Assembly: GCA_045654885.1 (NCBI GenBank)
Contig: JAZOOF010000049.1
Location: forward strand, 658-64,657
Length of the DNA: 64,000 nucleotides
Source: Bacteroidaceae bacterium
Lineage (GTDB): Bacteria; Bacteroidota; Bacteroidia; Bacteroidales; Bacteroidaceae
Direction of reading: 5' to 3'
Shown here: positions 1-64,000 of the stretch, in pieces
How positions within the stretch are numbered: position 1 is the first letter of the stretch
How the letters are laid out: every line of letters starts with the position of its first letter
Position numbers and translations under genes: made by a program
The notes under the pieces: generated by a model
Told to the model about the DNA's origin: nothing
Seen by the model: only the letters and a program-made list of their open reading frames with translations
The model's database searches: none

Positions 1-99
1 GTTAGCCTCTTCGATAGAAGCGATACCGTTCTCGTTAAGTACAGCGAGGATCTGCTTGATACGACGATCCTGACTTTCAAATTTTACGGGTCTTATCAT
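1..99 (-). CDS. N-terminal fragment of a conserved protein (possibly GGGtGRT family), running off the window edge
   Basis: The minus strand reads ATG at 97-99, then MIRPVKFESQDRRIKQILAVLNENGIASIEEAN... and stays open to position 1. It lies directly downstream of the NifU-like gene. The family assignment is from memory of similar N-termini only. Confidence 0.35.
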   Translation of the reverse strand, partial: MIRPVKFESQDRRIKQILAVLNENGIASIEEAN

Positions 100-113
100 A
101 GCTTGTTTCCTCC

Positions 114-815
114 TTATTCTTTACGTGGGTCAATATACTTAACAGCACCTGCCTCCTCTGAGAAGCGGCCATAAGACTTTGTCAACTTCTTGACAGCCTC
201 GTTGGCGTCTGTGCCCTTCTTGATCTCATCCATGAGCTGGCCGAGGTTGATGAACTCGTAACCGCAGATTTCGTCGTTCTTGTCGAGAGCGAGGCGTGTG
301 ATGTAACCCTCGGCCATCTCCAAGTAACGTGAACCCTTTGCCAAAGTACCGTAGAGAGTACCTGTCTGGCTGCGGAGACCCTTACCCAAATCCTCAAGAC
401 CTGCACCGATAATCAAACCGCCCTCTGAGAAAGCTGACTGGCTGCGGCCGTAAACAATCTGGAGGAACAGCTCGCGCATTGCTGTGTTGATAGCGTCGCA
501 AACAAGGTCAGTGTTCAAAGCCTCAAGAATAGTCTTGCCGGGGAGAATCTCAGAAGCCATAGCTGCCGAGTGAGTCATACCTGAACAACCGATTGTCTCA
601 ACAAGAGCCTCCTGGATGATACCGTTCTTGATGTTCAATGAAAGCTTACAAGCACCCTGCTGAGGAGCGCACCAACCAATACCGTGTGTGAAACCAGAAA
701 TGTCGGCAACCTCTTTAGCCTTGATCCACTTACCCTCTTCTGGGATTGGAGCAGGACCGTGGTTAGGACCTTTCTTCACAACACACATGTTTTCTACTTC
801 GTGTGAATAAACCAT
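114..815 (-). CDS. NifU/IscU-like iron-sulfur cluster scaffold-domain protein
   Basis: 233-aa ORF with conserved Cys motifs (GWCAPQQGACKLSL, ETIGCSGMTHSAAMASE) that resemble the NifU N-terminal/IscU fold. Confidence 0.55.
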   Translation of the reverse strand: MVYSHEVENMCVVKKGPNHGPAPIPEEGKWIKAKEVADISGFTHGIGWCAPQQGACKLSLNIKNGIIQEALVETIGCSGMTHSAAMASEILPGKTILEALNTDLVCDAINTAMRELFLQIVYGRSQSAFSEGGLIIGAGLEDLGKGLRSQTGTLYGTLAKGSRYLEMAEGYITRLALDKNDEICGYEFINLGQLMDEIKKGTDANEAVKKLTKSYGRFSEEAGAVKYIDPRKE

Positions 816-1006
816 AATTTTTATATGTTTAAAATGTGAAACATAGTCTCTTTCAGTTTGCGAAGATAACTAAAATAATGTCTTGAGCAAAGGACGTGGC
901 GGTTTTTTTGCATCCATTTTTGTGTTTGCCGATAAATTTATACCGTTAAAGTATTTATTAACATAAATAGGGGGCTTGTTTGCCATTTTGTTCGTATCTT
1001 CGCAGA

Positions 1007-1014
1007 TAGTTTTG
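1007..1014 (+). promoter_or_regulatory. Candidate Bacteroidetes -7 promoter element (TAGTTTTG)
   Basis: Matches TAnnTTTG, 26 nt upstream of the ATG at 1040. Confidence 0.3.
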
Positions 1015-1039
1015 TTTTATTTGATTTTTTTTTGAGTAT

Positions 1040-1750
1040 ATGAAGAGACTTTATAGTATTTTTTCTGTCGTTGCGGCAGCGGTCGTTCTATGGGCCTGCG
1101 GTCCGGCCGAGGTGGGGTATACACAGGAATTTACCCTTCAGGGACTGTATACTGTCAACAAGGCCACGGTTGCTCCGGAGTTCAGTGATACAATGTTCTT
1201 TGTGCGTAATATTGATGAGTATGAACTGGAGACCGGTGACCGCGCGTTGCTGCTGTTGCACTACTATTACGATGCTTACAGCGGCAAGGCTCCGCAGTGG
1301 AACATCCGCGAGCTGATAAAGAAAATCCCTGTGTACAGCCTTTCAAGGAAGAGCGAGATTGATACTGCTGCATATGTCACACCTGTCACCGGTTTGCAGC
1401 CGTTGAATTTCTTCGGCGATTTTGAAACCTGTTCCTGGGTGTGGAAGGAGAAGCAGAATGTCTGCATCAAGTACAAGGGTGTTGAGAAAGATGCGTCGTT
1501 TGCAATGGCTGTGCGTGGTGTGAAGGATGGTTGTGTGGAACTTGACCTGTTCGTTGATGCCGAGAAGAGTGATGCCGAGGCTGTCAGTTTGCTGACATTC
1601 GACATCTCCGATATTGAAGATTACTTGAGCGATGAGGAGAGAACCTCGCTCAACGATAGTGTTGTAACAAAAATATATCTTAAGCGTATGAAGAACGGTG
1701 TTCTCGAGGATTGGGCAATTCCGGGCAATGACATACGTCGTTTAAGATAA
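1040..1750 (+). CDS. Hypothetical lipoprotein
   Basis: N-terminus MKRLYSIFSVVAAAVVLWAC is a signal peptide with a lipobox Cys. I recognised no family. Confidence 0.6.
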   Translation: MKRLYSIFSVVAAAVVLWACGPAEVGYTQEFTLQGLYTVNKATVAPEFSDTMFFVRNIDEYELETGDRALLLLHYYYDAYSGKAPQWNIRELIKKIPVYSLSRKSEIDTAAYVTPVTGLQPLNFFGDFETCSWVWKEKQNVCIKYKGVEKDASFAMAVRGVKDGCVELDLFVDAEKSDAEAVSLLTFDISDIEDYLSDEERTSLNDSVVTKIYLKRMKNGVLEDWAIPGNDIRRLR

Positions 1751-1772
1751 TGAAAATCCTGTATAGAGGGAT

Positions 1773-2234
1773 ATGGATAAGAGAGTACCAAACATAAACA
1801 TAAAGAACAGACGTGCTTCGTTCGACTATATCTTTACCGAGACCTTTACGGCCGGTCTGGTGCTGACGGGAACGGAGATAAAGTCGATAAGGCAGTCCAA
1901 GGCGAGCCTTGTCGACACCTACTGCACATTCATAAACAATGAGCTGTGGGTGAAGAACATGCACATTGCCGAGTATTTCTATGGGTCGTACAACAACCAC
2001 TCTGCGCGCCGCGACCGCAAGCTGCTGCTCGACCGCAAGGAGCTGCGCAAGCTGCGACAGGCGGTGAAGAACCCAGGTTTCACAATTGTCCCCACGCGTC
2101 TGTTCATAAACGAGAAGGGTCTTGCCAAACTGGCAATTGCGCTTGCGCGAGGAAAACATGAGTATGACAAGCGCGAATCCATAAAGGAGCGCGACGACAA
2201 GCGCGAGATGGACCGCATAAGGCGGAATTTCTGA
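1773..2234 (+). CDS. smpB: SsrA-binding protein SmpB
   Basis: 153 aa with the typical SmpB signature ([26 protein letters not shown]...[11 protein letters not shown]). Confidence 0.95.
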
Positions 2235-2301
2235 TTGAGAACCCTTTTGCTCTATCCTCGGGAGAGGGTAGAGTAAAATTCTATAATAAAGGATGGCCGT
2301 A

Positions 2302-2335
2302 GCGGTGCATTGCACCGCCATTATTTATTTTTTTT
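2302..2335 (+). terminator. Intrinsic terminator after smpB
   Basis: Palindrome gcggtgca/tgcaccgc followed by a T-rich run (cattatttatttttttt). Confidence 0.6.
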
Positions 2336-2338
2336 GCA

Positions 2339-5071
2339 ATGACAATTAAAGAAGCTTTAAAAGACAGAATGCTTGTGCTCGATGGTGCAATGGGTACCAT
2401 GGTGCAGCGCTATGGGCTTGCCGAGGAGGATTTCCGCGGCACGTTGCTTGCCTCGCACAACAGGCAGCTCAAGGGCAACAACGATATCCTTGTGCTCACC
2501 CGCCCCGATGTCATCCGTGATATCCACACCCGCTACCTGGTAGCCGGTGCCGATATAATAGAGACCTCCACATTCAATGCCAACCGCATTTCGCAGGCCG
2601 AGTATGGGTGCGAGCACCTGTGTGCCGAGATTAACCGCACTGCTGCAACGATGGCGCGTCAGTTGGCCGACAGCTTCTCAACTCCCGAGAAACCCCGTTT
2701 TGTGGTGGGCTCGGTGGGCCCCACAAGCCGCACCTGTTCCATCAGCCCCGATGTCGAGAATTCCGCGCAGAGGAACATTACTTTCGATGAGCTTGCCGAT
2801 GCATATCTTGAGCAGATGGTTGCACTCATTGAGGGTGGGGTGGATGCGCTGTTGTGCGAGACAATCTTCGATACCCTTAATGCCAAGGCTGCGCTTTATG
2901 CGGCCGATGAGGCTTGCGCCGTGGCCGGGCGCGAGGTGCCTGTTATGCTCTCCTTTACCATTGCCGACAAGCAGGGACGCATACTCTCGGGGCAGACAAT
3001 TGAGGCCTTCCTGGCATCGGTTGCAGGCCGCAACCTGTTGTCTGTAGGCCTTAACTGCTCTTTTGGTGCAAGGGAGATGAAACCTTTCCTCAAGCGCCTG
3101 AGCGAGATAGCTCCCTATTATGTTAGTGTCTACCCCAATGCCGGCTTGCCCAATGAACTTGGCGGCTATGACCAGACACCGCAGGAGATGGCGGAGATTG
3201 TACGCGAATACATTGACGAGGGGCTTGTGAACATTGTGGGCGGATGCTGTGGTACAACCGATGAGTATATTGCCCTGTTTCCGTCTATGGTTGATGGCGT
3301 GAGCCCCCGTGTTCCGGTGCAGAAGCCAGCCGAACTGTGGCTCTCGGGTCTTGAGCGCCTGGTGGTCAACAGCAACATGAATTTTATAAATGTTGGCGAG
3401 CGTTGCAATGTGGCGGGTTCGCGCAAGTTCCTGCGCCTGATAAACGAGAAAAAGTATGACGAGGCACTGGATATAGCCCGCAAACAGGTTGAGGACGGCG
3501 CGCAGCTCATAGACATAAACATGGACGACGGCCTGCTTGACGCCAAGGCCGAGATGACAACATTCCTAAACATGCTTGCCGGGGAACCCGACATTGCCCG
3601 CGTGCCGGTGATGGTCGATTCGTCGGACTGGGATGTTATACGTGCCGGCCTCAAGTGCGTGCAGGGACGTGCCGTTGTAAACTCCATCTCCTTGAAGGAG
3701 GGCGAGGCTCTCTTTGTGGAGCGTGCCATTGAGGCGCGCCGTCTTGGTGCGGTGGTTGTGGTAATGGCCTTTGACGAGCAGGGGCAGGCGACAACCTATG
3801 AACGCAAGATTGAGGTTTGCGCCCGTGCCTTTGAACTGTTGACAAAGAGGGCCGGTTTCGAGCCTTATGAAATAATTTTCGACCCCAACATACTTGCCGT
3901 GGCGACGGGCATTGATGAGCATGCAGCCTATGGCATTGACTTCATTCGTGCCTGTGCATGGATAAAGGAGAACCTTTGCGGTGCACACATAAGTGGTGGC
4001 GTGAGCAACCTCTCGTTCTCGTTCCGTGGCAACAACTATGTGCGCGAGGCACTGCATGCAGTGTTCCTCTATCATGCGATAGCTGCGGGAATGGATATGG
4101 GCATTGTGAATCCGCAGACAGCCGTGCAGTATGACGATATTCCGTTGCCTTTGCGCGATGTTCTTGAGGATGTTGTGCTAAACCGTGATACCGCAGCCAC
4201 TGAGCGTCTCATTGCAATGGCTGGCGAACTCAAGGAACAGGGTTCTGCAGTACAGCAGACTGCCGATGATGCTTGGCACGAACTGCCGGTGGAGAAACGC
4301 CTTGAGTGGGCATTGCTGAAGGGTGTTGGCGAGCATCTTGCCGTTGACATTGACGAGGCGGTTGCAAAATATGGCACTGCAGTAGATGTTATCGGCGGTC
4401 CGCTCATGGATGGTATGGCAGTGGTGGGTGAGCTCTTTGGCCAGGGTAAACTGTTCCTGCCCCAGGTAGTCAAGGCTGCCCGTACAATGAAGCAGGCTGT
4501 CACTCTTCTGCAACCGCTTATTGAGCAGTCGAAGAGCAATGCCGCCCAATCGGCCGGCAGGGTGCTTGTGGCAACCGTAAAGGGCGACGTGCACGACATT
4601 GGAAAGAACATTGCAACCGTTGTTATGGGGTGTAACGGCTACGAGGTCATTGACCTTGGTGTGATGGTTGCTCCCGAGGTTATTGTTGCAACTGCGATAG
4701 AGAAAAAGGTGGATATTGTTGCTCTCAGCGGACTCATTACACCGTCACTTGAGGAGATGATAACCGTTGTAAAGGAATTGAAGAACGCGGGTGTAAATGT
4801 TCCTGTTATGATTGCCGGCGCAACAACAAGCCCATTGCACACCGCCTTGAAGATTGCTCCTGCCTACGATGGTGCTGTTGTGCACGTGAAGGATGTGTCG
4901 CAGAACGTTGTCGTGGCAGCCGAACTGCTTGGCGGCGATGAGCGCCGCGAGGCTTTTGTGGCTGCACTCAAGGAGTCGCAGGATGCTATGCGCGAGGGTG
5001 CAGCGCAGAAAATTTCAGCGCCATTGCGTTCGCTCGATGAGGCACGTGCGAACAAACCCAATCTCTTTTAA
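2339..5071 (+). CDS. metH: Cobalamin-dependent methionine synthase, short form without the C-terminal reactivation domain
   Basis: 910 aa containing the Hcy-binding domain (LVLDGAMGT, GGCCGTT), the pterin-binding domain, the B12 cap and the B12-binding motif (DVHDIGKNI). The ORF ends right after the B12 domain. Confidence 0.95.
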   Translation: MTIKEALKDRMLVLDGAMGTMVQRYGLAEEDFRGTLLASHNRQLKGNNDILVLTRPDVIRDIHTRYLVAGADIIETSTFNANRISQAEYGCEHLCAEINRTAATMARQLADSFSTPEKPRFVVGSVGPTSRTCSISPDVENSAQRNITFDELADAYLEQMVALIEGGVDALLCETIFDTLNAKAALYAADEACAVAGREVPVMLSFTIADKQGRILSGQTIEAFLASVAGRNLLSVGLNCSFGAREMKPFLKRLSEIAPYYVSVYPNAGLPNELGGYDQTPQEMAEIVREYIDEGLVNIVGGCCGTTDEYIALFPSMVDGVSPRVPVQKPAELWLSGLERLVVNSNMNFINVGERCNVAGSRKFLRLINEKKYDEALDIARKQVEDGAQLIDINMDDGLLDAKAEMTTFLNMLAGEPDIARVPVMVDSSDWDVIRAGLKCVQGRAVVNSISLKEGEALFVERAIEARRLGAVVVVMAFDEQGQATTYERKIEVCARAFELLTKRAGFEPYEIIFDPNILAVATGIDEHAAYGIDFIRACAWIKENLCGAHISGGVSNLSFSFRGNNYVREALHAVFLYHAIAAGMDMGIVNPQTAVQYDDIPLPLRDVLEDVVLNRDTAATERLIAMAGELKEQGSAVQQTADDAWHELPVEKRLEWALLKGVGEHLAVDIDEAVAKYGTAVDVIGGPLMDGMAVVGELFGQGKLFLPQVVKAARTMKQAVTLLQPLIEQSKSNAAQSAGRVLVATVKGDVHDIGKNIATVVMGCNGYEVIDLGVMVAPEVIVATAIEKKVDIVALSGLITPSLEEMITVVKELKNAGVNVPVMIAGATTSPLHTALKIAPAYDGAVVHVKDVSQNVVVAAELLGGDERREAFVAALKESQDAMREGAAQKISAPLRSLDEARANKPNLF

Positions 5072-5105
5072 AAACAGTAAATTGAAGAATAATAAATAAA
5101 ATACT

Positions 5106-5738
5106 ATGGAATCGTTGATACAATTTTGTCTTGACCACTTGAATTACTGGACAGTGACGCTATTTATGGCTATTGAGAGCTCATTTATTCCTTTCCCCTC
5201 GGAGGCTGTTGTTCCTCCTGCTGCATGGAAAGCAGCCGTTAGCGGCGAAATGAATGTTGTTCTTGTTGTTGTGTTTGCAACCCTTGGCGCACTCATAGGT
5301 GCATTCGTCAACTACTATCTTGCAGTGTGGCTGGGTCGTCCCATCGTCTACAAGTTCGCCAACAGCCGTTTGGGGCATATGTGTCTCATTGACGAGGCCA
5401 AGGTGCAGCATGCCGAGAGCTATTTCGACAAGCATGGTGCCGTGTCTACATTTGTGGGCCGCCTTGTTCCCGCTGTGCGTCAGCTCATTTCAATACCGGC
5501 GGGTCTTGCCCGCATGAGCCTTGGCCGCTTTGTGCTCTATACATCATTGGGCGCCGGAGTATGGAATGCAATCCTTGCAGCGCTCGGTTACTATATGGCA
5601 TCAATTCCCGGCCTGCAGACCGAGGAGGCCGTGATGAACAAGGTCAAGGAGTACAGCAGCGAGATTGGCATTGTCTTCATTGCTCTGGCAGTGTTTGTCG
5701 TTGCCTATCTTGCATATAAGGGATTGAAGAAGAAATAA
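5106..5738 (+). CDS. DedA family membrane protein
   Basis: 210 aa, multi-TM, with DedA-like motifs (ESSFIPFPSE, GRLVPAVRQLISIPAG). Confidence 0.85.
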   Translation: MESLIQFCLDHLNYWTVTLFMAIESSFIPFPSEAVVPPAAWKAAVSGEMNVVLVVVFATLGALIGAFVNYYLAVWLGRPIVYKFANSRLGHMCLIDEAKVQHAESYFDKHGAVSTFVGRLVPAVRQLISIPAGLARMSLGRFVLYTSLGAGVWNAILAALGYYMASIPGLQTEEAVMNKVKEYSSEIGIVFIALAVFVVAYLAYKGLKKK

Positions 5739-5761
5739 ATTTGTACTATATGCATGAAAAT

Positions 5762-5793
5762 GTTTGAAGCACCTCCCGGGAGGTGCTTCAAAC
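5762..5793. terminator. Bidirectional terminator hairpin between the convergent dedA-like and SIMPL genes
   Basis: Perfect palindrome gtttgaagcacctccc/gggaggtgcttcaaac with T-runs on both strands. Confidence 0.7.
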
Positions 5794-5796
5794 GTT

Positions 5797-6525
5797 TTAT
5801 TTGAGTTCGTATTTCACTGTTGTAACCACTCGTATGTTCTTTATCTGTGGCGTTGTCTCGTCGCTTGTTATGCTGAACTGTCCTTGCGTGGCCTGTTTTA
5901 TGTTACCCAGCCTGCTGCCCGAGTCATCGGCGAATTTCTGTGCCACGGCACGTGCATTGCGTGTGGCCTCTTCAACCATAGCGGGCTTTATATCGTTCAG
6001 TGCCGTGTATTCGAACTGGGTCTGGTAGTTGTACTCGTCACTGATGATTACCCCGTCCTTCATCAGTTCAATCTGCCTTCCCATCAGTTCCATAACCTTC
6101 TCTACCTGTGGCGAGATGACGGTTATCACCGCCTCGGCCTGGTAGCGGAACTTTATATTGTCGGGGATGTAGCTCTGTGCAAGGCGGTCGGTGACAGCCG
6201 GTGCCGAAATGACAATCTCCTCGTCGGTTATTCCGCCCTCTCTTATGAACGATAGAACAATCTCCCTGTTCTTCTCAATCTCGTCATACAACTGTTGCAT
6301 GTCGTTGCTCACGCATTTGTAGGGTAGTGCCCACACAACCCTGTTTGCCATCACCTCGCGCTCGGCAAGGCCCTTGACGGTTACATACTGCTCCTGGTTG
6401 GCTATTTTTGTAAGGCCTTTTGAAACGAATAATCCCAATAGGGCAAGGCCTGCTGCTATTGCAATGCTTGGCAGCAACATCCTGCAGCAGTGGCATTTAC
6501 TCTTCTCGCAATTTTCCATAATCAT
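5797..6525 (-). CDS. SIMPL (DUF541) domain-containing protein
   Basis: 242 aa with an N-terminal TM anchor, then ...VTVKGLAEREVMAN..., typical of SIMPL/BP26-like proteins. Its start overlaps the upstream gene's stop by 4 nt. Confidence 0.65.
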   Translation of the reverse strand: MIMENCEKSKCHCCRMLLPSIAIAAGLALLGLFVSKGLTKIANQEQYVTVKGLAEREVMANRVVWALPYKCVSNDMQQLYDEIEKNREIVLSFIREGGITDEEIVISAPAVTDRLAQSYIPDNIKFRYQAEAVITVISPQVEKVMELMGRQIELMKDGVIISDEYNYQTQFEYTALNDIKPAMVEEATRNARAVAQKFADDSGSRLGNIKQATQGQFSITSDETTPQIKNIRVVTTVKYELK

Positions 6526-7271
6526 ATGTTTTTAGGGTTTCCCAATACGTCGTCAAGGTTGGCGCGTTCAAAAATCTCGAGCTTGCCGCCACGTGTGGCA
6601 TTGTAGATTTTTACACCCTGTCTGTCACAAACTTCTCTTGCACGGGAATAGGCCAACAGGTTTGTGTCTACCTCGGGGGCTGCGTAGCTGCGGCCGCTGT
6701 TGAAGAGGCGCGGGTCGAAATAGCTCTCCTGTGTGATAACGCTGTTGCCGCTCGAATAGTTGCAGTCGACACCAATGAGGTATATCTCCTTGAATCCCAT
6801 GTATGCTGCGAACTGTATCATGGAGTATGTCACTGTCTGGCCGCTGTAAACAACTTTGTCAATCTCATTTGAGAAACCTATTGGCTTCTGCCGGAACAGC
6901 ATGTTGTAGTATGTGACACCCTTTATGTGGTACCGGCTTGCGTAGTGTGCCTTTACAAAGCGGTTTCCTTTGTATGCGGCAATCTCCTCCTTGTTGTCGA
7001 TGATAATCTTGTTGTCCTGTGCAAAATAGTATGTCGGGGTGAATGGGATTTCACCGAACAGTTTTATGAGCGAGTTGCAGGCAAAGGTTGTCTCGCCAAG
7101 CTCCATCAGGCGCCTCAGGTCACTGTTCCTCAGGCTTGGCCCGTTGCCGATGATGAAGCAGCGGCCGCTGTGCTTGCCTTTAAGGGAACGCAAGCGCTTG
7201 CGGCTACCAACCAGCAGCGTACCGTAGAGGTAGTTCATTGTGTCCCAGCATTTTTGCCATGTCTTGCCCAT
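6522..7271 (-). CDS. DUF115/MptE-like protein (Maf-type putative nonulosonic/ulosonic-acid transferase)
   Basis: 249 aa with the motifs CFIIGNGPSL ... IYLIGVDCNY, characteristic of the DUF115 family. Confidence 0.55.
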   Translation of the reverse strand: MGKTWQKCWDTMNYLYGTLLVGSRKRLRSLKGKHSGRCFIIGNGPSLRNSDLRRLMELGETTFACNSLIKLFGEIPFTPTYYFAQDNKIIIDNKEEIAAYKGNRFVKAHYASRYHIKGVTYYNMLFRQKPIGFSNEIDKVVYSGQTVTYSMIQFAAYMGFKEIYLIGVDCNYSSGNSVITQESYFDPRLFNSGRSYAAPEVDTNLLAYSRAREVCDRQGVKIYNATRGGKLEIFERANLDDVLGNPKNI

Positions 7272-7294
7272 AACTGTTGCTCTTGGGAAGGGTT

Positions 7295-7936
7295 TTACTT
7301 GTCGGACAATACTCTTGCTGCAAATTCAAAATCCTCGGGGTTGTCAATGTCTATGCCTTCAATAGGGTCGACAATGGCCATGTAGGGATTTTCGCCTATG
7401 CGCTGGTGTGCAACTGTCCACACCTCTTTCTTGAAGATATAGAACGCGCTTGTCTCGAAATATACGGGTTCAATGGTCTGTGTGCGTGGAATCTCCTTCA
7501 GACTGTAGTTGAGCGGAGCACCTTTGTACCATGCGAATGTCTGCACCTTCTGTGCACTGAATGCCGAGTCGTGGCCGCCAACGGTAACCTCTCTTACGGC
7601 ATTCTCAATTGTTGCAGCCTTTATAAACGGCGATGTAGTGTGGGCGAGTATATACACATCGGCATCCACCTCCTTTGTGAAAGCGTCATATATCTCCTCT
7701 CCTAATGTCTCGTCGCGGTCGAGCCATTCGTCGCGCCTGAGGAACCTGACACCTTGTGGTAACAGTGGGATAATCTCCTCGCTGCTGCAATATACATACA
7801 CCTCATCAATGGACGCTATGCCGGCCAGTGTGTCGAGTATATACTGCAGTAACGGCTTGTCGCCAAGCATTTTCAGGTTCTTGCCTACAACGCGTTTGCT
7901 GTTCAGTCTTATGGGTACAAATGCTACAGTCTTCAT
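7295..7936 (-). CDS. Acylneuraminate (CMP-sugar) cytidylyltransferase family protein
   Basis: 213 aa. The N-terminus MKTVAFVPIRLNSKRVVGKNLKMLGDKPLL is a typical CMP-NeuAc/Pse synthetase-like P-loop. Confidence 0.75.
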   Translation of the reverse strand: MKTVAFVPIRLNSKRVVGKNLKMLGDKPLLQYILDTLAGIASIDEVYVYCSSEEIIPLLPQGVRFLRRDEWLDRDETLGEEIYDAFTKEVDADVYILAHTTSPFIKAATIENAVREVTVGGHDSAFSAQKVQTFAWYKGAPLNYSLKEIPRTQTIEPVYFETSAFYIFKKEVWTVAHQRIGENPYMAIVDPIEGIDIDNPEDFEFAARVLSDK

Positions 7937-7951
7937 GGTGTGGTTCTTTTT

Positions 7952-8899
7952 TTAAAGACAACTGAATGCGTCGATTACACCAACCAACTTGTTGTTGTCA
8001 TTAACAACAATAAGCGACTTGATGTTGTGTCGGCGCATGAGTTCTTCGGCCTGTGACAGCTTGGCATCCTCCTTTATTATTTTGGGATTCCTGTTCATCA
8101 GGTCCTTGACGGTGAGCTGGAAGAAGTGCTCCTCGTCGCGCTGCATTGTGCGGCGTATGTCACCGTCGGTAACAACACCAACAATCTCATCGTTCTCAAT
8201 TACAACGGCTATACCCATTTTTGTGCGGCTTATCTGCATGAGCGTGTCGCTTATTTTCGATTCGCTGTTTACAACTGGCAGGTTCTCGGTCGTCATGTAG
8301 TCCTTTACCCTTGAGAGCAGACGGCGCCCGAGTGAACCGCCGGGGTGGAACTGCGCAAAGTCCTTTGCCTGGAACTTGCGCACGGTCATCAGCGCACATG
8401 CTATTGCATCGCCCATGGCAAGGGTTGCCGTGGTCGATGAAGTGGGGGCAAGGTTCAGCGGGCATGCCTCGCGCTCTACAGCCACGTTAAGGTGGCATGC
8501 CGAGTATTTTGCAAGCAGCGATGCCGGGTTGCCCGACATTGATATAATGGGGATGTTCCTCTCCTTCAGCAGCGGAATGAATCGCAGCAGTTCATCGGTC
8601 TGTCCCGAGTTTGATATTGCCAGCACCACATCGCCTTCGCCAATCATGCCCAGGTCGCCGTGGAAGGCATCGAGCGGGTTGACAAAGAATGCCGGTGTGC
8701 CGGTACTTGCCATTGTTGATGCAATCTTCGCACCAATGTGCCCCGACTTTCCTACACCGGTGACAATGAGCTTGCCTTTGCTTTCAATTATTAGCTCTAT
8801 GGCTCTTGTGAAGTCCTCGTCAAGCTTGGGTATAAGGTTAAGAATGGCTTCTGCCTCGTCCCTGAAGCACTTTTTAGCAACATCAATTACGTTTGTCAT
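7952..8899 (-). CDS. kdsD: KpsF/GutQ (KdsD) family arabinose-5-phosphate isomerase
   Basis: SIS domain (GVGKSGHIGAKIAST) plus two CBS domains. I chose the internal ATG at 8897-8899 (MTNVIDVAKK...) because the 39 upstream residues of the long ORF look non-coding. Confidence 0.9.
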   Translation of the reverse strand: MTNVIDVAKKCFRDEAEAILNLIPKLDEDFTRAIELIIESKGKLIVTGVGKSGHIGAKIASTMASTGTPAFFVNPLDAFHGDLGMIGEGDVVLAISNSGQTDELLRFIPLLKERNIPIISMSGNPASLLAKYSACHLNVAVEREACPLNLAPTSSTTATLAMGDAIACALMTVRKFQAKDFAQFHPGGSLGRRLLSRVKDYMTTENLPVVNSESKISDTLMQISRTKMGIAVVIENDEIVGVVTDGDIRRTMQRDEEHFFQLTVKDLMNRNPKIIKEDAKLSQAEELMRRHNIKSLIVVNDNNKLVGVIDAFSCL

Positions 8900-8980
8900 A
8901 TATAGTACTTTTGAATTCCTTACTTTGTCGCGAAGATAACAAATAATATGAAAATGAGAAAATATAGGAGTATATAAAAA

Positions 8981-9003
8981 GTCTCTGCCACAGTGGCAGA
9001 GAC
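8981..9003 (-). terminator. Terminator hairpin downstream of ridA
   Basis: gtctctgcca-cag-tggcagagac, flanked by A5 and T5 runs. Confidence 0.65.
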
Positions 9004-9031
9004 TTTTTATAATCATATGTAATGTTTATTT

Positions 9032-9406
9032 TTAGATTTCGGCGATTACCTCAACCTCAACAAGTACGTTCTTTGGGAGTGTCTTCACTGCAACGCAAGA
9101 GCGTGCGGGCTTGCTTGTGAAGTACTCGGCATATACTGCGTTGAACGCAGCAAAGTCTGCCATGTCGCTGAGGAAGCATGTTGTCTTTACAACCTTATCG
9201 AATGATGTGCCAGCCTCGGCAAGAACTGCAGAGAGGTTCTTCATTACCTGAGTAGCCTGGTCTGTGATGCCCTCGGCCTCAACGTTGCCTGTTGCAGGGT
9301 TGATGGGGATTTGACCCGATGTGAACAACATGTTACCGCAGATGATAGCCTGTGAGTATGGGCCGATAGCCTCGGGGGCATTGCTTGTATAAACTTTCTT
9401 CAACAT
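9032..9406 (-). CDS. ridA: RidA (YjgF/Endoribonuclease L-PSP) family reactive-intermediate deaminase
   Basis: 124 aa. APEAIGPYSQAI...TCFL.DM..F..N.VY is a classic RidA signature. Located downstream of ilvA. Confidence 0.9.
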   Translation of the reverse strand: MLKKVYTSNAPEAIGPYSQAIICGNMLFTSGQIPINPATGNVEAEGITDQATQVMKNLSAVLAEAGTSFDKVVKTTCFLSDMADFAAFNAVYAEYFTSKPARSCVAVKTLPKNVLVEVEVIAEI

Positions 9407-9432
9407 AGTTATTTTGTTTTTAATGGTTAATC

Positions 9433-10629
9433 TTAGTCAAGGATATTGAAACCGGCAGCGGTCAATGCAGCCTTAATCTTGTTGATGTGCTCAAAGTTAC
9501 GTGTCTCAAGGTCAATGCGTATCCAGCAGCCTGTAACACCGGTGTTTGCATTTGTACGCTCGTGGTGCACACCGATGACGTTACCGCCAAGGTCGGCAAT
9601 AATCTTTGACACCTGTACCAACTGGCCAGGCTTGTCAAGGAGCTCAACCTTTAGGAGTGCCGAACGGCCCGATGTGAAGAGACCACGCTTGATTACACGG
9701 TCGAGGATGTTCACGTCGATGTTACCGCCCGATACAACGCAGATTACGTTCTTGCCCTCAACGGGAACCTTGTCGAACATTACCGCTGCTGCTGCAACAG
9801 CACCTGCACCCTCGGTAATAATCTTCTGGTGCTCGAGCATTGAAAGAATTGCCGATGAAACCTCGTCGTCGGTCACGGTTACAATGCCGTCGACATATTG
9901 GCTGCAGAAGTTGAATGTGTTCTCGCCCGGCTGCTTCACTGCAATACCGTCGGCAATTGTGGAAACTGAGTCAAGGCGCTCAATCTGCTTGTGCTCAACA
10001 GAGTTCTTCATGCTTGGAGCACCTGCTGCCTGTACACCGTATACCTTGATATTGGGGTTCAATGACTTGAGTGCGAATGCAACACCCGAGATGAGGCCAC
10101 CGCCACCAATGGGCACAACAACAACCTCAACGTCCTTCATCTGGTCAATAAGTTCAAGACCAATTGTACCCTGGCCTGCAATCACGTCAATGTCGTCGAA
10201 TGGATGGATGAATGTATAACCCATCTCGTCGCGCAGTTCGATGGCGCGCTTGTAAGCATCGTCATACACACCCTCTACAAGGCAAATCTCGGCACCGTAG
10301 CCTCTTGTTGCCTCAACTTTTGAGATTGGAGCACAGTCGGGGAGGCAGATTGTAGACTTGATGCCGTTCCTTGTTGCTGCCAAAGCAACACCCTGAGCGT
10401 GGTTGCCGGCTGAGCATGCGATAACGCCCTTTGCCTTCTCCTCGGCCGAGAGCTGTGAAATCTTGTAGTACGAACCACGAACCTTGAACGAACCGGTCAA
10501 CTGCAAGTTCTCTGGCTTGAGGAAGATGTTGCCCTTCTTGTTCAAATAGGGAGCCGGAATGAGCTCTGTGCGACGTACCACGTCCTTCAGGACGTACGAT
10601 GCGTGATAGATTTTGTCGAGTGTAAGCAT
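9433..10629 (-). CDS. ilvA: Threonine ammonia-lyase (threonine dehydratase)
   Basis: PLP-lysine motif (ENLQLTGSFKVRGSYYK), GGGGLISG loop and a C-terminal ACT-like domain. The start is set at MLTLDKIY (ATG 10627-10629). The ORF could extend to 10656. Confidence 0.9.
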   Translation of the reverse strand: MLTLDKIYHASYVLKDVVRRTELIPAPYLNKKGNIFLKPENLQLTGSFKVRGSYYKISQLSAEEKAKGVIACSAGNHAQGVALAATRNGIKSTICLPDCAPISKVEATRGYGAEICLVEGVYDDAYKRAIELRDEMGYTFIHPFDDIDVIAGQGTIGLELIDQMKDVEVVVVPIGGGGLISGVAFALKSLNPNIKVYGVQAAGAPSMKNSVEHKQIERLDSVSTIADGIAVKQPGENTFNFCSQYVDGIVTVTDDEVSSAILSMLEHQKIITEGAGAVAAAAVMFDKVPVEGKNVICVVSGGNIDVNILDRVIKRGLFTSGRSALLKVELLDKPGQLVQVSKIIADLGGNVIGVHHERTNANTGVTGCWIRIDLETRNFEHINKIKAALTAAGFNILD

Positions 10630-10904
10630 TGTATTATTGTTTAAAAGTAATTTCAATAGCTATTGCCCCAATATCACCAAAGTGGTGTCATTTTTCGGGC
10701 AAAGCCCTCAACAACACGTCTGAGCGAAGTGAAGAATCTCATGAAAACTTTTCGCTATGCCCGGTATGACATTGGAGGCTGTTCTATATTTACCCGTTTG
10801 GCAAATTTACAACCATTTTTGTTATAATTTATAGATTGGCATATTTTTTTATTAAAAAAGTGAGAAGTAGGGCGGTGGCATGCTTTTGATAGCTGTATAT
10901 ACAA

Positions 10905-10937
10905 CAAATGCGATGGGTTGACCGCCCATCGCATTTG
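10905..10937 (-). terminator. Stem-loop downstream of the surface lipoprotein gene
   Basis: caaatgcgatggg-ttgaccg-cccatcgcatttg (13-bp stem). Confidence 0.5.
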
Positions 10938-10965
10938 ATATTGCTTTTTGAATATTGGTTATTCT

Positions 10966-13032
10966 TTAGTTTGCAGTAATTGTTACATTGTCAACAAGGA
11001 TTGCATTTCCATTGCCGTTCTTTGAGTTCATTACCAATGCGGTTATGAGAGTCTCCTGTGAAAGTGTGAACTCATATGTGTAGAGTGTCCACTCGCTGGT
11101 AACGGTTGTAGCATTCGTCTGGTATTTGTAGTCAGAGTTGGAAATTGCACCATCCTTGATGATACCGTAACCAAGCTTGAATGCACCGGCACTGCTACCG
11201 CTCTGCTTGATGTATGCTGCAATAGTATATGTACCCGCAGGGAGAGTGTAGCTTTTTGAAGCAAGGCGCATGTTCTGGGTAGAACCATTTACAACAACTG
11301 CATAGTTGCCATCGTATGCCTCTGCGCTCTGAGTGATTGTTGATTTATGACCGATATTGCCTTCGCCCCAAGCAACAGGATTGCTGCCGTTCCACTCCTC
11401 GAAGCTGCTGTTTTCGAGGATGTTGCCTTCAGTTGGAACTGATGGAGTGTCTGGTGTGTCCGGTGTCTCTGGTTCCTCTGGTGTCTCAGGTTCCTCTGGG
11501 GTTTCTGTTGTCTCGGCCTTGCCATGTGCTACAACAAGGTTTTTAACCTCCCATGTACCGGCCTTTGTTGTTGCTGTGTAACGGAGTGCAAATGTAATGT
11601 TTGCCTTACCAAGGAACTCTGCAGGAACGTTTACGTTTGCCTTGTAGAATGTGTTCCAGTCTGTGCCCTCAACAGCGTTGTAGGGGAGGTTTGTCCAAGT
11701 GGCTGTTGCAACGTCACCGCTGTAGTTGTCGCTGATGAGAAGCTGGTGGTTCTCGGCAACCTTGCCGCTCTCGGCATAACGGATGATATACTCGAATGCT
11801 ACGTATGCCTCGGTCTCGTTAGTGAAGTCAACGGTGGGCGATACAAGCCAGCTTGTAGCCTCGTGGTCTTTGTCTGCTTTACCATCACCATCGGTATCGA
11901 GGTATGATGTCATCTTTGCAGTGCTGTAGTCGATAATCCAAGGATAGTTGCCAACGGTCTCCTGTGTAGTGAATGAACCGAAACTTGTAGAGAACGATTC
12001 GCTGATGTATGCACCCTCGGGTGTCTCCGGTGTTTCCGGCTCGTCTGGTGTAACACCATCAATAGCATACTTTGTAACAGTCTTTAAACCTGTAACGCCA
12101 AAGTATTTCTCAAGGCTACCGGTGAGAGTTACCAACTTCTGGTAGTTGCCAGGGTTGTCAACAAGGTTAAGGGCGTTACGCACTGCGCCGCTTGGCAACT
12201 GAACCGGCATACAGTTGTTATAGTCTGTCTCGTCAGGATTATCTGCAATAAGAAGGTTTGTCTTAGACTCTGCTGTGCCGCTGAATACGCAACCCTCTGT
12301 GTAAACCTGACCATTGATTGTTCCGACGATGTAACCCTTTACAGCTGCAGGCTTCGCTGCGCCGCCAAATGCTGCAAGAGCCTCGGCTACGGTGTATTCA
12401 CCGGCCTCCTCGGGCTCAACAACCTCGGCCTTGCCGTGTGCCACCTTGAAGTTCTTTACCTCCCAAGTGCCGGCCTTTGTTGTAGCTGTGTAACGCAATG
12501 CGAATACAACACCGCTCTTGCCAAGGAACTCGGCGGGTACTGCAACATTTGCCTTGTAGAATGTTGCCCAGTCGCTGCCCTCTACTGCATTGTAGGGAAG
12601 GTCTACCCATGTAGCCTCGGCTGCATTGCCTGCATAGTTGTTGCTGATGAGCAGCTGGTGGTTGGCTGCAACCTTGCCGCTCTCGGCGTAACGGATGATG
12701 TAGTCGAATGCTACATAAGCCTCGGTCTCGTTTGTGAAGTCAACGGGTGATGAAATCAACCAGCTTGTAGCAGCCTTGTTCTCGCCATCAACGTATGATG
12801 TCGCTTTTGCTGTGCTGTAGTCGATTACCCAAGGGTAGTTGCCGACAGTCTCCTCGGTGCTGAACACACCGAAACTTGATGCGAACGTCTCATTGATGTA
12901 CACGCCCTCTTCGGTTGTGCCACCGTTACCGCCGGGGTTGCCACCAGGGTTGTATGGCGGCTCGGGAGTCTCGGTACATGCAGCGAGTGCAAACAGGCCA
13001 AGCGCTGCAAATAATAAATTCCTAAGTTTCAT
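10966..13032 (-). CDS. Surface lipoprotein with a duplicated choice-of-anchor-J-like domain, an OB-fold-like (DUF6359-like) insert and a C-terminal CBM-like beta-sandwich
   Basis: Lipobox MKLRNLLFAALGLFALAAC. Two highly similar ~180-aa modules (F(A/S)SSFG.F(S/T)T(E/Q)ETVGNYPW(V/I)IDYSTAK...TWEVKN..VAHGKAE), Pro/Glu/Thr linkers, and a C-terminal SSFEEW...ILVDNVTI module. Confidence 0.6.
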   Translation of the reverse strand: MKLRNLLFAALGLFALAACTETPEPPYNPGGNPGGNGGTTEEGVYINETFASSFGVFSTEETVGNYPWVIDYSTAKATSYVDGENKAATSWLISSPVDFTNETEAYVAFDYIIRYAESGKVAANHQLLISNNYAGNAAEATWVDLPYNAVEGSDWATFYKANVAVPAEFLGKSGVVFALRYTATTKAGTWEVKNFKVAHGKAEVVEPEEAGEYTVAEALAAFGGAAKPAAVKGYIVGTINGQVYTEGCVFSGTAESKTNLLIADNPDETDYNNCMPVQLPSGAVRNALNLVDNPGNYQKLVTLTGSLEKYFGVTGLKTVTKYAIDGVTPDEPETPETPEGAYISESFSTSFGSFTTQETVGNYPWIIDYSTAKMTSYLDTDGDGKADKDHEATSWLVSPTVDFTNETEAYVAFEYIIRYAESGKVAENHQLLISDNYSGDVATATWTNLPYNAVEGTDWNTFYKANVNVPAEFLGKANITFALRYTATTKAGTWEVKNLVVAHGKAETTETPEEPETPEEPETPDTPDTPSVPTEGNILENSSFEEWNGSNPVAWGEGNIGHKSTITQSAEAYDGNYAVVVNGSTQNMRLASKSYTLPAGTYTIAAYIKQSGSSAGAFKLGYGIIKDGAISNSDYKYQTNATTVTSEWTLYTYEFTLSQETLITALVMNSKNGNGNAILVDNVTITAN

Positions 13033-13062
13033 GATTTTTGTTTTTTAGTTAATTATAATTTG

Positions 13063-13896
13063 TTATTCACTTACTTTCTCAATGTCTGTGGTGTGGCTGA
13101 TTACGAACTGCCAGTAGTCATTGAAGCGTGTCATCACGCCGTTGATGTTGAGTTCGCCGGCGGGGATTGCCTCGTTTGCAAAGTCGGCGTATGTGCTCAT
13201 GCGCAATACAATGTTTGTCTTGCCTACCTTTATGTGACGCTCGACAACGTTGTTGTACTGCAGTTCCTCGGGTGCCCAAAGGGCTGTGCCGTCGGCCTCG
13301 GTGATTTCAACTCCCTCCAGACGGACGAATTTTGCAAGGTTGTTCTTGTTCTCATTCGTAAAGAATGAGTCGTCGATGAGTTCGGGTTGCATCTCGGCCT
13401 GTGTAGGGTCGGGGATACCGATGAGGCGCACGTGCTGTGGGTAGATATTCTTGTTCATACGTCCTACCTTACCGTTGTAGAGGCCGCCAATCTGTGCCAT
13501 CTTGCCATAACCGCCAAAGTAGAGGTCCTTGCAGGCAATGCGTACGCGCTGTCCCTTTGGAACCATTGCATAAAGGCCCACATCGTTCACGCCAATTACC
13601 ATGGCACCTGTCTCGTCGTTGATGATGAACTGCTTGTATACGTTGCCGCTCTCGTCATTTGCAACGACAACGCCTTCGATGATGATATCTTCGGTAATCT
13701 GTTTTACGGAGTTACCCGAAATTGTTGAAGCGTATTCTGCTTTCAAATCAGCAATGGTCATGTTTGCCTCTCCAATTTCGTTGTTGCCGAATGGCGGCTC
13801 GCTGAACAGTGGCTCGTCGAACTCATTCATGCAGGATGTTGCAATGAGCGACAGCGCAAGGATTGATAGATATTTTATTGCTTTCATAATTTGCAT
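13063..13896 (-). CDS. Lipoprotein with OB-fold-like domain (DUF5689-like)
   Basis: Lipobox LIATSC. The core IIIEGVVVANDESGNVYKQFIINDETGAMVIGV resembles OB-fold modules of extracellular nucleases. It sits directly downstream of a TonB-dependent receptor. Confidence 0.5.
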   Translation of the reverse strand: MQIMKAIKYLSILALSLIATSCMNEFDEPLFSEPPFGNNEIGEANMTIADLKAEYASTISGNSVKQITEDIIIEGVVVANDESGNVYKQFIINDETGAMVIGVNDVGLYAMVPKGQRVRIACKDLYFGGYGKMAQIGGLYNGKVGRMNKNIYPQHVRLIGIPDPTQAEMQPELIDDSFFTNENKNNLAKFVRLEGVEITEADGTALWAPEELQYNNVVERHIKVGKTNIVLRMSTYADFANEAIPAGELNINGVMTRFNDYWQFVISHTTDIEKVSE

Positions 13897-13915
13897 TTAT
13901 TTATATAAGGTCTTA

Positions 13916-16531
13916 TTAGAAACGGAAACCGATGTTCAGATAGAAGTTAAATGCGTTGGCATAGTAGAGGTATGGGTTCTTTGAGAACTTGTATGTACGC
14001 TCGCTGCCATCGGCATAGCTGTCGTCACGGTTCTGCTCGTAACCGCCAGTAATCATGTTAGTGTTGTTCAAGAGGTTGCTGAGCTGAAGGTTGATGTTCA
14101 GTTTGTTACCGCCGCGAAGGCTGATGCTTTTGCCAATTGATGCATCGACCATGAAACCTCCCTTGCCCTTGTACTGTGATGGGATATCCAGACGCTCCTC
14201 GCCGGTTGTGGCATCGATTACAGGTGCGCCGACAACGCTTGCAAGGCGGGCATACTTTGATGCATCGACATAAATTCTGTCATAGTAGTTCACATTTGCG
14301 CTCAAGTACCATCCGCTGATGTTGTAGTCGATACCAAGGCTTGCTGCAGTGAGTGGTGTGCCGTCGAGCTTTACACCCTTCATGTATACATCGCTGTTCT
14401 TCCACACTGCCTCGTTCTCGCTGATGAGCATACCGTTTGCATTGCTTGTGTACTCGGCATCACCAACCGATGCAAGGGCATTGATTGAGAGTGACGATGT
14501 GATGTTGTAGACAACGGCTGCCTCAAGACCATAGTGCAGCTTGTTCACGCCTGTCATTGTAAGATATGTGAACTGCGACTCCTGGTCGTTGTAGAATGCG
14601 CTCTGCTCCACGCTGTTGTTTATCATTGTACCATATCCGCTGATTTTTGCGCTTACGGGGCCAATGTTCAGGTTGTATGCAATCTCGGCATTGAAGATAT
14701 CCTCGTTTGTGAGGCCTGTTACAAAGTCCTTGCGCATACGTGGTGCGATGAACGAGTTGTAGGCGAGTGGTGCGCGGTTCTCATATCCGCCACCTATTGA
14801 AAGGGTGTTGTATGCGTTGAATGTGAACACCATGCCAAGTTTTGCGCCACCACCAAGGAATGTGGCTGTGCCGCTACTGCCCTTTGAGTACTGCTGTGCA
14901 CGTCCGTTGCGCATGTGACCATAGCGCTCCATTGTTGTACCATCGACGTGTGCACCGCCAAAGAGGTGGAAGATGCCCTTGTTGAACTGGTGCTGGTAGA
15001 AGAGGGTCGCCTTGTTCACGTTAAGGTCATAGTTGTAACCGAACACGTCGCCCTCGGCAATCCGGCGGTTGGGGTTGTCAACATCGTTCTGTACATAGTC
15101 GCTGTTGATGCCGAAATCACCTACCGAGAATTTGTCGATGTCGGTGTATTTCTTTGCACCCATAAGGTCGTCCATGGTCTTGTAGTGCATGCCCTTGGTT
15201 GTTCCAAGCTGCAGGCCTGCAGTTCCCTTGTTGTAGCGGTCGAAGTCTATGTTCAACGATGAACCGAGGTTGAAGGTTAGCTGGTCATTGTGACGGCGCT
15301 CGACATAGTAGAGACACTCGCCACCAACGGCATTTGCCTGTTGGTTGGCATAGAGCATGTAATCCCAGTTGAGCTGGCGGTTGGCCTTGCTCGCAGTCCA
15401 ATGCTCCTTGCGTGTGTTGTAGTCGGCAAGTTCGTCCTCGGTAGGTGTGTAGTCCAAATCCCATACATCATAAGCCGCACTTGGCAGGTTCTGGTAGTAG
15501 TTGGGGCGTGGGTCGGCAGCGTTGCCGTTCCATCCCAATGCCGATGTGCTGTACATGGAGTATTTGCCGAACAGTGATGTTGTCAGCTTCATCTTGTCGT
15601 TGATGTTGTAGTCCCATGTGATTACCATTGCAGGCTCGTATGAGTTCACAACTCGGGCATTGCGCTTCTTGCCCTGCTGGTATCCCCAGTTGGGGTTGTA
15701 GTAGTGGTTGCCGGCAAGCCAGTAGGCCTCCTCGGTTGCAGCGCCCTGCTGTGCGCGCTCTGTGGGTGAGCCCCATGTTGCGATTGAGAGGCTGTGGCTG
15801 TCATTGAATTTCTTCTCGGCAGCAAGGAAGTAGGCAGCCGAGTTGTAGAATGTACCCTCGATGACACCTTCGTTTGCCCAACGGTATGATGCCGAACCAG
15901 TGAAAGCCCAACCGTTCTGCATGAGGCCAGTTGAACCGGTGTACATTACGCGGGCAAGATAGTTGCGGTTACAGCCCACAAGTGATGCCTTGTGGCCTGC
16001 TGCATACTGGCTGGCACGCATGTTGATGTTGCTTGCACCACCAACGGAACCAATGCCGAAGCTGTTGTGCTCGGTGTATGTTGCGCCCTCCTTGTTACGT
16101 GTGGCGTCATTGAGACCGCCAATCATGCCGTAGCTGAACTGGCCTCTCTCGGCATCGTTGAGCAGTACGCCGTTGGCATATACATTATTGTAATGCGATT
16201 CGTAGCCGCGTATGCGGAAACGCATTGCACTGAAACGGTAGCCTACCTCGGAGAGGAAATAGTCGTCGTTTGACGAAATCATGGCTGTCGTGCCCGAGAA
16301 ATCCTCGTCCTCGCCAAGCTGTCCTTCGGAGAATGTGTAGGACTCGTTGTTGTCGTCGATGACAATAATATTGTCCACTGTGTTTGTCTTGTTGAGCAAG
16401 GTATCGGCATAGAGCATTCTTGCTGGCTGCTCCTTTACCATTCCTTCTCTAACGGCTGTAGCTTCCTGTGCGTTCGCTGTCGAGACGAAACAGAGCAACA
16501 GGAGCGCTGCAAATTTTGTCAGTTTGGTCAT
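13916..16531 (-). CDS. TonB-dependent outer-membrane receptor
   Basis: Signal peptide MTKLTKFAALLLLCFVSTANAQE (start ATG at 16529-16531), a plug region and a C-terminal aromatic terminus ...NIGFRF. Confidence 0.85.
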   Translation of the reverse strand: MTKLTKFAALLLLCFVSTANAQEATAVREGMVKEQPARMLYADTLLNKTNTVDNIIVIDDNNESYTFSEGQLGEDEDFSGTTAMISSNDDYFLSEVGYRFSAMRFRIRGYESHYNNVYANGVLLNDAERGQFSYGMIGGLNDATRNKEGATYTEHNSFGIGSVGGASNINMRASQYAAGHKASLVGCNRNYLARVMYTGSTGLMQNGWAFTGSASYRWANEGVIEGTFYNSAAYFLAAEKKFNDSHSLSIATWGSPTERAQQGAATEEAYWLAGNHYYNPNWGYQQGKKRNARVVNSYEPAMVITWDYNINDKMKLTTSLFGKYSMYSTSALGWNGNAADPRPNYYQNLPSAAYDVWDLDYTPTEDELADYNTRKEHWTASKANRQLNWDYMLYANQQANAVGGECLYYVERRHNDQLTFNLGSSLNIDFDRYNKGTAGLQLGTTKGMHYKTMDDLMGAKKYTDIDKFSVGDFGINSDYVQNDVDNPNRRIAEGDVFGYNYDLNVNKATLFYQHQFNKGIFHLFGGAHVDGTTMERYGHMRNGRAQQYSKGSSGTATFLGGGAKLGMVFTFNAYNTLSIGGGYENRAPLAYNSFIAPRMRKDFVTGLTNEDIFNAEIAYNLNIGPVSAKISGYGTMINNSVEQSAFYNDQESQFTYLTMTGVNKLHYGLEAAVVYNITSSLSINALASVGDAEYTSNANGMLISENEAVWKNSDVYMKGVKLDGTPLTAASLGIDYNISGWYLSANVNYYDRIYVDASKYARLASVVGAPVIDATTGEERLDIPSQYKGKGGFMVDASIGKSISLRGGNKLNINLQLSNLLNNTNMITGGYEQNRDDSYADGSERTYKFSKNPYLYYANAFNFYLNIGFRF

Positions 16532-16712
16532 AGTAATATAATAAATTAATTTACAAATACTTATTTGCGTGGGCGTGTGCGCGGGGGAAACCGTGTTGCA
16601 CAACAATCCTAAAATCGTACAAAGTTGCTAAAAAAAGTGGAGATATGTAAACTTTTTCTAACATTTTTTGCCGTAGCAGTCGCGAATGTTGCGGTAGAAT
16701 ATGTGACAAAAA

Positions 16713-16742
16713 ATATGACCGGCAAAAAAATGCCGGTCATAT
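16713..16742 (-). terminator. Intrinsic terminator after ilvC
   Basis: atatgaccggca-A6-tgccggtcatat followed by a T-run on the minus strand. Confidence 0.7.
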
Positions 16743-16767
16743 CCATTCATGCGTCCGATTACGGAAA

Positions 16768-17814
16768 TCAATTGTTCTCGGGGCGGAGCTTGCGCACTAC
16801 AGCGCCTGCCTGCCACATCTCGGTCTCGCGCATCTCGCGGAGTTCCTCCTCGAGTTTCTGGCGGTAGTCGGGTTGCGAGTTGGTGTCGATGCTACGCTGT
16901 GCCTCGTTGCCGGCAGCAACTTCGCTGTAGAGATCCTCGAACACAGGCATTGTGGCATCGCGGAACTTCTTCCACCAGTCGAGTGCACCGCGCTGTGCAG
17001 TGGTAGAGCAGTTTGCATACATCCAGTCCATGCCATTCTCCGAAATCAGCGGCATGAGGCTCTGTGAAAGTTCCTCTACTGTCTCGTTGAATGCCTCGGA
17101 GGGGGTGTGGCCGTTCTTGCGGAGCACCTCGTACTGTGCTGCAAAGATACCCTGGATGGCACCCATAAGAGTACCGCGCTCACCGGTAAGGTCAGAGTAA
17201 ACCTCGCGCTTGAAGGTTGTCTCGAACAGGTAGCCCGAGCCTACACCAATACCAAGTGCGATTACGCGGTCCCATGCACGGCCTGTAGCATCCTGGAAGA
17301 TGGCATAGCTTGAGTTCAAGCCACGACCCTGCAGGAACATGCGGCGCAGCGAAGTACCCGAGCCCTTGGGAGCAACAAGGATAACATCAACGTCGGCAGG
17401 AGGTACAATGCCTGTGCGCTCCTTGTAGGTGATACCGAAACCATGTGAGAAGTAGAGTGCCTTGCCGGGAGTGAGGTGCTTCTTCACTGTAGGCCAAACG
17501 GCAATCTGTCCTGCATCGGAGAGCAGGTACTCTATGATTGTTGCCTTCTCGCAGGCCTCCTCAATGTCAAAGAGGTTCTCGCCCGGTACCCAGCCGTCGG
17601 CAACGGCTTTATCCCAGCTCTTTGAGTCCTTGCGCTGTCCAACGATAACGTTGAAACCGTTGTCGCGCAGGTTGAGTGACTGGCCGGGGCCCTGTACGCC
17701 ATAACCTATCACCGCAATGGTCTCCTCCTTCAATGTCTCCAAGGCCTTTGCCAATGGATATTCCTCACGTGTCACGACGTTCTCGACCACGCCGCCAAAA
17801 TTCATCTGTGCCAT
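16768..17814 (-). CDS. ilvC: Ketol-acid reductoisomerase
   Basis: 348 aa with IAVIGYGVQGPGQSLNLRDNG (NADP-binding) and class I KARI core motifs. Confidence 0.95.
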   Translation of the reverse strand: MAQMNFGGVVENVVTREEYPLAKALETLKEETIAVIGYGVQGPGQSLNLRDNGFNVIVGQRKDSKSWDKAVADGWVPGENLFDIEEACEKATIIEYLLSDAGQIAVWPTVKKHLTPGKALYFSHGFGITYKERTGIVPPADVDVILVAPKGSGTSLRRMFLQGRGLNSSYAIFQDATGRAWDRVIALGIGVGSGYLFETTFKREVYSDLTGERGTLMGAIQGIFAAQYEVLRKNGHTPSEAFNETVEELSQSLMPLISENGMDWMYANCSTTAQRGALDWWKKFRDATMPVFEDLYSEVAAGNEAQRSIDTNSQPDYRQKLEEELREMRETEMWQAGAVVRKLRPENN

Positions 17815-18034
17815 AATTGTATTGTTTTTTTAGTTTGTTTATCCTTGATTAATATGATGTGACAGCTGTGATTATGAACTGTCAAAAAGTTTCCTTGACT
17901 GCTGAATAACTGTGCTTTGTTCAAGAGGTTCGCGAAAGTAGTTGTAAAATTGATAAAAACAAAACAATTTTTCCAATAAATTATATTAATTTTACCAGCA
18001 GTAAGTTTTTGTTGAATAATTAACATCAATAATA

Positions 18035-19078
18035 ATGAGAAAAAACAGTTTTTTGTTGGCGTTCGCGATGCTCTTTGCAGTCATGTTCACTGCTCAGGCT
18101 CAGAACCAGAAAAAGTATGAGGTCTACAGTGTTGGTTTCTACAACCTTGAGAACCTTTTCGATACAATCCACGACAATGGCAAGAATGACTACGAGTTCC
18201 TGCCCGACGGTGCGAACAAGTGGGGAACATTGAAATATACCAACAAGTTGAAGAATATGGCAACGGTGCTCAACGAGATGGGAACGGATGTGTTGCCTGC
18301 GGGAATGGCTGCTGTGGGTGTATCTGAAATCGAGAACTCACGCGTACTTGAGGATTTGGTTAAGCATGAGGTGCTTGCTCCACGTGGTTGGGATTTCATA
18401 CACATTGAGGGACCCGACCGTCGCGGTGTCGATTGTGCATTGCTCTATAATCCCAAACTTTTCAAGCCTATCAACTCAAAGCTCGCACCTTATACAACCG
18501 TTGACAATGATACCACATACAAGACACGTGGTTTCCTTATTGTAAGCGGTGAGATGGGTGGCGAGGTCGTTCACATTATTGTAAACCACTGGCCTTCGCG
18601 CTATGCAAAGTCACCGGCCCGCGAGCGTGCGGGTGTGCTTGTGAAGGAGTTGAAGGATTCAATCATGGCCACTATGCCCGATACCAAGGTGCTCATCATG
18701 GGTGACATGAATGACGACCCCGACAACAAGAGCATGAAGAGCTGTCTTGGTGCTGTGCGTGAAAGAGAGGAGATAAAGGCTGCGAGCGACCTCTACAATC
18801 CATGGTGGAACATCCTGCGCAAGAAGGGTATGGGAACATTGAAGTACAAGGGCAAGTGGAACCTTTTCGACCAGGTGGTTGTCAGTGGAAATCTGCTTGG
18901 TGCCGACCGCTCTACATTGAAACTCTACAAGACCGAGATTTTCTCACGCGGATACATGTTCCAGCAAGAGGGACGTTACAAGGGAAATACCAAACGTACA
19001 CATGCCGGTGGTGTGTGGCTCAACGGTTACAGCGACCACTTGCCTGTGATAGTATATCTCATTAAGGAGGCAAAGTAA
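18035..19078 (+). CDS. Secreted endonuclease/exonuclease/phosphatase (EEP) family protein, probable extracellular nuclease
   Basis: Signal peptide, N-terminal FYNLENLFD motif and C-terminal SDHLPV motif typical of the EEP fold. Confidence 0.8.
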   Translation: MRKNSFLLAFAMLFAVMFTAQAQNQKKYEVYSVGFYNLENLFDTIHDNGKNDYEFLPDGANKWGTLKYTNKLKNMATVLNEMGTDVLPAGMAAVGVSEIENSRVLEDLVKHEVLAPRGWDFIHIEGPDRRGVDCALLYNPKLFKPINSKLAPYTTVDNDTTYKTRGFLIVSGEMGGEVVHIIVNHWPSRYAKSPARERAGVLVKELKDSIMATMPDTKVLIMGDMNDDPDNKSMKSCLGAVREREEIKAASDLYNPWWNILRKKGMGTLKYKGKWNLFDQVVVSGNLLGADRSTLKLYKTEIFSRGYMFQQEGRYKGNTKRTHAGGVWLNGYSDHLPVIVYLIKEAK

Positions 19079-19093
19079 ATATTGACAGGTTAT

Positions 19094-19141
19094 ACACAAT
19101 TGAGCCTGAAAGTCAACGACTTTCAGGCTCAATTGTGTTTT
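19094..19141. terminator. Bidirectional terminator between convergent genes
   Basis: 20-bp perfect stem acacaattgagcctgaaagt / actttcaggctcaattgtgt, loop caacg, then TTT. Confidence 0.75.
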
Positions 19142-19171
19142 TCTCATGCAGTCTGCGTGGGTGATGCTATC

Positions 19172-19783
19172 TCATGACGAATGCAGATAGAGTGATGCTT
19201 TGGAGAAATCGCGTTCTTTGAGGCTCTCGACGGGCATCATGAAGTTTATTGTGCCGCAGTCGAAGAAACGCAGATGCCAGCGGTCATCCTCGTCGAGCTG
19301 CAGCAACGATATCATTCCCTCGTTTTCATTCTCATATCCTTCAGTCATTGCGGGCATGCCAAGAAGCTTGAACCCGAAGGCTTCGGTATCACACTCCTCG
19401 AACTCCATCTTTTCGGCGGGCAATACGGCCGGTGAACCGTCCTCCCAATAGTATTGGTGTGTGTTTAGCTTTTCACACTCCTCGGAGTATATAACCTTGA
19501 ACTCTCTCTCTTCCCATTCTCCCATTCCACTGCATGGAGCATCGTCCTCGCCAAGGAAATAGTCCAGGTTGGCAAAGAACCAGAGCATGCCCTTGTGTGG
19601 CAGTGCTCCTTCGGGGTCAAGGTGTGCAATATCCTCCAGACGTATCTGGCATACGAAGGTCAGCAGAAAATCCTCTTCAAGGCATGGCCAGTCGACATTG
19701 TCGGGGAGGTCGGGGAATCCCCACCAATGGCTCTTGCCGGTGAGGTCCTCGTCGGTAGGCTTTATGTTGATGTTTATTGCCAT
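19172..19783 (-). CDS. DUF1963 (YwqG-like) domain protein
   Basis: 203 aa. SHWWGFPDLP...LTFVCQI...MLWFF...FFDCGTINF are hallmarks of the YwqG/DUF1963 family. Confidence 0.7.
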   Translation of the reverse strand: MAININIKPTDEDLTGKSHWWGFPDLPDNVDWPCLEEDFLLTFVCQIRLEDIAHLDPEGALPHKGMLWFFANLDYFLGEDDAPCSGMGEWEEREFKVIYSEECEKLNTHQYYWEDGSPAVLPAEKMEFEECDTEAFGFKLLGMPAMTEGYENENEGMISLLQLDEDDRWHLRFFDCGTINFMMPVESLKERDFSKASLYLHSS

Positions 19784-19817
19784 AGTCTATTGTGTTTTGT
19801 TTGTTGTCATTTGAAGT

Positions 19818-20969
19818 TTATGCCCAAGCATCGTATCGGCCATCGTCATCGGGGAGTTCATCCTCGTCGTCATCGAGCTCCTCGTCATCGGGGATGGCAT
19901 TGTAGGCCGGTATGTGATACATCTCAATCTCGGCGGCAAATTGTGTAAGATGTCCTCTATTGTAAGCCTCTACGGTCTCTACAATCATCCTTTTGCTTTG
20001 GAGTCTGGCACCCAGGAGGGCATAGACATACATGGTCTCTTCGCTGTTCTCGCCGGTCACCTCTTTGCAACGGAGCATGTCATGCATCTTCTCGTAGCAG
20101 CTTGCCATGTTGAACCGTGCGCCCTTCTCATAGTATTCCCATGCCTTGAGATAGTCTACCGTAACTCCATACCGTCCCTCTCTGTGTATGTCGCCAAGCA
20201 GCTTGTACGACATGTCTATGTTGCAACATTCGAGGCACTCGATGATTGACTCGCGGCAACTGTCACGCTCTTCCTTGTCATCGGGGTCAATCTCATCGTA
20301 TGCACTGCACAGGTTCAGTGTCATGAAATGCAGTGAAAGCATGTCGCCCTTGTCGGCGCCCTCTTCAATGGTTGAGGTATAAACATCCCAGTCGGCAATC
20401 TCTCCACCGTCATCGAGTCCACGGACAATGGCAAGGTCGCTGTATGCATCAACCACACCGCCGTCTACAGCCTTCTTGTACCATTCTTCGGCCTCGCGTA
20501 TATTCTTCATGGCAAGCTGTGTGTCACCTTTCAGACGGAACCAGTGCGGGTTGTCGCTCTGCGCCATCAATGCATCAAGGGTCCTGTCGGCAAGGTCAAT
20601 CTCCACGCTGTAGCCATAGCGGCCGAATATCAGGTTCATGAGGTATACGTATGCCGCATACTCATTCTTTTTTTCAAGGGCACTCATCAGCAGCCTTTCT
20701 CCCTCCTTGGGGTTGTATGGCTCAATCTCACCACGGAAATACATGAGCGCTATCTCAACGTCGGCTTCAACCACACCGCCTGCCTGTGCCTTCTTGAGCA
20801 GTCCATATGCGGCGTCCACTGAATCCTGTTCAAAACGATAGGCAAGGTCCACCTTTGCCAGTTTGTAGCATGCAACGGGGTCACCGGCCTGGGCCAGTTC
20901 ATCGAGAACGTCCATGTCATCGGGATTGACATACTGCCTGACTCCCATGTCTGTATAAAATTCTCTCAT
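19818..20969 (-). CDS. Sel1/TPR-like repeat protein with an acidic C-terminal tail
   Basis: Repeated A..YKLA / AQAGG..EA...A.MY-type Sel1-like units. The tail is DDEELDDDEDELPDDDGRYDAWA. The start is set at MREFYTDMG (ATG 20967-20969). Confidence 0.5.
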   Translation of the reverse strand: MREFYTDMGVRQYVNPDDMDVLDELAQAGDPVACYKLAKVDLAYRFEQDSVDAAYGLLKKAQAGGVVEADVEIALMYFRGEIEPYNPKEGERLLMSALEKKNEYAAYVYLMNLIFGRYGYSVEIDLADRTLDALMAQSDNPHWFRLKGDTQLAMKNIREAEEWYKKAVDGGVVDAYSDLAIVRGLDDGGEIADWDVYTSTIEEGADKGDMLSLHFMTLNLCSAYDEIDPDDKEERDSCRESIIECLECCNIDMSYKLLGDIHREGRYGVTVDYLKAWEYYEKGARFNMASCYEKMHDMLRCKEVTGENSEETMYVYALLGARLQSKRMIVETVEAYNRGHLTQFAAEIEMYHIPAYNAIPDDEELDDDEDELPDDDGRYDAWA

Positions 20970-21163
20970 ATTTTTACTGCTTATTAGGTATATAATTGCC
21001 GTCAGATATCTCTGTCGGGATTGGGTACTTGGCAAATGTAACCATTATTTTTTGTTTTGCAATATTTCTTCTTATTTTTGCGCTGACAAACAATTAATTA
21101 TATATAAAATGTCGATTAGTGTAGAAAGGTTTTCTGCATACTGTCGGCAATAATGTATCATAT

Positions 21164-21811
21164 ATGAGTGCAACGGAAATAAAAGCTCCGATATTTGCCG
21201 TCAGCAGGCTACGCATGGGGACAGACGGCAAGGGTGTGACTACATTGGTCACTTTTATGCGTTGTCCGTTAGGTTGCAGATACTGCCTCAACCCGCAGTG
21301 CCATGAACCGGTATATGCAGGCGACGGCGTTACACCGGCCGACGGGGTGATGATGTTGACCCCACAGGAACTGTATGACATGGTGAAGGTCGATGATATC
21401 TATTTCCAGGCAACGGGCGGCGGTATCTGCTTTGGCGGCGGAGAGCCCACGCTTTATCATAAGTTCATAATTGAGTTCAAGAAACTATGTGGCGCCAAGT
21501 GGAGTATAACATTGGAGAGTTGCCTGCGATGTCCGCAATACACCATTGAAAGCCTTGCTGCTGTGGTTGACCATTGGATAGTTGATGTCAAGTCGCTTGA
21601 TGCCCGTGTTTACATGGAGTATACGGGCTGTGTGTCGGATGAGTTGAGTAATCTGCTCTTCTTGAGTCGGCTTGTACCACAGGAACGTGTCACGGTAAAG
21701 ATACCTCGTATTCCCGGTTATAATGATTATGCTGACCTTGAGGGGGATGTGAAGAGGATTAAGGAAATTGGGTTCAATGACGTAGCCCTTGTACAATACA
21801 TAAAAAGATAA
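21164..21811 (+). CDS. Small radical SAM protein (activase-like)
   Basis: CPLGCRYCLNPQC (CxxxCxxC) near the N-terminus and a GGGEP SAM-binding motif. 215 aa. Confidence 0.75.
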   Translation: MSATEIKAPIFAVSRLRMGTDGKGVTTLVTFMRCPLGCRYCLNPQCHEPVYAGDGVTPADGVMMLTPQELYDMVKVDDIYFQATGGGICFGGGEPTLYHKFIIEFKKLCGAKWSITLESCLRCPQYTIESLAAVVDHWIVDVKSLDARVYMEYTGCVSDELSNLLFLSRLVPQERVTVKIPRIPGYNDYADLEGDVKRIKEIGFNDVALVQYIKR

Positions 21812-21818
21812 ACTTATT

Positions 21819-22169
21819 TTGGCTATGGATGCAGGAAAAGAGAAGTGTGAGATATTGAAGGGAATAAGGAAGGCGGTTGCCGAGCAGTATGGGTTGGAAT
21901 ATACCCCGGCAGAGTGTACGCATAAAGGCGGATGTCCGGGAACCTGTCCGCAGTGCGATGCCGAGCTTCGTGATTTGCAACAGCAACTCGAAGCTAAGGG
22001 CATTGTAGATATGGATATCGATGATATTGTAGAAATACCACAAATGACCCAATCGGGCATCTTTACGACAGCGGGTCTTGTCCTCCCGACAAAGCCTGGT
22101 GAAAAAAGATTCCCGATGGATTTGCAGGGATTGCCTCCGTTGGAAGGTGATATATCGTCCGAAGTGTAA
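21819..22169 (+). CDS. Hypothetical Cys-rich small protein coupled to the radical SAM gene
   Basis: 116 aa, 7 nt downstream of the radical SAM gene. Contains ECTHKGGCPGTCPQCDAEL. No family recognised. Confidence 0.45.
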   Translation: MAMDAGKEKCEILKGIRKAVAEQYGLEYTPAECTHKGGCPGTCPQCDAELRDLQQQLEAKGIVDMDIDDIVEIPQMTQSGIFTTAGLVLPTKPGEKRFPMDLQGLPPLEGDISSEV

Positions 22170-22221
22170 TTTGATGGAATATGCTTTGCTAAGGTCAGCC
22201 AATGCTGTGAAAAATATAAAG

Positions 22222-22378
22222 GCAATAATATAGCAGTTGGCCCATATTCCGAAAAAACGTGAAGATGTCATGTCGACCGTAGTGGAGACATCCCGTTTGC
22301 AGCAGTATAGATTCTTTGACTGCGCTGTTGGGAGTTTGCCCGAAAAATAACATTTTGGGTCAACTGCTATATTATTGC
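22222..22378. repeat. 157-bp element bounded by 23-bp inverted repeats (MITE-like or long hairpin)
   Basis: gcaataatatagcagttggccca (22222-22244) against tgggtcaactgctatattattgc (22356-22378), 22/23 complementary. The interior carries a REP-like core gatgtcatgtcgaccgtagtggagacatc. Confidence 0.6.
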
Positions 22379-22426
22379 TAATCTAAAAGCGTTTGATAAT
22401 AAAGAAAACTTCAATTATTGCTGTTC

Positions 22427-23050
22427 TTATTTCGTGCCGAAGATTCTGTCGCCGGCATCGCCAAGGCCGGGAAGGATGTAGTTCCTCTCGTTCATTCCTT
22501 CGTCCATCGCAGCGAGGTAGATGTCAACATCGGGGTGCTGCTCGGTCACGGCTTTCACTCCTTGTGGCGATGCCACAAGGCACATGAGACGTATGTTGGT
22601 GTAGCCGTCGTTCTTCAGGCGTCTGATGGCATCGCAGGCACTGCCGCCGGTGGCAAGCATGGGGTCTGTCACAATAACAAGGCGCTCCTTGTTTGCTGGC
22701 ATCTTGTAGTAATAGAATACCGGCTCGCAGGTCTCCTCGTCGCGGTACATGCCAATGTGGCCCACACGTGCCGATGGGATGAGTGTCAAAAGACCCTCTA
22801 CCATTCCAAGGCCGGCACGCAGGATTGGTGCAATGACAACCTTCTTGCCCGAAATCTTTGGGGCATTCATCTTCATTAGCGGTGTCTCAATCTCCTCATA
22901 TGTCAATGGGAAATCACGGGTCACCTCGTATCCCATGAGTGTTGATATCTCCTTCAACAGCTCGCGGAACTTTATGGTTGAGGTCTCTTTATTGCGCATG
23001 ATGCTGAGCTTGTGCAGCACCAACGGGTGGTCAATTATATGTAAAGCCAT
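22427..23050 (-). CDS. upp: Uracil phosphoribosyltransferase
   Basis: 207 aa with the PRPP-binding motif [14 protein letters not shown] and the C-terminal [12 protein letters not shown]. Confidence 0.95.
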
Positions 23051-23090
23051 AAAAAGTGTTTTTATGTTTGTTTGTAATATCCTATGGATG

Positions 23091-23098
23091 CAAATGTA
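23091..23098 (-). promoter_or_regulatory. Candidate -7 promoter element for upp (TACATTTG on the minus strand)
   Basis: caaatgta on the plus strand, 41 nt upstream of the upp ATG. The same GCAAATGTAATAT string precedes the SDR gene. Confidence 0.35.
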
Positions 23099-23181
23099 AT
23101 ATTTTTTAAAAGAAATTTAAACAGTTGCTTGGTTAATCTCTCTTCTTTTCCGCGTTTTGCCTTTTAGTATTCTTGCTGTCT

Positions 23182-23898
23182 TTATTTTTCAAGTCTCCAG
23201 CCGTGGTCGCCGTGGTATATCATATGCCTGGTCATTCCGCCGTCTATGCATATGTTTTCGCCGGTGATGAACCCTGCCTTGTCGCTGCAAAGGAACAGCA
23301 CCATGTGGGCAATGTCCTTTGGATTGCCAACGCGCCCTGCAGGTTGCTGTGTGGCATCTGGGCCATCGTATGTGGTGCCGGTGGTGTCAATCCACCCCGG
23401 TGATATGGAGTTTACTCTTGCCTTGCCGGCAAGGCTCACTGCAAGGGAGTGGGTGAGTGCGGCAATGCCGCCTTTGGCCGCCGTGTAGCTCTCGCTTTGC
23501 GGCTGGCTCATGCGGTCGCGCGACGAGGAGATGTTGACTATTGATGCTCCCGCAGCCAAGTGTGTCTGCAGCAGCTTGACAAGGTAGAACGGGGCAGTGA
23601 CACCTACGCTCAGGGCATACTGGAACTCCTCGTATGTGCACTCGTCAATGCCTTTCATCAGCGGCAAAGCATTGTTTATTATGCAGTCCACCTTGTCGTG
23701 CTTTGCAAGGATTTCGGCAGCGAATGCCTCAAGCACCTCTTTCTTGGCAATGTCGCCCACATAGTGGCCGTCGCCCTCCTGCTTGTCTATAACATAGACG
23801 GTGGCGCCACATGCGCGGAACTCACCGGCAATGCATTTGCCAATGCCGTTTGCACCGCCTGTTACAATAACTACCTTCTCCTTGAATGTATGTTGCAT
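23182..23898 (-). CDS. SDR family oxidoreductase
   Basis: TGGANGIGK Rossmann motif, a YTAAK catalytic motif, and a PGWIDT motif. Confidence 0.85.
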   Translation of the reverse strand: MQHTFKEKVVIVTGGANGIGKCIAGEFRACGATVYVIDKQEGDGHYVGDIAKKEVLEAFAAEILAKHDKVDCIINNALPLMKGIDECTYEEFQYALSVGVTAPFYLVKLLQTHLAAGASIVNISSSRDRMSQPQSESYTAAKGGIAALTHSLAVSLAGKARVNSISPGWIDTTGTTYDGPDATQQPAGRVGNPKDIAHMVLFLCSDKAGFITGENICIDGGMTRHMIYHGDHGWRLEK

Positions 23899-23926
23899 GA
23901 TGTCATTATATATGTTTCTGTTTTTG

Positions 23927-23934
23927 CAAATGTA
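23927..23934 (-). promoter_or_regulatory. Candidate -7 promoter element for the SDR gene
   Basis: caaatgta on the plus strand (TACATTTG on minus), 29 nt upstream of the ATG at 23898. Confidence 0.35.
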
Positions 23935-24099
23935 ATATAAATATCTGTATGCATGGCTAAAAAAACGGAAAACGGAATAATTGTATTATTGAGTGCTGTG
24001 TATAAAAAGGTTTTTATAGGCTATGGATATTGCTGCATAATGGTTAACTTTGCCAAACTGTCAAAATGGACGGATTTTCAGTTTTTTAGTTAGAATGCT

Positions 24100-24393
24100 A
24101 TGTATCAGAAATTCATAATAACAGGTGATGGCGAACTGAGGTTCGGCAATGTATATCATCACCGCAATCTTTTGCGGTGGGACGAGGATTGTCCCTATGG
24201 TGGCGGGCTGTGGCGCATAGATGAGGAGCGCGCTGCGGTGGTGCTCTATGGCCGCTCGTTCGAGTTCGGCGCACCTTCGTTCAATGGACTCAAGCATGTG
24301 AACTGGGACGGCATCGATGGCAAGGAACGGCTCTTGTTCCATCAGCCGCATTGGCCCTATGACGAGACGCTTGTTCCGGTTGCTGTATTTTAA
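24100..24393 (+). CDS. Hypothetical small protein
   Basis: 97-aa ORF with non-repetitive composition, followed by a strong hairpin. No family recognised. Confidence 0.4.
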   Translation: MYQKFIITGDGELRFGNVYHHRNLLRWDEDCPYGGGLWRIDEERAAVVLYGRSFEFGAPSFNGLKHVNWDGIDGKERLLFHQPHWPYDETLVPVAVF

Positions 24394-24417
24394 CAGCAAG
24401 TGAAATTGCTGATAAGG

Positions 24418-24454
24418 CAATAATGCAGATAGCGGGGTGCTATCTGCATTATTG
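24418..24454. terminator. Bidirectional terminator hairpin (between the 97-aa ORF and creD)
   Basis: caataatgcagatagc-ggggt-gctatctgcattattg (16-bp stem). Confidence 0.65.
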
Positions 24455-24490
24455 TGATTGTAAGACCCTGTAAACGGGTTACTTTTATCT

Positions 24491-25741
24491 TTATTCTGTT
24501 TTAGGGAGCTCTTTATTGTTTATGTTGCTTGTGAGGTACATTACTGCACAAAGGAGCAGGAAGAATACCAGAGAGCCCGAGAGTAGTGCATAGGTCTCCA
24601 TCTGCAGCAGTATATAGTTGAGTACGTACACCAGGGCTACAAATCCGCCAAGCATGTATGCACTACGGTTCTTCAGGATGCCTTTATAGTAGAGCATCAG
24701 TGCGACGGTGGTCATTGATGCAGAAATTGTGTATGCCACACCAAAGGCGATGAACTCGGAGAATGCTATGAGCAACGAGTAGAACAGCACGAGCGACAGG
24801 CCGATTACGGCATATTGGATGGGGTTGATTTCCTTTCGTGTGAGGAACTCTACCAACATGCCGGCTACAAATACCAGAATTATGATGAGCATTCCATATT
24901 TGACAGAGCGCATTGACTGTTGGTAGGGGTTTGCCGGGTCTACAAACTTCACACCCATATCGTAGAAACTTGCACTGTTGTGTTCCGAAGCATTCCATGT
25001 TGCGTAGAAACCATCATCACGCACCTCTCTGCTGTTAGGTAACAGCTCACCCTGAAAGCTTGGGTGCGGGTAGGCAGAACTCATGGCAAGCGATGTGTTT
25101 CCTTCGTCCGAGGGTCTGAAAAAGAGCGATTCTGTACCTTTCAGTTCAAATGAGAATGTAAAATCCACACTGCTGCCGGCCTCTATATTATCCGGTATCA
25201 GGACTACTGCTTCATAATAGTCATTCTTTTTGTTGATGTCGAATGTGCGGTTGCCAAAAGTGAGTTGTGACGGATTACTGAAACCTTTCTGGTCGGTAAT
25301 CTCAAAACGGAATAAGTTCTCTTTTGCTTTGATTGCTTTTTCAGTGACTGTAAACTCTCCCGATACAGTGACTTTAGAGTTGTACACAATCACATCATAA
25401 ATGGAACGATGCAGAATATCTGTCTCTACATTAGCCTTGTAATCAAGCGTTTTACAGTTTTTGCTGTAATCCTCGGCGTACTTATCTTTCTCTATTTCAC
25501 CTTTTACATTTGTAATCTCTATCTCTTCAATGACATGCGAAATCAATTTAGGTGCGAACACTGTCTGCTGTTTGCCATATGAGAAGGCCACCTCTTGTAT
25601 GACCTTATCCTTGGTCTCTTCACGCTCTTCAATGACTCCCGTTATCATAGCCAAAGGGATGAGCATCAACAGTGTTATCAGGGCTACAAAGCTAATCTTG
25701 ATTGCAACTTGTCTTGCATTTGGTTTCGGGTCCTTTTCCAT
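24491..25741 (-). CDS. creD: Cell envelope integrity protein CreD
   Basis: About 416 aa from MEKDPKPNARQ (ATG 25739-25741): an N-terminal TM, a large periplasmic region and a C-terminal cluster of about 5 TM helices, which is the CreD-like architecture. Confidence 0.7.
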   Translation of the reverse strand: MEKDPKPNARQVAIKISFVALITLLMLIPLAMITGVIEEREETKDKVIQEVAFSYGKQQTVFAPKLISHVIEEIEITNVKGEIEKDKYAEDYSKNCKTLDYKANVETDILHRSIYDVIVYNSKVTVSGEFTVTEKAIKAKENLFRFEITDQKGFSNPSQLTFGNRTFDINKKNDYYEAVVLIPDNIEAGSSVDFTFSFELKGTESLFFRPSDEGNTSLAMSSAYPHPSFQGELLPNSREVRDDGFYATWNASEHNSASFYDMGVKFVDPANPYQQSMRSVKYGMLIIILVFVAGMLVEFLTRKEINPIQYAVIGLSLVLFYSLLIAFSEFIAFGVAYTISASMTTVALMLYYKGILKNRSAYMLGGFVALVYVLNYILLQMETYALLSGSLVFFLLLCAVMYLTSNINNKELPKTE

Positions 25742-25838
25742 AGTAATTTTTTTGTTAAATGAATATTGATGTTTGTTTTTATTTGCTATTATAGAGAGTG
25801 CAGATGATGGAATTCTATCAGTGTCGTTGCTAATTTCA

Positions 25839-26522
25839 TTACATGACTTCATACAATATCCCACTGTAGTTGTCGGTGGAGAGTTTCTCGCACATGAACT
25901 TTATCACGTCAACAACATCCTCCAGCGTTTTGTCGTCTTGCAGACGTGCTGCGAGTATCTGTGGCGCCATGGCCTTGTACACACCATCGGTGCAAAGGAA
26001 TATCCTGTCGCCTTTCTCCACCTCAATGCGGGTGATGTCCGGGATTGCAACTTCCGGGTCCATTGAGAAGAAACAGCGTGTAACAATCTCTGTTCCCGGA
26101 CGGGAGTGGTCGGTTGTCTGGTGTACAACCTCGCCATTGCGCAACAGGTAGCATCTGCTGTCGCCGCAATGTGCTATGGTTACCGTGTTATTCTCCACAC
26201 TTGCCATTACGAGTGTTGTTCCCATCTCAATTGGACGTACCATCCTTGAACGGTAGTAAAGAGCTTCGCTTGCATGTGCAAATGCTGTCAATACCTTTTC
26301 CTCGCAATCATTCGTGCCGGGGGTATCTTCCCAGAAATTGCATACAGCATTGCACACAGTCTCGGCTGCTGCATCGCCCATAGCGTGGCCTCCCATGCCG
26401 TCGCACACAACCAGCAGGCAGCGGTTCTCTTCGGGCATTTCAACAACACGGCAAATATCCTGGTTTGCTATTCTCTTGCCGGTCTCGGAGAATACCGTAT
26501 ACATGTATTTCTGTTTTTCCAT
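25839..26522 (-). CDS. PP2C family serine/threonine protein phosphatase
   Basis: 227 aa. NQDICRV...LLVVCDGMGGHAMGDAAA...LCTDGV are PP2C metal-binding motifs. Confidence 0.85.
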   Translation of the reverse strand: MEKQKYMYTVFSETGKRIANQDICRVVEMPEENRCLLVVCDGMGGHAMGDAAAETVCNAVCNFWEDTPGTNDCEEKVLTAFAHASEALYYRSRMVRPIEMGTTLVMASVENNTVTIAHCGDSRCYLLRNGEVVHQTTDHSRPGTEIVTRCFFSMDPEVAIPDITRIEVEKGDRIFLCTDGVYKAMAPQILAARLQDDKTLEDVVDVIKFMCEKLSTDNYSGILYEVM

Positions 26523-26567
26523 GTCTTGTTTATACGTTTTTGTACAGTTATTTCTTTTTAAGAGTAA

Positions 26568-26607
26568 AACAAACGGCAGAATCTATCATCCGATTCTGTC
26601 GTTTGTT
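26568..26607 (-). terminator. Terminator-like hairpin between the RyR gene and the PP2C gene
   Basis: aacaaacggcagaatc-tatcatcc-gattctgtcgtttgtt (one G-T pair), followed by a T-rich tract on the minus strand. Confidence 0.55.
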
Positions 26608-26625
26608 CAGGAGTTTGTATGCAAA

Positions 26626-26916
26626 TTACTCTTTCGTAATCTTGAATCCCAGTTTTGTTATCAGTTTCAGGGTTCCAAAAGCTGTGTCGCGGTCATATGC
26701 CTTCTCCACCTCGGGCAGCTCCTCGTAGGGCACCAGGCAAGGGTGGGTCTTCAAGGTGTCATTGCGCTCCTCGCCATAGGCCCAGCCCTGCTCCATTCGG
26801 CTCTGCGCCCACACGTCGTGTACGTTTTTTGCAATCTTTTCTACAAGCTCATCCAACTCTGCCGGCAACTGTACGTCATTTGTGTTCACCGGCTGCGGTA
26901 CATAATTCTTTTTCAT
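26626..26916 (-). CDS. Stand-alone RyR (ryanodine-receptor repeat) domain protein
   Basis: 96 aa. LVEKIAKNVHDVWAQSRMEQGWAYGEERNDTLKTHPCLVPYEELPEVEKAYDRDTA matches the RyR-domain consensus (HE.W...R...GW.YG......K.HP.LVPY.EL...EK..DR). Confidence 0.85.
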   Translation of the reverse strand: MKKNYVPQPVNTNDVQLPAELDELVEKIAKNVHDVWAQSRMEQGWAYGEERNDTLKTHPCLVPYEELPEVEKAYDRDTAFGTLKLITKLGFKITKE

Positions 26917-26987
26917 TGTTCCTTGTGTTTTGGGTTTTTATATTATAGAACAATTTCTGATGCGGAATCTGTCAGCGTATATAAAAT

Positions 26988-28766
26988 TTATATTTGTTCT
27001 GTCAAGTCAAGGAAACCAACAATGTCGGTGTCTGTTATCTGCTTTTTGTGTTCAACAAACTTTCCGTCTGTCAATCTCAAGAATGTGATATCGCCTTTGT
27101 CGTTGGTTGTGTATGCCGTTTTCAGTTCTTCAAGATTTTTTATTTCATTACCATCATATCCAATGATTATATCGCCTTTCTTAAATATTGCATGTGTTTC
27201 ATCACCGTATATTGCATGTATTGTCACTCCTGAATATTCACGTTTGCCTTCTGCAATTTCAATAAAAAACTGCTTTGCCGAAGCTACATAATCTTTGCTT
27301 TCGGGATAACACTCTTCAAATGTAGTGAGCATAGACTTTATGTTGCTATAAGCTGTCATGGGGTTGATTGACGCTTCCTTACCTGCATCGAGTTCTTTAA
27401 ATCCGTAATACACTAATGAAATATCGTTCAAGAATCCTCCCCAGTAACGGATTTTAAGCCATTTGAGCCCTTGCTCATCTGCAGCCTGTATAGTGCACAT
27501 TTTCTTTATTTCATCATAATCTTGCACGTTTGTGCTGTCATATTCCAAAAGCTTTTTCAGATAGACATTGTTGAGAGAATCCAGTTTTATTTCTGACTTG
27601 TACAGTTCATCTTCGGCTTTTTTGTTGTCTTCATTCATTTCAGATACATAACCCGATAATTGTTCAAACTCCTGTTTAATTAAAATCTCATATTCCGACT
27701 CTTTTGCTCCCAAAGCTGTTTTTGGCATATTGACAAATTTTGAACGGAGTTCATTGCTTTCCTCCAGGACTGATTCCGGCAACTTGCTTATGATTTGTAA
27801 ATATGAGTAATATAGAATGTTTCCTAAATGTGTTAATTCTTTGAAACTCATATCAATTAGTTTCAATTCGGATGGAAAAAGATTGTTGTCTTCGGTTTCA
27901 GTGGTCAGTTCTGTGATTAGCTCTATTGTTTCATTGATGAACATATACATTGTTGACAAATGCTCATTGACGGAATGTGATTCAAATTCATTTATACCAT
28001 ACAATGAAAGAAGGAATTTTTGCCAAGCTGTGTATTTTACACTTGCAATACTGTTACTCTTATAATATTCAATATTGCTTTTGATAACATCTATTTGAGA
28101 AAACAAATCATCCTTATTGCTGTTCGATTTATATTCATCCATAGCTAAGGCAAGTTTCTTGTTGTCATCTATCAGAAAGTCTGCTATACCGGCGTATAGT
28201 GTCTGGTGTTGTGCGAACTCTTTGCATAACGGTTTTGCTATTGAACGGAAAACGAAGAAGAGTGAAAGAAGTATTGCGGCGATGGATAGCGTGGAGAGAA
28301 TGAACCATTTAGCAAAAATCCTCTGTTTGGTATGTCTTGTACTGCTCAAATAGCTTTCAAGGCGTTTCATAGACATATCGAAATACTCAATTGAACCGGC
28401 TGCAACAGCCTGGTAGTTGCGTAGCTCTTCCATACCTTGCGGCATTGGATTCGGCCATACAAAGCCGCTGAGCATTACCGGTATAATGTTTTTTTTGTGA
28501 CTCATTGCGCACAACACCTCTTTGCGCACCCAGTCTTCTTCATTGCTACACCGTTCGAGAGCATCAGTGGGTAATACAATAACAAAGTCACGACATCCTT
28601 CTATTATATTGAACAATTGTTCATTGAATGGTCCCGAGCGCATAGATTCGAGGTCAAAGAATACTCTGTATCCGGCCGATTTCAAGCGTGTCGCTATCAG
28701 GTTTGCTGTTTCGTAAGAACTGCGGCGGTAGCTTATAAAAATATCATAATTATGTTTCATCGTCAT
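26988..28766 (-). CDS. TIR domain - single TM - long helical region - PDZ-like domain protein
   Basis: The N-terminus YDIFISYRRS...FFD...FVIVLP...WVRKEV is a TIR fold with the conserved Glu. A TM helix follows (WFILSTLSIAAILLSLFFVF), then about 330 aa of helical sequence and a C-terminal PDZ-like module GVTIHAIYGDETHAIFKKGDIIIGYDGNEIKNLEEL. Confidence 0.85.
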   Translation of the reverse strand: MTMKHNYDIFISYRRSSYETANLIATRLKSAGYRVFFDLESMRSGPFNEQLFNIIEGCRDFVIVLPTDALERCSNEEDWVRKEVLCAMSHKKNIIPVMLSGFVWPNPMPQGMEELRNYQAVAAGSIEYFDMSMKRLESYLSSTRHTKQRIFAKWFILSTLSIAAILLSLFFVFRSIAKPLCKEFAQHQTLYAGIADFLIDDNKKLALAMDEYKSNSNKDDLFSQIDVIKSNIEYYKSNSIASVKYTAWQKFLLSLYGINEFESHSVNEHLSTMYMFINETIELITELTTETEDNNLFPSELKLIDMSFKELTHLGNILYYSYLQIISKLPESVLEESNELRSKFVNMPKTALGAKESEYEILIKQEFEQLSGYVSEMNEDNKKAEDELYKSEIKLDSLNNVYLKKLLEYDSTNVQDYDEIKKMCTIQAADEQGLKWLKIRYWGGFLNDISLVYYGFKELDAGKEASINPMTAYSNIKSMLTTFEECYPESKDYVASAKQFFIEIAEGKREYSGVTIHAIYGDETHAIFKKGDIIIGYDGNEIKNLEELKTAYTTNDKGDITFLRLTDGKFVEHKKQITDTDIVGFLDLTEQI

Positions 28767-28805
28767 TTTGCTTTTATTGTATTTAAATAAGTGTTGGAAC
28801 CGATA

Positions 28806-29534
28806 TTACAGTTTCGTCATCTCTATGTTTTCGGTACTATCCCTTAAAATAAGTTCCTTGATTCTGCTACCTCCATACTTCCACATCTTGTGGCAGAATA
28901 CCAGAAATACAATTGTTAGAATGCCACTGATGGCAGGTGTTACGTCTGTTATGAACAATATTGAATCGTAGAGTCCATGAACGATGATAGGTGCAACCAA
29001 TATAAGAATCTTATTCTTCAATGGTGTCTTGGGATAGAATTTGGCAAGTGAATAATAGTATCCCATAAGTATGCCGAAACAGAAATGTCCGGGCACGGCG
29101 AATATGGCGCGGGTGATACCTACCGACAGATATGATTCTACATTAGAGAACAAGTACATGATATTTTCTAATGCAGCGAAACCAAGCGAAATGCATACTG
29201 CATATACAATACCGTCCATCTTTTCGTCAAAGAATCTGTTTTTGCGCAGCACCAACCATAATAGGAAAAACTTGGCAATCTCCTCGGGTATCGCTGCACC
29301 AAAGAATGTCGCACTCACACTTCCAAAGATGCTTGTCGCCTCAGTAGGATATACACCAATCAATCCTAATGGTATTGACATACAAAAGGACAATGGAATA
29401 GACAATATTCCATAAAAGAATGCTTTTAACAATTGTCCTGTTGGCTCTGGTGATTTCTTGTCCTTTTGGTATATATAATACACAAGGATAGCTATGGGTA
29501 GTAGCGCGGTTAGAAAAATTATTATTGGTTCCAT
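28806..29534 (-). CDS. PrsW family intramembrane metalloprotease
   Basis: 242 aa, multi-TM, with the signature motifs IPEEIAKFF, GFAALEN and VHGLYDS. Confidence 0.85.
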   Translation of the reverse strand: MEPIIIFLTALLPIAILVYYIYQKDKKSPEPTGQLLKAFFYGILSIPLSFCMSIPLGLIGVYPTEATSIFGSVSATFFGAAIPEEIAKFFLLWLVLRKNRFFDEKMDGIVYAVCISLGFAALENIMYLFSNVESYLSVGITRAIFAVPGHFCFGILMGYYYSLAKFYPKTPLKNKILILVAPIIVHGLYDSILFITDVTPAISGILTIVFLVFCHKMWKYGGSRIKELILRDSTENIEMTKL

Positions 29535-29548
29535 TTTTTGTTAAAGGT

Positions 29549-31051
29549 CTATTTCTTAAAAATAGATTTAAGTCGTTGAAAGAATGTTTTATGTACTTCG
29601 GAATCCTGTTCTTGTGAGTTATCAATCACGACGTTTTTACTCTCTCTATTTGATTCATAGTTAAAGGAACCTTCATTCTGTTTTACTTGTTTAGATTGCA
29701 AGAATCTGTTTTTATTATTCTTAAGATTAAGAAAATATAACAAGTTGTCCTTGTAATTTTCAGTTGTAAAACATTGTTTATCTCTAAGCCAAGCAGGAAT
29801 ACTATGGATATTGATTTCAGATGATAGAATATTAACAATTTTTGCGTTTGGCTTATGTCCTGTATTTATGTCATTTACAAAAGTGTGCCACTCTGCAGCA
29901 ACATATGGTGTCTCAATATAATCAATACGAGTCGCAAAAACGATCATATTGTCACATACATTTATCACTTCTCCTATAAGAGCTGTATATTGGTCAATTC
30001 CTATTTCTTTAATAGACTTATCTGCAAGAAAAGGCCTAAAACCATTAGAATCCAAGAATTTATATAAATCATATGCTAATGCATAATCTTGGCTCTTACA
30101 TGAAATGAATATATCGAAACCTCGCTCGTTGATTTCGTTGCGTATTTTTTCTATCACCCTAGAAATACGAGCTTTACGTGTTCTTACCAAATCCCATATC
30201 TGCAATATGGCGCTATAATAATTCTTGGTATCTTGTATCAATGTTATTAAACTCTCTCCGTGGTGGGAGTTAAGCGAAATATCTAAACGTTCTATTGATT
30301 TTTCTCTAATAAAGTGCAGTTCTTCATTTGGAAAAAGTACACTTTCATCTTCACCTTGAACCACAAGTGTAGGATTTTCTTCTAATTTTACCTTGAAGTA
30401 TTGTATATCTCTATCTCGTTCATTTGCTTTCTCGTCCATTCCTAGTTGTAACTCCTTTGCTTTTTTCCTTTCCAATCTTTGTAATGCAATATTCCAAGAT
30501 TTACGTTTTTCATTTCTTCTATCAACATCTTGTTGTAAAATAACATTTCTACGTCTTTCACTATTATATTGAGAAACAATAGCATTGTTGTCTTCCAAAA
30601 ATGAATGCAAAATATTTAGGGGTGTGAGAAAATCCTCAAGATCATTATAGTTATATATAGTAAAAACTTGCGGTTTTATTTTTTTATCCCGACTAATAAG
30701 AATGAATGCTGGGAGACTTGAACGAAGCAGCCCAAAATGATTACAGATATCATCGGCTGTTTGCATTGTTACACTAACACCCTCACCATATAGAGGGTGC
30801 CAATCAGATAAATTTTTCACCCATCTCGTCAGGTTTTCGTTCATTTTATCATATGAATTATTGATGAAATAAAAAAAACATATTCTATTCCCTGTTATGC
30901 GGTCTATTCTCCATGCATTATCAACTATTTCACGGAGGATACTTTTGTCATTATCATCGAAACTACTTACAAAAAGTAGCATAAGGTCATATTGATATTG
31001 ATAATAGAACCTATCAAGGACTTGATCAAATTTTAGGGGTGTTACGAACAT
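29549..31051 (-). CDS. TIR domain protein with an unknown N-terminal domain and a coiled coil
   Basis: Residues ~311-430 (nt 29762-30121) read FDIFISCKSQDYA...FLADKS...MIVFAT...YVAAEWHTF, a TIR fold with a Glu. Residues 160-225 are charged coiled coil. I do not recognise the N-terminal 150 aa. Confidence 0.8.
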   Translation of the reverse strand: MFVTPLKFDQVLDRFYYQYQYDLMLLFVSSFDDNDKSILREIVDNAWRIDRITGNRICFFYFINNSYDKMNENLTRWVKNLSDWHPLYGEGVSVTMQTADDICNHFGLLRSSLPAFILISRDKKIKPQVFTIYNYNDLEDFLTPLNILHSFLEDNNAIVSQYNSERRRNVILQQDVDRRNEKRKSWNIALQRLERKKAKELQLGMDEKANERDRDIQYFKVKLEENPTLVVQGEDESVLFPNEELHFIREKSIERLDISLNSHHGESLITLIQDTKNYYSAILQIWDLVRTRKARISRVIEKIRNEINERGFDIFISCKSQDYALAYDLYKFLDSNGFRPFLADKSIKEIGIDQYTALIGEVINVCDNMIVFATRIDYIETPYVAAEWHTFVNDINTGHKPNAKIVNILSSEINIHSIPAWLRDKQCFTTENYKDNLLYFLNLKNNKNRFLQSKQVKQNEGSFNYESNRESKNVVIDNSQEQDSEVHKTFFQRLKSIFKK

Positions 31052-31145
31052 ATCTATAGGAATGTCTGAATTAAAATTATATTAAAGAAGAATCAAAATG
31101 CTAACAATTAACAGTTCGCAAAAACTCTCATTTACTATATCACTT

Positions 31146-31153
31146 CAAAATTA
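31146..31153 (-). promoter_or_regulatory. Candidate internal -7 promoter element (TAATTTTG on minus) in the 211-nt gap of the island
   Basis: caaaatta on the plus strand, about 95 nt upstream of the ATG at 31051. This is the only sizeable intergenic gap inside the cluster. Confidence 0.25.
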
Positions 31154-31262
31154 TATACTTCTTTCATATCACTTGGCAGGTCAGCACGTGGCTCAATACT
31201 GATAGGGCATATTTTTAATGTTGCATCCCTTTGACTGAGTTGAGGATATGCCAAAAGTTCCG

Positions 31263-31724
31263 CTATTTAAAAACCATTCCTCTAATCTCCTCCCCAATAG
31301 CCTCTTCAAGGAAATCACATCTTGCGCAAAGGAGCAGCTCGTGGGTATACTCCTCTAGCATGGCTTTATAGTATGTGACATCTTTGTGATTGGTGTGTGT
31401 TATTCTTTCCCAAAGTGTCTGCTCCACTGCATCTTTATATGCATTGTCCACCGTTTCTCTGTCATCATCGGTCATTAGCTGGCGCAGCTTAGGGTGATTG
31501 AGAATATCTTCTAGCGAGCGTGGGTCATTGGGCGCTATCTCTTGCCAAAGTGCCCGCAGGAACTCTTTGTATTCACATTCTATTCTCAATGGTAGTTCTT
31601 TGTCATATTCTCCTATGCTTTCGGGCTGCTCATGGGCTGCTTCATTGACAATGTTTCCAAAGTATTTGTCAAGTATCTCCCTCTCTTTCTTTATGCACAG
31701 TTCTTTGATTTGCGTTTTGTCCAT
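31263..31724 (-). CDS. Hypothetical protein (helical, acidic), island-specific
   Basis: 153 aa from MDKTQIKELC (ATG 31722-31724). The longer ORF would overlap the upstream gene. No recognisable family. Confidence 0.5.
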   Translation of the reverse strand: MDKTQIKELCIKKEREILDKYFGNIVNEAAHEQPESIGEYDKELPLRIECEYKEFLRALWQEIAPNDPRSLEDILNHPKLRQLMTDDDRETVDNAYKDAVEQTLWERITHTNHKDVTYYKAMLEEYTHELLLCARCDFLEEAIGEEIRGMVFK

Positions 31725-31789
31725 GATATTTTTTATGCTACAAGAGTGTATGAATTGTTTGATGAGATGAAAGTTGAATATAGCTTGTT

Positions 31790-32926
31790 TTATTCGTACA
31801 ATGACCAGTCGATGTCTATCTTGTGTCCACACTTATCACAGAACACCTGTTTCTTGTAGATGATTGCATTGCACTTGGGGCAGTGGAACTCCTGCTGTGA
31901 GTTACGGATGCGCTCTCTTAGTATTCTGTAAAGTTCAGTGTCTTCGCGCTTAATCAAATCATAACCCAATTTCTTCAGCAGCTTGATTGTGTCCATGGCC
32001 ATGTTGCGGTCGAAATCCTTTTCTTTCTCAGGCAGTTGTGAATAGGGTACCATGCAAGGGTTCTCTTTCTTGGCATCGTTACGCTCCGGTCCATAGCTCC
32101 AACCTTGTGCAAGGCGTTCAGCAGCCCATACTTCGTGGGCATTCTCCGCAATTGCTTCACGCAGTTCGTTCAGGTCCTCTGCCAGTTGTACATCTGTCAG
32201 GTCAATAGGTCTTGGAGTGTATGTTTTCATATCTTTTGTGTTTATGGTTACTAAATAGTTTTTTGAATCGTTCCATGCATCGACGAATTGTTCGATGGGG
32301 TATGTGTCCTCGCTGTTTGGTGAGTTGGGGTCATGTATTATCACGCAATTGTTGACTGTGTCACAGGAGAGGACAACCACTGTGTGGTCGGGAACCTCAC
32401 CAATCAATATGTCCTCGATAATCTCTTCGGTTCTATTCCCCAGTAACTCTCCGCCATCAACGGCAACTATTACGCTATCATTTGCATTGAGAGCATTTGC
32501 TATATCGTCAAAAGAGGCATTATATTGGCGGGCAACAGCAAGGCCTTTTGCCTCTAAGTGGCGTCCTACATTATGTAGCGCAGTTCCGGTTTCTTTCTGC
32601 CAACCATTTTTAATTGCATTTTGCAGCAGTTGTTCTTCGTCAAACTCTATATTAAACTTGCGGAGTATATATTTCTCACACTCAAGGCTGCATAAATTCT
32701 CGCTGTTGCATGTGGCTGCAATAGCCGTCATTGGGATAGGCTCGCATTCATTGGGCAGTTTTCCCAATTCGGCGTCTACTAATTGAGAAATACGTAGCAA
32801 TTCTCTTAATTCAGCATCGTGGGGTAGTGTTTCGAGTATCTCTTTGCACTCCTGTGCGCTCGCATTTCCCTCAAGGAATGCTGCCAACACCTCTGCCGGG
32901 ATGTTATTTACCGATTTCTTCTTCAT
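31790..32926 (-). CDS. Anti-sigma-like N-terminus fused to a C39/papain-like peptidase domain, a RyR domain and a C-terminal zinc ribbon (no TM segment)
   Basis: Residues are numbered from the long ORF start at 32950. The N-terminus LAAFLEGNASAQECKEILETL is anti-sigma-like. Residues ~75-235 carry Cys (NLCSLEC), His (PDHTVVV) and Asp (IHDPN) in papain/C39 order. Residues ~255-335 are a RyR domain (AENAHEVWAAERLAQGWSYGPERNDAKKENPCMVPYSQLPEKEKDFDR). The ribbon is CPKC...CDKC. The gene overlaps the sigma gene by 23 nt. Confidence 0.75.
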   Translation of the reverse strand: MKKKSVNNIPAEVLAAFLEGNASAQECKEILETLPHDAELRELLRISQLVDAELGKLPNECEPIPMTAIAATCNSENLCSLECEKYILRKFNIEFDEEQLLQNAIKNGWQKETGTALHNVGRHLEAKGLAVARQYNASFDDIANALNANDSVIVAVDGGELLGNRTEEIIEDILIGEVPDHTVVVLSCDTVNNCVIIHDPNSPNSEDTYPIEQFVDAWNDSKNYLVTINTKDMKTYTPRPIDLTDVQLAEDLNELREAIAENAHEVWAAERLAQGWSYGPERNDAKKENPCMVPYSQLPEKEKDFDRNMAMDTIKLLKKLGYDLIKREDTELYRILRERIRNSQQEFHCPKCNAIIYKKQVFCDKCGHKIDIDWSLYE

Positions 32927-33473
32927 ACTTCCCAATCTCCTTAAGTGCAATTTCAGTCAAGGCTGCAATGGCACGTTTTTTTATGTTATACAAATTGTCT
33001 ACATTGGTCATTAGTTCCGCAGCCACAACCTTTGGCTCGGCTTCTTCCAGGACCAATCGTCTTATTACATGGACATAGCGCTTGTTCGGCATCATTGAAA
33101 ACAGGTGCTCTATATCCATTTTTGCATTAGTCGCCGCCTCATTGACGGTGTCTTCATGTATCTCATTCTCAAAAAGATTCACTTTGGGTTCCATATCTAT
33201 CATGTTATTGCGCTTTGCAATAAAGTAGCGAATAGCAATTACTTTCATCCACTGATAGATAGTGCTACGACCTTGGAACTGTCTTAAACGATATGCATCG
33301 TTTTCCATTAGGTGCAGATAGAATTCGTTTACAAATTCATCGTAGTCAACCTCATAGGAGAATACATTACGCATTATGCTCATGAAAAGCGGGCGGCAAC
33401 TCTTGAAAAAGAACTGCTGCGTCACTCGCTCGTCCCGAGCAATCAATGCTTCAATTATTTGTTGGTCGGTCAT
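32904..33473 (-). CDS. RNA polymerase sigma-70 family (ECF-type) factor
   Basis: 189 aa. Region 2 (DYDEFVNEFYLHLMEND...YQWMKVIAIRYF) and a region 4 HTH (RYVHVIRRLVLEEAEPKVVAAELMTNVDNLYNIKKRA). Confidence 0.8.
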   Translation of the reverse strand: MTDQQIIEALIARDERVTQQFFFKSCRPLFMSIMRNVFSYEVDYDEFVNEFYLHLMENDAYRLRQFQGRSTIYQWMKVIAIRYFIAKRNNMIDMEPKVNLFENEIHEDTVNEAATNAKMDIEHLFSMMPNKRYVHVIRRLVLEEAEPKVVAAELMTNVDNLYNIKKRAIAALTEIALKEIGKYEEEIGK

Positions 33474-33479
33474 TGTTTG

Positions 33480-36008
33480 TTACTCTTTAAGATATGATGT
33501 GTACGCTGTAGGCAACACTTTTATCAACGTTTCGTCCAGTTCCATTACGTTGCAATCAATTTCTTTCAATTTGCTGTTTGAACAGATATCAAGATGAGCA
33601 AAATTCTTTTTTAATCTATTTTTCTCCATAGCAGACGAATAAAGGTCGGTAATTTTTGCTTTCATCTGTTCGTCGTATGTTAAAGGACGGTAGCGCAGCA
33701 ACAATTGCTCTAAAACCCATCTGTTGTGTTCTACTTCTCCCAATTTTTTCATCATTGAACCTTCAAATCCTTTTGACGGGTCTGTTCCAAAACATCTGAA
33801 TTTACTGAACATTGAATAGATGTTATACTGATTTGACCACATCTTTGCAGACTTTGGTTTATCGTTGGTTTTATACATATTGGCTCTGGGATATTTAAAA
33901 GATTCCATTACTTCAGAATATTTTATTTTTCCACGGTTTTCTTTTATCCACTCGTCACATCCTTTTTTGATTTTTTCTTTATTCTTGTCAGAACTTATGC
34001 TATAATAACCATTGGAGATTTTATCATAATCTTCGTCTGTCAATTTTTTATAGCGCTTTTTCATCTGCTCCCAAACAAATTGGTCATATGCATCTCCAAC
34101 TTTTTTGGAAATACTTTCTGCCATCTCTGTTAAAGAAAGATTATAGCATTTTTTTGCCATTCCAAAAGCTTTGAGTTTTTCTGAATATCTGCCTTTATAG
34201 TTTATTTGATTGAGCAGTTCGTCGTCTAATCTTTGATAAACCAATACTTGTTGTGTAGAAGTTTCTTCATATATACAACTCGGTAAATATGTAGCAGCTG
34301 CTATTGCACGACTATTTTCTGGCAGACATATTGCAATTGTCATTTTTGCATTCATGTTTCTGCTTGCATCTTCCAGATATTTTTGTATAGCCGGATTTTC
34401 AACAGAACCATTTATGAATTCCCACTCAATGTCAAGGAAGTCACCTCCCAGGTAGTCAAAACCAACCGGGATGTGGATGTCCTGTGGATTCCATTCCAAG
34501 ACTCCGTTTTCATTGATGTTGCCATATCGCCAATGTGAAAGCGCAAACAGTTCCTTGAAACGTCCTATGAAGAAGTTCTTTTCCTCTGCTGCATTCTTGT
34601 CTATGAAGGTGATTTTTGTACGTATCTGTTTATTCTCATAATTTGGATAGTGGCATAAATGTGCTGCTTCTATTGCCATAGCCACTCCCATGCGTGACAT
34701 TCCTACAATTACAAGATGTACAAAATTATTGTCATCTGGTTTTATGCCATCAAATCCTTCAAGAGGCAAATACTTGCCATTTCCTTTAAGTTCTTGGCAT
34801 ACAAGAACATTTTGAGCCCACATCTCATAGTAATTGAAGGGCAGGAACTTTATTTTATCAACATTGATATCTGTTACTTGAAGAACATTGAATGAGGTCT
34901 GGTATTCGAACATAACGCGACAAACCAGTTCTTCCCCTTTCTTGAATGCTTGGGAATTTTTGATTTCGTCATTGATTAATCTCAAACATTTCATGTTCAT
35001 TGTGTCATGATACGACTCAATGTCATCGGTTCTTGTATCCTCGCCAATGACAAAAACTTCTATTGCATTCTCAATGTGTAAATATGCAATGTCATCTTTA
35101 GAAGTGCGGTTGCCATAATATATGATTATATGTTTCTGTTGCTCCTCTGTCAGTCCCGAGAAGAGTTCACGCCTGAAGCTTTCTACATCGCGTAGGGTTT
35201 GGATAACTATGTAAGGCAACTTTTTGACCTTGTTATTGACGAACAGCTCGCTGACGATTCCAATGGCAACATCGTTTCCACCAATGACTATGTAGAATTT
35301 CTTTTTTGCTCTACGTAGAAAACGTTTGTATTTGACCTCTCCTTTTAGCCATTGCTCCCTGCGTCGGTCAATCCAACTGATGAGCATTGAAATCAATAGG
35401 CCGTTAAGGAGAAGAAAACCCAATGTGGCAATAATGCTGGAAATGATACGCCCTCTGTGCGTTGTTGTCATATGTTGGTTCCCCGGGTCGATAAAATGGT
35501 AGTATACAGTCCACAACAGTGATGGGTTTTCCTGTTTTTCCTTTATAGAGTCCGGCAAGTTTGATTGCTTGAGTATGGTGCAACTCTTTCCTTCTTCATT
35601 GCATGTTATGATACCTAATGTGTCTATTCCTGAATACTCCTCTTTATATAGATTATCTTCGTAGACCAATTCTTTGCTTGATAGGCATTGATAATCTTCT
35701 TTGGCACAATGTTTGTCGGTAATGGCGATGTTGACAAGATGAACGATTGCTGTGATTGTTACAGGTATGAACAATACAAATTTTATGACCTTGCCCAAGA
35801 AGTTTCCTCTTGTCAAAAGCCAATCACGTTTTATGGGTTTGCAGAAAACAATAAAGTACCGTATGCAGTATATGAGACCAATAGCACCGACAATGATTTC
35901 AAAACACTGTTTCTGCCAAAAGATACCAACTACATACGTAATTATACATATGGCGAGTAATGCGATTTCTAAAAATTTCCAAATAATATTCTTTATTGTA
36001 TTGCGCAT
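33480..36008 (-). CDS. Multi-TM protein with a CASTOR/POLLUX-like pore motif, two Rossmann/RCK-like modules and a divergent RyR-like C-terminus (putative ligand-gated cation channel)
   Basis: 3 N-terminal TM helices, a Cys-containing loop, then LLWTVYYHFIDPGNQHM followed by a TM helix (a pore-helix/filter/inner-helix arrangement). FYIVIGGNDVAIG and HLVIVGMSRMGVA are Rossmann-type beta-alpha starts. The C-terminal GEVEHNRWVLEQLLLRY...AHLDI...L.E resembles the RyR/TrkA-N-RyR architecture. Confidence 0.65.
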   Translation of the reverse strand: MRNTIKNIIWKFLEIALLAICIITYVVGIFWQKQCFEIIVGAIGLIYCIRYFIVFCKPIKRDWLLTRGNFLGKVIKFVLFIPVTITAIVHLVNIAITDKHCAKEDYQCLSSKELVYEDNLYKEEYSGIDTLGIITCNEEGKSCTILKQSNLPDSIKEKQENPSLLWTVYYHFIDPGNQHMTTTHRGRIISSIIATLGFLLLNGLLISMLISWIDRRREQWLKGEVKYKRFLRRAKKKFYIVIGGNDVAIGIVSELFVNNKVKKLPYIVIQTLRDVESFRRELFSGLTEEQQKHIIIYYGNRTSKDDIAYLHIENAIEVFVIGEDTRTDDIESYHDTMNMKCLRLINDEIKNSQAFKKGEELVCRVMFEYQTSFNVLQVTDINVDKIKFLPFNYYEMWAQNVLVCQELKGNGKYLPLEGFDGIKPDDNNFVHLVIVGMSRMGVAMAIEAAHLCHYPNYENKQIRTKITFIDKNAAEEKNFFIGRFKELFALSHWRYGNINENGVLEWNPQDIHIPVGFDYLGGDFLDIEWEFINGSVENPAIQKYLEDASRNMNAKMTIAICLPENSRAIAAATYLPSCIYEETSTQQVLVYQRLDDELLNQINYKGRYSEKLKAFGMAKKCYNLSLTEMAESISKKVGDAYDQFVWEQMKKRYKKLTDEDYDKISNGYYSISSDKNKEKIKKGCDEWIKENRGKIKYSEVMESFKYPRANMYKTNDKPKSAKMWSNQYNIYSMFSKFRCFGTDPSKGFEGSMMKKLGEVEHNRWVLEQLLLRYRPLTYDEQMKAKITDLYSSAMEKNRLKKNFAHLDICSNSKLKEIDCNVMELDETLIKVLPTAYTSYLKE

Positions 36009-36057
36009 ATGTGGAACCGGTGTTTGTCAAAAAAAAGTAAATAGAATTCAACAAATG

Positions 36058-36065
36058 CAAATATA
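36058..36065 (-). promoter_or_regulatory. Candidate -7 promoter element for the island operon (TATATTTG on minus)
   Basis: caaatata on the plus strand, about 50 nt upstream of the ATG at 36008, in a very AT-rich 270-nt intergenic region. Confidence 0.35.
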
Positions 36066-36250
36066 TATTAAAATGTTTGAAATGAAATAAAATCTTACTT
36101 ATTATTCGTTTAGAGTATAATAATTTGCGCTTTACTCATTTTGTCTGTTATCAATGTTATATATTTATGAAATTCTATTTTTTTATGTTGCTTTGCCTTT
36201 TGTTTAAGTTTTTTTAAATCTATCTTTTAAAGATTTATGGATTTTTATTG

Positions 36251-36258
36251 TAAATTTG
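36251..36258 (+). promoter_or_regulatory. Candidate -7 promoter element (TAAATTTG)
   Basis: Matches TAnnTTTG, 20 nt upstream of the ATG at 36278. Confidence 0.35.
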
Positions 36259-36277
36259 CAACGATTACAATGTTGAT

Positions 36278-36484
36278 ATGGTAACACCTGATATAGAATG
36301 CTCAACCATGGACGAGCGACGTGCTTTTGTACAGGCTCAGTGGCAGTGTATGGGAAATTGCGAGCTGTGTGGCAAATGCCACATACTCAAGGGACGTGAC
36401 CCCGAGTCGCTTTATGCCGACTATATCAATGGCAAACGCTCATATATCGATGTTACATTGAGTATAAGGAACAATAATCGTTAA
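36278..36484 (+). CDS. Small Cys-rich hypothetical protein
   Basis: 68 aa with [15 protein letters not shown] (4 Cys). No family recognised. Confidence 0.45.
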
Positions 36485-36504
36485 CAATTAAAAAAGTTTT
36501 TATT

Positions 36505-36681
36505 ATGGAGATAAAAGAGAAAGTATTGGCAACAATGAGAGAGGCCGGCGAGCCTTTGAACGCAGGCAAGATTGCAGAACTCAGCGGCATTGACCGCAAG
36601 GAGGTGGACAAGGCCATGAAACTGTTGAAAGAGGAGGGTGCCATTGTGTCTCCCGTCCGTTGCAAGTGGACTGTGGCATAA
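36505..36681 (+). CDS. Small winged-helix-like protein (58 aa), not in the supplied ORF track
   Basis: ATG 36505-36507, translation [58 protein letters not shown], stop 36679-36681. The pattern resembles a wHTH DNA-binding module. Confidence 0.5.
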
Positions 36682-36767
36682 GAGTGGCACTGTTGTGCAT
36701 GATAAAATCAATGGGAACCCAAAAGGCTCCCATTGATTGTTTTATACGGTTGCCCTTTTGCTCCCTT

Positions 36768-37457
36768 TTAAAAACCGTTATAGGTGTATGCAAGCGTGAA
36801 GATACTTATTTTGCAACCGCAATTATTTTGCAATGTGCTTGCACAACTGCAGAGAGTTGCGCCGGTGGTGAGGATGTCGTCTACCAACAGAATATGCTCG
36901 TTCTCCAATGCACGCTCCGTGTTTACCGAGAAGATGTCCTTTACATTCTCCCAACGCTCGTCGCGGTTCTTGTGTGTCTGCGTCTCGTTGGCAATGTCGC
37001 GTTTCATGAGCGTTGTGTCAACCGGTATACCGGTGATGTTTGATAACCCGCGCGCAATGTACTCGCTCTGGTTATACCCTCTCTTGCGCTGTTTCTTCTT
37101 TGAAAGTGGCAGTGGAACAATGCGTGTTATGCCGTCGAAGAAACTGCTGTCGAGCAACTCTTTTGCAGCCATCTCGGCCAGGCGGGTACCCACTTCGGGA
37201 GCGTCTTTGTACTTCAGTTTGTGCATCAACGCGTTGTATGGCGACCCTTTGCGGTAGTAGATGAACGATGCGGCATGCTCAATCTCAATTTTTCCCCAGA
37301 ACGTCTGCTCAATCTCCTGTTTGTGCTGCGCTTCAATCTTTGGCAGGGTATACAGGCAGTTGAGACATATGTCGCGCTCTTGTCGCGACAGAGTCTCTCC
37401 ACACACGCAGCAGTGGCGCGGGAAAATGAGGTCAATGAGGTCAGAAATCCATTTCAT
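36768..37457 (-). CDS. comF: ComF family protein (phosphoribosyltransferase-type)
   Basis: N-terminal CxxC...CxxC zinc finger (FPRHCCVCGE...CLNC) and the C-terminal PRT motif ILLVDDILTTGAT. Confidence 0.85.
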   Translation of the reverse strand: MKWISDLIDLIFPRHCCVCGETLSRQERDICLNCLYTLPKIEAQHKQEIEQTFWGKIEIEHAASFIYYRKGSPYNALMHKLKYKDAPEVGTRLAEMAAKELLDSSFFDGITRIVPLPLSKKKQRKRGYNQSEYIARGLSNITGIPVDTTLMKRDIANETQTHKNRDERWENVKDIFSVNTERALENEHILLVDDILTTGATLCSCASTLQNNCGCKISIFTLAYTYNGF

Positions 37458-37920
37458 CGCCTTTGTACTTTATTGTTTTCATTATGAGCGCAGGTTCGTA
37501 GCCGCGGCTTGCTGCGTGGCGAATGATTTTCTGCTGTGTGGCAAAATCATCCTTGCCTTTCAGTTCGCGGCGTTTGATGTCAATTGTCTCTTTCAGTGCT
37601 TGCGTGTATATCTCCTCGTCAATTCCCTCCAATGCCTCTTTGACGTGCTCCTGTGGCAAGTGCTTCTCGCGCAATGCGGCTGTTATCTTTACGCGCCCCC
37701 AACGGTTGAACTTTACCTTGTCGTTGACGAAGGCACGGCAATAGCGAGCCTCGTCAATGAAGTTTTCGTCAATGAGCCTTGCTATTATTTTCTCCTGCTC
37801 ACCGTGTGGCACACCCCATGCAGTGAGCTTCGCGCTCACCTCGCTTATGCAGCGCTCGCACAGTGTGCAGTAGGCTGCGGCTTTGTTCAGTGCTTCACCG
37901 GTGGATATGGGCTTTTTCAT
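37441..37920 (-). CDS. recX: Regulatory protein RecX
   Basis: 159 aa with three-helix repeats. CERCISEV..KL...G......II.RL..E.FIDE.RY..AFV is typical of RecX. Confidence 0.8.
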   Translation of the reverse strand: MKKPISTGEALNKAAAYCTLCERCISEVSAKLTAWGVPHGEQEKIIARLIDENFIDEARYCRAFVNDKVKFNRWGRVKITAALREKHLPQEHVKEALEGIDEEIYTQALKETIDIKRRELKGKDDFATQQKIIRHAASRGYEPALIMKTIKYKGDEMDF

Positions 37921-37996
37921 CTGTTGCGTTTTAGTTGTGAATTCCTCCCCTGTTCTTAGGGGAGGTGCCGTAGTCGGAGGGGTATAATGCGTTCAT

Positions 37997-38830
37997 CTAC
38001 TTTACTGCTCTAATCATTCTGTCATTGTCGGCAAAGTCCTTGCGCAGTTCAATGTCTGTATAGCCAAGTGCAGCAAGCATTTCCATTGTCTCCTTGCCGT
38101 GGGCGCGGTTTATCTCAAAATAGAGACGGCCGCCGGGCTTTAGTATTTGCATGCCTTTTTCGGCTATTGTGCGGTAGAATAGCAACGGGTCGCTGTCGGG
38201 CACAAACAGGGCTGTGTGCGGCTCCCAGTCGAGCACGTTGCTGTGCATTTCAGCCTTTTCGTTCTCCTTTATATAAGGTGGGTTGCTCACTATTATATCG
38301 AACAGCTCGCTTGTGGGTTCGTATGCCAAAACGTCAACCTCTTCAAATGCAACGGCAGAGCCATTTGCTTTGCTGTTCTCTGTTGCAACGGCAAGCGCAT
38401 TGGGTGATATATCCCATGCTGTTACTTTGCTCTGTGGCATTTTGTGTGCAAGGCTAATGGCAATGCAACCGCTGCCTGTGCCAATATCCAGTATGCTTTC
38501 GTGCCCTGTGGCTTCGCTTGCAATCCACTCAACAAGCTCGCTTGTCTCGGGGCGCGGAATGAGTGTAGCCGGGGTAACCTTGAACCTCAGGCCGCAAAAG
38601 TCGCAGTAACCGAGAATATACTGTATCGGCTCCTGCTTTTTCAGTCGCTCAATGGCATTATCAAGCAGGGTTTGCTGTTCGGCAGTGAGTGTGATGTCAT
38701 CCTTTAGGTAGAACGCCATTTGCGACACACCAAGCAACTCTATTGCAATGATGCGTGTGAGGGCTGCTATTTCATCTGTGGAATAGCACTGGCTTAATTC
38801 TTCGCGTATTATGCTTGTAATTCTTTTCAT
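37997..38830 (-). CDS. prmC: Release factor glutamine N5-methyltransferase PrmC (HemK)
   Basis: ILDIGTGSGCIAI SAM-binding motif and the NPPY catalytic motif (IVSNPPYI). Confidence 0.9.
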   Translation of the reverse strand: MKRITSIIREELSQCYSTDEIAALTRIIAIELLGVSQMAFYLKDDITLTAEQQTLLDNAIERLKKQEPIQYILGYCDFCGLRFKVTPATLIPRPETSELVEWIASEATGHESILDIGTGSGCIAISLAHKMPQSKVTAWDISPNALAVATENSKANGSAVAFEEVDVLAYEPTSELFDIIVSNPPYIKENEKAEMHSNVLDWEPHTALFVPDSDPLLFYRTIAEKGMQILKPGGRLYFEINRAHGKETMEMLAALGYTDIELRKDFADNDRMIRAVK

Positions 38831-39031
38831 TGGGTGAAAAAAATCTAAAAATTATACAAAGGTAACTGCCTTTAATTATAAAACAAAGAATAGACCTTTT
38901 AAAATATGCTTACGTTATATTACTTCTTTGTGAAAAAATGATATTCCACGTGAACTTTGATCGTTGACGGAATTTTACTGTCTGCAATGCGAATCTTTCA
39001 TATATAATTTTTGTTTATGTTATCAAATGAC

Positions 39032-39039
39032 TATATTTG
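39032..39039 (+). promoter_or_regulatory. Candidate -7 promoter element (TATATTTG) upstream of the susC-like gene
   Basis: Matches TAnnTTTG, 164 nt upstream of the ATG at 39203. Confidence 0.25.
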
Positions 39040-39202
39040 CACTGTTACTATGTGAATATACTAAAAGGTGGATTTTACAGTGCGTTTATCTTTTTGGCTT
39101 AATAGTAGCTGTGCAGATTCCCAATCTGTCTTTTATGTATAAAATAGCATGGAGTTGTTAATGTTCTGGTCTGGGGAATCTACAGGAATGTGACAAATCA
39201 AG

Positions 39203-41899
39203 ATGGGGAGAGTTTGTCTGTGTCTTGCTGTAATGTTTTTCATCTGTAGTGCTCAAAAAGTTGATGCGCAAGTACAGAGTATCCGTGAGAAACAAGATTC
39301 CGTTTCGGTAGTAAAATCATTGGAGCATATCAAGCCTGAGAAAATCAAGAAGGGCCCGATGAACAATGCTCTTGATGTGTTGAGCGGTCAGTCCGCAGGT
39401 GTAAATGTTACCACAAATGGTAGCGATAGGCTCGCGATGCTGAACAGTATCCGTGTGCGAGGTACCACCTCCATTATGGGCGGAAACGACCCGTTGGTAA
39501 TTATAGACGGAGTGACATCCGACATCTCAACTCTCTCGACCATATATCCTGCCGATATCGAGAGTTTCACAATTTTGAAGAATGCCACAGAAACCGCTAT
39601 GTATGGTTCCCGTGGTGCTTCGGGTGTCATCGAAATTAAGACTAAGAAAAGTGCAGGACAGGGGTTCCAGATCTCTTACGATGGTAACTACGGACTCGAG
39701 TCTATGTACAAACATTTGCAGATGCTCAGTGCCCCGGAATATATTGCCACTGCGAAGAGTTTGGGCTTAGAGTACAATGATGGTGGTTACAACACCAACT
39801 TCCACGATGTAATAACCCGTACTGGCTATATTCATCAACATCATCTTGCATTCAGTGGTGCTTCGGAGAACTCCAACTACCGTGCTTCATTTGGCTTTAT
39901 GGATCATAAGACCATCGTCAAGGTGAACGACTATAGGAATCTTGTGGTAAAACTCGATGCAACGCAAAAGGCATTTGATGGCCGCCTGATAGGTGATTTT
40001 GGTGTATATGGCTACTCCTCAACAGTACACGACATCTTTGATACCCGAATGTTGTTTTACTCTGCAGCGGCGCAGAATCCGACATATCCCACGGGAACAG
40101 ATGTAAATGGCAATTGGGTAAAGAACTCGGCTGCATCACACATCAACCACCCCGGAGCACTCCTTTATGAAAAAAACGACTCTAAGGAACAGAATTTCAA
40201 TATGCATCTGGGGTTGAAATTCAATATCCTTGAAAATTTGATATTATCTGCTTTCGGCTCTTATTCCTTCTCTTCTACCGGAAATGCGCAGTTTTGTCCA
40301 ACCTGGGTTTGGGCACAGGGAAATGTATATCGTGGTGAGTTCAAGGGTGAGGATTACTTTACCAATATGTCTCTCTCGTATAACAATACATGGGGAGATT
40401 CCCGCTTTGAGGCAGTTGTGGGCGCAGAATATCTTAAACAGGTCAGGACCGGTTTCTGGGTGCATGCCAAAGGAATAACCACAAATGATTTCTCCTATAA
40501 TAACATCGGAGCAACATCATCGCGTCCTTTCGGTGGTACAGGCAGTAGCTATGAAGACCCGTCACTTGCTTCAATAATGGGTAGTGTCACATATAGTTAC
40601 AAGAACAGATACGCCATTTCGGCAACCCTACGTGGTGATGGCTCTTCGATGGTTAGTGACAACCACACATTCGGCTTTTTCCCTTCTGCATCGTTCAGTT
40701 GGGATATGAAGCGTGAGAAATTCCTTACGGATGTTGATTTTGTTACGATGTTGAAGCTTCGCACCGGATATGGTCAGTCGGGTAATCTTGGCGGCATCAG
40801 ATCTTACACAACACTGAACACTGTCAGGGAAAATGGCATAGTCTCCATCAATGGAACCCCGACTGTTACGATGGGTAGCATAAAAAACACAAACCCTGAC
40901 CTTAAATGGGAAACGCGTTCAACTTTTAACATAGGCTTTGACTTGGGATTGTGGAACAACCGATTGATGTTGACCTCGGAGTACTATTATTCAAAGACCA
41001 CCGACATGCTGTATGACTATTATGTTCCAGTACCAAACTTTGCTTTTGACAAGTTGATGGCGAACGTAGGCTCTATGTCGAACCAAGGTGTAGAACTGGG
41101 AATTTCGGTAGTACCCATTCAAAGAAAGGATATGGAGATGAACATTAACTTCAATATGTCCTATCAAAAGAATAAGTTGCTGTCACTCAGCGGCGAGTAT
41201 AATGGAATGCAGATGACGGCGTCCGACATAACACCTATTGGCTCGCTCTATGGCGCCGGCCAGAATGGAGGTAATAACAATGTGGTATATCAGATAGTCG
41301 GGCAACCATTGGGAGTATTCTATCTGCCTCACTGCACCGGGCTTAAAAAGAACGGATTGGGTGGTTATAGCTATGAGATAGAGGATTTGGATGGTAAGGA
41401 CGGAATAGATCTCAGCGATGGAGGTGACAGATACATAGCTGGGCAGGCAACACCCAAAATAACCATAGGCTCGAATATCAGTTTCCGCTATAAGTTCTTC
41501 GACATAGCTATGCAGATTAACGGTGCTTTCGGTCACAAGATATTCAATGGTACAGGATTGGCTTATACCAACATGTCAATATTCCCTGATTATAATGTAT
41601 TGAAGGATGCTCCCGAGAAGAATATTATTGACCAAAATGTTTCGGACTATTGGCTGGAAAATGGTGACTATGTAAATATTGAACAACTTACCATAGGATT
41701 CAACATTCCTATGAAATCAAAGACTGCCAACTCTTTACGCTTGTCGGCAAGTATAAGTAACCTGGCTACAATAACTGCCTATACCGGAATTACGCCAATG
41801 ATAAACAGTTATGTAGTTAGCGGGACATTAGGTATTGACGATAAACGCACCTATCCTTTGTATCGCACCTATTCATTAGGTCTCAGTGTTCAATTCTAA
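39203..41899 (+). CDS. SusC/RagA family TonB-linked outer-membrane protein
   Basis: 898 aa. Plug motifs (IRVRGTTSI..GNDPLVIIDGV, YGSRGASGVIEIKTKK) and a C-terminal ...LGLSVQF. Confidence 0.9.
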   Translation: MGRVCLCLAVMFFICSAQKVDAQVQSIREKQDSVSVVKSLEHIKPEKIKKGPMNNALDVLSGQSAGVNVTTNGSDRLAMLNSIRVRGTTSIMGGNDPLVIIDGVTSDISTLSTIYPADIESFTILKNATETAMYGSRGASGVIEIKTKKSAGQGFQISYDGNYGLESMYKHLQMLSAPEYIATAKSLGLEYNDGGYNTNFHDVITRTGYIHQHHLAFSGASENSNYRASFGFMDHKTIVKVNDYRNLVVKLDATQKAFDGRLIGDFGVYGYSSTVHDIFDTRMLFYSAAAQNPTYPTGTDVNGNWVKNSAASHINHPGALLYEKNDSKEQNFNMHLGLKFNILENLILSAFGSYSFSSTGNAQFCPTWVWAQGNVYRGEFKGEDYFTNMSLSYNNTWGDSRFEAVVGAEYLKQVRTGFWVHAKGITTNDFSYNNIGATSSRPFGGTGSSYEDPSLASIMGSVTYSYKNRYAISATLRGDGSSMVSDNHTFGFFPSASFSWDMKREKFLTDVDFVTMLKLRTGYGQSGNLGGIRSYTTLNTVRENGIVSINGTPTVTMGSIKNTNPDLKWETRSTFNIGFDLGLWNNRLMLTSEYYYSKTTDMLYDYYVPVPNFAFDKLMANVGSMSNQGVELGISVVPIQRKDMEMNINFNMSYQKNKLLSLSGEYNGMQMTASDITPIGSLYGAGQNGGNNNVVYQIVGQPLGVFYLPHCTGLKKNGLGGYSYEIEDLDGKDGIDLSDGGDRYIAGQATPKITIGSNISFRYKFFDIAMQINGAFGHKIFNGTGLAYTNMSIFPDYNVLKDAPEKNIIDQNVSDYWLENGDYVNIEQLTIGFNIPMKSKTANSLRLSASISNLATITAYTGITPMINSYVVSGTLGIDDKRTYPLYRTYSLGLSVQF

Positions 41900-41911
41900 C
41901 GTTTTACAAAT

Positions 41912-43531
41912 ATGAGAAAATGTATCAACATATTTATGGTTATTCTTACAGCAGTCATGACAGCTTCTTGTCTTGAAGAGGAACATAGAGACCAACTGTA
42001 TGAAGATGAAATCTACAATAGTGCCGACAATATATATATAAATGCAGTTGCGGTGCTCTACAACCATATCGGTGGTAGTGACGATAGCGAGGGCTTGCAA
42101 GGAACATGTCGAGGTATATATGATTATAACACGCTGACCACCGACGAGGCTATGATCCCTATCAGGGGTGGCGACTGGTATGATGGCGGCTTGTGGGAGA
42201 ATATGTATCAGCACAAATGGAGCCCCAACGACCAACCATTGTACAATACCTGGAAATATCTCTACAAAGTAGTTGTGCTGTCGAATAAGTCTTTGCATAT
42301 GATTGACAAGTATAGTTATTACTTGACCGAAGAGCAGAGGGTCGCATATGAAGCTGAGGTGCGAGCCATAAGAGCTCTTTTCTACTACTATATAATGGAT
42401 ATGTATGGCAGAGTGCCTATTGTAACGTCATATGATCAGCCGCAGGATGGGGTCGTGCAAAGCGAGCGTAGCGAAGTGTTCCGCTTTATCGTTGATGAGT
42501 TGCAAGAGGTCGTAGGCCAATTACCCGACGAACGTAGCAATAAGATGGGAAACTATTACGGTCGTATAACTAAGCCTGTCGTTTATTTTCTATTGGCGAA
42601 ATTAGCACTGAATGTCGAGATATATTGTGACGACAACTGGACCGATGGTGTATCACAAAACGGTAAGGAGATATTTTTTACCGTCGATGGCGTGGTGCTC
42701 AATGCTTGGCAGACTTGCATAAGGTATTGCGACAAGCTCGCCGAGGCTGGATATCAGTTGGAGGGTGATTATAGCTGCAATTTTACCGTTCACAATGAGA
42801 ACTCCAATGAGAATATATTCACTATTCCTTTGGATAAGAACTTCTATGCTGCACAATTCTGGTATCTCTTCCGCTCACGACACTATAATCATGGCGGTGC
42901 ATTGGGCGGCTCATCCGAGAATGGCACGAGTGCCAATATCTCTACAGTTCTTGCCTATGGCTATGGAACTGAGCATGTGGATGCTCGCTTTGAAAAGAAT
43001 TTCTATGCAGGCGCTGTTGTGGTCGATGGAAAGGCCGTTATGATGGATAACGGAAAACCATTGGAGTATCATCCATTGGAGTTAAGATTGAATCTTACAG
43101 GAAGTCCCTATGTAAAGACAGCCGGTGCTCGAATGGCGAAATATGAGGTTGACCGCACAGCGCATTCCGATGGTCGCCAACCAGATAACGACATCGTGCT
43201 CTTCCGCTATGCCGATGCACTATTGATGAAGGCAGAGGCAAAAGTGCGCAATGGCGAAGATGGCTCGTTTGAGTTGAACGAGGTACGCAGCCGTGTCGGT
43301 ATGCCATACCGCGAGGCAACGCTTGAAAACATATTGGAAGAACGTTTGTTGGAATTGGTATGGGAAGGTTGGAGACGACAGGATATGGTGCGATTTGGTG
43401 TATACCACAAGTCATACGACCAGCGCGTTCAGTTGCCCGATGAAGATAACGGATATACAACCGTGTTTCCAATCCCACAGAAGAGCATTGACCTTAACCC
43501 GAGATTGAAGCAGAACGTTGGATATAAATGA
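41912..43531 (+). CDS. RagB/SusD family nutrient-uptake outer-membrane lipoprotein
   Basis: Lipobox LTAVMTASC. TPR-like SusD motifs (RALFYYYIMDMYG, RYADALLMKAEA, ERLLELVWEGWRRQDMVRFG). Confidence 0.9.
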   Translation: MRKCINIFMVILTAVMTASCLEEEHRDQLYEDEIYNSADNIYINAVAVLYNHIGGSDDSEGLQGTCRGIYDYNTLTTDEAMIPIRGGDWYDGGLWENMYQHKWSPNDQPLYNTWKYLYKVVVLSNKSLHMIDKYSYYLTEEQRVAYEAEVRAIRALFYYYIMDMYGRVPIVTSYDQPQDGVVQSERSEVFRFIVDELQEVVGQLPDERSNKMGNYYGRITKPVVYFLLAKLALNVEIYCDDNWTDGVSQNGKEIFFTVDGVVLNAWQTCIRYCDKLAEAGYQLEGDYSCNFTVHNENSNENIFTIPLDKNFYAAQFWYLFRSRHYNHGGALGGSSENGTSANISTVLAYGYGTEHVDARFEKNFYAGAVVVDGKAVMMDNGKPLEYHPLELRLNLTGSPYVKTAGARMAKYEVDRTAHSDGRQPDNDIVLFRYADALLMKAEAKVRNGEDGSFELNEVRSRVGMPYREATLENILEERLLELVWEGWRRQDMVRFGVYHKSYDQRVQLPDEDNGYTTVFPIPQKSIDLNPRLKQNVGYK

Positions 43532-43542
43532 ATACATGACTT

Positions 43543-44145
43543 ATGAGTGTACAGTTTGAAATGGCAAAGCGGATTATTGAAGAAACCTGCCCTAATCGCA
43601 AGCTGAAATTGGAGAATATACGCCTTTTTGCTACCATAATCCAACCACATAAATATCAGAAAGGTGATATGATACTAAACGAAGGTGATGTGTGCAATTG
43701 CATCTATTATATAGAAAAAGGTTTTATAAGGCAGCACTATGTCAAGCACGATAAGGATGTCACTGAGCATCTGGCTTGTGAGAAAGATGTAGTTTTGTGT
43801 ATTGATAGTTATTTCAACTGTGAGCCATCCCACCTTAAAATGGAGGCTTTAGAGCAGAGTGTGCTTTGGGAGATACCTCGTGACATAATGGAGGAGCTTT
43901 CCGACACTAATGGTGACATTGCCTATCTGTACCGGCGTTTTTTTGAGAACTCTTTGATGCTGTCTCAGTTGAAGGCCGATATATTACGATTCGAATCTGC
44001 CAACGAACGTTATGCAAGACTGTCGCAACATTTTCCCGAAATAATTAAAAGAGCTCCGCTCACACTCATTGCCTCATATTTGCAGATGACACTCGAGACA
44101 CTGAGTCGTGTGCGTGCATCCATTACAAATACCAAAAACAAATAG
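43543..44145 (+). CDS. Crp/Fnr family transcriptional regulator (cNMP-binding domain plus HTH)
   Basis: 200 aa. GD...EGDV...YYIEKGFIR is a cNMP-binding beta-roll, with a C-terminal HTH (IASYLQMTLETLSRVR). Confidence 0.85.
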   Translation: MSVQFEMAKRIIEETCPNRKLKLENIRLFATIIQPHKYQKGDMILNEGDVCNCIYYIEKGFIRQHYVKHDKDVTEHLACEKDVVLCIDSYFNCEPSHLKMEALEQSVLWEIPRDIMEELSDTNGDIAYLYRRFFENSLMLSQLKADILRFESANERYARLSQHFPEIIKRAPLTLIASYLQMTLETLSRVRASITNTKNK

Positions 44146-44152
44146 AATAAAA

Positions 44153-44185
44153 ACAGACAGGCCTTGATGTTTTTGGCCTGTCTGT
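44153..44185 (+). terminator. Terminator hairpin after the Crp-family gene
   Basis: acagacaggcc-ttgatgttttt-ggcctgtctgt. Confidence 0.55.
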
Positions 44186-44285
44186 CCACTTTAACTAACC
44201 ATAAAATACATTTTCAACAAACTCTTGGATATAGATTCTGTTGCTCTGTCAAGAAGTCCCAATTCTGAGACATCTTTTATATTTG

Positions 44286-44417
44286 TCATTTCGTCTCTTT
44301 TCTGTATGAACCGTGTGAATAGAATACAGGAATCATACCGGTTGGACACAAGTAGTTGATTCTCATATTGCTTTTATTGTTATCGCTCATGTTGCTCCTT
44401 TTCATAATCTTTTTCAT
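44286..44417 (-). CDS. Small ORF (43 aa) with CPTGM motif, paralog 1
   Basis: Hand translation: MKKIMKRSNMSDNNKSNMRINYLCPTGMIPVFYSHGSYRKETK. It shares MKKI and INYLCPTGMIP with the neighbouring small ORF. Not in the ORF track because it is shorter than 60 aa. Confidence 0.35.
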   Translation of the reverse strand: MKKIMKRSNMSDNNKSNMRINYLCPTGMIPVFYSHGSYRKETK

Positions 44418-44482
44418 AACTCAATTATTTATTGGTTAATACTGGATTTGCATGGTGACTGTTGACTGTTTTTATAATTAAA

Positions 44483-44626
44483 TTAATTCCTATATTCTTT
44501 TATTTGATTTTCAACTATCGGGTTCATACCCGTTGGACACCAGAAGTTTATACTGTCAATATCTCTATTGTGATTCACTGAATGATTTGCAAACACATTA
44601 TTAAAATACGATACAATCTTTTTCAT
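44483..44626 (-). CDS. Small ORF (47 aa) with CPTGM motif, paralog 2
   Basis: Hand translation: MKKIVSYFNNVFANHSVNHNRDIDSINFWCPTGMNPIVENQIKEYRN. The MKKI start and INFWCPTGMNP core are conserved with paralog 1 despite divergent flanks, a pattern consistent with selection at the peptide level. Confidence 0.35.
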   Translation of the reverse strand: MKKIVSYFNNVFANHSVNHNRDIDSINFWCPTGMNPIVENQIKEYRN

Positions 44627-44963
44627 ATATATCAAATTTTAAATCCTCGGTTACACGAGATGGTTATACTTCTTTTTAATATGACAATTTGTTTCGTTCG
44701 TATCAACAATCACCTGTACTTTATATTTAAATTGTCATTTTGTTTACCATGTGGTTATGGTTTCTTCTGAATTTCAAAAATCCTATTCTTTTGTTTTCCT
44801 GTGCAAATGTATGTCTGTTCTCACTTGTTCACTGCAACAATTGTGTGAAAAAATAATTTTTAGCCGAATTATTTGACATTTGTCAAATGGATGATTGTTT
44901 CAAGGCTCTATTCAGGTATTATTGTGTTTTTATATGAATGTAGTGCTGCATGTGAGAATGTAA

Positions 44964-45010
44964 GCAAACCACCCCCGAAAGTTCATATCAGACTTTCGGG
45001 GGTGGTTTGC
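44964..45010 (-). terminator. Strong stem-loop downstream of the HAD hydrolase gene
   Basis: 19-bp stem gcaaaccacccccgaaagt / actttcgggggtggtttgc. There is no clear T-run. Confidence 0.5.
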
Positions 45011-45027
45011 TGTAGTTGATTCTGAAA

Positions 45028-45759
45028 TCACTTTAAATTTTCAAACAGTTTCTCCCATTCGCTGCATAATGCCTCGATTGATGGGAAGACAAGGTTTGCA
45101 CCGGCTTGGCTCAATACTTCATCCTTCAATGGGCCTGTGTTGGCCGCAACGGTGAAAAGACCTGCTGCAACGCCTGCTGTTACGCCAAGTGGGGCGTTCT
45201 CTACCACAATCACTTCATTGGGGGCAAAGCCGCCGCGTTCCAAAGCCAAAAGGTATGGGTCGGGGTAGGGCTTGCCGCGCTTTACGTGAAAACTGCTGAT
45301 GACATGACCCTCGGCAAACAATCCGGGAAAGTTGCTCTGTATGCGGTCGAGCAGTGTAGGGGTGCCGCTGCCTGTTACAATCATTGGGGTGAGGCCACTG
45401 GCCTTTACCTTCTGTACCAGTTCGAGAGCGAACGGCATTCGTGGTGTGGGCGGGTAGGTGTCGAAGATTGCACATTTTGCCTTGCACAGCTCATCGATGA
45501 GCTCCTCGGTTGCAGGCTTGCCGAATTGGGCAAGGCTTGCTGTGTTGATGGTGTCGGCACCGGTGCGGCCCTCGTTCATATATACGTCCTCGCGCGAGAA
45601 GTTGAAACCGGCATCGGTCATCACGCGCGACCAGGCATCGGCATGGTAGGGCATGGAGTCGAACAGCACGCCGTCCATGTCGAACAATACAGCACGCAAC
45701 TGCAAGGCTTTGTGGCCTTGCAGTTGCTTATAGTTTTCAATAGCTTTTATGTAATCCAT
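45028..45759 (-). CDS. HAD-IA family hydrolase (beta-phosphoglucomutase-like)
   Basis: Motif I LFDMDGVLFDS, motif II TGSG, and the C-terminal VVENAPLG. Confidence 0.85.
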   Translation of the reverse strand: MDYIKAIENYKQLQGHKALQLRAVLFDMDGVLFDSMPYHADAWSRVMTDAGFNFSREDVYMNEGRTGADTINTASLAQFGKPATEELIDELCKAKCAIFDTYPPTPRMPFALELVQKVKASGLTPMIVTGSGTPTLLDRIQSNFPGLFAEGHVISSFHVKRGKPYPDPYLLALERGGFAPNEVIVVENAPLGVTAGVAAGLFTVAANTGPLKDEVLSQAGANLVFPSIEALCSEWEKLFENLK

Positions 45760-45784
45760 TAAAGACTGTTTAGTTTCTTTTGTT

Positions 45785-46440
45785 AATCGTTTTTTTGAGA
45801 TCCCTCGTCGCTCCGCTTTGTCGGGATGACAAGTGCGTTTGTTTTAGATCCTTCGACTACGCTCAGGATGACAAGTACGCGTTTAGGATAAGTATATCAT
45901 ACTGTCATTCTGAACGAATGTGAAGAATCTGTGTGCGCTTTTTTTAGATCCTTCGACTGCGCTCAGGATGACAAGTACGCGTTTAGGATAAGTATATCAT
46001 ACTGTCATTCTGAACGAATGTGAAGAATCTGTGTGCGCTTTTTTAGATCCTTCGACTGCGCTCAGGATGACAAGTACGCGTTTAGGATAAGTATATCATA
46101 CTGTCATTCTGAACTAATGTGAAGAATCTGTGTGCGCTTGTTTTAGATCCTTCGACTGCGCTCAGGATGACAAGTACGCGTTTAGGATGAGTACATCATA
46201 CTGTCATTCTGAACTAATGTGAAGAATCTGTGTGCGCTTTTTTTAGTTCCTTCGACTGCGCTCAGGATGACAAGTACGCGTTTAGGATGAGTACATCATA
46301 TGTCATTATGAACGAATGTGAAGAATCTGTGTGCGCTTTTTTAGATCCTTCGACTGCGCTCAGGATGACAAGTACGCGTTTAGGATGAGTACATCATGCT
46401 GTCGTTCTGAACGAATGTGAAGAATCTGTGTGCACTTGTT
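45785..46440. repeat. Tandem array of about 6.5 copies of a 98-100-bp imperfect-palindrome (REP-like) unit
   Basis: Unit starts (AGATCC/AGTTCC) are at 45846, 45946, 46045, 46145, 46245 and 46343, with a degenerate half unit at about 45790. The unit is AGATCCTTCGACTGCGCTCAGGATGACAAGTACGCGTTTAGGATAAGTATATCATACTGTCATTCTGAACGAATGTGAAGAATCTGTGTGCGCTTTTTTT, and its two arms are mutually complementary. Confidence 0.9.
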
Positions 46441-46475
46441 TTCCGTTTTCCGTTTTAACCTTTCACCTTTTCTTA

Positions 46476-47819
46476 TTACAGTCTTGCGCGGATAGCCTTG
46501 CTCTCCTCCTCGTAACCGGGTTTGTCGAGCAGTGCGAACATGTTCTTCTTGTATGCCTCTACACCAGGCTGGTTGAATGGGTTCACGCCCAATACATAGC
46601 CGCTGATACCGCAACCAATCTCGAAGAAATAGAGCAACTGGCCAATGTAGTATGCGTTGAGCTCGGGGATTGAGATGCGGATGTTGGGCACACCACCGTC
46701 AACGTGTGCGAGCTGTGTACCGAGCTCTGCCATCTTGTTCACCTCGTCAACGTGCTTGCCTGCGAGGAAGTTGAGACCATCGAGGTTCTCCTCGTCGCTT
46801 GGAACGGTGAGTGAGCTGTTTGGCTTCTCGATAGAGAGTACTGTCTCGAAGATTGTGCGCTCACCCTCCTGAATCCACTGACCCATTGAGTGAAGGTCGG
46901 TTGTGAAGTCAACAGATGCAGGGAAGATACCCTTGTTCTCCTTGCCCTCGCTCTCGCCGTAGAGCTGCTTCCACCATTCTGATGTAAAGTGGAGCTTTGG
47001 CTGGTAGTTAACGAGGATTTCAATCTTCTTGCCCTCGGCATAGAGCGCGTTACGTGTAGCTGCGTACATAGCTGCAATGTTCTCCTCGAATGGAACCTCC
47101 GGGGCGCAGTTCTTCTCCATGTCCTGTGCACCGTTTACAAGAGCCTCGATGTCGAAGCCTGCAACTGCGATTGGCAACAGACCTACAGGGGTGAGAATTG
47201 AGAAACGGCCACCAACGTTGTCGGGGATGATGAAGCTCTTGTAACCCTCCTTGTTTGCTGTGATGCGTGCTGCACCCTTGACTGCATCGGTAATGGCAAC
47301 GATAACCTTGCTTGCCATCTCCTTGCCGCGCTGGTCCTCGCACTGCTTCTTCAAGAGACGGAATGCAAGCGCTGTCTCGGTTGTTGTACCCGACTTTGAG
47401 ATGTTGATTACACCGAACTTCTTGTCCTTGAGGTACTCTGTGAGCTCATAGAGGTAGTCCTCGCTGATGTTGTGGCCTGCAAAGATTACGCGTGGGTTCT
47501 TGCTGTCGCCCATGAGTGCAGCAAAGTTGTTGCTCAATGCCTCAATGACTGCGCGTGCGCCAAGGTAGCTGCCACCGATACCTGCAACAACCACAACCTC
47601 ACAGTTCTCGCGGAGTGTCTGTGCAGTAGCGTTGATGTCGGCAATGTGCTCCTTTGTAATTGATGATGGAAGGTGCAACCAGCCGAGGAAGTCGTTGCCT
47701 GGGAGTGAACCGTCTTCAAGAGCGGCCTGTGCGCGTTTAACCTGTGGCTCAAGAGCCATAATCTGCTCACGTGTTACAAAACCTGTAACCTTGTCAATGT
47801 TAAGTGTTATATTTTTCAT
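46476..47819 (-). CDS. pgi: Glucose-6-phosphate isomerase
   Basis: 447 aa, short bacterial PGI type, with [12 protein letters not shown] and [10 protein letters not shown] motifs. Confidence 0.95.
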
Positions 47820-47978
47820 TGTTATTTTTGTTTTTACCCCCTCCGCTTTGCTCGTCCCTCTAAGTCAGGGGGACAATATTTCGTGTTAAGGGTGTTGTTG
47901 TGTTTTGCTCCCCTCCGGTCTTCGACCACCTCCCCTCTACAGAGTGGAGGAGTTTTATCAGCGAGGAGGATAGTTGGT

Positions 47979-48977
47979 TTATTTGAATGAGTCTGTCAAA
48001 AGCTTAATCTCAATCACCGGTGATATGCCCTCGTAGAGTATGTTGTACACTGCATCGATGATTGGGGTGTTTATGCGGTAGTGCTCGTTGATCTCCTTTA
48101 TGCACTTTGCAGCATAGTATCCCTCGGCAATCATCTCCATCTCAATCTGTGCGTTCTTCACCGAGTAGCCCTTGCCAATCATGCTGCCGAAGACGCGGTT
48201 GCGGCTGAACTTTGAGTAGCCTGTCACCAGAAGGTCGCCCATGTACACCGAGTCGTTGATGGTGCGCTCAATGGGGTGTACAACGTTGAGGAAACGGTTC
48301 ATCTCAATTGCTGCATTTGACATTAGCACTGCCTGGAAGTTGTCGCCATACTTCAAGCCACTGCATATGCCGGCTGCAATGGCATATATGTTCTTGAGAA
48401 CAGAACCGTACTCAATGCCCACAACGTCGTCGCTCACCGATGTCTTTATGAAGCCGCTGCCAAGTTTCTTTGCAAACTGCTTTGCATGGTCGATGTTTGC
48501 ACAGCCCACGGTGAGGTACGAAAGGCGCTCGAGCGCAACCTCCTCGGCATGGCAAGGACCTGCAATGGCGGCAATGTTGTCATATGGCACCTTGTATACC
48601 TTGTTGAAATACTCCGATATTATGAGGTTCTCATCGGGCACAATACCCTTTATGGCATTGACGATGAACTTGTCCTCGAGATTGGCCTTCAACTTCTTGA
48701 GGTGGCTCTTGAGGTAGGGCGATGGTGTCACGAACACCAAAATATCGCTCTCCTTGACAACCTTGTTTATGTCGGAGGAGAAGTTTATTCTGTTCGTGTC
48801 GAACTTTACCGAGGAGAGGTAGGCCGGGTTGTGTCCCAGGCGCTTGAAATCCTCGATGCGGTCATCGCGTCTAATGTACCAGTTTATGGTCTCGACATTG
48901 TTGAGCAGAATTTTGGCAATGGCCGTTGCCCAACTGCCGCCACCCATAATGGCAACCTGTTTGTTGGAAAGTTCCAT
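47979..48977 (-). CDS. gpsA: NAD(P)H-dependent glycerol-3-phosphate dehydrogenase
   Basis: N-terminal GGGSWATAIA Rossmann motif. KGI......ISE and GPCHAEEV motifs. Confidence 0.95.
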   Translation of the reverse strand: MELSNKQVAIMGGGSWATAIAKILLNNVETINWYIRRDDRIEDFKRLGHNPAYLSSVKFDTNRINFSSDINKVVKESDILVFVTPSPYLKSHLKKLKANLEDKFIVNAIKGIVPDENLIISEYFNKVYKVPYDNIAAIAGPCHAEEVALERLSYLTVGCANIDHAKQFAKKLGSGFIKTSVSDDVVGIEYGSVLKNIYAIAAGICSGLKYGDNFQAVLMSNAAIEMNRFLNVVHPIERTINDSVYMGDLLVTGYSKFSRNRVFGSMIGKGYSVKNAQIEMEMIAEGYYAAKCIKEINEHYRINTPIIDAVYNILYEGISPVIEIKLLTDSFK

Positions 48978-48994
48978 AGTATTATGTTTAAATG

Positions 48995-50722
48995 TTATCC
49001 CAGCTTCTCAATCCACGCGGCAACATCGTTTACCGATGGTACTGTGTAGCCCAGCTTGAACTTCTTGTTGATGCCGCCAATCTCCATCTGTATCTTCTGT
49101 GCATTGCCGCCCTTGAGGTCATTTACAAGGTTGTAGCCTGCCTTGTGGAGCACGGGAACCCACTCCTCGGGAACACCGATTACGGCAAACGCAGCAGCGT
49201 TGTCCTTGGGCACCTTCTTCTCGGGGCGCATCTGTGGGAAGAAGAGCACCTCCTGGATTGTTGTCTGGCCTGTCATGAGCATTGCAAGACGGTCCATACC
49301 GATACCCATACCCGATGTAGGAGGCATACCATACTCAAGCGCACGCACGAAGTCCTTGTCGATGAACATTGCCTCGTCGTCGCCCTTCTCGCTCAGGCGC
49401 AGCTGCTCCTGGAAACGCTCGGCCTGGTCAATTGGGTCATTGAGCTCGCTGTATGCGTTGCAAAGCTCCTTACCGTTAACCATAAGCTCGAAACGCTCGG
49501 TGAGGTCGGGGTTGTTGCGGTGGCGCTTGCAGAGTGGTGACATCTCGATGGGGTAGTCTGTGATGAATGTTGGCTGAATGTAGTTGCCCTCGCAGAACTC
49601 GCCGAAAATCTCGTCGATGAGCTTGCCCTTGCCCATTGTCTCGTCAACCTCCATCTTAAGCTCCTTGCATATTGCAAAAATCTCCTCCTCGCTCTTGCCG
49701 TTGAGGTCATAGCCTGTGAACTCCTTGATAGAGTCGAGCATAGTAACGCGGCGGAATGGTGCCTTGAAGCTAATGGTGTGCTCGCCAACCTGGACGTCGG
49801 TTGTGCCGTTCACGTCGAGTGCAATCTTCTCAAGCATCTGCTCGGTGAAGCACATCATCCAGTTGTAGTCCTTGTACGATACATAAATCTCCATACATGT
49901 GAACTCCGGGTTGTGTGTGCGGTCCATACCCTCGTTGCGGAAGTTCTTGGAGAACTCATATACACCCTCGAAACCACCTACGATAAGGCGCTTGAGGTAC
50001 AACTCATTTGCGATACGCAAGTAGAGAGGAATATCCAATGCGTTGTGGTGTGTGATGAACGGACGTGCAGCCGCACCACCGGGGATTGACTGCAATACAG
50101 GTGTCTCAACCTCCATATAGCCACGGCTGTTGAAGAACTCGCGCATTGAGCTGTAAATCTTGTTGCGCTTGATGAATATCTCCTTTACGTCATCGTTCAC
50201 AACAAGGTCAACGTAACGCTGGCGGTAGCGCAGTTCGGGGTCCTCGAAACGGTCATATGCAACACCGTCCTTGTACTTTACTATTGGCAATGGACGAATA
50301 CTCTTTGAAAGGAATGTAATCTCGTGAGCGTGTACAGTGATTTCGCCTGTCTGTGTGCGGAATACTGTACCCTTGACACCGATGAAGTCACCGATGTCGA
50401 GCAGGCGCTTGAAGAGCACGTTGTATGTGTCCTTGTTCTCGCCCGGGCAGATGTCATCGCGTGTGATGTACACCTGTACGCGGCCTTTAGAGTCCTGCAA
50501 CTCAATGAATGAAGCCTTACCCATTACACGGCGGCTCATCATGCGGCCTGCGATGCACACCTTGCGTGGCTCGTCCTCGTCCTTGAATTCGGCTATGATG
50601 TCTGTTGAAAAAGCATCTGTAGGGTATTCGGCTGCAGGGTATGGCTCAATACCCATGTTGCGCAGTTCGGCAAGTGCCTCGCGGCGTACAATCTCCTGTT
50701 CGCTAAGTTCTAGAATGTTCAT
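48995..50722 (-). CDS. lysS: Lysine--tRNA ligase (class II)
   Basis: 575 aa with an OB anticodon-binding domain and class II motifs ([14 protein letters not shown]), plus a C-terminal extension. Confidence 0.97.
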
Positions 50723-50797
50723 TGTTATATTGTTTTTATATTAGTTTCTTTTAATGTGGTTCTAAGATACTTCACTTCGTTCAGTATGACATTGGGG

Positions 50798-51733
50798 TCA
50801 TATCAGTTTCTTAAAGTATTCAATTGTGTGTTCCAAGCCTTCGTCGAGTTTTATGTTGGGCTGCCAACCGCCAAGCATGTGGTTTGCAAGTGAGATATCG
50901 GGCTTGCGCTGGCGAGGATCGTCCTGTGGCAGGGGTTCAAATATTATCTTCGAATCAGAACCGGTTAACTCAATTACCTTCTGTGCAAGTTCCAGCATTG
51001 TGAACTCGCCGGGGTTACCGATGTTCACCGGCCCGGTAAAATCGTCACCGGTCTCCATCATGCGCACCATGCCCTCGACAAGGTCGTCCACGTACTGGAA
51101 ACTGCGTGTTTGTTTGCCGTCGCCATAGATGGTGATGTCCTTGCCTTGTAGTGCCTGTACAATGAAGTTCGACACCACGCGGCCGTCGTTCATGCTCATG
51201 CGTGGGCCATAGGTGTTGAATATGCGTATAATCTTTATCTTTACGTTGTTCTGGCGGTGATAGTCCATGAACAGAGTCTCGGCACAACGTTTGCCCTCGT
51301 CGTAGCAGGAGCGTATGCCAATGGGGTTCACGTTGCCCCAATACTCCTCGACCTGCGGGTGGATGTGCGGGTCGCCATAGACTTCGCTTGTCGATGCCTG
51401 CAGAATCTTCGCACCTACGCGCTTTGCAAGGCCAAGCATGTTCATTGAGCCAATCACACAGGTCTGTATGGTCTTTACAGGGTCGTGCTGGTAGTGTACG
51501 GGCGATGCGGGGCAGGCAAGGTTGTATATCTCGTCGACCTCGGCCGTGTAGGGCTGTGTGATGTCGTGGCGCACAAGCTCAAAGTGGTCGTTGCCAATGA
51601 GATGGCGGATGTTGTCCTTGCTGCCCGTGAAGTAGTTGTCGAGGCAGATGACATCGTTCCCGTCATTCAACAGCCTTTCGCAAAGGTGTGACCCTATGAA
51701 GCCGGCTCCTCCTGTTACAAGTATTCGTTTCAT
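50798..51733 (-). CDS. UDP-glucuronate decarboxylase (UDP-xylose synthase), SDR superfamily
   Basis: [19 protein letters not shown], and a YDEGKR catalytic motif typical of UXS. Confidence 0.88.
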
Positions 51734-51742
51734 ATAAGTATC

Positions 51743-52633
51743 TTATTCAAAAACGGCATATCCCTCGCCAATCATGTTTCCGTCAACAAAGATGTAGGCA
51801 AGGTAACGTCCCTCCTGCAATGTCTCTTCAATGTTCCAGTAGAAGACGAGTGGCACCTCTTCACCGCCGAACTCAAAATCCCTGTACATAGAGTAGCTTA
51901 TGTCGCGGTTCTCGTATTTGAATGTGTTGCTGTATCCCTTTGTCAGCGGCTCGCCGCCGGGCTGCATAATCCTCACATAGGCTCTCTTGTCGCCTGTGCT
52001 TGCGGTTATGTTCTTCGAGATGGTGCAGCTCACGCAAATCTGCTTGGCACGCTTAATGCTTGTAGTCTCTTTGCCGTTGCTGCGCAGCATTGTCACGCTC
52101 ACATTTGTTGCATCGAGCTGCGATGCAAGGTCTACCTTGTGGCTCAGCTCCTTCTTCTCCTTTGCCAGTTCGTTCCTCTCCTTTTCGGCCTTCTTCTTGC
52201 CGGCGATGAGCTTGCTGTTCTCGTTCTTCAGCTCGGTGTTTTCGCGGAAGAGTGAATCAATCTGCACCATGTAGTTCTCAAGCACTCCGCGCAGGGTCTT
52301 CAATTCCTTCTTCAGGCGCTTGATTTCGGCTGCGTTTGTTGCTTTTGTGCTCTGCAACTCTTCATACAGCTGCTGTGTGCGCAACTGCTCCTGCTCAAGC
52401 TTCACAAGCAGTGAGTCGTTGCTCAGAATCTTCTTCTTCAGCTCGTCATACTCCATCTGTGCAGCCTGCAGGTCGTTGAGCATCTCCTCCTGTTCAAGGG
52501 CAATGAGTTCCTGTATCTCCTCGTGTTGCTTCTCGCTCTCCTTCAGGTTGTTCCAAATGAGTGCCAGACCGGTTGCCAGGGCGACAACAAGCACGGCAAG
52601 AGATATTATTATAATCTTTTTCTTATCCATCAC
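51743..52633 (-). CDS. Membrane-anchored coiled-coil protein, function unknown
   Basis: N-terminal TM (IIIISLAVLVVALATGLALIW), about 150 aa of heptad-rich charged sequence, then a C-terminal beta-rich domain. Confidence 0.6.
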   Translation of the reverse strand: MMDKKKIIIISLAVLVVALATGLALIWNNLKESEKQHEEIQELIALEQEEMLNDLQAAQMEYDELKKKILSNDSLLVKLEQEQLRTQQLYEELQSTKATNAAEIKRLKKELKTLRGVLENYMVQIDSLFRENTELKNENSKLIAGKKKAEKERNELAKEKKELSHKVDLASQLDATNVSVTMLRSNGKETTSIKRAKQICVSCTISKNITASTGDKRAYVRIMQPGGEPLTKGYSNTFKYENRDISYSMYRDFEFGGEEVPLVFYWNIEETLQEGRYLAYIFVDGNMIGEGYAVFE

Positions 52634-52645
52634 TTCAACCTGCGG

Positions 52646-55396
52646 TTACTTTGACAGTTTCTGTATGCTCTCCTTCAGCATTGCAATCTTCTCCATTGCG
52701 TCGGACTGCTTCTTGCGCTCAATGGCAATAATCTTCTCGGGAGCCTTGTTGACGAAGTTGGGGTTGCCAAGCTTAGCCTCAACGCTCTTGAGGAACTTCT
52801 CGTGGTATGCGAGCTCCTCCTGCATCTTTGCAATCTCGGCATCCTTGTCAATGAGTGAGCCCATGGGGATAGCGAACTCTGTTGTGCCCACGCGGAATGA
52901 CACGGCAGTGTCATCGGGTGTTGCAACGCACTCCAGCGACGAGAGGTTTGCCATCTTTGTCATCACGCACTCAAGGCCTGCAACGGGCGACTCGCCCACT
53001 ATCTGCAGTGCCAACGGCTCGCGTGGCGAGAGGTTCTTCTGCTGGCGTGTAGCACGTACACCGCCAATTACCTCCTTCATTATTGCAATCTTGCCAAGGA
53101 ATGCCTCGTCGCACTCTGCTGCAAGCTCCTTTGTGCTCTGTACCATGATACTCTCGCCATCCTTGCGCTCCTTGATGTTCTGCCACAACTCCTCGGTGAT
53201 GAATGGCATGAATGGGTGGAGCAGACGCAACAGGCTGTCGAAGAAGCCTAATGTTGCCTCATATGTGGCTGCATCGATTGGTGAGCCGTATGCAGGTTTA
53301 ATCATCTCAAGGTACCATGCCGAGAACTCGTCCCAGAAGAGTGAGTAGACGGTCATCAATGCCTCGTTAAGGCGGTATTTGCCAAAGAGGTCGTCGAGTG
53401 ACGCTGCTGCCTTTGCAAGTGTCTCGCCAAAGTACTTGATGGCAAGCTTGCTGCTCTCGGGCTGCTCAATCTCGCTGCTTACGTTCCAGCCCTTTACAAG
53501 GCGGAATGCGTTCCATATCTTGTTACAGAAGTTGCGTCCCTGCTCGCAGAGGCTGTCGTCGAAGAGAATGTCGTTGCCCGCAGGTGCCGATAGCATGATA
53601 CCCATGCGTACACCGTCGGCACCGTAACGTGCGATGAGTTCAAGCGGGTCGGGGCTGTTGCCAAGCGACTTGCTCATCTTGCGGCCGAGCTTGTCGCGTA
53701 CGATACCTGTGAAGTAAACGTTCTTGAACGGCATGTCACCCTCGTATTCGTAACCGGCCATAATCATACGTGCCACCCAGAAGAAGATGATATCCGGGCC
53801 TGTCACCAGGTCGTTTGTGGGGTAGTAGTAGCTTATCTCCTTGTTGCCCGGGTCAAGAATACCGTTGAACAGCGAGATTGGCCACAACCAAGAGCTGAAC
53901 CATGTGTCGAGTGCATCCTCGTCGTGGCGGAGCTCCTCGGCAGTGATGTTCTCATAGCCCGGGATAGCCTTTGCAAGTGCAAGCGCCTCCTCGCGGCTCT
54001 CGGCTACAACAAACTGCTCCTCGGCGCCCTCGGCTACGGGCAGGAAGTATGCAGGGATGCGGTGACCCCACCACAGCTGGCGGCTGATGCACCAGTCCTG
54101 TATGTTAGCAAGCCAGTTGTTGTAAGTAGTCTTGTATTTTGTAGGGTAGAACTTCAGTTTGTCCTCCATTACCGGTGGCAATGCTATGTCGGCAAAGTGC
54201 TGCATGCGCAGGAACCACTGCATGCAAAGGCGTGGCTCAACAGCAGTGTCGGCATTGCGCTCGCTGTAACCCACCTTGTTGTCGTAGTCCTCAATCTTCT
54301 CCAGGAGGTCGGCTGCAGCAAGGTCTTTGGCAATCTGTGCGCGAACCTCCATGCGGTCCTGACCTACGTACATTCCTGCAGCCTCGCTGATGGTGGCATC
54401 GGCATTGAAGATGTCTATTGTCTCAAGGTTATGTGTCTTGCCCAGCATGTAGTCATTGGTGTCGTGTGCAGGGGTAACCTTCAGGCAACCTGTACCGAAC
54501 TCAATCTCTACATATCGGTCCTCGATAACGGGGATTGAACGATTTACCAATGGTACAATCACTCTCTTGCCCTTGAGCCAGCTGTTCTTGGGGTCCTTGG
54601 GGTTGATGCACATTGCGGTATCACCCATGATTGTCTCGGGACGTGTTGTTGCAACAACAGCATAGCGGCGGCCGTTGGCGTCGCGGTGCAGAATCTGGTG
54701 CTTCACTGTTGGGTCGAAAGCGTCGGTTGCAGCAAGTGTCACTGCATCGGCCTCCTCGCCGTCGGTGCAGCCGGCAGCCTCGTCAACATAGTATCTCAGG
54801 TAGTAGAGCTTGCTCTTCTCCTCCTTATAGATAACTTCCTCGTTGCTCAGTGCTGTCTGTGCCTTGGGATCCCAGTTCACCATGCGCAGGCCACGGTAGA
54901 TGAGTCCCTTGTTGTAGAGGTCGCAGAACACCTTGATTACGCTCTTGCTGCGAATCTCGTCCATGGTGAACGATGTGCGGTCCCAGTCGCACGATGCGCC
55001 GAGCTTGCGCAACTGCTGCAGGATTATGCCGCCGTGCTCGTCGGTCCACTCCCAAGCGTGCTTCAGGAACTCCTCACGTGTGAGGTCGCTCTTCTTTATG
55101 CCCTGGCCGGCGAGTTTCTTCACCACCTTTGCCTCTGTGGCAATTGATGCGTGGTCGGTACCCGGTACCCAACATGCGTTCTTGCCGAGCATACGTGCGC
55201 GGCGTACAAGGATATCCTGGATGGTGTTGTTGAGCATGTGACCCATGTGCAACACACCTGTTACGTTTGGTGGTGGGATTACAATTGTGTAAGGCTCTCT
55301 CTCATCGGGCTCCGAGTGGAAAAGGTTGTTCTTCAACCAATACTCGTACCATTTCTCCTCAACCTCTGCGGGTATGTAAGTGCTTGCTAAGCTCAT
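52646..55396 (-). CDS. valS: Valine--tRNA ligase
   Basis: 916 aa with HMGH (class I HIGH) and KMSKS motifs, an editing domain and a C-terminal coiled coil. Confidence 0.97.
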
Positions 55397-55587
55397 AGTA
55401 TTTTGAATTTTATATTTTTATTCCAAATTAAATGTTTTCTAAATTGCAAAGTTAACTCTTATTATTAAAATATTCATCTTTACAAAGCAAAAAAATCACT
55501 AAATCGCCATTTGTTGGTGCAAAATATCCGCGATGGTTTCTAAATTCGTTGTTTTGTCTTATTTTTGTATCATTAACGAATATTACC

Positions 55588-56373
55588 ATGCATAGTAGAG
55601 AAGAGATTTTGGAGGCTTTCGGACGTTTTCTGGATGTCCTTGACGAGTTGCGCGAGAAGTGTCCGTGGGACAGGAAACAGACAAACAGCAGCCTGCGCCC
55701 GAATACAATAGAGGAGTGTTTTGAACTGTCCGATGCCCTTGTGGCCGATGACACGCAGAATATATGCAAGGAGCTTGGCGATGTGCTGCTGCACGTTGCC
55801 TTCTATGCCAAGATTGCGCGTGAGAAACAGCAGTTCGACATGAAGGATGTGTGTGACCGTCTGTGCGATAAACTTATCTACCGTCACCCGCATGTCTTTG
55901 GCGATGCCGTTGCCGAGACTGCCGGCGAGGTGTGCAAGAACTGGGAGCAGCTGAAGATGACCGAAAAGGATGGCAACAAGACTATCCTCAGTGGAGTGCC
56001 CGTCTCAATGCCATCGCTCATAAAGGCCTATCGCATGCAGGAGAAAGCAGCAAATGTAGGTTTCGATTGGGCAAAGAAAGAGGAAGTGTGGGCAAAGGTA
56101 AAGGAGGAAATTGCCGAAATTGAGCAGGAGATGCAGCGTGACGATGCCGTGAACATGGAAAAGGAGTTCGGCGACCTGCTGTTCAGTCTTGTGAATGCGT
56201 CGCGTCTCTATGGCATTAACCCCGACAACGCTCTTGAACAGACAAACAACAAGTTCCGTCGCCGTTTCAACTATGTCGAGGAACATACAATAGGTCAAGG
56301 TCGCAACTTGCGCGACATGTCGCTCGATGAGATGGATTCCCTTTGGGACGAGGCAAAGAAACAGGGACTGTAG
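55588..56373 (+). CDS. mazG: Nucleoside triphosphate pyrophosphohydrolase MazG
   Basis: Tandem MazG domains (CPWDRKQT, EE.FE...A, ELGD.L). The start is set at MHSREEILEAF (ATG 55588-55590). Confidence 0.9.
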   Translation: MHSREEILEAFGRFLDVLDELREKCPWDRKQTNSSLRPNTIEECFELSDALVADDTQNICKELGDVLLHVAFYAKIAREKQQFDMKDVCDRLCDKLIYRHPHVFGDAVAETAGEVCKNWEQLKMTEKDGNKTILSGVPVSMPSLIKAYRMQEKAANVGFDWAKKEEVWAKVKEEIAEIEQEMQRDDAVNMEKEFGDLLFSLVNASRLYGINPDNALEQTNNKFRRRFNYVEEHTIGQGRNLRDMSLDEMDSLWDEAKKQGL

Positions 56374-56454
56374 TTTCTGTTTCTGCCCTTTTGACAATTC
56401 GGCAATAAGACGAGAAGAGGTTCACGGGACTCGTGAACCTCTTCTCGTCTTGTC

Positions 56455-56928
56455 TTATTCGCTTTTCTTTCCTTTGTGGGCATTGTTCCTATGCTCTGTC
56501 ATCTTTTTCATCAGGTCGCGCTGGAACATGCCCTCGGCATGCTGCACACGGCGCAACTTGCAAGGCGGGAGCACATCAAGGTATTTATCTGTATATTCTC
56601 TTTCAAGCTTTGCAATCTCAATCTTGGTGTCGGCCATCTTGTATACAAAGTCGCGGCACTCCTCCTCGGTCATCTTCTCACCTCGCTGTTTCCTGAAATC
56701 CTTGCGTGCATTACGCTCAAGCTCGAATTTCTTCTTCTGCAACTCAAAGAAAAGGGGGAAGAATGCTTCGGCCTCCTCGGGTGTCAATCCCGCTTTTTCT
56801 GTTATGTATGTCTTCTGCTTTGTCTGGAACTCCTCGGGTGAGAAGTGTGGTCTTTTCTTCTGCTGTTCCTGGGCACTTGCCGTCAATGCAAGGAACATGA
56901 GCAATGATGCAAAAAATATCTTTTTCAT
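56455..56928 (-). CDS. Secreted helical protein (Spy/CpxP-like periplasmic protein), third gene of an ECF sigma operon
   Basis: Signal peptide MKKIFFASLLMFLALTASAQ and a charged helical body. Confidence 0.55.
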   Translation of the reverse strand: MKKIFFASLLMFLALTASAQEQQKKRPHFSPEEFQTKQKTYITEKAGLTPEEAEAFFPLFFELQKKKFELERNARKDFRKQRGEKMTEEECRDFVYKMADTKIEIAKLEREYTDKYLDVLPPCKLRRVQHAEGMFQRDLMKKMTEHRNNAHKGKKSE

Positions 56929-56946
56929 ATTGTTTATGGTTGGTTT

Positions 56947-57297
56947 TTATTCAAAATCGCTCTCTGTCAAATAGCAATAGAACGTGTACTCGTCAATAGT
57001 ATAACTGTTGAGTATGTTGTCAATGTAATCGTTGTCGGCATAGGCATTGTCGCTTGTAGTGCTGTCGCCGGTAACCTTGTGCCACGGTGCAATCAGGTTG
57101 GCTGTGATACCGAAGATTATTGCAACGGCAGCGGCATAACCAATTATGTGACTGAACCTGCCAATCACATGGCTCTTGCGGCGATGTTCATTGGCGGGCT
57201 TGCCTGCTGTCGCATCAATTATCTTGCCGTTCAGTTGCTCAAAGTACCCTTCGGGTACAGTGAACAACTCTTTCTTTCTTTTATCGGGTTTCTCCAT
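56947..57297 (-). CDS. Putative membrane-anchored anti-sigma factor
   Basis: 116 aa with a single central TM (IIGYAAAVAIIFGITANLI), immediately downstream of an ECF sigma gene. Confidence 0.5.
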   Translation of the reverse strand: MEKPDKRKKELFTVPEGYFEQLNGKIIDATAGKPANEHRRKSHVIGRFSHIIGYAAAVAIIFGITANLIAPWHKVTGDSTTSDNAYADNDYIDNILNSYTIDEYTFYCYLTESDFE

Positions 57298-57340
57298 AAT
57301 TCAGTTCCTTAACTATAAGACGCAAACTTTTGTCTTTGGT

Positions 57341-57895
57341 TTAATCGGCTTTGCTTAAATATTCCTCAATTTTCTTCACTGCTATGTGATACGATGCCTT
57401 CAATGCACCCACGCTGGTGTCAAGTATGGCCGAAATCTCCTCGTATTTCATCTCCTCATAATATTTCATGTTGAATACAAGACGTTGTTTCTGGGGCAGC
57501 CGGGCAATGGCCTCCTGCAGCATCGCATCGGCTCTGTCGCCGTTGAAGAATATGTCGCTCTCCAGTTGCTCGGCAATGGCTCCCTCGGGTGTGTCCAACG
57601 AAATCAGCGTTCCCCGGTTCCTGTTCAGAAAAGTGAGAGTCTCGTTTATTGCAATGCGGTATAGCCATGTCGAAATCCTCGATTTTCCCTGGAACGTGCC
57701 TATGTTCATCCATGCCTTTATAAACGTGTTCTGCACAATGTCGTCGGCATCGTCGTGCGCCAGTACCATGCGTCTGATGTGCCGGTAAATCTCCTCGCTG
57801 TACTCCTTTACAATGGCAGAGAATGCCGCAGCCCTAAGGTTTTCGTCCTTGAGCTGTGCTACTATTCTCTCTTCATTGTATTCCTTGCCTGGCAC
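57341..57895 (-). CDS. ECF-type RNA polymerase sigma factor
   Basis: Region 2 (DADDIVQNTFIKAW...STWLYRIAINE) and region 4 (YEEISAILDTSVGALKASYHIAVKK). Confidence 0.88.
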   Translation of the reverse strand: MPGKEYNEERIVAQLKDENLRAAAFSAIVKEYSEEIYRHIRRMVLAHDDADDIVQNTFIKAWMNIGTFQGKSRISTWLYRIAINETLTFLNRNRGTLISLDTPEGAIAEQLESDIFFNGDRADAMLQEAIARLPQKQRLVFNMKYYEEMKYEEISAILDTSVGALKASYHIAVKKIEEYLSKAD

Positions 57896-58003
57896 TGTAT
57901 AGTATGTTTTTCTTTTGACTGAAAAAATGTCCGAAGGTTTAGATGCTGTTTGAACTTCCTTCGAAAATAAGTTTACATTGTGTACTGAAATTTGAACAGT
58001 CTC

Positions 58004-58918
58004 TTAATCTATGCAGAATGTGTCGCCCTCGTTGACGGCTGTTGTTTCAGGGAAAATCTCCCGTGCCTCCTCCTGCAGCGTATCGGGGGTATCGTAGCGC
58101 GATGAGTAGTGCCCGATGAGCAGTCTCTTTGCCCCGGCATCCTTTGCAACCTGCGCAGCCTGTCGTGCCGTGCTGTGCATGGTCTGTGCGGCACGTTCCT
58201 TTTCGCTGTCGGCAAATGTGGCTTCGTGATAAAGCAGGTCTACATCTTTCAGCTGCATGCTGTTGTCGCAGGGGGCGGTGTCGCTGCAGTAGGCATAGCT
58301 GCGTGAGCGGTCGGCATCCTTTGTTAGCCTGCTGTTGGGGATTGTCTCGCCATCCGGGGTGGTATAGTCTGCACCCTCCTTTATTGCCTGGCGCATGTAG
58401 GTGGGTATATTGTAGAAATTTACCATATCACCTATAAGGTGACGCTGCTTTGGTTTTTCGCGGAACAGGAAACCGCAGCATGGCATGCGGTGCTTCAGCG
58501 GAATGGTCTCCACTGTTATTGTGTTGTCCTCGAAGATTATCTGCTGCCTTGCCGCGTCTATGCTATGGAAAAAGAGCGGGTAGTTCATGCCCTTGCAGAA
58601 GAAGTCTATCTGCGGCTTCATCACCTCTTCGAGATTATGGTCGGCATATATATGCAGTGGGGCAGTGCGCCCAAGCAGTGCGAATGTCGATATCAGGCCA
58701 ATGAGCCCGAAACAGTGGTCGCCGTGCAGGTGCGAAATGAAGATGTGGTTTATGAACGAGAAGTGTATGTGCTGTCTGCGAAGTTGCAGCTGTGTGCCTT
58801 CGCCGCAGTCAATCATGAACTGCTTGTTCCCAATTTTCACAACCTGTGCCGTGGCATTGTGTCTTGTTGTGGGTAATGCAGAACCACAACCTAAAATGTG
58901 TATCTCAAATGGTTCCAT
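58004..58918 (-). CDS. rnz: Ribonuclease Z
   Basis: Metallo-beta-lactamase motif ISHLHGDHCFGL and LGCGSALPT at the N-terminus. Confidence 0.9.
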   Translation of the reverse strand: MEPFEIHILGCGSALPTTRHNATAQVVKIGNKQFMIDCGEGTQLQLRRQHIHFSFINHIFISHLHGDHCFGLIGLISTFALLGRTAPLHIYADHNLEEVMKPQIDFFCKGMNYPLFFHSIDAARQQIIFEDNTITVETIPLKHRMPCCGFLFREKPKQRHLIGDMVNFYNIPTYMRQAIKEGADYTTPDGETIPNSRLTKDADRSRSYAYCSDTAPCDNSMQLKDVDLLYHEATFADSEKERAAQTMHSTARQAAQVAKDAGAKRLLIGHYSSRYDTPDTLQEEAREIFPETTAVNEGDTFCID

Positions 58919-58984
58919 AGTGTGGCAAATTTACTTATTAGAGCGCTAAAAAGCAAATAGTCTATCACTATTTGAAATAAAAAA

Positions 58985-59014
58985 GTTAAGGCTGTCCATG
59001 CGGACAGCCTTAAC
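58985..59014 (-). terminator. Intrinsic terminator after rpsA
   Basis: gttaaggctgtcc-atgc-ggacagccttaac followed by T6 on the minus strand. Confidence 0.75.
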
Positions 59015-59040
59015 CGTAGATATTGTGTGAATCAATTCAA

Positions 59041-60837
59041 TTATTCACCTTTACCCTCGAGCTTGCTCTTGAGAGCAGCAAGTGCGTCGATGTCGCCGAG
59101 AGTTGTTGAAGCAGCCTGGTTCTGGATTGCAGGAGCTGCCTCCTCTGCCTTCTTGCTCTTGCGAGCTGCAGCAGCGGCCTTCTTCTCTGCCTTCTCCTCC
59201 TCCTTGGCTGCATCCTCGAAGATGCGGCTGTGAGAAAGGATGATGCGCTTAGCCTCCTTGTTGAACTCGATTACCTTGAATGACAACTTCTCCTCTGCAG
59301 CAGCCTGTGTGCCATCCTCCTTAACGAGGTGCTTTGGAGTAGCGAAGCCCTCAACACCGTAAGGCAATGAAACAACTGCGCCCTTGTCGATGAGCTCTGT
59401 GATAACACCCTCGTGGATTGAACCAACAGTGAACACTGTCTCGAATACATCCCATGGGTTCTCCTCCAAGTGCTTGTGGCCGAGGCTCAAGCGGCGGTTC
59501 TCCTTGTCGATTTCCAATACCTGAACATCGATAGCCTCGCCAATCTGTGTGAACTCAGATGGGTGCTTAACCTTCTTTGTCCAAGAGAGGTCGCTGATGT
59601 GGATAAGGCCGTCAACACCCTCCTCAATCTCAACGAAGATACCGAAGTTAGTGAAGTTGCGAACCTTAGCAGTGTGCTTTGAACCGATAGGATACTTCTC
59701 CTCGATGCTTGCCCATGGATCCTCCTTGAGCTGCTTGATACCGAGTGACATCTTACGCTCGTCGCGGTCGAGTGTGAGGATAACTGCCTCTACCTCTTCG
59801 CCAACCTTCATGAAGTCCTGAGCTGAACGCAAGTGCTGGTTCCAAGACATCTCTGAAACGTGGATAAGACCCTCAACGCCTGGAGCAATCTCAATGAATG
59901 CACCGTAGTCGGCCATAACAACAACCTTACCCTTAACTACGTCGCCTACCTTGAGGTCAGCGTCGATAGCATCCCATGGGTGTGGAGTGAGCTGCTTCAA
60001 GCCGAGAGCAATGCGCTTCTTCTCATCATCGAAGTCGATGATAACGACATTGATCTTCTGGTCGAGAGTTACAACCTCTGTAGGATCGTTTACGCGGCCC
60101 CAAGAGAGGTCTGTGATGTGGATAAGACCGTCAACACCACCGAGGTCGATGAATACACCGTAAGAAGTGATGTTCTTGACTGTACCCTCAAGTACCTGAC
60201 CCTTCTCGAGTGTGCTGATAATCTTCTTCTTCTGCTCCTCAAGCTCAGCCTCGATGAGAGCCTTGTGAGAAACGACAACGTTCTTGAATTCCTGGTTAAT
60301 CTTAACGATTTTGAAGTCTTCTGTCTGGCCAACGTATGCATCGTAGTCACGGATAGGCTTAACGTCAATCTGTGAACCTGGCAAGAATGCCTCGATACCG
60401 AATACGTCAACAATCATACCGCCCTTAGTGCGGCACTTGATGTAGCCACGTACAACTGCCTGCTCTTCCATAGCCTTGTTTACAAGCTCCCAAGAACGGC
60501 TTGCGCGTGCTTTCTTGTGTGAAAGGCTCAACTGACCCTTCTTGTCCTCCAAGTTCTCGATGTAAACCTCAACCTGGTCACCTACCTTAAGGTCTGGGTT
60601 GTAGCGGAACTCGCTGATGGGGATGATAGCGTCCTGCTTGTAGTTGATGTCTACAATAACTTCACGCTTGTTGATACCGATAACGGTACCCATTACTACT
60701 TCGCGGCTTGATACCTTGTTGAGTGTGCCGTCATAGGCCTGCTCAAGCTGCTCGTGTGAAAGGCCTGAGATGTTCTCGCCTCTCTCGTACGACTCCCAAT
60801 TAAAATCGGGCATACCTGTTAGAATTTCGTTGCTCAT
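59041..60837 (-). CDS. rpsA: 30S ribosomal protein S1
   Basis: 598 aa with six S1 (OB) repeats, and a Lys/Ala/Glu-rich tail. Confidence 0.97.
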   Translation of the reverse strand: MSNEILTGMPDFNWESYERGENISGLSHEQLEQAYDGTLNKVSSREVVMGTVIGINKREVIVDINYKQDAIIPISEFRYNPDLKVGDQVEVYIENLEDKKGQLSLSHKKARASRSWELVNKAMEEQAVVRGYIKCRTKGGMIVDVFGIEAFLPGSQIDVKPIRDYDAYVGQTEDFKIVKINQEFKNVVVSHKALIEAELEEQKKKIISTLEKGQVLEGTVKNITSYGVFIDLGGVDGLIHITDLSWGRVNDPTEVVTLDQKINVVIIDFDDEKKRIALGLKQLTPHPWDAIDADLKVGDVVKGKVVVMADYGAFIEIAPGVEGLIHVSEMSWNQHLRSAQDFMKVGEEVEAVILTLDRDERKMSLGIKQLKEDPWASIEEKYPIGSKHTAKVRNFTNFGIFVEIEEGVDGLIHISDLSWTKKVKHPSEFTQIGEAIDVQVLEIDKENRRLSLGHKHLEENPWDVFETVFTVGSIHEGVITELIDKGAVVSLPYGVEGFATPKHLVKEDGTQAAAEEKLSFKVIEFNKEAKRIILSHSRIFEDAAKEEEKAEKKAAAAARKSKKAEEAAPAIQNQAASTTLGDIDALAALKSKLEGKGE

Positions 60838-61058
60838 AATTTTTTAAAAGTTAATGAGTTAGACATTATATTGATAGAATTCGGCCGCAAAGGTACAACT
60901 TTTTTGTCAAATACGGGCATTTTGCGCTCTGTTTTTTGTTATTTTTTTTAAAATATAGCTCTTTGTGCCAATCTTCTCTTTTTCTTTTGAAAAATATCCA
61001 TACATTTGCGTAAATAAACTGTTTTATTTGTTGACCTTTATAATAAATAGGAGATATT

Positions 61059-61682
61059 ATGGAAATTTTTTCGGCTTTCAACACGGTGGAGTTCCTCAGC
61101 GCCTTCATTGTGCTCTTTGCAGTAATTGACCCCATTGGCATCATGCCCATTGTGCTTTCAATCCGTGACAAGGGAAAGATAATTGACCCTGGAAAGGCTG
61201 TCTTCTACGCCTTCTCCCTCATGTTGATATTCTTCTTCGTGGGCGATTGGATACTGAACCTCTTTGGAGTCGACATAAACTCCTTTGCCGTTGCCGGTGC
61301 GCTCATCATATTCCTCATGGCCATTGAGATGGTGCTTGACATCGAAATTTTCAAGGACTCCTCCATTGCGGCAAACAATGCCACAATGGTTCCGCTGGTG
61401 TTCCCGCTGCTTGCAGGTGCCGGTTCGTTTACAACACTTCTCTCGTTGAAGGCCGAGTATGCAGGCATCAACATCCTCATTGCCCTGCTTGTCAATGCGG
61501 TGGTAGTGTTCATCATGCTCAGCGCTACAGCCCATCTGCAGCGTATGCTGGGCAAGGGCGGTATCTACTTCACACGCAAGTTCTTCGGTATAATCCTGCT
61601 TGCAATCTCGGTCAAGCTCTTTACCTCGAACCTTCTGCACTTTATAAATATGGTAAGTTCCACAACAATGGCCGAGGGGTAA
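61059..61682 (+). CDS. MarC family (UPF0056) integral membrane protein
   Basis: 207 aa, 6 TM, with an N-terminal FAVIDPIG(IM)PIV motif. Confidence 0.85.
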   Translation: MEIFSAFNTVEFLSAFIVLFAVIDPIGIMPIVLSIRDKGKIIDPGKAVFYAFSLMLIFFFVGDWILNLFGVDINSFAVAGALIIFLMAIEMVLDIEIFKDSSIAANNATMVPLVFPLLAGAGSFTTLLSLKAEYAGINILIALLVNAVVVFIMLSATAHLQRMLGKGGIYFTRKFFGIILLAISVKLFTSNLLHFINMVSSTTMAEG

Positions 61683-61708
61683 ATTCTCTCTTTGTGATAT
61701 AAAACTAC

Positions 61709-61748
61709 AGCCGTGGTCGACATGTCGACCACGGCTATCGTTTTTTTT
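61709..61748. terminator. Bidirectional terminator between marC-like and apbE
   Basis: Perfect palindrome agccgtggtcgac-at-gtcgaccacggct followed by T8. Confidence 0.75.
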
Positions 61749-61759
61749 ATGAATGTTTC

Positions 61760-62755
61760 TTAGAATCCCTCTGTTGCATAGGTCTGCAGCGCGCCGTCCT
61801 CATTGCTGTATATGAAGAACGCTTCAATGCTGTCCCTCCTGCACTGCTCAATGGCCTTTTCAAGCCCCATTACCATGAACGATGTTGCATAGGCATCGGC
61901 CTTGGCGCAGTTCTTGGCAATCACCGTTGCGCTCAACAGCGAGTGCTGCACGGGGTAGCCTGTGCGCGGGTCAATGGTGTGGGCATACTTCTTCCCGTTC
62001 TCAATGCGGAAATTGCGGTAGTTGCCCGATGTTGCCATGGCCTTGCCGCTTATGGCAATGATTCTCTGGTGTGCGTTGTGGCTGCCTGTGGTGTTCTCTG
62101 TCGGCTTGCTTATGCTGATGTTCCAGTCCGTGCCACGGTCATTCACACCCTTTGTCACCACTTCGCCGCCAATCTCAATCATATAATCGGCGATGTTCCT
62201 GCTGTCGAGCATGCGTGCCACCATGTCACAACCGTAACCCTTGGCTATGGCACCACAGTCCAGCATTGTACCGGGGTTCTCTTTTACAACCTTGCCGTCA
62301 ACCAACGCTACGGTGGTGTAGCCCACCTTGCTGCGTAACTCTTCAACTGTTGCGCTATCGGGCAGTTCGCCTTTCTTGAAACCGAAGCCCCATGCGTTCA
62401 CAAGCGGTGCCACTGTGATGTCGAATGCACCGTCGGTCTTTGCCGAAATCTCCTGCGCAAGGTTGAACACTTCGGTGAACATCTCGTTTGCTGTGGTGTC
62501 CCTGTTGCTGTTGAAAGCGCTAATTATGGAGTGCCTGTTGAACATTGACAGCGAGTTGTCCACCTGCAACAGTGTGCCCTTTATCTTCTCGTTCAAATCC
62601 TCAACGCTCTTGTATTTGATGTTGTACTGTGTACCGAAGATGTATCCGCTGTTGGTTGTGTACACCTCGGAAGTGTGATTCCTTAAAATGTAGAATGTGC
62701 CTACAATAAGGAAAAGCAGGAATACTATCTTTACTTTGCTCAATTTACCGTTCAT
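61760..62755 (-). CDS. apbE: FAD:protein FMN transferase (ApbE family)
   Basis: 331 aa with an N-terminal anchor. GAFDITV, AKGY..D and TSGNY motifs. Confidence 0.9.
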   Translation of the reverse strand: MNGKLSKVKIVFLLFLIVGTFYILRNHTSEVYTTNSGYIFGTQYNIKYKSVEDLNEKIKGTLLQVDNSLSMFNRHSIISAFNSNRDTTANEMFTEVFNLAQEISAKTDGAFDITVAPLVNAWGFGFKKGELPDSATVEELRSKVGYTTVALVDGKVVKENPGTMLDCGAIAKGYGCDMVARMLDSRNIADYMIEIGGEVVTKGVNDRGTDWNISISKPTENTTGSHNAHQRIIAISGKAMATSGNYRNFRIENGKKYAHTIDPRTGYPVQHSLLSATVIAKNCAKADAYATSFMVMGLEKAIEQCRRDSIEAFFIYSNEDGALQTYATEGF

Positions 62756-63021
62756 TTCTTTATATAAATATTAAAAATTTTAGCAGCAATATAACTGTAA
62801 ATATGTGGCTAGTTCTCTTTGCGAGCTTCTCATTCTGACGTTAGGAAGAATCTAAAGTACGTATTGTGTATGTGTCATATCGACCGTAGTGGAGATATCT
62901 TAGCGTTTTAATCGCACTTCGTGCGCTTGAACCTCGGCTGCACTCGCAGTAAAATGCTAAAGCGAGCTTTGCATTTTGCTCGTTTACACGAGCTTTACGC
63001 TTTCACCTTTCACCTTTCCCC

Positions 63022-63726
63022 TTATTTTATAGGAATATCATATGTCAGGTTATACGTGCCGCCAAAGCGGGTGCTTTGGTTTATTCCATAGCCCGGTATG
63101 TACCACATCTTTGAGTTCTCGCCCACCTTTTCGTTCATTCTCACCTTGTAGCGCACGCTCCAGCCCATCTTGAATCCCTTTGCAATCTCCACCTTTATTC
63201 CGGCACCAATCTCGCCCCACAGGCATGCACCATCAACACCCTTCAGGTCAAGCGCAACCTCTCCACCCCAAACGGGGTCGGTTATGGGCGGTGTTGCAAC
63301 GTCGTACTTGAAACCGGTCCATCCAATGCGCACCAGTCCATAAATGTAGTGCTTTGGGTTGGGGTTGTCCTTTTTTGTGAGGAAATTGTAGTTGAAGCCG
63401 GCTCTGTAGTATGGCGCATTAGTGCGGTATTTTATGCCGCTGCTCTCGTCGGTGGTGTTGCACCATGCCCATCCGAACTCGGCAATGGGGTAGAGGCGGT
63501 TGCCAAAATTCAGTTCGGCAGCAACCTCGGTGCTTATCCCTTCGCCAATGAGTGACTGTGCACAACCGAATATGTCGGCCGAGAAGCCAAACCCCTTGAA
63601 TGCCAAAAACTCTCCAAGGTTCACCTTCTCCCTTTTCTCCTTTTTGTCCTGTGCAACGGTGTCAAGCGGCGAAAACAACAGTATGCTACTCAGTAAAATA
63701 TAACTTAATATTCTCATTATTGTCAA
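63022..63726 (-). CDS. Putative outer-membrane beta-barrel protein (possibly DUF6048 family)
   Basis: Signal peptide, alternating hydrophobic beta-strand pattern, aromatic-rich. The family name is from memory only. Confidence 0.45.
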   Translation of the reverse strand: MTIMRILSYILLSSILLFSPLDTVAQDKKEKREKVNLGEFLAFKGFGFSADIFGCAQSLIGEGISTEVAAELNFGNRLYPIAEFGWAWCNTTDESSGIKYRTNAPYYRAGFNYNFLTKKDNPNPKHYIYGLVRIGWTGFKYDVATPPITDPVWGGEVALDLKGVDGACLWGEIGAGIKVEIAKGFKMGWSVRYKVRMNEKVGENSKMWYIPGYGINQSTRFGGTYNLTYDIPIK

Positions 63727-64000
63727 AGTTGACGTTGGTCTCGTTCACTGCCAACGAATCAATTATAACATTTGTGGATGTGGTGGCTGTGAGCCTGTGG
63801 TGCATTATCACACCGCACTCCATAGACTGGTAGATGGGTATGTTGCTGTGCCCTATGTACAGCGTGTCGCTGTAACGGTCAAGGAAGTCCATTATCACCG
63901 TGTCGCAGGTGGCGGTGTAGCTCATTGGCAACTTAATCTCCTTGGCATTGGTAACATGGTTTACAACAATGCAGCTTTCTCCGTTTACCATCATGGACAC
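63686..64000 (-). CDS. Hypothetical protein, C-terminal part (runs off the window)
   Basis: The ORF is open to the window edge and overlaps the downstream gene's start by about 40 nt. No family recognised. Confidence 0.35.
   Translation of the reverse strand: MSMMVNGESCIVVNHVTNAKEIKLPMSYTATCDTVIMDFLDRYSDTLYIGHSNIPIYQSMECGVIMHHRLTATTSTNVIIDSLAVNETNVNFDNNENIKLYFTE

Follow-up and report, generated by a model that had tools for sequence, protein, structure and literature searches.

A gene cluster of gut Bacteroidales resembles Thoeris immunity and appears to be an undescribed relative of it. Its conserved core consists of a channel-like gene (CHAN) and, downstream in the same orientation, a RyR-domain gene, with or without an ECF sigma factor and a fusion gene; the TIR genes, a PrsW gene and a 153-aa gene lie in a cassette of the same orientation, exchanged between cores 96-98% identical to each other. 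The cluster was studied in a window of 64,000 nucleotides, the whole stretch of DNA that was analysed. The ORF list of the window contains all nine minus-strand ORFs at the coordinates of the initial annotation, and the successive spacings it gave (6 nt, a 23-nt overlap, 65, 211, 14, 39, 71 and 103 nt) were exact on recomputing. Most of its domain calls, including those of TIR and RyR, were right according to Pfam and NCBIfam. The genes and their features are as follows:

33480..36008, minus strand: CHAN, 842 aa, conserved core gene (N-terminal TM helices with pore loop, tandem RCK, divergent RyR-like C-terminus)
35472..35495, minus strand: pore-loop motif F-I-D-P-G-N-Q-H of CHAN, aa 172-179, at the selectivity-filter position
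34164..35303, minus strand: tandem RCK/Rossmann modules of CHAN, about aa 236-400 and 428-615 (AF2, Foldseek)
33483..33776, minus strand: divergent RyR-like C-terminal domain of CHAN, about aa 745-842 (transitive profile evidence)
32904..33473, minus strand: divergent ECF-type sigma-70 factor, 189 aa, 6 nt 3' of CHAN (TIGR02937)
31790..32926, minus strand: fusion protein, 378 aa from ATG, overlapping the sigma gene by 23 nt (Pfam, AF2)
32762-32926, minus strand: anti-sigma-like three-helix N-terminus of the fusion, aa 1-55 (AF2 helices)
32237-32704, minus strand: C39-like Cys peptidase of the fusion, aa about 75-230 (weak C39_2)
31955-32221, minus strand: RyR domain of the fusion, aa 236-324 (PF02026, E=5e-34)
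31811-31891, minus strand: Zn-ribbon of the fusion, aa about 346-372 (Pfam/NCBIfam)
31263..31724, minus strand: 153-aa protein, cassette gene, no family match
29549..31051, minus strand: soluble 500-aa TIR protein, cassette gene (TIR_2, E=6e-8, residues 314-411)
29723-30139, minus strand: its TIR domain, about aa 305-443 (own TIR HMM, 1e-24)
29891-29893, minus strand: its putative catalytic Glu387 (conserved Glu column)
28806..29534, minus strand: PrsW-family intramembrane protease, 242 aa, cassette gene (PF13367, E=4e-36)
26988..28766, minus strand: 592-aa TIR-TM-helical-PDZ-like protein, cassette gene (TIR_2, E=1e-13, residues 9-131)
28350-28766, minus strand: its TIR domain, aa 1-139 (TIR_2)
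28518-28520, minus strand: its putative catalytic Glu83 (conserved Glu column)
about aa 149-185 of the same protein, minus strand: TM, a hydrophobic segment right after the TIR
27042-27254, minus strand: its PDZ-like region, about aa 505-575 (weak DegQ/DegP similarity)
26626..26916, minus strand: RyR96, a 96-aa stand-alone RyR-domain protein (PF02026, E=9e-37)
25839..26522, minus strand: PP2C phosphatase, 227 aa (PP2C_2, E=4e-18), of doubtful membership

The core had been described as compositionally foreign, and G+C is indeed low over 27-36 kb (0.33-0.40) relative to the flanks (about 0.45-0.55), which carry housekeeping genes and no recognisable defence island. Neither a tRNA nor recognisable attachment repeats were found in the window, nor an integrase among the flanking ORFs scanned; in three of the 80 loci fetched an integrase lies upstream of CHAN. 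As anticipated, PADLOC returned only domain-level TIR and PP2C matches in the window and no catalogued system, and the reported absence of known TIR-system partners was borne out, as the other 46 window ORFs gave no PADLOC match to ThsA, CD-NTase, pAgo or STAND.

The channel-like core and its RyR domains

CHAN belongs to a family of more than 1165 proteins with relatives in 293 GTDB species genomes, from which we drew the 80 loci, each from a different species and nearly all Bacteroidales, that underlie our neighbourhood counts. Its AF2 model (pLDDT 77.7) matches GsuK in Foldseek (E=1e-7), including NAD- and ADP-bound entries, as well as Slo1, Slo2.2, the CASTOR gating ring and MthK, in agreement with the proposed channel with two Rossmann modules. 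The RCK region shows an alternating strand/helix pattern in the model, with a weak Pfam match to Slo-like_RCK. The pore-loop motif sits between the predicted pore helix and the inner helix, differs from the K+ channel signature TVGYG, and is conserved in the family (D in 63/78, G in 73/78, N in 66/78 and Q in 65/78 sequences). The C-terminus of CHAN appears to be a remote, divergent RyR-like domain. Pfam finds no RyR match there and direct alignment to RyR with hhalign is weak (E=0.026), but the call holds transitively: the region aligns to the C-terminus of a paralogue, c27 (E=8e-4), that itself matches Pfam RyR (E=1.5e-5), and an HMM of the region retrieves c27 and then almost exclusively RyR proteins. 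Residues E760, H761, R763, W764, H805 and D825 of this region are invariant in 77/77 sequences. Moreover, CHAN and a canonical RyR domain occur in a single ORF in L042, L063, P0315, P0254, P0258 and P0329.

A RyR-domain gene lies within 10 kb of CHAN in 60/80 loci, mostly just downstream and in the same orientation; when no other called gene intervenes, the gap is 0-54 nt. It encodes either a RyR protein of ~96 aa, a small gene found immediately 3' of CHAN in many other loci, or, behind an ECF sigma gene, the fusion of anti-sigma-like, C39, RyR and Zn-ribbon parts. The sigma gene is always immediately 5' of the fusion gene. The window sigma protein stays under the cut-off of TIGR02937 (E=6e-10), but 21/21 family members match this model, and the original ECF-type assignment is thereby upheld. 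The same applies to the C39-like peptidase, weak in the window (E=4e-4): PF13529 together with PF02026 is precomputed for most of 120 fusion homologues among the matches listed (70-96% identity), and Cys79, Cys83, His181 and Asp199 are conserved among the homologues. The N-terminal helices are visible in the AF2 model of the fusion (pLDDT 65), whose RyR part matches the Bacteroides thetaiotaomicron RyR protein; from gene position and the three predicted helices we infer an anti-sigma role for this N-terminus. The fusion carries no TM segment, which makes its intramembrane cleavage by a PrsW-type protease unlikely.

RyR96 closely resembles the B. thetaiotaomicron RyR protein of known structure (3NRT), and its H33, W36, H58 and D75 are conserved in 34-35 of 35 small RyR proteins, spaced just like the ligand residues in the phage RyR proteins RyDEP and RyR Tad, which are anti-Thoeris factors (PMC13232231; 10.64898/2026.06.04.730250). 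According to these 2026 preprints, phage RyR proteins either cleave 2'cADPR, 3'cADPR and cADPR or bind them with nM affinity, handling the ligand through the H, W, H and D residues, and 2'cADPR and 3'cADPR are TIR-made signals (PMC13232231; 10.64898/2026.06.04.730250). In the fusion, H264, W267 and D306 are conserved and the H, W and D are kept in 22/22 proteins, while 19/22 have Thr or Asn in place of the phosphate-contacting His. We also found a TIR_2-RyR fusion protein (P0313), as well as multi-TM-RyR and TrkA_N-RyR proteins. The RyR domains most plausibly fill the role of signal receptor that the initial annotation had found vacant. Nevertheless, RyR R12 structures exist with ATP, ADP and AMP-PCP (PDB 6uhh, 9l9b and 9l90 show ATP/ADP binding); since R12 domains bind ATP/ADP and the GsuK RCK binds NAD+/ADP, a more general nucleotide ligand is possible.

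TIR proteins and the exchanged cassette

The cluster had been read as a fixed nine-gene island, and this did not hold: the locus is a composite of the CHAN-RyR core and a swapped cassette. The closest relative (L001) is 96% identical to the window until the stop codon of the fusion gene and wholly different thereafter, so that only CHAN, sigma and fusion, 3/9 genes, are common to both. The expected co-localisation elsewhere was found, as CHAN, RyR, TIR and PrsW genes do co-occur in other genomes. Cassettes contain TIR, WD40, TPR, Sel1, SIR2 and DUF4062-NTPase proteins, TIR_2 being the commonest Pfam family (12/70 distinct protein families). The 595 kb downstream of CHAN contain 38 TIR genes, 36 of them on the same strand, against one in the 580 kb upstream (binomial p=1.6e-10). 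Where at least 8 kb of downstream sequence was available, a TIR is present in 13/17 sigma-type, 8/20 RyR-only and 3/14 RyR-less loci. More than half of CHAN loci have no TIR within 10 kb, and CHAN-RyR is therefore able to exist without a linked TIR.

The catalytic Glu column is conserved in 38/38 TIRs of CHAN loci, and in 26/39 a TM segment immediately follows the TIR; with a cytoplasmic TIR, the C-terminal parts of these membrane-anchored proteins would be outside the cytoplasm. The 592-aa protein, of which L004 has a 92% identical copy, is one of them; its TIR and TM were corroborated and its annotated PDZ domain is weak (E about 1e-3). The N-terminal ~300 aa of the 500-aa protein match no assigned family, and its gene occurs in the window only among the 80 loci; L004 and L015 have the neighbouring genes but not this one. 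In some cassettes the TIR protein, for example a SIR2_2-TIR fusion, resembles an NADase effector more than an enzyme that makes a signal.

The PrsW protein scores 135 bits against NF033739, under the equivalog cut-off, and has the motifs EEIAK (aa 84), GH (aa 150) and HGLYD (aa 186). PrsW genes lie downstream of CHAN in nine cases and upstream in one, M48 protease genes in 19 and none, respectively, and one or the other is downstream in 15/17 sigma-type loci. The 153-aa protein, annotated as an orphan, indeed has no match in Pfam or NCBIfam; its gene occurs in 3-4 loci, immediately 5' of PrsW in L004 and L015, and in L051 upstream of CHAN, adjoining a small RyR gene, with no PrsW. The PP2C gene had been counted as part of the island. 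We found no support for its membership, which is doubtful: it is common to 1/80 loci only (L015), its sequence overlaps the beginning of CreD, and a terminator-like hairpin at 26598-26577 precedes it.

The CHAN system is not phage-borne, with one edge match in 2.9 million viral contigs. Phage-like contigs do carry RyR96-like proteins at about 60% identity, and none of 65 viral loci with a RyR match had an adjoining TIR or CHAN.

Proposed mechanism and alternatives

We propose, giving it an even chance, a conflict system, most likely directed against phages, with a conserved core of effectors and receptors and with sensors that are exchanged. In this Thoeris-like scheme variable TIR sensors would make an ADPR-derived signal, and RyR modules would sense it, thereby gating a cation channel and releasing the sigma factor. 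The gene families, their linkage on one strand, the conserved catalytic and ligand residues, the fusion proteins and the cassette exchange are observed; we infer the ligand, the direction of signalling and the defence role. The membrane-anchored 592-aa protein, its C-terminal part in the periplasm if its TIR is cytoplasmic, and the soluble 500-aa TIR would act as sensors that, once activated, turn NAD+ into a messenger such as a cADPR isomer. The R12-type RyR domains of CHAN, RyR96 and the fusion would be its receptors, the domain of CHAN probably pairing with RyR96 into a two-repeat R12-like module. Once the messenger is bound, a tandem-RCK cation channel not selective for K+ would open, and the ion flux and depolarisation could end in growth arrest or abortive infection. 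In parallel, the RyR domain of the fusion may turn on the Cys protease, inactivating the anti-sigma part and freeing the ECF sigma for a transcriptional response. A threshold may in addition be set by free RyR96 through buffering or hydrolysis of the signal. PrsW (M48 elsewhere) would be an accessory, possibly processing membrane-anchored TIRs; this is the least supported step. Against the scheme speak the many CHAN loci with no linked TIR, the possibility of a general nucleotide ligand, the remoteness of the RyR call in CHAN, the replaced His of the fusion, the housekeeping flanks, the effector-like TIRs and the negative search for a sigma-dependent promoter motif.

The wiring could be reversed or parallel, with the CHAN-RyR channel reading ATP, ADP, NAD+ or ADPR, the sigma factor driving the cassette and the TIRs acting as NAD+-depleting effectors or toxins. 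The nucleotide-bound R12 and GsuK structures, the many CHAN loci with no linked TIR, the effector-like SIR2_2-TIR fusions and the position of the cassette, which follows the sigma gene in the same orientation, all fit such an arrangement. We nevertheless consider it unlikely, as several TIRs that are quickly exchanged beside a conserved core are typical of ThsB-like sensors and not of a single effector, TIR-RyR fusion proteins exist, the phage RyRs bind cADPR isomers at nM affinity via residues conserved here, and our search for a sigma-dependent promoter motif detected none, including upstream of the cassette genes. PrsW, M48, PDZ and ECF sigma proteins are typical envelope-stress families, and the PrsW-RsiW-sigmaW pathway is established. 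A physiological regulon unrelated to phage, responding to envelope damage by bile, antimicrobial peptides or T6SS, would use as its parts the ECF sigma/anti-sigma pair, PrsW/M48, the PDZ-bearing membrane protein and the cation channel. The protease genes downstream in nearly all sigma-type loci, the mostly membrane-anchored TIRs with C-terminal parts that would be outside the cytoplasm, and the housekeeping flanks with CreD adjoining speak for it. However, PrsW-type cleavage of an anti-sigma-like protein lacking a TM segment is unlikely, and low G+C, cassette swapping and the TIR, WD40, TPR, Sel1, SIR2 and DUF4062-NTPase content are characteristic of conflict systems, so we judge this regulon to be quite improbable; its features are also compatible with the sensing of phage attack at the envelope.

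That RyR96 is the anti-defence sponge or hydrolase of a mobile element, like RyDEP or RyR Tad, among unrelated cargo genes, would agree with the anti-Thoeris activity of phage RyR proteins, the phage-like contigs and the three upstream integrases. It is highly improbable, given that dozens of species keep the RyR gene linked to CHAN, several with the two fused, that CHAN is essentially absent from viral contigs, and that the window shows none of the mobility features scanned for. The least likely reading, already disfavoured, is that unrelated genes came to lie side by side by chance in a variable island: L001 shares a third of the genes, and PP2C and the 500-aa TIR are near-unique to the window, but the downstream bias of TIR, PrsW and M48 genes, the gene fusions and the tight, co-directional spacing all argue against it.

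Relation to known systems

No PADLOC model describes the CHAN-RyR-TIR locus, and we found no paper in the literature describing such a system. The view that no described defence system combines TIR, RyR, PrsW and an ion channel agrees with this for the full combination, but the pairing of TIR and ion channel has been published as type X Thoeris (10.64898/2025.12.03.692087), in which the TIR family differs from that of this locus. The proposed switch between fusion and sigma follows the logic of CalpL-CalpT-CalpS, where a messenger-activated protease frees an ECF sigma (10.1101/2024.05.08.593097). The initial annotation was reminded of multi-ThsB Thoeris, and the likeness is sustained by a single conserved core served by several variable, ThsB-like TIRs. 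As a whole, the locus looks like a bacterial counterpart of cADPR-to-RyR signalling.

Composition and surroundings of the locus

The initial annotation described nine closely packed minus-strand ORFs, running from 36008 down to 25839, as a candidate conflict island built on TIR, RyR, PrsW and channel-like proteins. All nine are present there, and the spacings recomputed from the coordinates are those it listed (6 nt, a 23-nt overlap, 65, 211, 14, 39, 71 and 103 nt). The parts with coordinates of their own in what follows are:

33480-36008 (minus strand): CHAN, an 842-aa channel-like protein
31790-32926 (minus strand): the fusion protein (378 aa), with anti-sigma-like, C39-like, RyR and Zn-ribbon parts, preceded by a 189-aa ECF sigma factor
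25839-26522 (minus strand): PP2C, the last of the nine ORFs, adjoining the CreD gene

Between the fusion protein and PP2C lie cassette genes for a 153-aa protein, a 500-aa TIR protein, PrsW and a 592-aa TIR-TM-PDZ-like protein, and then the gene for RyR96, a 96-aa RyR protein. The foreign composition attributed to the region was borne out, as G+C is 0.33-0.40 over 27-36 kb against ~0.45-0.55 on both sides. Pfam/NCBIfam matches back the RyR assignments (E=9e-37 for RyR96, E=5e-34 for the fusion protein) as well as TIR_2 in the 500-aa and 592-aa proteins, PrsW and PP2C. The sigma, C39-like and PDZ calls and the RyR-like end of CHAN fell below curated cut-offs or obtained no score, the sigma call being recovered through its family. 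As anticipated, the proteins of the locus and its cassette matched only TIR and PP2C models in PADLOC, at the domain level, and no ThsA, CD-NTase, pAgo or STAND model was matched anywhere in the window. Single PADLOC matches were obtained among the other 46 window ORFs, outside 24.4-36.1 kb, to PD-T4-2_B (E=2.5e-37), mad2 (E=2e-25) and MTase_II (E=4e-6).

The island is flanked by housekeeping genes, with RecX, a ComF-like PRTase, PrmC and SusC/SusD on one side and CreD, an SDR and Upp on the other. No tRNA was found in the window, direct repeats flanking the island that could represent att sites were limited to short matches at chance level, and there was no integrase among the flanking window ORFs scanned; a tblastn search upstream of the window copy of CHAN likewise recovered remnants of neither an integrase nor a NusG-like gene. 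A scan for sigma-70 promoters and terminators gave nothing above the shuffled expectation, and one hairpin after RyR96 was noted.

Several other features of the window were recorded. The 759-nt region upstream of CHAN (36009-36767), AT-rich close to CHAN, carries on the opposite strand two small ORFs, whose products read from the sequence as Cys-rich (~65 aa) and helix-turn-helix-like (~58 aa). A 325-aa GTG ORF on the plus strand (26314-27291), antisense to RyR96 and to the 3' end of the 592-aa TIR gene, is most likely spurious, since it overlaps well-supported genes. A 100-bp tandem repeat (6.1 copies, 95% matches) occupies the intergenic region after a HAD-hydrolase gene at 45833-46442; the closest relative of the locus, L001 from a Bacteroidaceae MAG, has ~1.5 copies. 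Relative to L001 the window also has an extra block of ~6 kb (38.8-45.0 kb), and G+C dips to 0.33 at 44-45 kb.

Genes in the ~6 kb block of the window that is extra relative to L001
39203-41899: SusC-like gene
41912-43531: SusD-like gene
43543-44145: cNMP-binding gene

The channel-like protein, its neighbouring RyR gene and the sigma branch

CHAN belongs to a family of >1165 proteins related over their full length, the best matches being mostly 45-64% identical, with relatives in 293 GTDB species genomes; it matches no Pfam family, and its exact sequence had no match in public assemblies. The AF2 model, obtained from 27 homologues (pLDDT 77.7, pTM 0.73), places N-terminal TM helices, a pore-helix/loop and an inner helix ahead of two Rossmann-type domains. 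Foldseek searches put the model among channels whose subunits each contain two RCK domains. The best match is GsuK (E=1e-7; its NAD- and ADP-bound entries are among the matches), and Slo1/BK, Slo2.2, the CASTOR gating ring and MthK come next. The model thus has the arrangement that defines a tandem-RCK channel, a pore module followed by two RCK folds. Particularly, CHAN lacks the K+ selectivity filter T-V-G-Y-G and has at the filter position a family-conserved pore loop, FIDPGNQH, which may, as a lead, resemble the 'ADAGNH' filter of CASTOR/DMI1.

The last 100 residues of CHAN contain an E-H-x-R-W ... H ... D pattern that is invariant in 77/77 sequences. Directly aligned with the RyR profile by hhalign, this region gives a weak match (E=0.026), with no Pfam match, so its assignment is based on transitive evidence. 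The C-terminus of c27, a paralogous channel-like family in the same loci, matches Pfam RyR (E=1.5e-5), and this RyR region aligns with the CHAN C-terminus (E=8e-4). Moreover, when the CHAN C-terminus was used as an HMM, c27 was the first match, and those after it, below threshold, were almost exclusively RyR-domain proteins. The C-terminal domain of CHAN is therefore probably, though not provenly, a divergent RyR-type domain.

To read gene order, we called ORFs in the best 80 CHAN loci and clustered them. Nearly all of these loci come from Bacteroidales (Bacteroidaceae, Alistipes/Rikenellaceae, Muribaculaceae, Onthomorpha and others). A small RyR gene is found in the co-directional run downstream of CHAN in 35 loci, often immediately next to it, and 22-24 loci have downstream, on the same strand, the sigma gene together with the anti-sigma-like/C39/RyR/Zn-ribbon fusion. 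The gap after CHAN is 0-54 nt in loci whose next called gene is RyR or sigma. A single polypeptide combines CHAN with a canonical RyR domain in two of the loci (L042, L063), and four representatives with this fusion came from a library of 1.84 billion proteins. As CHAN is recurrently followed by a RyR gene, and fused to the domain, the conserved unit is CHAN plus a RyR protein. Further architectures were present among the top 150 library matches of RyR96, namely a TIR_2+RyR fusion (P0313), multi-TM+RyR, 4TM+TrkA_N+RyR and RyR+TPR-S. The gene for P0313 (519 aa) lies at 599-2158 of L081, a short contig of 4.3 kb, and is followed at 2306-4309 by a gene for a TM-containing P-loop NTPase with the Walker A sequence 'GDAGCGKS'.

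Upstream of CHAN, on the same strand, a tyrosine integrase is encoded in L008, L020 and L037 and a NusG-like (UpxY-type) protein in L002, L008 and L037, so that two loci have both. In view of these genes, some copies may be carried by integrative elements and have an antiterminator of their own. We rejected a phage or prophage origin of the system, given that CHAN is essentially absent from viral contigs (1 edge match). The RyR proteins of viral contigs are small and stand-alone, and none of 65 such loci has a TIR or CHAN gene nearby. Six phage-like IMG/VR contigs with dense, one-directional small ORFs (L083-L088) encode stand-alone RyR proteins 59-64% identical to RyR96, which are candidate Bacteroidales-phage sponges mimicking the host receptor.

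Against PF02026 (cut-off 27.4), RyR96 reaches 125.6 bits and the fusion protein 117. RyR96 is close to 3NRT, and the RyR part of the fusion protein resembles it structurally. Phage RyR proteins of this R12-type family (PF02026) are the subject of two 2026 preprints, according to which they bind or cleave cADPR isomers (PMC13232231; 10.64898/2026.06.04.730250). For RyR Tad the Kd is 43 nM with 3'cADPR, and 2'cADPR and cADPR are bound as well (10.64898/2026.06.04.730250). The ligand residues of RyDEP and RyR Tad form the pattern H-x2-W-x21-H-x16-D (PMC13232231; 10.64898/2026.06.04.730250). Placed by identical spacing rather than by structural superposition, these residues are kept in 34-35 of 35 small RyR proteins, being H33, W36, H58 and D75 in RyR96. 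The fusion proteins retain the H, W and D in 22/22 cases, and the second His is replaced by Thr or Asn in 19/22.

The ECF-type sigma assignment is sound on profile grounds, because scanning the whole family against NCBIfam gave matches to TIGR02937 in 21/21 members (best E=1.8e-16); the window protein itself scores 38.9 bits against a cut-off of 42.9, and neither its single sequence nor a profile matched PDB sequences. The fusion family is strongly conserved (70-96% identity). Its candidate anti-sigma part has no profile match and is suggested by the overlapping position of the gene downstream of sigma in all sigma-type loci and by three predicted N-terminal helices. PF13529 and PF02026 are both on record for most of the 120 fusion homologues listed, and the C39-like region of the window protein matches PF13529 below the cut-off (E=4e-4). 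Among the predicted C39 catalytic residues, C79, C83 and H181 are invariant and D199 is present in 21/22 proteins. The top 50 Foldseek matches of the fusion-protein model are all to RyR, none of them bearing out the C39 or anti-sigma parts.

A variable cassette rich in TIR proteins

Beyond the core, the genes form a co-directional, tightly packed cassette that differs between loci. Between 37920 and 31790, where the fusion gene has its stop codon, the window and L001 share 96% identity; past that point they have nothing in common. Partial versions of the window cassette occur elsewhere: L004 has the 153-aa gene, PrsW and the 592-aa TIR (92% identical) without the 500-aa TIR, and L015 has the 153-aa gene, PrsW, RyR96 and PP2C without either TIR. 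TIR_2 is the commonest Pfam domain among the 70 distinct families of cassette proteins (12 families), followed by WD40, TPR and Sel1 repeats. PrsW, c27 and a SIR2_2-TIR fusion recur as well, as do an 85-aa protein and two proteins that carry a Zn-ribbon, one an M48 peptidase and the other a TM protein. The window PrsW scores 124.9 bits against PF13367 (cut-off 23.5) with its catalytic motifs present, and 135.5 bits against the NCBIfam equivalog, under the cut-off of 225. In ~16 loci (L001, L003, L004, L017-L020 and others) the M48+Zn-ribbon (292 aa), 85-aa and TM+Zn-ribbon (168 aa) proteins occur as a trio, which is absent from the window. Zn-ribbons are found at the C-terminus of several components (the fusion protein, M48, and the ORF clusters c6 and c19) and might be a shared docking module.

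Searching with a TIR HMM, we found 38 TIR genes in 595 kb downstream of CHAN, 36 of them co-directional, versus 1 in 580 kb upstream (binomial p=1.6e-10). Among loci with at least 8 kb of downstream sequence, a TIR is present in 13/17 of the sigma-type, 8/20 of those with RyR only and 3/14 of those without RyR; overall, more than half of the CHAN loci have no linked TIR. PrsW or M48 is encoded downstream in 15/17 sigma-type loci. The catalytic Glu is kept in all 38 alignable TIRs, including Glu83 and Glu387 of the window proteins. In 26/39 TIR proteins a hydrophobic segment comes shortly after the TIR domain; the regions that follow this segment vary and, given a cytoplasmic TIR domain, would be periplasmic. 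No convincing dyad or 7-mer that could serve as an ECF promoter was shared by the regions upstream of the cassette genes in sigma-type loci.

The initial annotation had counted PP2C as part of the system. This did not stand: PP2C is shared with 1 of the 80 loci, is preceded by the terminator-like hairpin after RyR96 and overlaps the start of CreD (25839-25864), for which reasons it is not counted as a component. CreD was rejected as a member together with it, on locus sharing and the hairpin. PP2C, c23 (a vWA protein), CreD and c36 (380 aa) appear in varying combinations beside a small RyR gene in L015, L017 and L051, and may constitute a separate neighbouring module.

A possible TIR-to-RyR pathway and its relation to known systems

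We tentatively propose, with somewhat less than even confidence, that the locus encodes a complete bacterial pathway leading from TIR through a cADPR-type nucleotide and a RyR repeat to a cation channel, in which the same messenger also frees an ECF sigma factor by way of the RyR-controlled C39/anti-sigma fusion. It would then be a new type of Thoeris with two outputs, ion flux and transcription. The variable TIR proteins would be the sensors, converting NAD+ into an ADPR-derived messenger that the RyR modules would read. RyR96 would probably pair with the RyR-like domain of CHAN to make a two-repeat, R12-like unit, as gene adjacency and the natural fusions suggest. The messenger, once bound, would gate an RCK cation channel that is not K+-selective, and the cell would be arrested. 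In the fusion protein, the RyR domain would in parallel activate the C39 protease, which would inactivate the anti-sigma part and free the ECF sigma, following CalpL-CalpT-CalpS logic. The free RyR protein could in addition buffer or degrade the signal, PrsW/M48 may process the membrane-anchored TIRs, and one conserved core with several fast-changing TIRs would reproduce the Thoeris pattern of an effector and its ThsB sensors.

The same genes may be read otherwise. The RyR and RCK modules may respond to ordinary adenine nucleotides, with the TIRs serving as sigma-controlled NADase effectors; this is favored by the binding of ATP/ADP by R12 domains and of NAD/ADP by GsuK, and also by the more than half of CHAN loci that have no linked TIR. 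The locus may also be an envelope-stress regulon. We consider it less probable that the small RyR protein is an anti-defence gene or that the genes are neighbours by chance, as the linkage statistics and the fusions argue against both.

Should the proposed TIR-to-channel pathway hold, the RyR repeat would have an ancient role as receptor for TIR nucleotides, and its attachment to channels in bacteria would have preceded, or been independent of, that in animal ryanodine receptors. TIR immunity would gain a host-side receptor class (RyR/R12) and a new type of effector in which an RCK cation channel goes with a protease-controlled sigma. The RyR-domain sponges and glycosidases of phages would thereby be explained as mimics of the host receptor. 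There has been debate for decades over a direct action of cADPR-type nucleotides on the repeats of ryanodine receptors. A small bacterial channel carrying a RyR-like domain, with a 96-aa RyR protein acting in trans and cognate TIRs, would make the question tractable both biochemically and structurally. The family occurs widely in gut Bacteroidales, and current catalogues cover the defence repertoire of this group poorly. The swapping of cassettes at a fixed junction amounts to a natural library of putative TIR sensors (PDZ, Sel1, WD40, TPR and repeat ectodomains) with which to study envelope sensing.

We found no earlier description in the literature of a bacterial RyR-domain conflict system or of a host-side RyR-domain system. 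Animal ryanodine receptors likewise carry RyR repeats (R12, R34) on a cation channel and have an enzyme partner making ADPR-type cyclic nucleotides, which for cADPR-evoked Ca2+ release is CD38 or SARM1 and here presumably a TIR; however, the scaffold is unrelated (six-TM RyR/IP3R type versus RCK), and the repeats are in tandem there and single or in trans here. GsuK, MthK, Slo1/BK and CASTOR/DMI1 have the same predicted fold as CHAN, each subunit consisting of TM helices, a pore loop and a pair of RCK domains, and GsuK is regulated by NAD+ and ADP. CHAN differs from them in having FIDPGNQH in place of TVGYG, an extra N-terminal helix and the C-terminal RyR-like domain, at an identity of 9-13%. 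As in the PrsW-RsiW-sigmaW pathway of Bacillus subtilis, a PrsW-family protease lies near an ECF sigma/anti-sigma pair. Here, however, the anti-sigma-like protein is soluble, and therefore not an obvious PrsW substrate, and PrsW is optional, M48 being commoner in that part of the cassette elsewhere.

The likeness to CalpL-CalpT-CalpS of type III CRISPR (10.1101/2024.05.08.593097) is an analogy of logic only. The sensor there is SAVED and the protease Lon, against RyR and a C39/papain-like protease here, and a separate CalpT and a cA4 messenger correspond to a fused anti-sigma and protease and a presumably TIR-derived messenger. No SAVED or Lon domain was found in the locus, which falls outside that system. 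Phage RyDEP and RyR Tad belong to the same PF02026 family, share the H-x2-W-x21-H-x16-D residues and are small, and proteins of the 3NRT type are deposited as dimers. They are viral, stand-alone and anti-defence. The RyR domains described here are encoded in the host chromosome and are linked with, or fused to, a channel, TIRs and a protease/anti-sigma protein, which implies that they act for defence, as receptors or regulators.

Taken as a whole, the locus would be one of TIR nucleotide signalling with a new receptor domain, a new channel effector and an added sigma/protease branch. In Thoeris (type I, type II with TIR and TM-Macro, and type X), TIRs with an intact Glu likewise stand beside a conserved membrane or ion-channel protein with a nucleotide-binding module, and several different TIRs per locus with rapid sensor turnover are found there as well. 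The locus has the TIR with an intact catalytic Glu that is general to Thoeris, and its TIRs are co-directional with the putative signal-binding CHAN/RyR effector, yet many loci have no linked TIR. It further differs from Thoeris in its receptor (RyR of the R12 type instead of SLOG, Macro or other known types), in the added branch of ECF sigma and anti-sigma-protease-RyR protein, in the PrsW or M48 proteases, and in TIRs of the TIR_2 'FISYSxxD' kind that are mostly TM-anchored. With the PADLOC models for Thoeris I/II there was no ThsA match and weak, domain-level similarity to ThsB/TIR. Type X combines a TIR with the ion channel ThsK, and its messenger is unknown; the paper and its supplements make no mention of RyR, C39 or TrkA (10.64898/2025.12.03.692087). 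The type X TIRs of that supplement reach 13 bits against the locus-type TIR HMM, with a best BLASTP E of 0.13, a remote similarity that places the window TIRs outside the type X cluster. Among described systems, the Thoeris types, and above all type X, come closest.

Follow-up and report, generated by a model that had tools for sequence, protein, structure and literature searches.

RyR domains encoded alongside TIR proteins in gut Bacteroidales as candidate receivers of a TIR-made nucleotide signal

We identified in the window (the whole 64,000-nucleotide stretch of Bacteroidaceae DNA that was analyzed) a gene island that has the appearance of a bacterial signaling system not described before, in which RyR domains would read ADP-ribose nucleotides made by TIR proteins. 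The locus is, in our judgment, probably a Thoeris-like TIR nucleotide-signaling conflict system with RyR (PF02026) as the signal receiver, and the use of RyR as a host-side receiver domain appears to be its novel element. The idea that the RyR modules read a TIR product and couple it to several outputs came from the preliminary description of this DNA and is well supported by four independent lines: genomic linkage, domain fusions, an experiment on phage homologs and residue conservation. The locus matched none of the Thoeris effector models in PADLOC and NCBIfam, PADLOC holds no model for the system, and the searchable literature returned no description of a RyR/TIR system of this kind; RyR, PF02026, PrsW and Peptidase_C39 are also absent from the text and the available supplements of a systematic TIR survey. 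We know of no phage-defense phenotype for the system.

Linkage of RyR and TIR genes across genomes

TIR and RyR genes are linked in related loci. Among species-representative genomes, one or more TIR genes lay within 10 kb downstream of the C39 peptidase homolog in 19 of the 24 loci where this homolog carries a RyR domain but in none of the 13 where it does not (Fisher p = 2.4e-6, a value that ignores kinship among the loci). TIR genes stood upstream in a single locus, and five of the 24 RyR-bearing loci had no TIR gene inside the 10 kb span. The two domains also meet in one polypeptide, in at least six clusters of TIR–RyR fusions (39–72% identity). PrsW–RyR fusions exist elsewhere, and RyR–TPR-S proteins occur directly adjoining TIR genes; such pairs recur in unrelated contexts, once as a minimal operon between housekeeping genes. 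The fusion partners of RyR comprise the C39 peptidase, PrsW, a ~730-aa protein, TPR-S, TIR and possibly a channel, and joining to many different partners is the pattern expected for a ligand-sensor domain. The TIR–RyR fusions fit equally well a TIR acting as NADase effector downstream of RyR.

The system is widespread in gut Bacteroidales, modular and co-directional, and its gene order is kept in loci of Bacteroidaceae, Rikenellaceae, Muribaculaceae, Prevotellaceae and others. The array combines an RCK-gated channel-like protein, an ECF-like sigma factor and an anti-sigma-like/C39-peptidase/RyR fusion with Glu-intact TIR proteins accompanied by PrsW or M48 proteases, a 96-aa RyR protein and a PP2C phosphatase. 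Its TIR/protease portion is rapidly exchanged. The core genes are 94–97% identical to their nearest relatives (the channel-like protein, and the C39-RyR match in locus L015), and in L015 the TIR and protease cargo is wholly different despite the near-identical core. The cargo genes of the island are low in GC, consistent with frequent cassette exchange. Across loci the TIR proteins bear varied extra domains (Sel1, FGE-sulfatase, methyltransferase, PDZ/TM), an ADP-ribosylglycohydrolase gene is present in related loci, and envelope-linked accessory genes (M48, CreD, PDZ-like) surround the system.

Components of the gene array

All genes of the cluster lie on the minus strand, tightly packed. The first encodes an 842-aa membrane protein (33480–36008), and 40 nt upstream of its ATG is a Bacteroidetes-type -7 promoter-like motif, TATATTTGCA (36056–36065, minus strand), so called by its likeness to the published Bacteroides promoter consensus, TAnnTTTG. 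The TAnnTTTGCA form of the motif also precedes the counterpart gene in about 10 other loci; a scan of the window returned 9 matches (3.8 expected), none of them within the cluster. TATATTTGCA possibly drives the entire co-directional array.

The preliminary description had called the 842-aa protein channel-like, a label borne out by structure prediction. According to the transmembrane (TM) scan and AF2 model (pLDDT 85.4, pTM 0.79), three TM helices at the N-terminus are followed by a turret that contains Cys, by a pore helix and filter-like loop, and then by an inner helix and a tandem pair of RCK domains. The best Foldseek matches in the PDB were GsuK, in entries with ADP and with NAD bound, Slo1/BK, Slo2.2, the CASTOR gating ring and MthK (prob 1.0, E no better than 5e-8). 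On this model, the protein is probably a ligand-gated tetrameric cation channel; hardly any of its more than 1,100 homologs are annotated. GsuK, the closest structural match, has been crystallized with ADP and with NAD+. The predicted outer helix, pore helix, filter loop, inner helix and RCK1-RCK2 order is common to GsuK, MthK, Slo1/BK, Slo2.2, CASTOR and POLLUX, although sequence identity to these channels is only ~10% and the 842-aa protein adds two N-terminal TM helices, the Cys-containing turret and the C-terminal RyR-like domain. It also differs in the pore region (aa 163–221; 35346–35522, minus strand), defined from the AF2 helix layout and conservation among 59 homologs, where the pore helix is followed by the loop F172-I-D174-P-G176-N177-Q-H179 and an inner helix whose NGLL hinge is conserved. 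The TVGYG potassium filter is absent from this loop; its IDPGNQH motif is conserved throughout, with D174, G176 and N177 invariant and P175, Q178, H179 and M180 at least 90% conserved, and resembles the ADAGNHA filter of CASTOR/POLLUX.

Three RyR modules had been counted in the preliminary description, and the two peptide strings that it quoted occur exactly in the proteins. Two of the modules are secure (PF02026 at 9e-37 and 4.6e-34); the third, proposed for the C-terminal domain of the 842-aa protein (aa 750–842; 33483–33761, minus strand), was not firmly confirmed. This domain had no Pfam match even at E ≤ 10 and no hhalign match, and Foldseek returned nothing significant for its AF2 model. 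Orthologs reach Pfam RyR at a sub-threshold E of 0.003, and an HMM built from canonical RyR domains only matched the orthologous C-termini at 1e-10 to 1e-6 and the copy in the window at E 0.019 (31-sequence database), the latter as two collinear pieces flanking an insertion of ~20 aa. The pattern H761..W764..H805..D818/D825 does not vary within the family, and these family-level similarities hint faintly that the domain could be a divergent RyR copy.

Downstream lies the gene for a divergent 189-aa ECF-type sigma factor (32904–33473, minus strand), which matched NCBIfam TIGR02937 at E 6e-10 with 38.9 bits, below the 42.9-bit cut-off, and had no match in Pfam. It is always paired with the C39 gene, RyR-less relatives included, and in the window the likely ATG of the latter, at 32926, overlaps it. 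The C39 gene (31790–32926, minus strand; a 386-aa ORF from 31790 to 32950 if opened at TTG 32950) encodes a fusion of an anti-sigma-like segment, a C39_2 peptidase, RyR and a zinc ribbon, with Pfam matches to RyR (4.6e-34) and, more weakly, to Peptidase_C39_2 (4e-4) and Zn_Ribbon_1 (1e-4). The TM scan found no TM helices in it, consistent with a cytoplasmic protein. C87, H189 and D207, invariant in the homolog alignment, would form the catalytic triad of a papain-like peptidase. The anti-sigma assignment of the N-terminus is suggested by its LAAFLEGNAS... motif, by the gene coupling and by sub-threshold RseA_N and zf-HC2 matches, found in homologs only. The next gene (31263–31724, minus strand) encodes a protein of ~153 aa with no assigned function, probably starting at M37 of a 189-aa ORF; it had no match in Pfam, NCBIfam or PADLOC, and its family is a recurrent accessory, found in seven species-representative loci and each time within the array.

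The two TIR proteins described earlier, each with a conserved Glu, were confirmed, and the Glu column is kept in all 56 TIR domains gathered from related loci. The first is a soluble 500-aa protein (29549–31051, minus strand) with no assigned domain in its first 300 aa and a C-terminal TIR_2 (aa 309–432, nt 29756–30127; Pfam 6e-8, custom TIR HMM 7e-22) that carries E387. The second is a single-pass membrane protein of 592 aa (26988–28766, minus strand; Pfam TIR_2 1.2e-13), composed of a cytoplasmic TIR (aa 7–139, nt 28350–28748; W79 and E83), a TM helix (155–173) and a ~420-aa extracytoplasmic region ending in a weak PDZ-like segment (Pfam PDZ_2 1.7e-3). In phmmer its TIR matched that of human SARM1 at E 6e-25 (36% identity over 135 aa), with E83 aligned to the Glu of the WVHKE motif, which by our residue count is the catalytic E642. 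Between the two TIR genes is a 242-aa PrsW-family intramembrane protease (28806–29534, minus strand) with five predicted TM helices, supported by Pfam PF13367 (3.8e-36) and, under the equivalog cut-off, by NCBIfam PrsW (1.9e-39); PrsW recurs beside genes of the 592-aa type. As in the Bacillus subtilis Sigma-W/RsiW/PrsW system, a PrsW-family protease is here encoded with an ECF-like sigma factor, an anti-sigma-like protein and envelope-linked accessory genes, but it adjoins a membrane-anchored TIR, and the anti-sigma-like fusion, having no TM segment, is not an obvious PrsW substrate. The array ends with the 96-aa RyR gene (26626–26916, minus strand) and, at its distal end, a PP2C-type Ser/Thr phosphatase (25839–26522, minus strand; Pfam PP2C_2 3.9e-18), which is also terminal in L006–L008 and L016 and is likely an accessory or reset component.

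RyR ligand residues and the 96-aa protein

The preliminary description regarded the ligand of bacterial RyR domains as unknown, a statement now outdated. A May 2026 preprint reports that phage RyR-domain (PF02026) proteins bind 2'/3'cADPR at nanomolar affinity or hydrolyze them, with H75, W78, H100 and D117 as ligand-contacting residues (PMC13232231). The 96-aa protein is a RyR domain end to end (Pfam PF02026, E 9e-37), matches PDB entries 3NRT, 4N05 and 6UAG ('putative ryanodine receptor') at ~1e-35, shares 45% identity with RyR1 repeat 1 (R12 domain) and has more than 3,500 homologs, the best 120 listed being 79–98% identical. Its H33, W36, H58 and D75 align exactly with H75, W78, H100 and D117 of Baudelaire gp81, a RyDEP ortholog, and all four RyDEP ligand and catalytic positions are present. 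In the RyR domain of the C39 fusion (aa 244–332; 31955–32221, minus strand) the corresponding residues are H272, W275, N297 and D314, three of which match RyDEP while N replaces H100. Among 35 C39-RyR homologs, H, W and D are invariant; nine have H at the fourth position, that of the phosphate-contacting His, and the other 26 carry N or T there, suggesting that ligand or affinity may differ.

Pfam family, ligand residues and the small stand-alone form are thus shared by the 96-aa protein and phage RyDEP, and this likeness lends weight to a reading in which the RyR modules, chiefly the 96-aa protein, are quenchers or immunity factors. As glycosidases or sponges for stray TIR products, they would prevent self-intoxication or end the response, in the manner of the ring nucleases of type III CRISPR, and the true effectors would be the proteases, the RCK-gated channel or the TIR NADases. 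Both binding residues and the catalytic H/D dyad are intact in the 96-aa protein, the phage homologs behave precisely as sponges or glycosidases, and the host-like GC content and strong conservation of the 96-aa gene are expected of a housekeeping regulator. The SAVED sensor of CalpL, itself a ring nuclease, can also degrade its own ligand (PMC11417357). The dyad, however, is no predictor of catalysis: six of the eight phage homologs tested bound signals and none but RyDEP cleaved them, their conserved residues notwithstanding (PMC13232231). The covalent joining of RyR to output-type modules (C39 peptidase/anti-sigma, PrsW, TPR-S, the ~730-aa protein) is also hard to reconcile with pure quenching. 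RyDEP itself is phage-encoded and counters host TIR signaling, whereas the RyR proteins of this locus are chromosomal, stand in operon-like, co-directional packing with host TIR genes and are mostly fused to output domains, the C39 fusion with N at the H100 position. As an account of all the RyR modules we consider quenching unlikely; for the 96-aa protein alone it is compatible with the receiver model. The preliminary description had named this protein a small adaptor; its RyR identity stands, but in place of an adaptor it could be a quencher of the signal, either sponge or glycosidase.

Proposed signaling chain, precedents and remaining alternatives

In the receiver model, the variable TIR proteins would be the sensors, and the 592-aa TIR a transmembrane receptor whose PDZ-like part lies outside the cytoplasm and which the adjacent PrsW may process. 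Upon phage attack or envelope damage, the TIRs would use NAD+ to make a cyclic isomer of ADP-ribose or a related derivative of ADPR. Binding of this signal by the RyR domain of the fusion would activate the papain-like peptidase, which would destroy or release the anti-sigma-like N-terminus and free the ECF-like sigma factor. The signal might also open the 842-aa RCK channel, via its RyR-like C-terminus or its RCK domains, and cause cation flux or depolarization. The 96-aa RyR protein, with its H/D glycosidase dyad, would buffer or hydrolyze the signal and set the threshold, and together with PP2C would reset the system.

The closest parallel is Thoeris (types I–XI), in which Glu-intact TIRs, often several and diverse, likewise stand beside a conserved set of small-molecule-binding genes. 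Thoeris signals are cADPR isomers, with canonical cADPR in types VII and VIII (10.64898/2025.12.03.692087). The locus differs in its receiver (RyR rather than SLOG, Macro, SLATT, TPR or another known domain), in the number of its putative receiver proteins (at least three), in the transcriptional nature of its proposed output, and in its size (~9 genes versus 2–3). By analogy, a precedent for the proposed sensor-protease-anti-sigma-sigma chain is CalpL-CalpT-CalpS of type III CRISPR (cA4-activated SAVED-Lon protease, anti-sigma, ECF sigma), where a nucleotide sensor on a protease is genetically coupled to an anti-sigma/ECF-like sigma pair and an immune second messenger is converted into transcription. 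There is no sequence homology between the two: RyR takes the place of SAVED, a papain-like C39 that of Lon and TIR that of Cas10, and anti-sigma and protease share one chain here. The clustering of a SARM1-like TIR (catalytic Glu and Trp kept), a RyR1-like 96-aa protein and a cation channel also recalls the animal SARM1/cADPR/RyR system, but the bacterial channel is of the RCK and not the RyR type, the TIR is without the SARM1 ARM and SAM domains, and cADPR binding by animal R12 domains is still unproven.

The same TIRs could instead be NAD+-depleting effectors, with RyR sensing another adenine nucleotide, NAD+/ADPR levels or some other cue and the sigma/anti-sigma pair merely governing TIR and protease expression. 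Many TIRs of bacteria act as NADase effectors, cases that Yirmiya et al. explicitly filtered out (10.64898/2025.12.03.692087). SARM1-type TIRs consume NAD+ strongly, and the TIR–RyR fusions are similar to sensor-effector proteins like TIR-SAVED. The R12 domain of animal RyR3 is reported to bind ligands that contain adenine (PMC13232231). We nevertheless find this explanation quite improbable. The TIRs are the variable, multi-copy part, with diverse extra domains, and the RyR-bearing core is the conserved part, a pattern like that of the Thoeris ThsB sensor and unlike that of a conserved effector. Before the first gene stands a promoter-like motif of housekeeping type, no sigma-specific internal promoter was seen, and RyR domains homologous to these show specificity for the cADPR isomers that TIRs make (PMC13232231). 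Last, a chance meeting of separate TIR and RyR systems in one variable defense island, for which the low GC, the swappable cargo, the five RyR-bearing loci with no nearby TIR and the stand-alone 96-aa RyR genes away from TIR genes (as in L014) could speak, is very improbable and largely refuted by the one-sided downstream linkage, the tight co-directional packing, the conserved single-chain fusions and the RyR-TPR-S and TIR pairs in unrelated contexts.

A TIR-RyR cluster and its candidate ligand residues

The cluster genes are all encoded on the minus strand and are closely packed in the gene calls of the window, starting in transcription order with the gene of an 842-aa membrane protein (33480-36008) and ending, as the ninth gene, with that of a 227-aa PP2C phosphatase (25839-26522; Pfam E 3.9e-18). 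We think it probable that attack or envelope damage is sensed by the variable TIR proteins, which produce an ADPR-type nucleotide that RyR domains receive. Binding of this ligand to the RyR domain of a 386-aa protein (third gene, 31790-32950) would switch on the C39-like peptidase in the same chain, and the active peptidase would free a 189-aa sigma factor (second gene, 32904-33473) from the anti-sigma-like N-terminus. The 842-aa protein, a predicted channel, would be a second output of the signal, and the 96-aa protein RyR96 (eighth gene, 26626-26916) would serve as a buffer or off-switch. By analogy, the proposed peptidase and sigma release mirrors the logic of CalpL/CalpT/CalpS.

Against a Pfam gathering score of 27.4 bits for the RyR family (PF02026), RyR96 matched over its full length with 125.6 bits (E 9e-37) and the 386-aa fusion (C39-RyR) matched at residues 244-332 with 117 bits (E 4.6e-34); the RyR peptide strings quoted in the preliminary description occur in the window letter for letter. 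That description took the ligand of bacterial RyR domains to be unknown, a view now overtaken by the RyR link to cADPR isomers, which is already known from RyDEP, a mycobacteriophage PF02026 defence-evasion protein that acts as a glycosidase opening 2'cADPR and 3'cADPR (PMC13232231, preprint of May 2026). Residues H75 and D117 of RyDEP form the catalytic dyad, with W78 stacking on the adenine and H100 in contact with the phosphates (PMC13232231). The RyDEP orthologue Baudelaire gp81, encoded between NARP1 genes, gives H75, W78, H100 and D117 in its own numbering. Aligned with gp81, RyR96 has all four ligand and catalytic residues (H33, W36, H58 and D75), and the counterparts in the 386-aa fusion (H272, W275, N297 and D314) match three of the four. 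The HWHD set was found in 15 of 19 small RyR proteins, in all six proteins of a roughly 730-aa type and in all three PrsW-RyR fusions; the C39-RyR proteins retain H, W and D, and in 26 of 35 the phosphate position is N or T. By its residues, RyR96 fits a putative RyDEP-type binder or glycosidase of cADPR isomers.

Six of eight phage RyDEP homologues form stable complexes with 2'/3'cADPR, and the two studied most closely are sponges with nanomolar affinity (PMC13232231). A reading of the RyR domains as purely quenchers would extend this behaviour to all RyR modules of the cluster; we consider it unlikely, with RyR domains also fused to a C39-like peptidase in the window and to PrsW or TPR-S elsewhere. 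A RyDEP-style, phage-encoded anti-Thoeris role does not apply to the RyR genes of the window, because they are chromosomal and have no phage genes nearby.

RyR96 shares 57% identity with the RyR-like repeat of bacterial origin in the 6UHI chimera and 45% with RyR1 repeat 1, and crystal structures exist for close homologues of the protein. We take the 6UHI bacterial repeat to be that of the B. thetaiotaomicron 'putative ryanodine receptor' (PDB 3NRT and 6UAG). Whether ryanodine-receptor repeats bind cADPR is a long-standing question in calcium signalling, for which RyR96, encoded beside a SARM1-like TIR protein, could provide a simple soluble model. A 66% identical RyR gene is present in MT837259 (locus L014), an unverified GenBank record labelled 'Bacteriophage sp.', where it stands alone with no TIR gene within the record's 12 kb. 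We rejected this record as evidence of phage RyR carriage: it encodes glycosyltransferases, an O-antigen-ligase-like protein, RidA and a primase-like protein, and looks like bacterial or mobile-element DNA.

TIR proteins and known TIR systems

Pfam placed a TIR_2 domain at the N-terminus of the 592-aa TIR592 (seventh gene, 26988-28766; E 1.2e-13) and at the C-terminus of the 500-aa TIR500 (fifth gene, 29549-31051; E 6e-8). Both retain the conserved Glu (E83 and E387, respectively), as had been noticed earlier, in a column that is invariant in all 56 TIR domains collected from related loci, E387 included. TIR592 resembles the TIR domain of human SARM1 (phmmer against PDB sequences, E 6e-25; 36% identity across 135 residues), including the WxxxE motif, but lacks the ARM and SAM domains. 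Because its WVRKE pairs with the WVHKE of SARM1 in the alignment, we take E83 to be the counterpart of the catalytic E642 and, by residue count, W79 that of W638. A transmembrane helix at residues 155-173 would leave ~420 C-terminal residues, with a weak PDZ-like match at their end, outside the cytoplasm, giving TIR592 the look of a putative receptor with a cytoplasmic TIR domain. The TIR domain of TIR500 had no sequence match in the PDB.

The window cluster shares with Thoeris the presence of TIR proteins with a catalytic Glu, yet none of the described effector families (ThsA SIR2-SLOG and Macro-TM among them) is encoded beside the TIR genes, and the Thoeris effector models of PADLOC and NCBIfam matched no cluster protein. 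Matches bearing on Thoeris in these collections were limited to the TIR domain (TIR-containing SAVED and pAgo models and Thoeris type III ThcB4), and PADLOC had no system-level model for the cluster, matching only TIR and PP2C fragments. Alternatively, the TIR proteins could themselves be NADase effectors, with the RyR domains serving a different ligand; we find this improbable.

A systematic TIR survey of December 2025 lists 29 putative types of Thoeris and validates types V-XI; in its accessible text and supplements there is no mention of RyR, PF02026, PrsW or C39 (Yirmiya et al., 10.64898/2025.12.03.692087). The RyDEP preprint, which deals with viral proteins only (PMC13232231), was the single find in a search, outside subscription journals, for papers linking RyR to TIR, to PrsW, to conflict systems or to B. 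thetaiotaomicron. Since none of these sources reports one, a host-encoded TIR system with an RyR receiver and with sigma-switch and RCK-channel outputs appears to be undescribed in the literature searched. So far, RyR domains have been shown to bind TIR signals only in phage evasion; in the hosts they may act as native receivers of these signals, apparently connected to such uncommon outputs as a sigma-factor switch, intramembrane proteases and an RCK cation channel. Bacteria, plants and animals share TIR-derived nucleotides as immune signals, and every receiver domain newly recognised has led into a further branch of this field. Gut and rumen Bacteroidales, which defence-system catalogues cover poorly, commonly carry the system.

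Predicted sigma switch and cation channel

The 189-aa protein had no Pfam match and matched TIGR02937 below the cut-off (E 6e-10), which makes it a putative, divergent ECF-type sigma factor; its gene coupling to C39 is conserved. No recognisable anti-sigma domain was matched in the window's 386-aa protein, the anti-sigma-like N-terminus of which bears the motif LAAFLEGNAS and has homologues with sub-threshold matches to RseA_N (0.021) and zf-HC2 (0.0016). The Peptidase_C39_2 match of the 386-aa protein (21.3 bits) falls below the 24-bit cut-off, which homologues exceed (41.4 and 29.4 bits), and the Cys/His/Asp residues C87, H189 and D207 are invariant in alignment A2. Pfam also found a zinc ribbon in this protein. 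The 242-aa protein (sixth gene, 28806-29534) matched PF13367 with 124.9 bits (E 3.8e-36; cut-off 23.5 bits) and the NCBIfam PrsW equivalog with 135.5 bits; because the latter's cut-off of 225 bits is not reached, its sequence assigns it to the PrsW family and not to PrsW orthologues.

The AF2 model of the 842-aa protein, a confident one (pLDDT 85.4, pTM 0.79), had its best Foldseek matches (E 5e-8 and weaker, prob 1.0) in GsuK, ADP- and NAD-bound entries among them, Slo1, Slo2.2, the CASTOR gating ring and MthK. From the N-terminus, the protein has two extra transmembrane helices, an outer helix, a Cys-containing turret, a pore helix, an invariant IDPGNQH loop, an inner helix, two RCK domains and a C-terminal helical domain. 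Because of this domain layout and the structural matches, the protein, which has more than 1,100 homologues, is predicted to be a pore-loop, RCK-gated cation channel. It shares the order of pore loop and RCK domains with RCK-gated potassium channels but has the IDPGNQH loop instead of a TVGYG-type filter, a loop that we take to resemble the ADAGNHA filter of CASTOR/POLLUX.

The preliminary description also named a third RyR copy at the C-terminus of the 842-aa protein, for which the orthologues score far better than the window copy. A canonical-only RyR HMM scored orthologue C-termini at E values from 1e-10 (best) to 1e-6, Pfam RyR gave orthologues 18 bits (E 0.003), and an H..W..H..D pattern is invariant across the family's C-termini. 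The same HMM reached only E 0.019 on the window copy, in two collinear pieces. Pfam at E<=10 returned no RyR match for seven C-termini of the family, the window's own included, and hhalign none when the C-terminal family alignment was compared with a shallow alignment of RyR. A Foldseek search of the isolated C-terminal 127 aa (AF2, pLDDT 73) against PDB and BFVD gave nothing significant, the non-significant RyR entries at E 6-10 being RyR1 4ett (rank 4, E 9.5) and a phage RyR protein (rank 5, E 6.3). The RyR assignment of the window copy is weak.

A bolder proposal is that the Bacteroidales island is a living relative of the source of both halves of the animal SARM1/cADPR/ryanodine-receptor axis: a SARM1-like TIR protein would make cyclic ADP-ribose, RyR repeats would bind it directly, the signal would gate the co-encoded tetrameric cation channel, and the R12 repeats of animal RyRs would be true cADPR-isomer sites inherited from bacterial TIR immunity. 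We regard this as doubtful; if true, it would settle the decades-old question of cADPR action on RyRs.

Related loci and gene linkage

We used custom HMMs and phmmer to annotate the contexts of diverse 842-aa homologues, together with 47 loci of species-representative genomes. A single system, modular and co-directional, emerged across Bacteroidaceae, Paraprevotella, Rikenellaceae/Alistipes, Muribaculaceae, Prevotellaceae, Odoribacter and others, with animal guts as the main source. The usual order is channel, sigma, C39-RyR, a variable block and a 96-aa (or 291-aa) RyR protein, frequently followed by PP2C. The variable block encodes one to four TIR proteins, with added parts (Sel1, FGE-sulfatase, methyltransferase or TM/PDZ) or in forms of more than 1,000 aa, plus PrsW or else an M48 protease that comes with two small proteins. 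Some loci add the roughly 730-aa protein with RyR at its C-terminus (Pfam 7e-7), and some TPR-CHAT or an ADP-ribosylglycohydrolase-phosphatase fusion. The core genes of the window are 94-97% identical to those of the closest relatives, among which L015 has a 94% identical C39-RyR match; its cargo, compared over 6940-20000 with window positions 26626-36008, is wholly different. The window cargo comprises a gene for a roughly 150-aa protein (fourth gene, 31263-31832), TIR500, PrsW, TIR592 and RyR96; L015 has in their place M48, two small genes, two TIRs (one short, one of 454 aa) and a 1,164-aa protein from a family whose other members have an N-terminal TIR. Whole cassettes are swapped between loci, a pattern typical of conflict systems.

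Linkage of TIR and RyR genes in related loci, which had been proposed as a check, was borne out. One or more TIR genes lie downstream in 19 of 24 loci with an RyR-bearing C39 homologue and at least 5 kb of downstream sequence, and in none of 13 with an RyR-less homologue, relaxed threshold included (Fisher p=2.4e-6, a value uncorrected for kinship of the species); upstream TIR genes occur in one locus only. Co-location of TIR and RyR by chance is essentially excluded. No alternative sensor domain was recognisable in the RyR-less C39 homologues. In six Prevotellaceae loci (L047 and L049-L053), sigma and anti-sigma-like/C39 pairs were seen without RyR and without nearby TIR genes.

The partners proposed for TIR-to-RyR signalling also occur in single polypeptides. 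A search of 1.84 billion representative proteins, followed by Pfam, identified a 519-aa chain (P0313) with TIR_2 (4e-20) and RyR (1.6e-34) and at least five further TIR-RyR clusters at 39-72% identity, for at least six in all (P0313, P0391, P0392, P0394, P0396 and P0465); the TIR-RyR gene in locus L062 (599-2158) is followed by a NACHT-type NTPase gene. PrsW is fused straight to a canonical RyR domain in L044 (10467-11519), P0321 and P0361. The search also found RyR-TPR-S proteins (TPR-S sensor domain, PF20308). In L067 (8001-11911), a gene of this type is directly followed by a TIR gene, with housekeeping genes on both sides, in what looks like a minimal two-gene operon; in L068 (400-5939), the order is M48, two small genes, RyR-TPR-S, one more gene and TIR. 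The cADPR-activated type VIII Thoeris effector has a TPR domain, possibly other than PF20308, that was earlier predicted for TIR signalling (Yirmiya et al., 10.64898/2025.12.03.692087).

Two further gene arrangements were observed. A recurrent three-gene module (L004, 15803-17482), found in 15 of 31 RyR-type species-representative loci, encodes two zinc-ribbon proteins, an M48 peptidase and one of 169 aa, along with an 85-aa protein; the window, with PrsW, has no such module, and some loci have both. A 564-aa fusion of ADP-ribosylglycohydrolase and dual-specificity phosphatase, encoded between the 96-aa RyR gene and PP2C in L006 (13181-14875) and also found in L007 and L008, fits with ADP-ribose chemistry in the system.

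The GC content is 38% across ~26.6 to 36.0 kb versus 48-50% in the flanks. Because it is uneven gene by gene within the island (0.32 in TIR500, 0.37 in the channel gene and TIR592 and 0.39 in PrsW, with 0.51 in the 96-aa RyR gene and 0.50 in PP2C at the level of the flanks), composition suggests a recent cargo and an older RyR/PP2C end. The scan found no tRNA genes, and no integrase was seen at the island borders. We rejected the cluster as a prophage or anti-defence island: it has no phage genes, the array is sigma-linked and co-directional, and it occupies a conserved insertion site, with comF-like/prmC-like genes on one side and housekeeping genes on the other. Scans of the window for sigma-70 promoters and terminators did not rise above shuffled sequence; they included a T-tailed, terminator-like hairpin on the minus strand (26577-26598), ~28 nt past the RyR96 stop and before PP2C. 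A gene for a CreD-family inner-membrane protein adjoins the system in three differently annotated Bacteroidales taxa (window, 24491-25864; L018, 3166-4461; L037, 18334-19569) and is either a peripheral member or a coincidence. Several loci have a P-type cation-transporting ATPase on either flank (L006, 16591-19344; L009, 1-2655) that is missing from the window, where the 898-aa neighbour (39203-41899), considered as its equivalent, proved to be a TonB-dependent receptor. On the plus strand, a 68-aa Cys-rich ORF (36278-36484) diverges from the channel gene across a common intergenic region.

Follow-up and report, generated by a model that had tools for sequence, protein, structure and literature searches.

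What kind of membrane protein heads the gene cluster in a low-GC island of this Bacteroidaceae genome, and what is its role beside genes for RyR and TIR domains? In the window (i.e., the whole 64,000-nucleotide stretch of DNA that was analyzed), it is encoded by the first gene of a same-strand cluster, whose members are as follows.

33480 to 36008, minus strand: channel ORF of 842 amino acids with an ATG start, comprising a 4-TM pore module, RCK1, RCK2, a helical linker, and an RyR-like tail
32904 to 33473, minus strand: ECF sigma-70-like protein of 189 amino acids, 6 nt downstream of the channel gene (NCBIfam TIGR02937, E value of 6e-10)
31790 to 32950, minus strand: C39-like cysteine peptidase with an RyR domain and a C-terminal zinc ribbon, 386 amino acids
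31263 to 31832, minus strand: protein of 189 amino acids, the first gene of a variable cargo, with no family match
29549 to 31051, minus strand: TIR-domain protein of 500 amino acids (TIR at residues 314 to 411), catalytic Glu present
28806 to 29534, minus strand: PrsW-family intramembrane protease
26988 to 28766, minus strand: TIR-domain protein of 592 amino acids (TIR at residues 9 to 131; weak PDZ at the C terminus), catalytic Glu present
26626 to 26916, minus strand: stand-alone RyR-domain protein of 96 amino acids
25839 to 26522, minus strand: PP2C phosphatase at the edge of the low-GC island

The first three genes are tightly packed, with the 6-nt gap between the channel and sigma-like genes followed by a 47-nt overlap between the sigma-like and C39-RyR genes. 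The C39-RyR protein matched Pfam RyR (E value of 4.6e-34), Peptidase_C39_2 (4e-4), and Zn_Ribbon_1 (1e-4), and a homologue of the sigma-like protein in a related locus (L009) scored 46.4 bits against TIGR02937 (cutoff, 42.9). The TIR domain of the 592-amino-acid protein resembles Thoeris type III ThcB4. PADLOC v2 had no model for any core component, and Rfam detected nothing within 24 to 47 kb of the window.

The first gene encodes a predicted P-loop cation channel that belongs to a large, unnamed, and almost purely Bacteroidales family. The protein is divided into the following parts.

35841 to 35975, minus strand: TM1 (residues 12 to 30) and TM2 (residues 34 to 56), accessory N-terminal helices
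35718 to 35801, minus strand: TM3, the outer pore helix (residues 70 to 97), from hydropathy and the AF2 model
35529 to 35717, minus strand: variable extracytoplasmic turret loop (residues 98 to 160), with four Cys residues in this protein that are not conserved
35469 to 35528, minus strand: pore helix and filter (residues 161 to 180), ...PSLLWTVYYHFIDPGNQHM, in which D174, G176, and N177 correspond to the D, G, and N of CASTOR ADSGNH
35367 to 35459, minus strand: TM4, the inner helix (residues 184 to 214), with conserved G197 and G203
34809 to 35300, minus strand: RCK1 (residues 237 to 400), with beta1 YIVIGGND, from Pfam Slo-like_RCK, Foldseek, and hhalign to CASTOR and MthK RCK1
34149 to 34727, minus strand: RCK2 (residues 428 to 620), with a Rossmann-type fingerprint, from the AF2 model, Foldseek, and conservation
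33864 to 34148, minus strand: variable helical linker (residues 621 to 715)
33483 to 33863, minus strand: divergent RyR (R12-type) domain (residues 716 to 842), from a profile match and conserved ligand positions

A preliminary description of this DNA had proposed an 842-amino-acid membrane protein at positions 33480 to 36008, and the ORF call and the detection of four TM helices bore this out. By hydropathy, the TM segments lie at residues 12 to 30, 38 to 56, 74 to 92, and 192 to 210. TM1 and TM2 are weakly conserved, and many relatives lack both. The K/R-rich loops (residues 1 to 11, 55 to 73, and 215 to 250) place the loop of residues 98 to 188, which contains DPGNQ, on the outer face between TM3 and TM4; the basic stretch RRREQW...KKK after TM4 is on the cytoplasmic side. 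An AlphaFold (AF2) monomer model (pLDDT of 86.9 and pTM of 0.81) contained a helix at residues 70 to 100, a short helix at 164 to 173 in the position of a pore helix, a break at D174, and helices at 175 to 180 and 184 to 221. Hydropathy, charge bias, and the AF2 model thus agreed with the proposed placement of DPGNQ between two TM helices and not in the cytoplasm. Residues 164 to 180 read LLWTVYYHFIDPGNQHM at nt 35469 to 35519, exactly where they had been reported; the TM helix said to come next is present after a 7-residue linker (TTTHRGR), with the hydrophobic sequence IISSIIATLGFLLLNGLLISMLISWI. The Cys-rich loop noted ahead of the pore does have four Cys residues in this protein. It is not family-wide, given that 28 of 56 relatives have no Cys in a loop that ranges from 16 to 70 residues, and we rejected it as a conserved feature, regarding it as idiosyncratic to this protein.

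Residues 174 to 180 form the most conserved block of the channel, with a mean column identity of 0.97 versus 0.30 in the preceding loop. DPGNQ was found in 108 of 120 close homologues, and among 148 representatives sharing at most 50% pairwise identity, D174, G176, and N177 were conserved in 89%, 96%, and 79%, respectively. The K+ signature TVGYG is absent; the filter reads IDPGNQH. The likeness to CASTOR/POLLUX/DMI1 that had been perceived in this signature was recovered at the profile level. When a profile of the family (119 diverse members) was compared by hhalign with one of plant CASTOR/POLLUX (110 sequences), the probability was 96.5% (E value of 8e-10) over 184 columns that cover the pore helix, filter, inner helix, and RCK1. 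The D, G, and N of DPGN were in register with those of ADSGNH, whereas the flanks differ (I-D-P-G-N-Q-H). The plant sequences were real ones fetched with an approximate CASTOR query, which served only that purpose and is near identical to the PDB chains of DMI1 and CASTOR. An alignment to the MthK pore was also colinear (89% by hhalign), with an approximate MthK sequence.

In Pfam searches, Castor_Poll_mid (PF06241) matched 0 of 56 family members at an E value of ≤1, and Ion_trans_2 matched neither the query nor the 56 members. The RyR model (PF02026) likewise had no match in the full protein, tail fragments, or the 56 members, and the tail and pore fragments scanned alone returned no match. 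Three of the families named for checking in the preliminary description thus had no Pfam match, and the relationships are remote ones, not family memberships; as judged from its sequence by Pfam, the channel is not a member of the CASTOR family. The plant nuclear-envelope channel CASTOR conducts Ca2+ selectively and is gated by Ca2+ at its RCK ring; its filter is AD265S(A)GNHA, and the D265N substitution abolishes its current (PMC6697748). The Bacteroidales channel resembles CASTOR/POLLUX/DMI1 in having four TM helices of which the last two form the pore, a filter without TVGYG in which D-x-G-N is in register (IDPGNQH versus ADSGNHA), and tandem RCK domains straight after the inner helix. It differs in its bacterial host, its extra C-terminal RyR-type domain, an operon shared with RyR and TIR genes, and the higher ranking of Slo1 and GsuK than of CASTOR in a structure search.

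In that search, the full model was compared with the PDB using Foldseek, and hSlo1, GsuK, the LjCASTOR gating ring, and MthK were the top matches (E values of 1e-7 to 2e-5, probability of 1.0; E value of 5.9e-6 for the LjCASTOR ring). CASTOR and DMI1 are represented in the PDB copy searched by gating rings only, with no full-length structure. Full-length GsuK and Slo1 chains were aligned over 560 to 870 columns, and the TM-score for GsuK was 0.53 on the target. A channel-like fold was thereby recovered, as were the predicted RCK-like modules, two per subunit after the inner helix. Pfam Slo-like_RCK matched 40 of the 56 family members (best E value of 2.6e-7) and TrkA_N matched 6; scans of the query itself against Pfam, NCBIfam, and PADLOC returned only a subthreshold Slo-like_RCK match, and a PDB sequence-profile search with the full family alignment gave only noise. 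Both of the Rossmann-type starts that had been pointed out have the expected beta-strand and helix in the AF2 model (238 to 242 and 246 to 258 for the first; 429 to 435 and 439 to 451 for the second). The RCK2 fingerprint (G436-M-S-R-M-G441 and D470 at the end of beta2) was conserved at 99%, 98%, and 96%. As in GsuK, MthK, and Slo/BK, a cytoplasmic RCK gating module comes after a P-loop pore, and each GsuK subunit likewise contains two RCK domains; GsuK is also a binder of ADP and NAD. Unlike these channels, the Bacteroidales protein lacks TVGYG and has two additional N-terminal TM helices, an RyR-type tail, and an island context.

The suggestion that the C terminus is RyR-like held up when 202 tails were compared with 97 RyR domains (hhalign probability of 96.1%, E value of 3.4e-9), with P values of at least 0.19 for all five unrelated control profiles; an earlier comparison with only seven RyR sequences was weak (P value of 0.003, probability of 9.8%). 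In a search of 1,348 ORFs with a tail HMM, every non-self match with an E value of <1 was an RyR-domain ORF, and one large neighbor (L008_744) matched both the tail and RyR profiles. The tail carries a 16- to 20-residue insertion relative to RyR domains. A four-helix Repeat12 fold is only putative for it: modeled alone, it reached a poor pLDDT of 69 and returned nothing from the PDB with Foldseek.

In phage RyR-domain proteins, H75, W78, H100, and D117 mediate the binding or cleavage of 2'cADPR and 3'cADPR (PMC13232231), and another phage RyR protein is a sponge for gcADPR and cADPR (Kd of 43 nM; 10.64898/2026.06.04.730250). The cADPR-contacting residues H75, W78, H100, and D117 of phage RyDEP align with H761, W764, H805, and D825 of the tail, which are conserved in 98%, 100%, 98%, and 98% of the 148 representatives. 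The tail keeps the H-x-x-W...H...D ligand residues of a putative cADPR site, and the neighboring RyR proteins share them. Of 60 proteins in the stand-alone RyR class, all keep the RyDEP H, W, and D positions and 47 also keep the second H; most C39-RyR proteins have T or N at the H100 position. Unlike the phage proteins, which are soluble antidefense factors, the Bacteroidales domain is host encoded and fused to a channel or a peptidase, and the channel tail, with its insertion, is too divergent for Pfam. Animal RyRs and the oomycete PKDRR (PMC7399828) similarly join an RyR domain to a tetrameric-type cation pore, although the Bacteroidales pore is of the RCK/CASTOR type and not the 6-TM type of RyR/IP3R.

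The family comprised 1,619 cluster representatives at an E value of ≤1e-3, and a scan of 185,579 species genomes yielded 360 loci; its members are almost only from gut Bacteroidales. Genomic context was evaluated for 61 species loci with at least 5 kb downstream of the channel (n = 56 for upstream counts). Neighbors were counted by HMM; BLAST single-linkage clustering fused the channels with RyR proteins and gave a spurious LRR cluster. Of the 61 loci, 49 had an RyR ORF downstream of the channel, compared with 4 of 56 that had one upstream (p = 1.5e-16), and RyR partners occurred in 52 of the 61. For TIR ORFs, the counts were 30 of 61 downstream and 2 of 56 upstream (p = 1.2e-8), and the catalytic Glu was 97% conserved among 61 island TIR domains. 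The other 31 loci, including two (L009/L010) at the same chromosomal site as the window, have no TIR gene. Homologues of the sigma-like gene occurred in 23 of the 61 related loci. When strains with 98% identical channel proteins were compared, the channel-sigma-peptidase cassette retained 96% nucleotide identity and the cargo downstream of it was swapped. Relatives of 1,200 to 1,460 amino acids carry a C-terminal FGE-sulfatase domain, which is also fused to a TIR domain in locus L004. PrsW or M48 genes recur across the channel loci. Loci L009/L010 have a P-type cation ATPase of the Ca2+-pump type directly upstream, and in L005 one lies within 10 kb on that side.

A CASTOR-like pore, RCK domains, and an RyR tail, encoded in an operon with TIR enzymes, suggest that this may be a bacterial channel opened by immune signals of the cyclic ADP-ribose type. 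From these similarities, we put forward, with about even confidence, a Thoeris-like system in which an RyR-domain-gated RCK channel would be the effector. Four subunits would line a pore with a ring of D174 side chains, permeable to cations and possibly to Ca2+, as in CASTOR, and not K+ selective; the cytoplasmic RCK ring would keep it shut. Upon phage attack, the TIR proteins would make, from NAD+, a signal derived from ADP-ribose (a cADPR isomer or relative) that would bind the tail pocket (H761/W764/H805/D825) and perhaps also the RCK2 GxSxxG...D Rossmann site. The channel would then open, and collapse of the membrane potential or Ca2+ entry would stop the growth of the infected cell. Stand-alone RyR proteins, most with the full H...D dyad of the RyDEP glycosidase, might buffer or destroy stray signal, and the peptidase-RyR protein and sigma-like factor could give the same ligand a second output, by transcription or proteolysis.

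The Thoeris-like reading is favored by the channel architecture and the ligand residues of the RyR tail, by the downstream excess of RyR and TIR ORFs, by two TIR genes with a catalytic Glu in the operon of the effector, by the FGE-sulfatase fusions on channel relatives and on the L004 TIR protein, and by the cargo swap downstream of a conserved cassette. Against it are the absence of TIR genes from about half of the loci, the failure of the Pfam RyR model on all members together with the tail insertion and the poor isolated-tail model, the lack of a PADLOC v2 model for the core, and the replacement of H100 in most C39-RyR proteins. Large multidomain TIR proteins could also be NAD+-depleting effectors and not signal makers, and a simple Thoeris scheme leaves the sigma-like factor, C39 peptidase, PrsW/M48, and PP2C unexplained. 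A further point in favor is that type X Thoeris, which pairs TIR with an ion channel, has been shown to defend against phage (10.64898/2025.12.03.692087). Its TIRs are short ThsB_TIR proteins, unlike the 500- to 800-amino-acid TIR_2 proteins of the Bacteroidales loci. We rejected homology to its channel, ThsK: a candidate from Vibrio sp. JCM 19052 (L007, 4369 to 4995; 208 amino acids) has a weak Ion_trans_2 match, the filter TLTYGGF, no RCK or RyR domain, and thus another architecture, with a P value of 0.65 against the family pore profile.

It is unlikely, though worth serious consideration, that the protein is instead a physiological RCK/RyR-regulated cation channel in ion homeostasis or Ca2+-type signaling, with ordinary metabolites (ATP/ADP, NAD(H), or Ca2+) gating the RCK ring and RyR pocket and TIR genes adjoining it merely through a variable island. 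Its best structural matches are RCK channels such as the ADP/NAD binder GsuK, the RyR R12 domain is described as an ATP and drug site in work cited in 10.64898/2026.06.04.730250, 31 of 61 loci are TIR free, and a Ca2+-pump-type ATPase lies upstream in L009/L010 and L005. However, this account is at odds with the 25-fold excess of TIR genes immediately downstream, on the same strand, over those upstream, with the low-GC island and its cargo exchange between near-identical strains, with the FGE-sulfatase fusions in relatives, and with the retention by partner RyR proteins of the catalytic dyad of a cADPR glycosidase.

PrsW is the site-1 protease of the anti-sigma factor RsiW in Bacillus subtilis. 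A membrane signal transduction module with transcription as its main output would give the recurrent PrsW and M48 genes a similar part: channel flux or ligand would control the C39-RyR-zinc-ribbon protein, which would release or activate the ECF-sigma-like factor, with PrsW/M48 acting as in anti-sigma cleavage, and the variable downstream genes would be switched on. The tight cassette, 96% identical despite differing cargo, and the TIGR02937 assignment agree with such a scheme, which we nevertheless regard as rather improbable: the sigma-like gene occurs in only 23 of 61 loci versus 52 for RyR partners, no anti-sigma domain was detected, and the near-invariant pore signature is left unexplained. 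Finally, a nonconducting protein whose TM part only anchors a cytoplasmic Rossmann/RyR nucleotide-binding scaffold might be imagined from the missing Ion_trans_2 and TVGYG matches and from PGNQHM being a short helix in the AF2 model in place of an extended filter, but it is highly improbable given that the pore-helix/filter/inner-helix block is the best-conserved part, aligns colinearly with the CASTOR and (approximate) MthK pores, and belongs to a model whose top Foldseek matches are full-length GsuK and Slo1.

These results define a large unnamed family of predicted channels, whose filter is not of the K+ type and is otherwise known from the symbiosis channels of plants. Preprints on phage RyR-domain proteins (PMC13232231; 10.64898/2026.06.04.730250) leave the host-side role of the domain open; the fusion of RyR domains to a channel and to a peptidase, and their genetic link with TIR enzymes, offer a concrete, testable host pathway. 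Tentatively, and with more doubt than confidence, we propose that host-encoded RyR domains are receptors of a TIR pathway in which a cADPR-type nucleotide opens a cation (possibly Ca2+) channel, constituting a new Thoeris type; the stand-alone RyR proteins would be its own hydrolases or buffers of the signal. RyR domains would now be known next to three unrelated types of cation pore (RyR, oomycete PKD, and RCK/CASTOR-like), which argues that the domain serves channels as a portable sensor of ligands. For the long-standing question of whether cADPR acts on ryanodine receptors directly through Repeat12, a bacterial channel that is small and has a single RyR domain in each subunit would be a tractable model. 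If the proposal is true, the Bacteroidales system would be a prokaryotic counterpart, and perhaps the evolutionary source, of the debated cADPR-to-ryanodine-receptor Ca2+ release of animals.

The 842-aa channel protein very probably has the architecture that had been read from it, namely, a pore, an RCK tandem, and a RyR-type tail. It is encoded by the first gene of a cluster that lies on one strand, in a region of low GC content (0.36 to 0.41, versus approximately 0.49 in the flanks). The cluster genes, in order, are as follows.

33480-36008, minus strand: channel, 842 aa
32904-33473, minus strand: ECF-sigma-like protein (TIGR02937, E 6e-10)
Last base at 31790: C39-like peptidase carrying RyR and zinc-ribbon domains
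Fourth gene: 189-aa protein, no match in the family libraries
Fifth gene: TIR protein, 500 aa
Sixth gene: PrsW protease
Seventh gene: TIR protein, 592 aa
26626-26916, minus strand: stand-alone RyR-domain protein, 96 aa (E 1e-48, local RyR HMM)
25839-26522, minus strand: PP2C phosphatase, at the island edge

The sigma-like protein is a divergent ECF sigma-70-like protein that Pfam misses; its homologue in locus L009 scores above the curated cutoff of TIGR02937. Its gene always lies between the channel and C39-RyR genes (in the window and, as homologues, in loci L001, L002, L004, and L009). On the plus strand, a longer ORF (26314-27291) that is probably spurious covers the 96-aa RyR ORF. The phosphatase matches the PADLOC candidate defense family PDC-M21C (E 6e-10), and its ORF overlaps a CreD ORF by 26 nt. 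PADLOC v2 matched none of the core proteins of the cluster.

A library scan with the channel protein as a single sequence gave Slo-like_RCK as nearly the sole match (E 0.029), and PADLOC and NCBIfam scans of the protein gave none. A word-indexed search recovered a family of >1,165 proteins, with no informative name among them; 1,619 cluster representatives (50% identity) were found at E<=1e-3, 645 of these at E<=1e-30. When 56 members were scanned one by one, Slo-like_RCK was matched by 40 (best E, 2.6e-7). Among the Pfam models that the preliminary description had proposed for checking, TrkA_N was matched by 6 of the 56, whereas Ion_trans_2, Castor_Poll_mid, and RyR were matched by none.

Hydropathy placed transmembrane helices at residues 12-30, 38-56, 74-92, and 192-210, and the K/R-rich segments 1-11, 55-73, and 215-250 predict that the loop at 98-188 is extracellular. 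The proposed pore motif (residues 164-180, LLWTVYYHFIDPGNQHM; nt 35469-35519) falls within this loop, between the third and fourth helices, as had been claimed. AlphaFold2, run with 56 homologues, gave a confident model (pLDDT 86.9, pTM 0.81). It shows a long helix (70-100) followed by a poorly ordered loop and then, in the pore region, a short helix (164-173), a break at D174, and helices at 175-180 and 184-221. The two Rossmann-type starts noticed earlier correspond to beta-alpha-beta modules beginning at 238 and 429 in the cytoplasmic part, and the C-terminal third is helical. Mean column identity was 0.97 for segment 174-180, the highest in the protein, versus 0.30 for the preceding loop, which ranges from 16 to 70 residues among relatives. 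Because that loop is free of Cys in half of the relatives, the Cys-rich extracytoplasmic loop of the preliminary description is a peculiarity of this protein rather than a family feature. The second RCK module (RCK2) carries G436-M-S-(K/R)-M-G441 and, at the end of beta2, D470 (conserved at 99%, 98%, and 96% over 148 representatives), the pattern of a putative dinucleotide-binding Rossmann site.

A channel-like fold was borne out by a Foldseek search of the PDB, in which human and Aplysia Slo1, GsuK, the LjCASTOR gating ring (E 5.9e-6), and MthK ranked highest, all with a probability of 1.0; in the PDB set searched, CASTOR and DMI1 were represented by gating rings only, with no full-length structure. 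For GsuK, a two-RCK bacterial channel, full-length chains aligned over ~560 columns (TM-score of 0.53 on the target). Comparison of 110 plant CASTOR/POLLUX sequences that included the pore with a profile made from 119 diverse members of the family gave an hhalign probability of 96.5% (E 8e-10) over 184 colinear columns that span the pore helix, filter, and inner helix and extend into RCK1. D174, G176, and N177 aligned with the D, G, and N of CASTOR ADSGNH, in agreement with the filter signature first noticed. A single MthK sequence reached 89% against the family profile. CASTOR is Ca2+-selective, builds its pore from the last two of four transmembrane helices, and contains the filter AD265S(A)GNHA, in which D265N abolishes the current (PMC6697748). 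On the basis of the Foldseek and hhalign results, we therefore read the protein as a putative channel working in the manner of CASTOR-type RCK channels. The family has RCK modules, as does CASTOR, and the D, G, and N of its filter align with those of CASTOR, although the flanking residues differ. It lacks the Castor_Poll_mid match, and by this Pfam criterion it is not a member of the CASTOR family.

Pfam did not detect RyR in the channel tail (residues 716-842). A profile comparison of 202 tails with 97 RyR domains nevertheless upheld the suggestion of a degenerate RyR module (hhalign 96.1%, E 3.4e-9), with P>=0.19 for five unrelated control profiles from the same loci. Among 1,348 ORFs from the loci studied, those matched by the tail HMM at E<1 were, apart from the channels, RyR-domain ORFs only. 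One of them, a 744-aa neighbor in L008 (12550-14784), was matched by the tail HMM (4.6e-5) as well as by a RyR HMM (9e-8), which makes it intermediate between the channel tail and canonical RyR domains. Partners of 726 to 744 aa, in L003 (9324-11504) and L008, have a C-terminal RyR domain (Pfam 6.9e-6) as their sole recognizable part. In the hhalign alignment, tail residues H761 and W764 occupy the H-x-x-W positions of the RyR domains, H805 aligns with the His in T-H-P, and D825 aligns with the Asp in Y-D-R, with an insertion of 16 to 20 residues between the two halves of the tail. These positions are those of H75, W78, H100, and D117 of the phage glycosidase RyDEP, which contact 3'cADPR/ADPR (PMC13232231), and, in the phage sponge RyR Tad, of H129/W132, H154, and D171; this sponge has a Kd of 43 nM for 3'cADPR (10.64898/2026.06.04.730250). 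The pocket is under strong purifying selection (H761, 98%; W764, 100%; H805, 98%; D825, 98%; 148 representatives). The tail modeled alone gave a poor model without any Foldseek match in the PDB, so its RyR fold is a prediction from sequence profiles.

In 9 of 9 metagenome or genome places (seven homologues), the channel gene was closely followed by a RyR-domain gene. From 80 species-representative genome loci, all except two from Bacteroidales gut MAGs, we then took the 61 with at least 5 kb downstream (56 had at least 5 kb upstream) and counted HMM matches in them. RyR ORFs were found downstream in 49/61 and upstream in 4/56 (Fisher p 1.5e-16), and TIR ORFs in 30/61 and 2/56 (p 1.2e-8). The TIR catalytic Glu was kept in 97% of 61 island TIR domains. 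The H, W, and D of RyDEP were kept in 100% of partner RyR proteins (60/60 among the small ones); the second His was kept in 47/60 small proteins and is mostly T or N in peptidase fusions. Counted at any place in the locus, the sigma-like protein occurred in 23/61 loci, and an M48 peptidase, an 85-aa protein, and a 169-aa zinc-ribbon membrane protein each occurred in 17 to 18. The latter trio lies downstream of the channel, sigma-like, and C39-RyR cassette in L001, L004, L011, and 15 more loci; the M48 peptidase has a C-terminal zinc ribbon, and such ribbons occur on four different island proteins. Relatives of 1,200 to 1,460 aa (P0213, P0218, P0226, P0238, and P0256) combine DPGN(L/I) filters with a C-terminal FGE-sulfatase domain, which is fused to TIR in L004 (18793-20106). 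In L009 (6715-9495) and L010 (2081-4861), the gene that directly precedes the channel gene encodes a P-type cation ATPase of the Ca2+-pump type (Cation_ATPase_N/C); in L005 (1-2294), such a gene lies no more than 10 kb upstream. This arrangement may reflect synteny or hint at a Ca2+ role.

The Bacteroidaceae MAG locus L011 (1-14219) encodes a channel protein 98% identical to the query. Its DNA matches the window at 96% identity from RecX up to the last base of the C39-RyR gene (31790), where the similarity stops. Past this breakpoint the two cargoes are unrelated: L011 has TIR, M48, 85-aa, and 169-aa genes in place of the TIR, PrsW, and RyR cargo. The otherwise colinear L011 lacks a block of ~6 kb at 38.8 to 45.0 kb that looks like an ordinary PUL-type insertion (SusC-like TonB receptor, 39203-41899; SusD-like protein, 41912-43531; cNMP-binding regulator, 43543-44145). 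It also appears to have fewer copies of an intergenic tandem array (45833-46442; 100-bp unit, 6.1 copies, 95% match).

The protein thus combines a P-loop pore that has an acidic, non-K+ filter with a tandem RCK module and a RyR-type pocket. RyR proteins are tightly linked to it, as are, in half of the species, TIR proteins that are catalytically intact. Gating of the channel by a TIR-made signal has, in our estimate, slightly less than an even chance. Under such a mechanism, the subunits would form a tetramer, and cations or Ca2+ would pass through a ring of D174. A TIR-made ADP-ribose nucleotide would gate the channel at the RyR pocket and possibly also bind the RCK2 Rossmann site; opening would cause depolarization and growth arrest. 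The small RyR proteins would serve as signal hydrolases or buffers, and the peptidase-RyR protein with the sigma-like factor may provide a second output. One rival is a physiological channel gated by a metabolite. Another is a signaling module built on the sigma factor, for which no anti-sigma partner was recognized. The last is a scaffold without ion conduction.

RCK-gated channels and TIR signaling with a channel effector are already known kinds. Type X Thoeris uses an ion-channel effector, ThsK (10.64898/2025.12.03.692087); "RyR" and "TrkA" do not occur in the text of that preprint or in the supplements searched, one of them covered in part. The TIR sequence of this system led to its locus in Vibrio sp. 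JCM 19052 (L007). The candidate ThsK there (208 aa, weak Ion_trans_2 match) has a TLTYGGF filter and showed no similarity to the channel family (P 0.65). In L007 (3740-5468), its gene is flanked by two ThsB_TIR genes and adjoins conjugation genes (TraG-like, topoisomerase). Both RyR-domain preprints (PMC13232231 and 10.64898/2026.06.04.730250) cover phage antidefense proteins only; the new element is the use of RyR domains on the host side.
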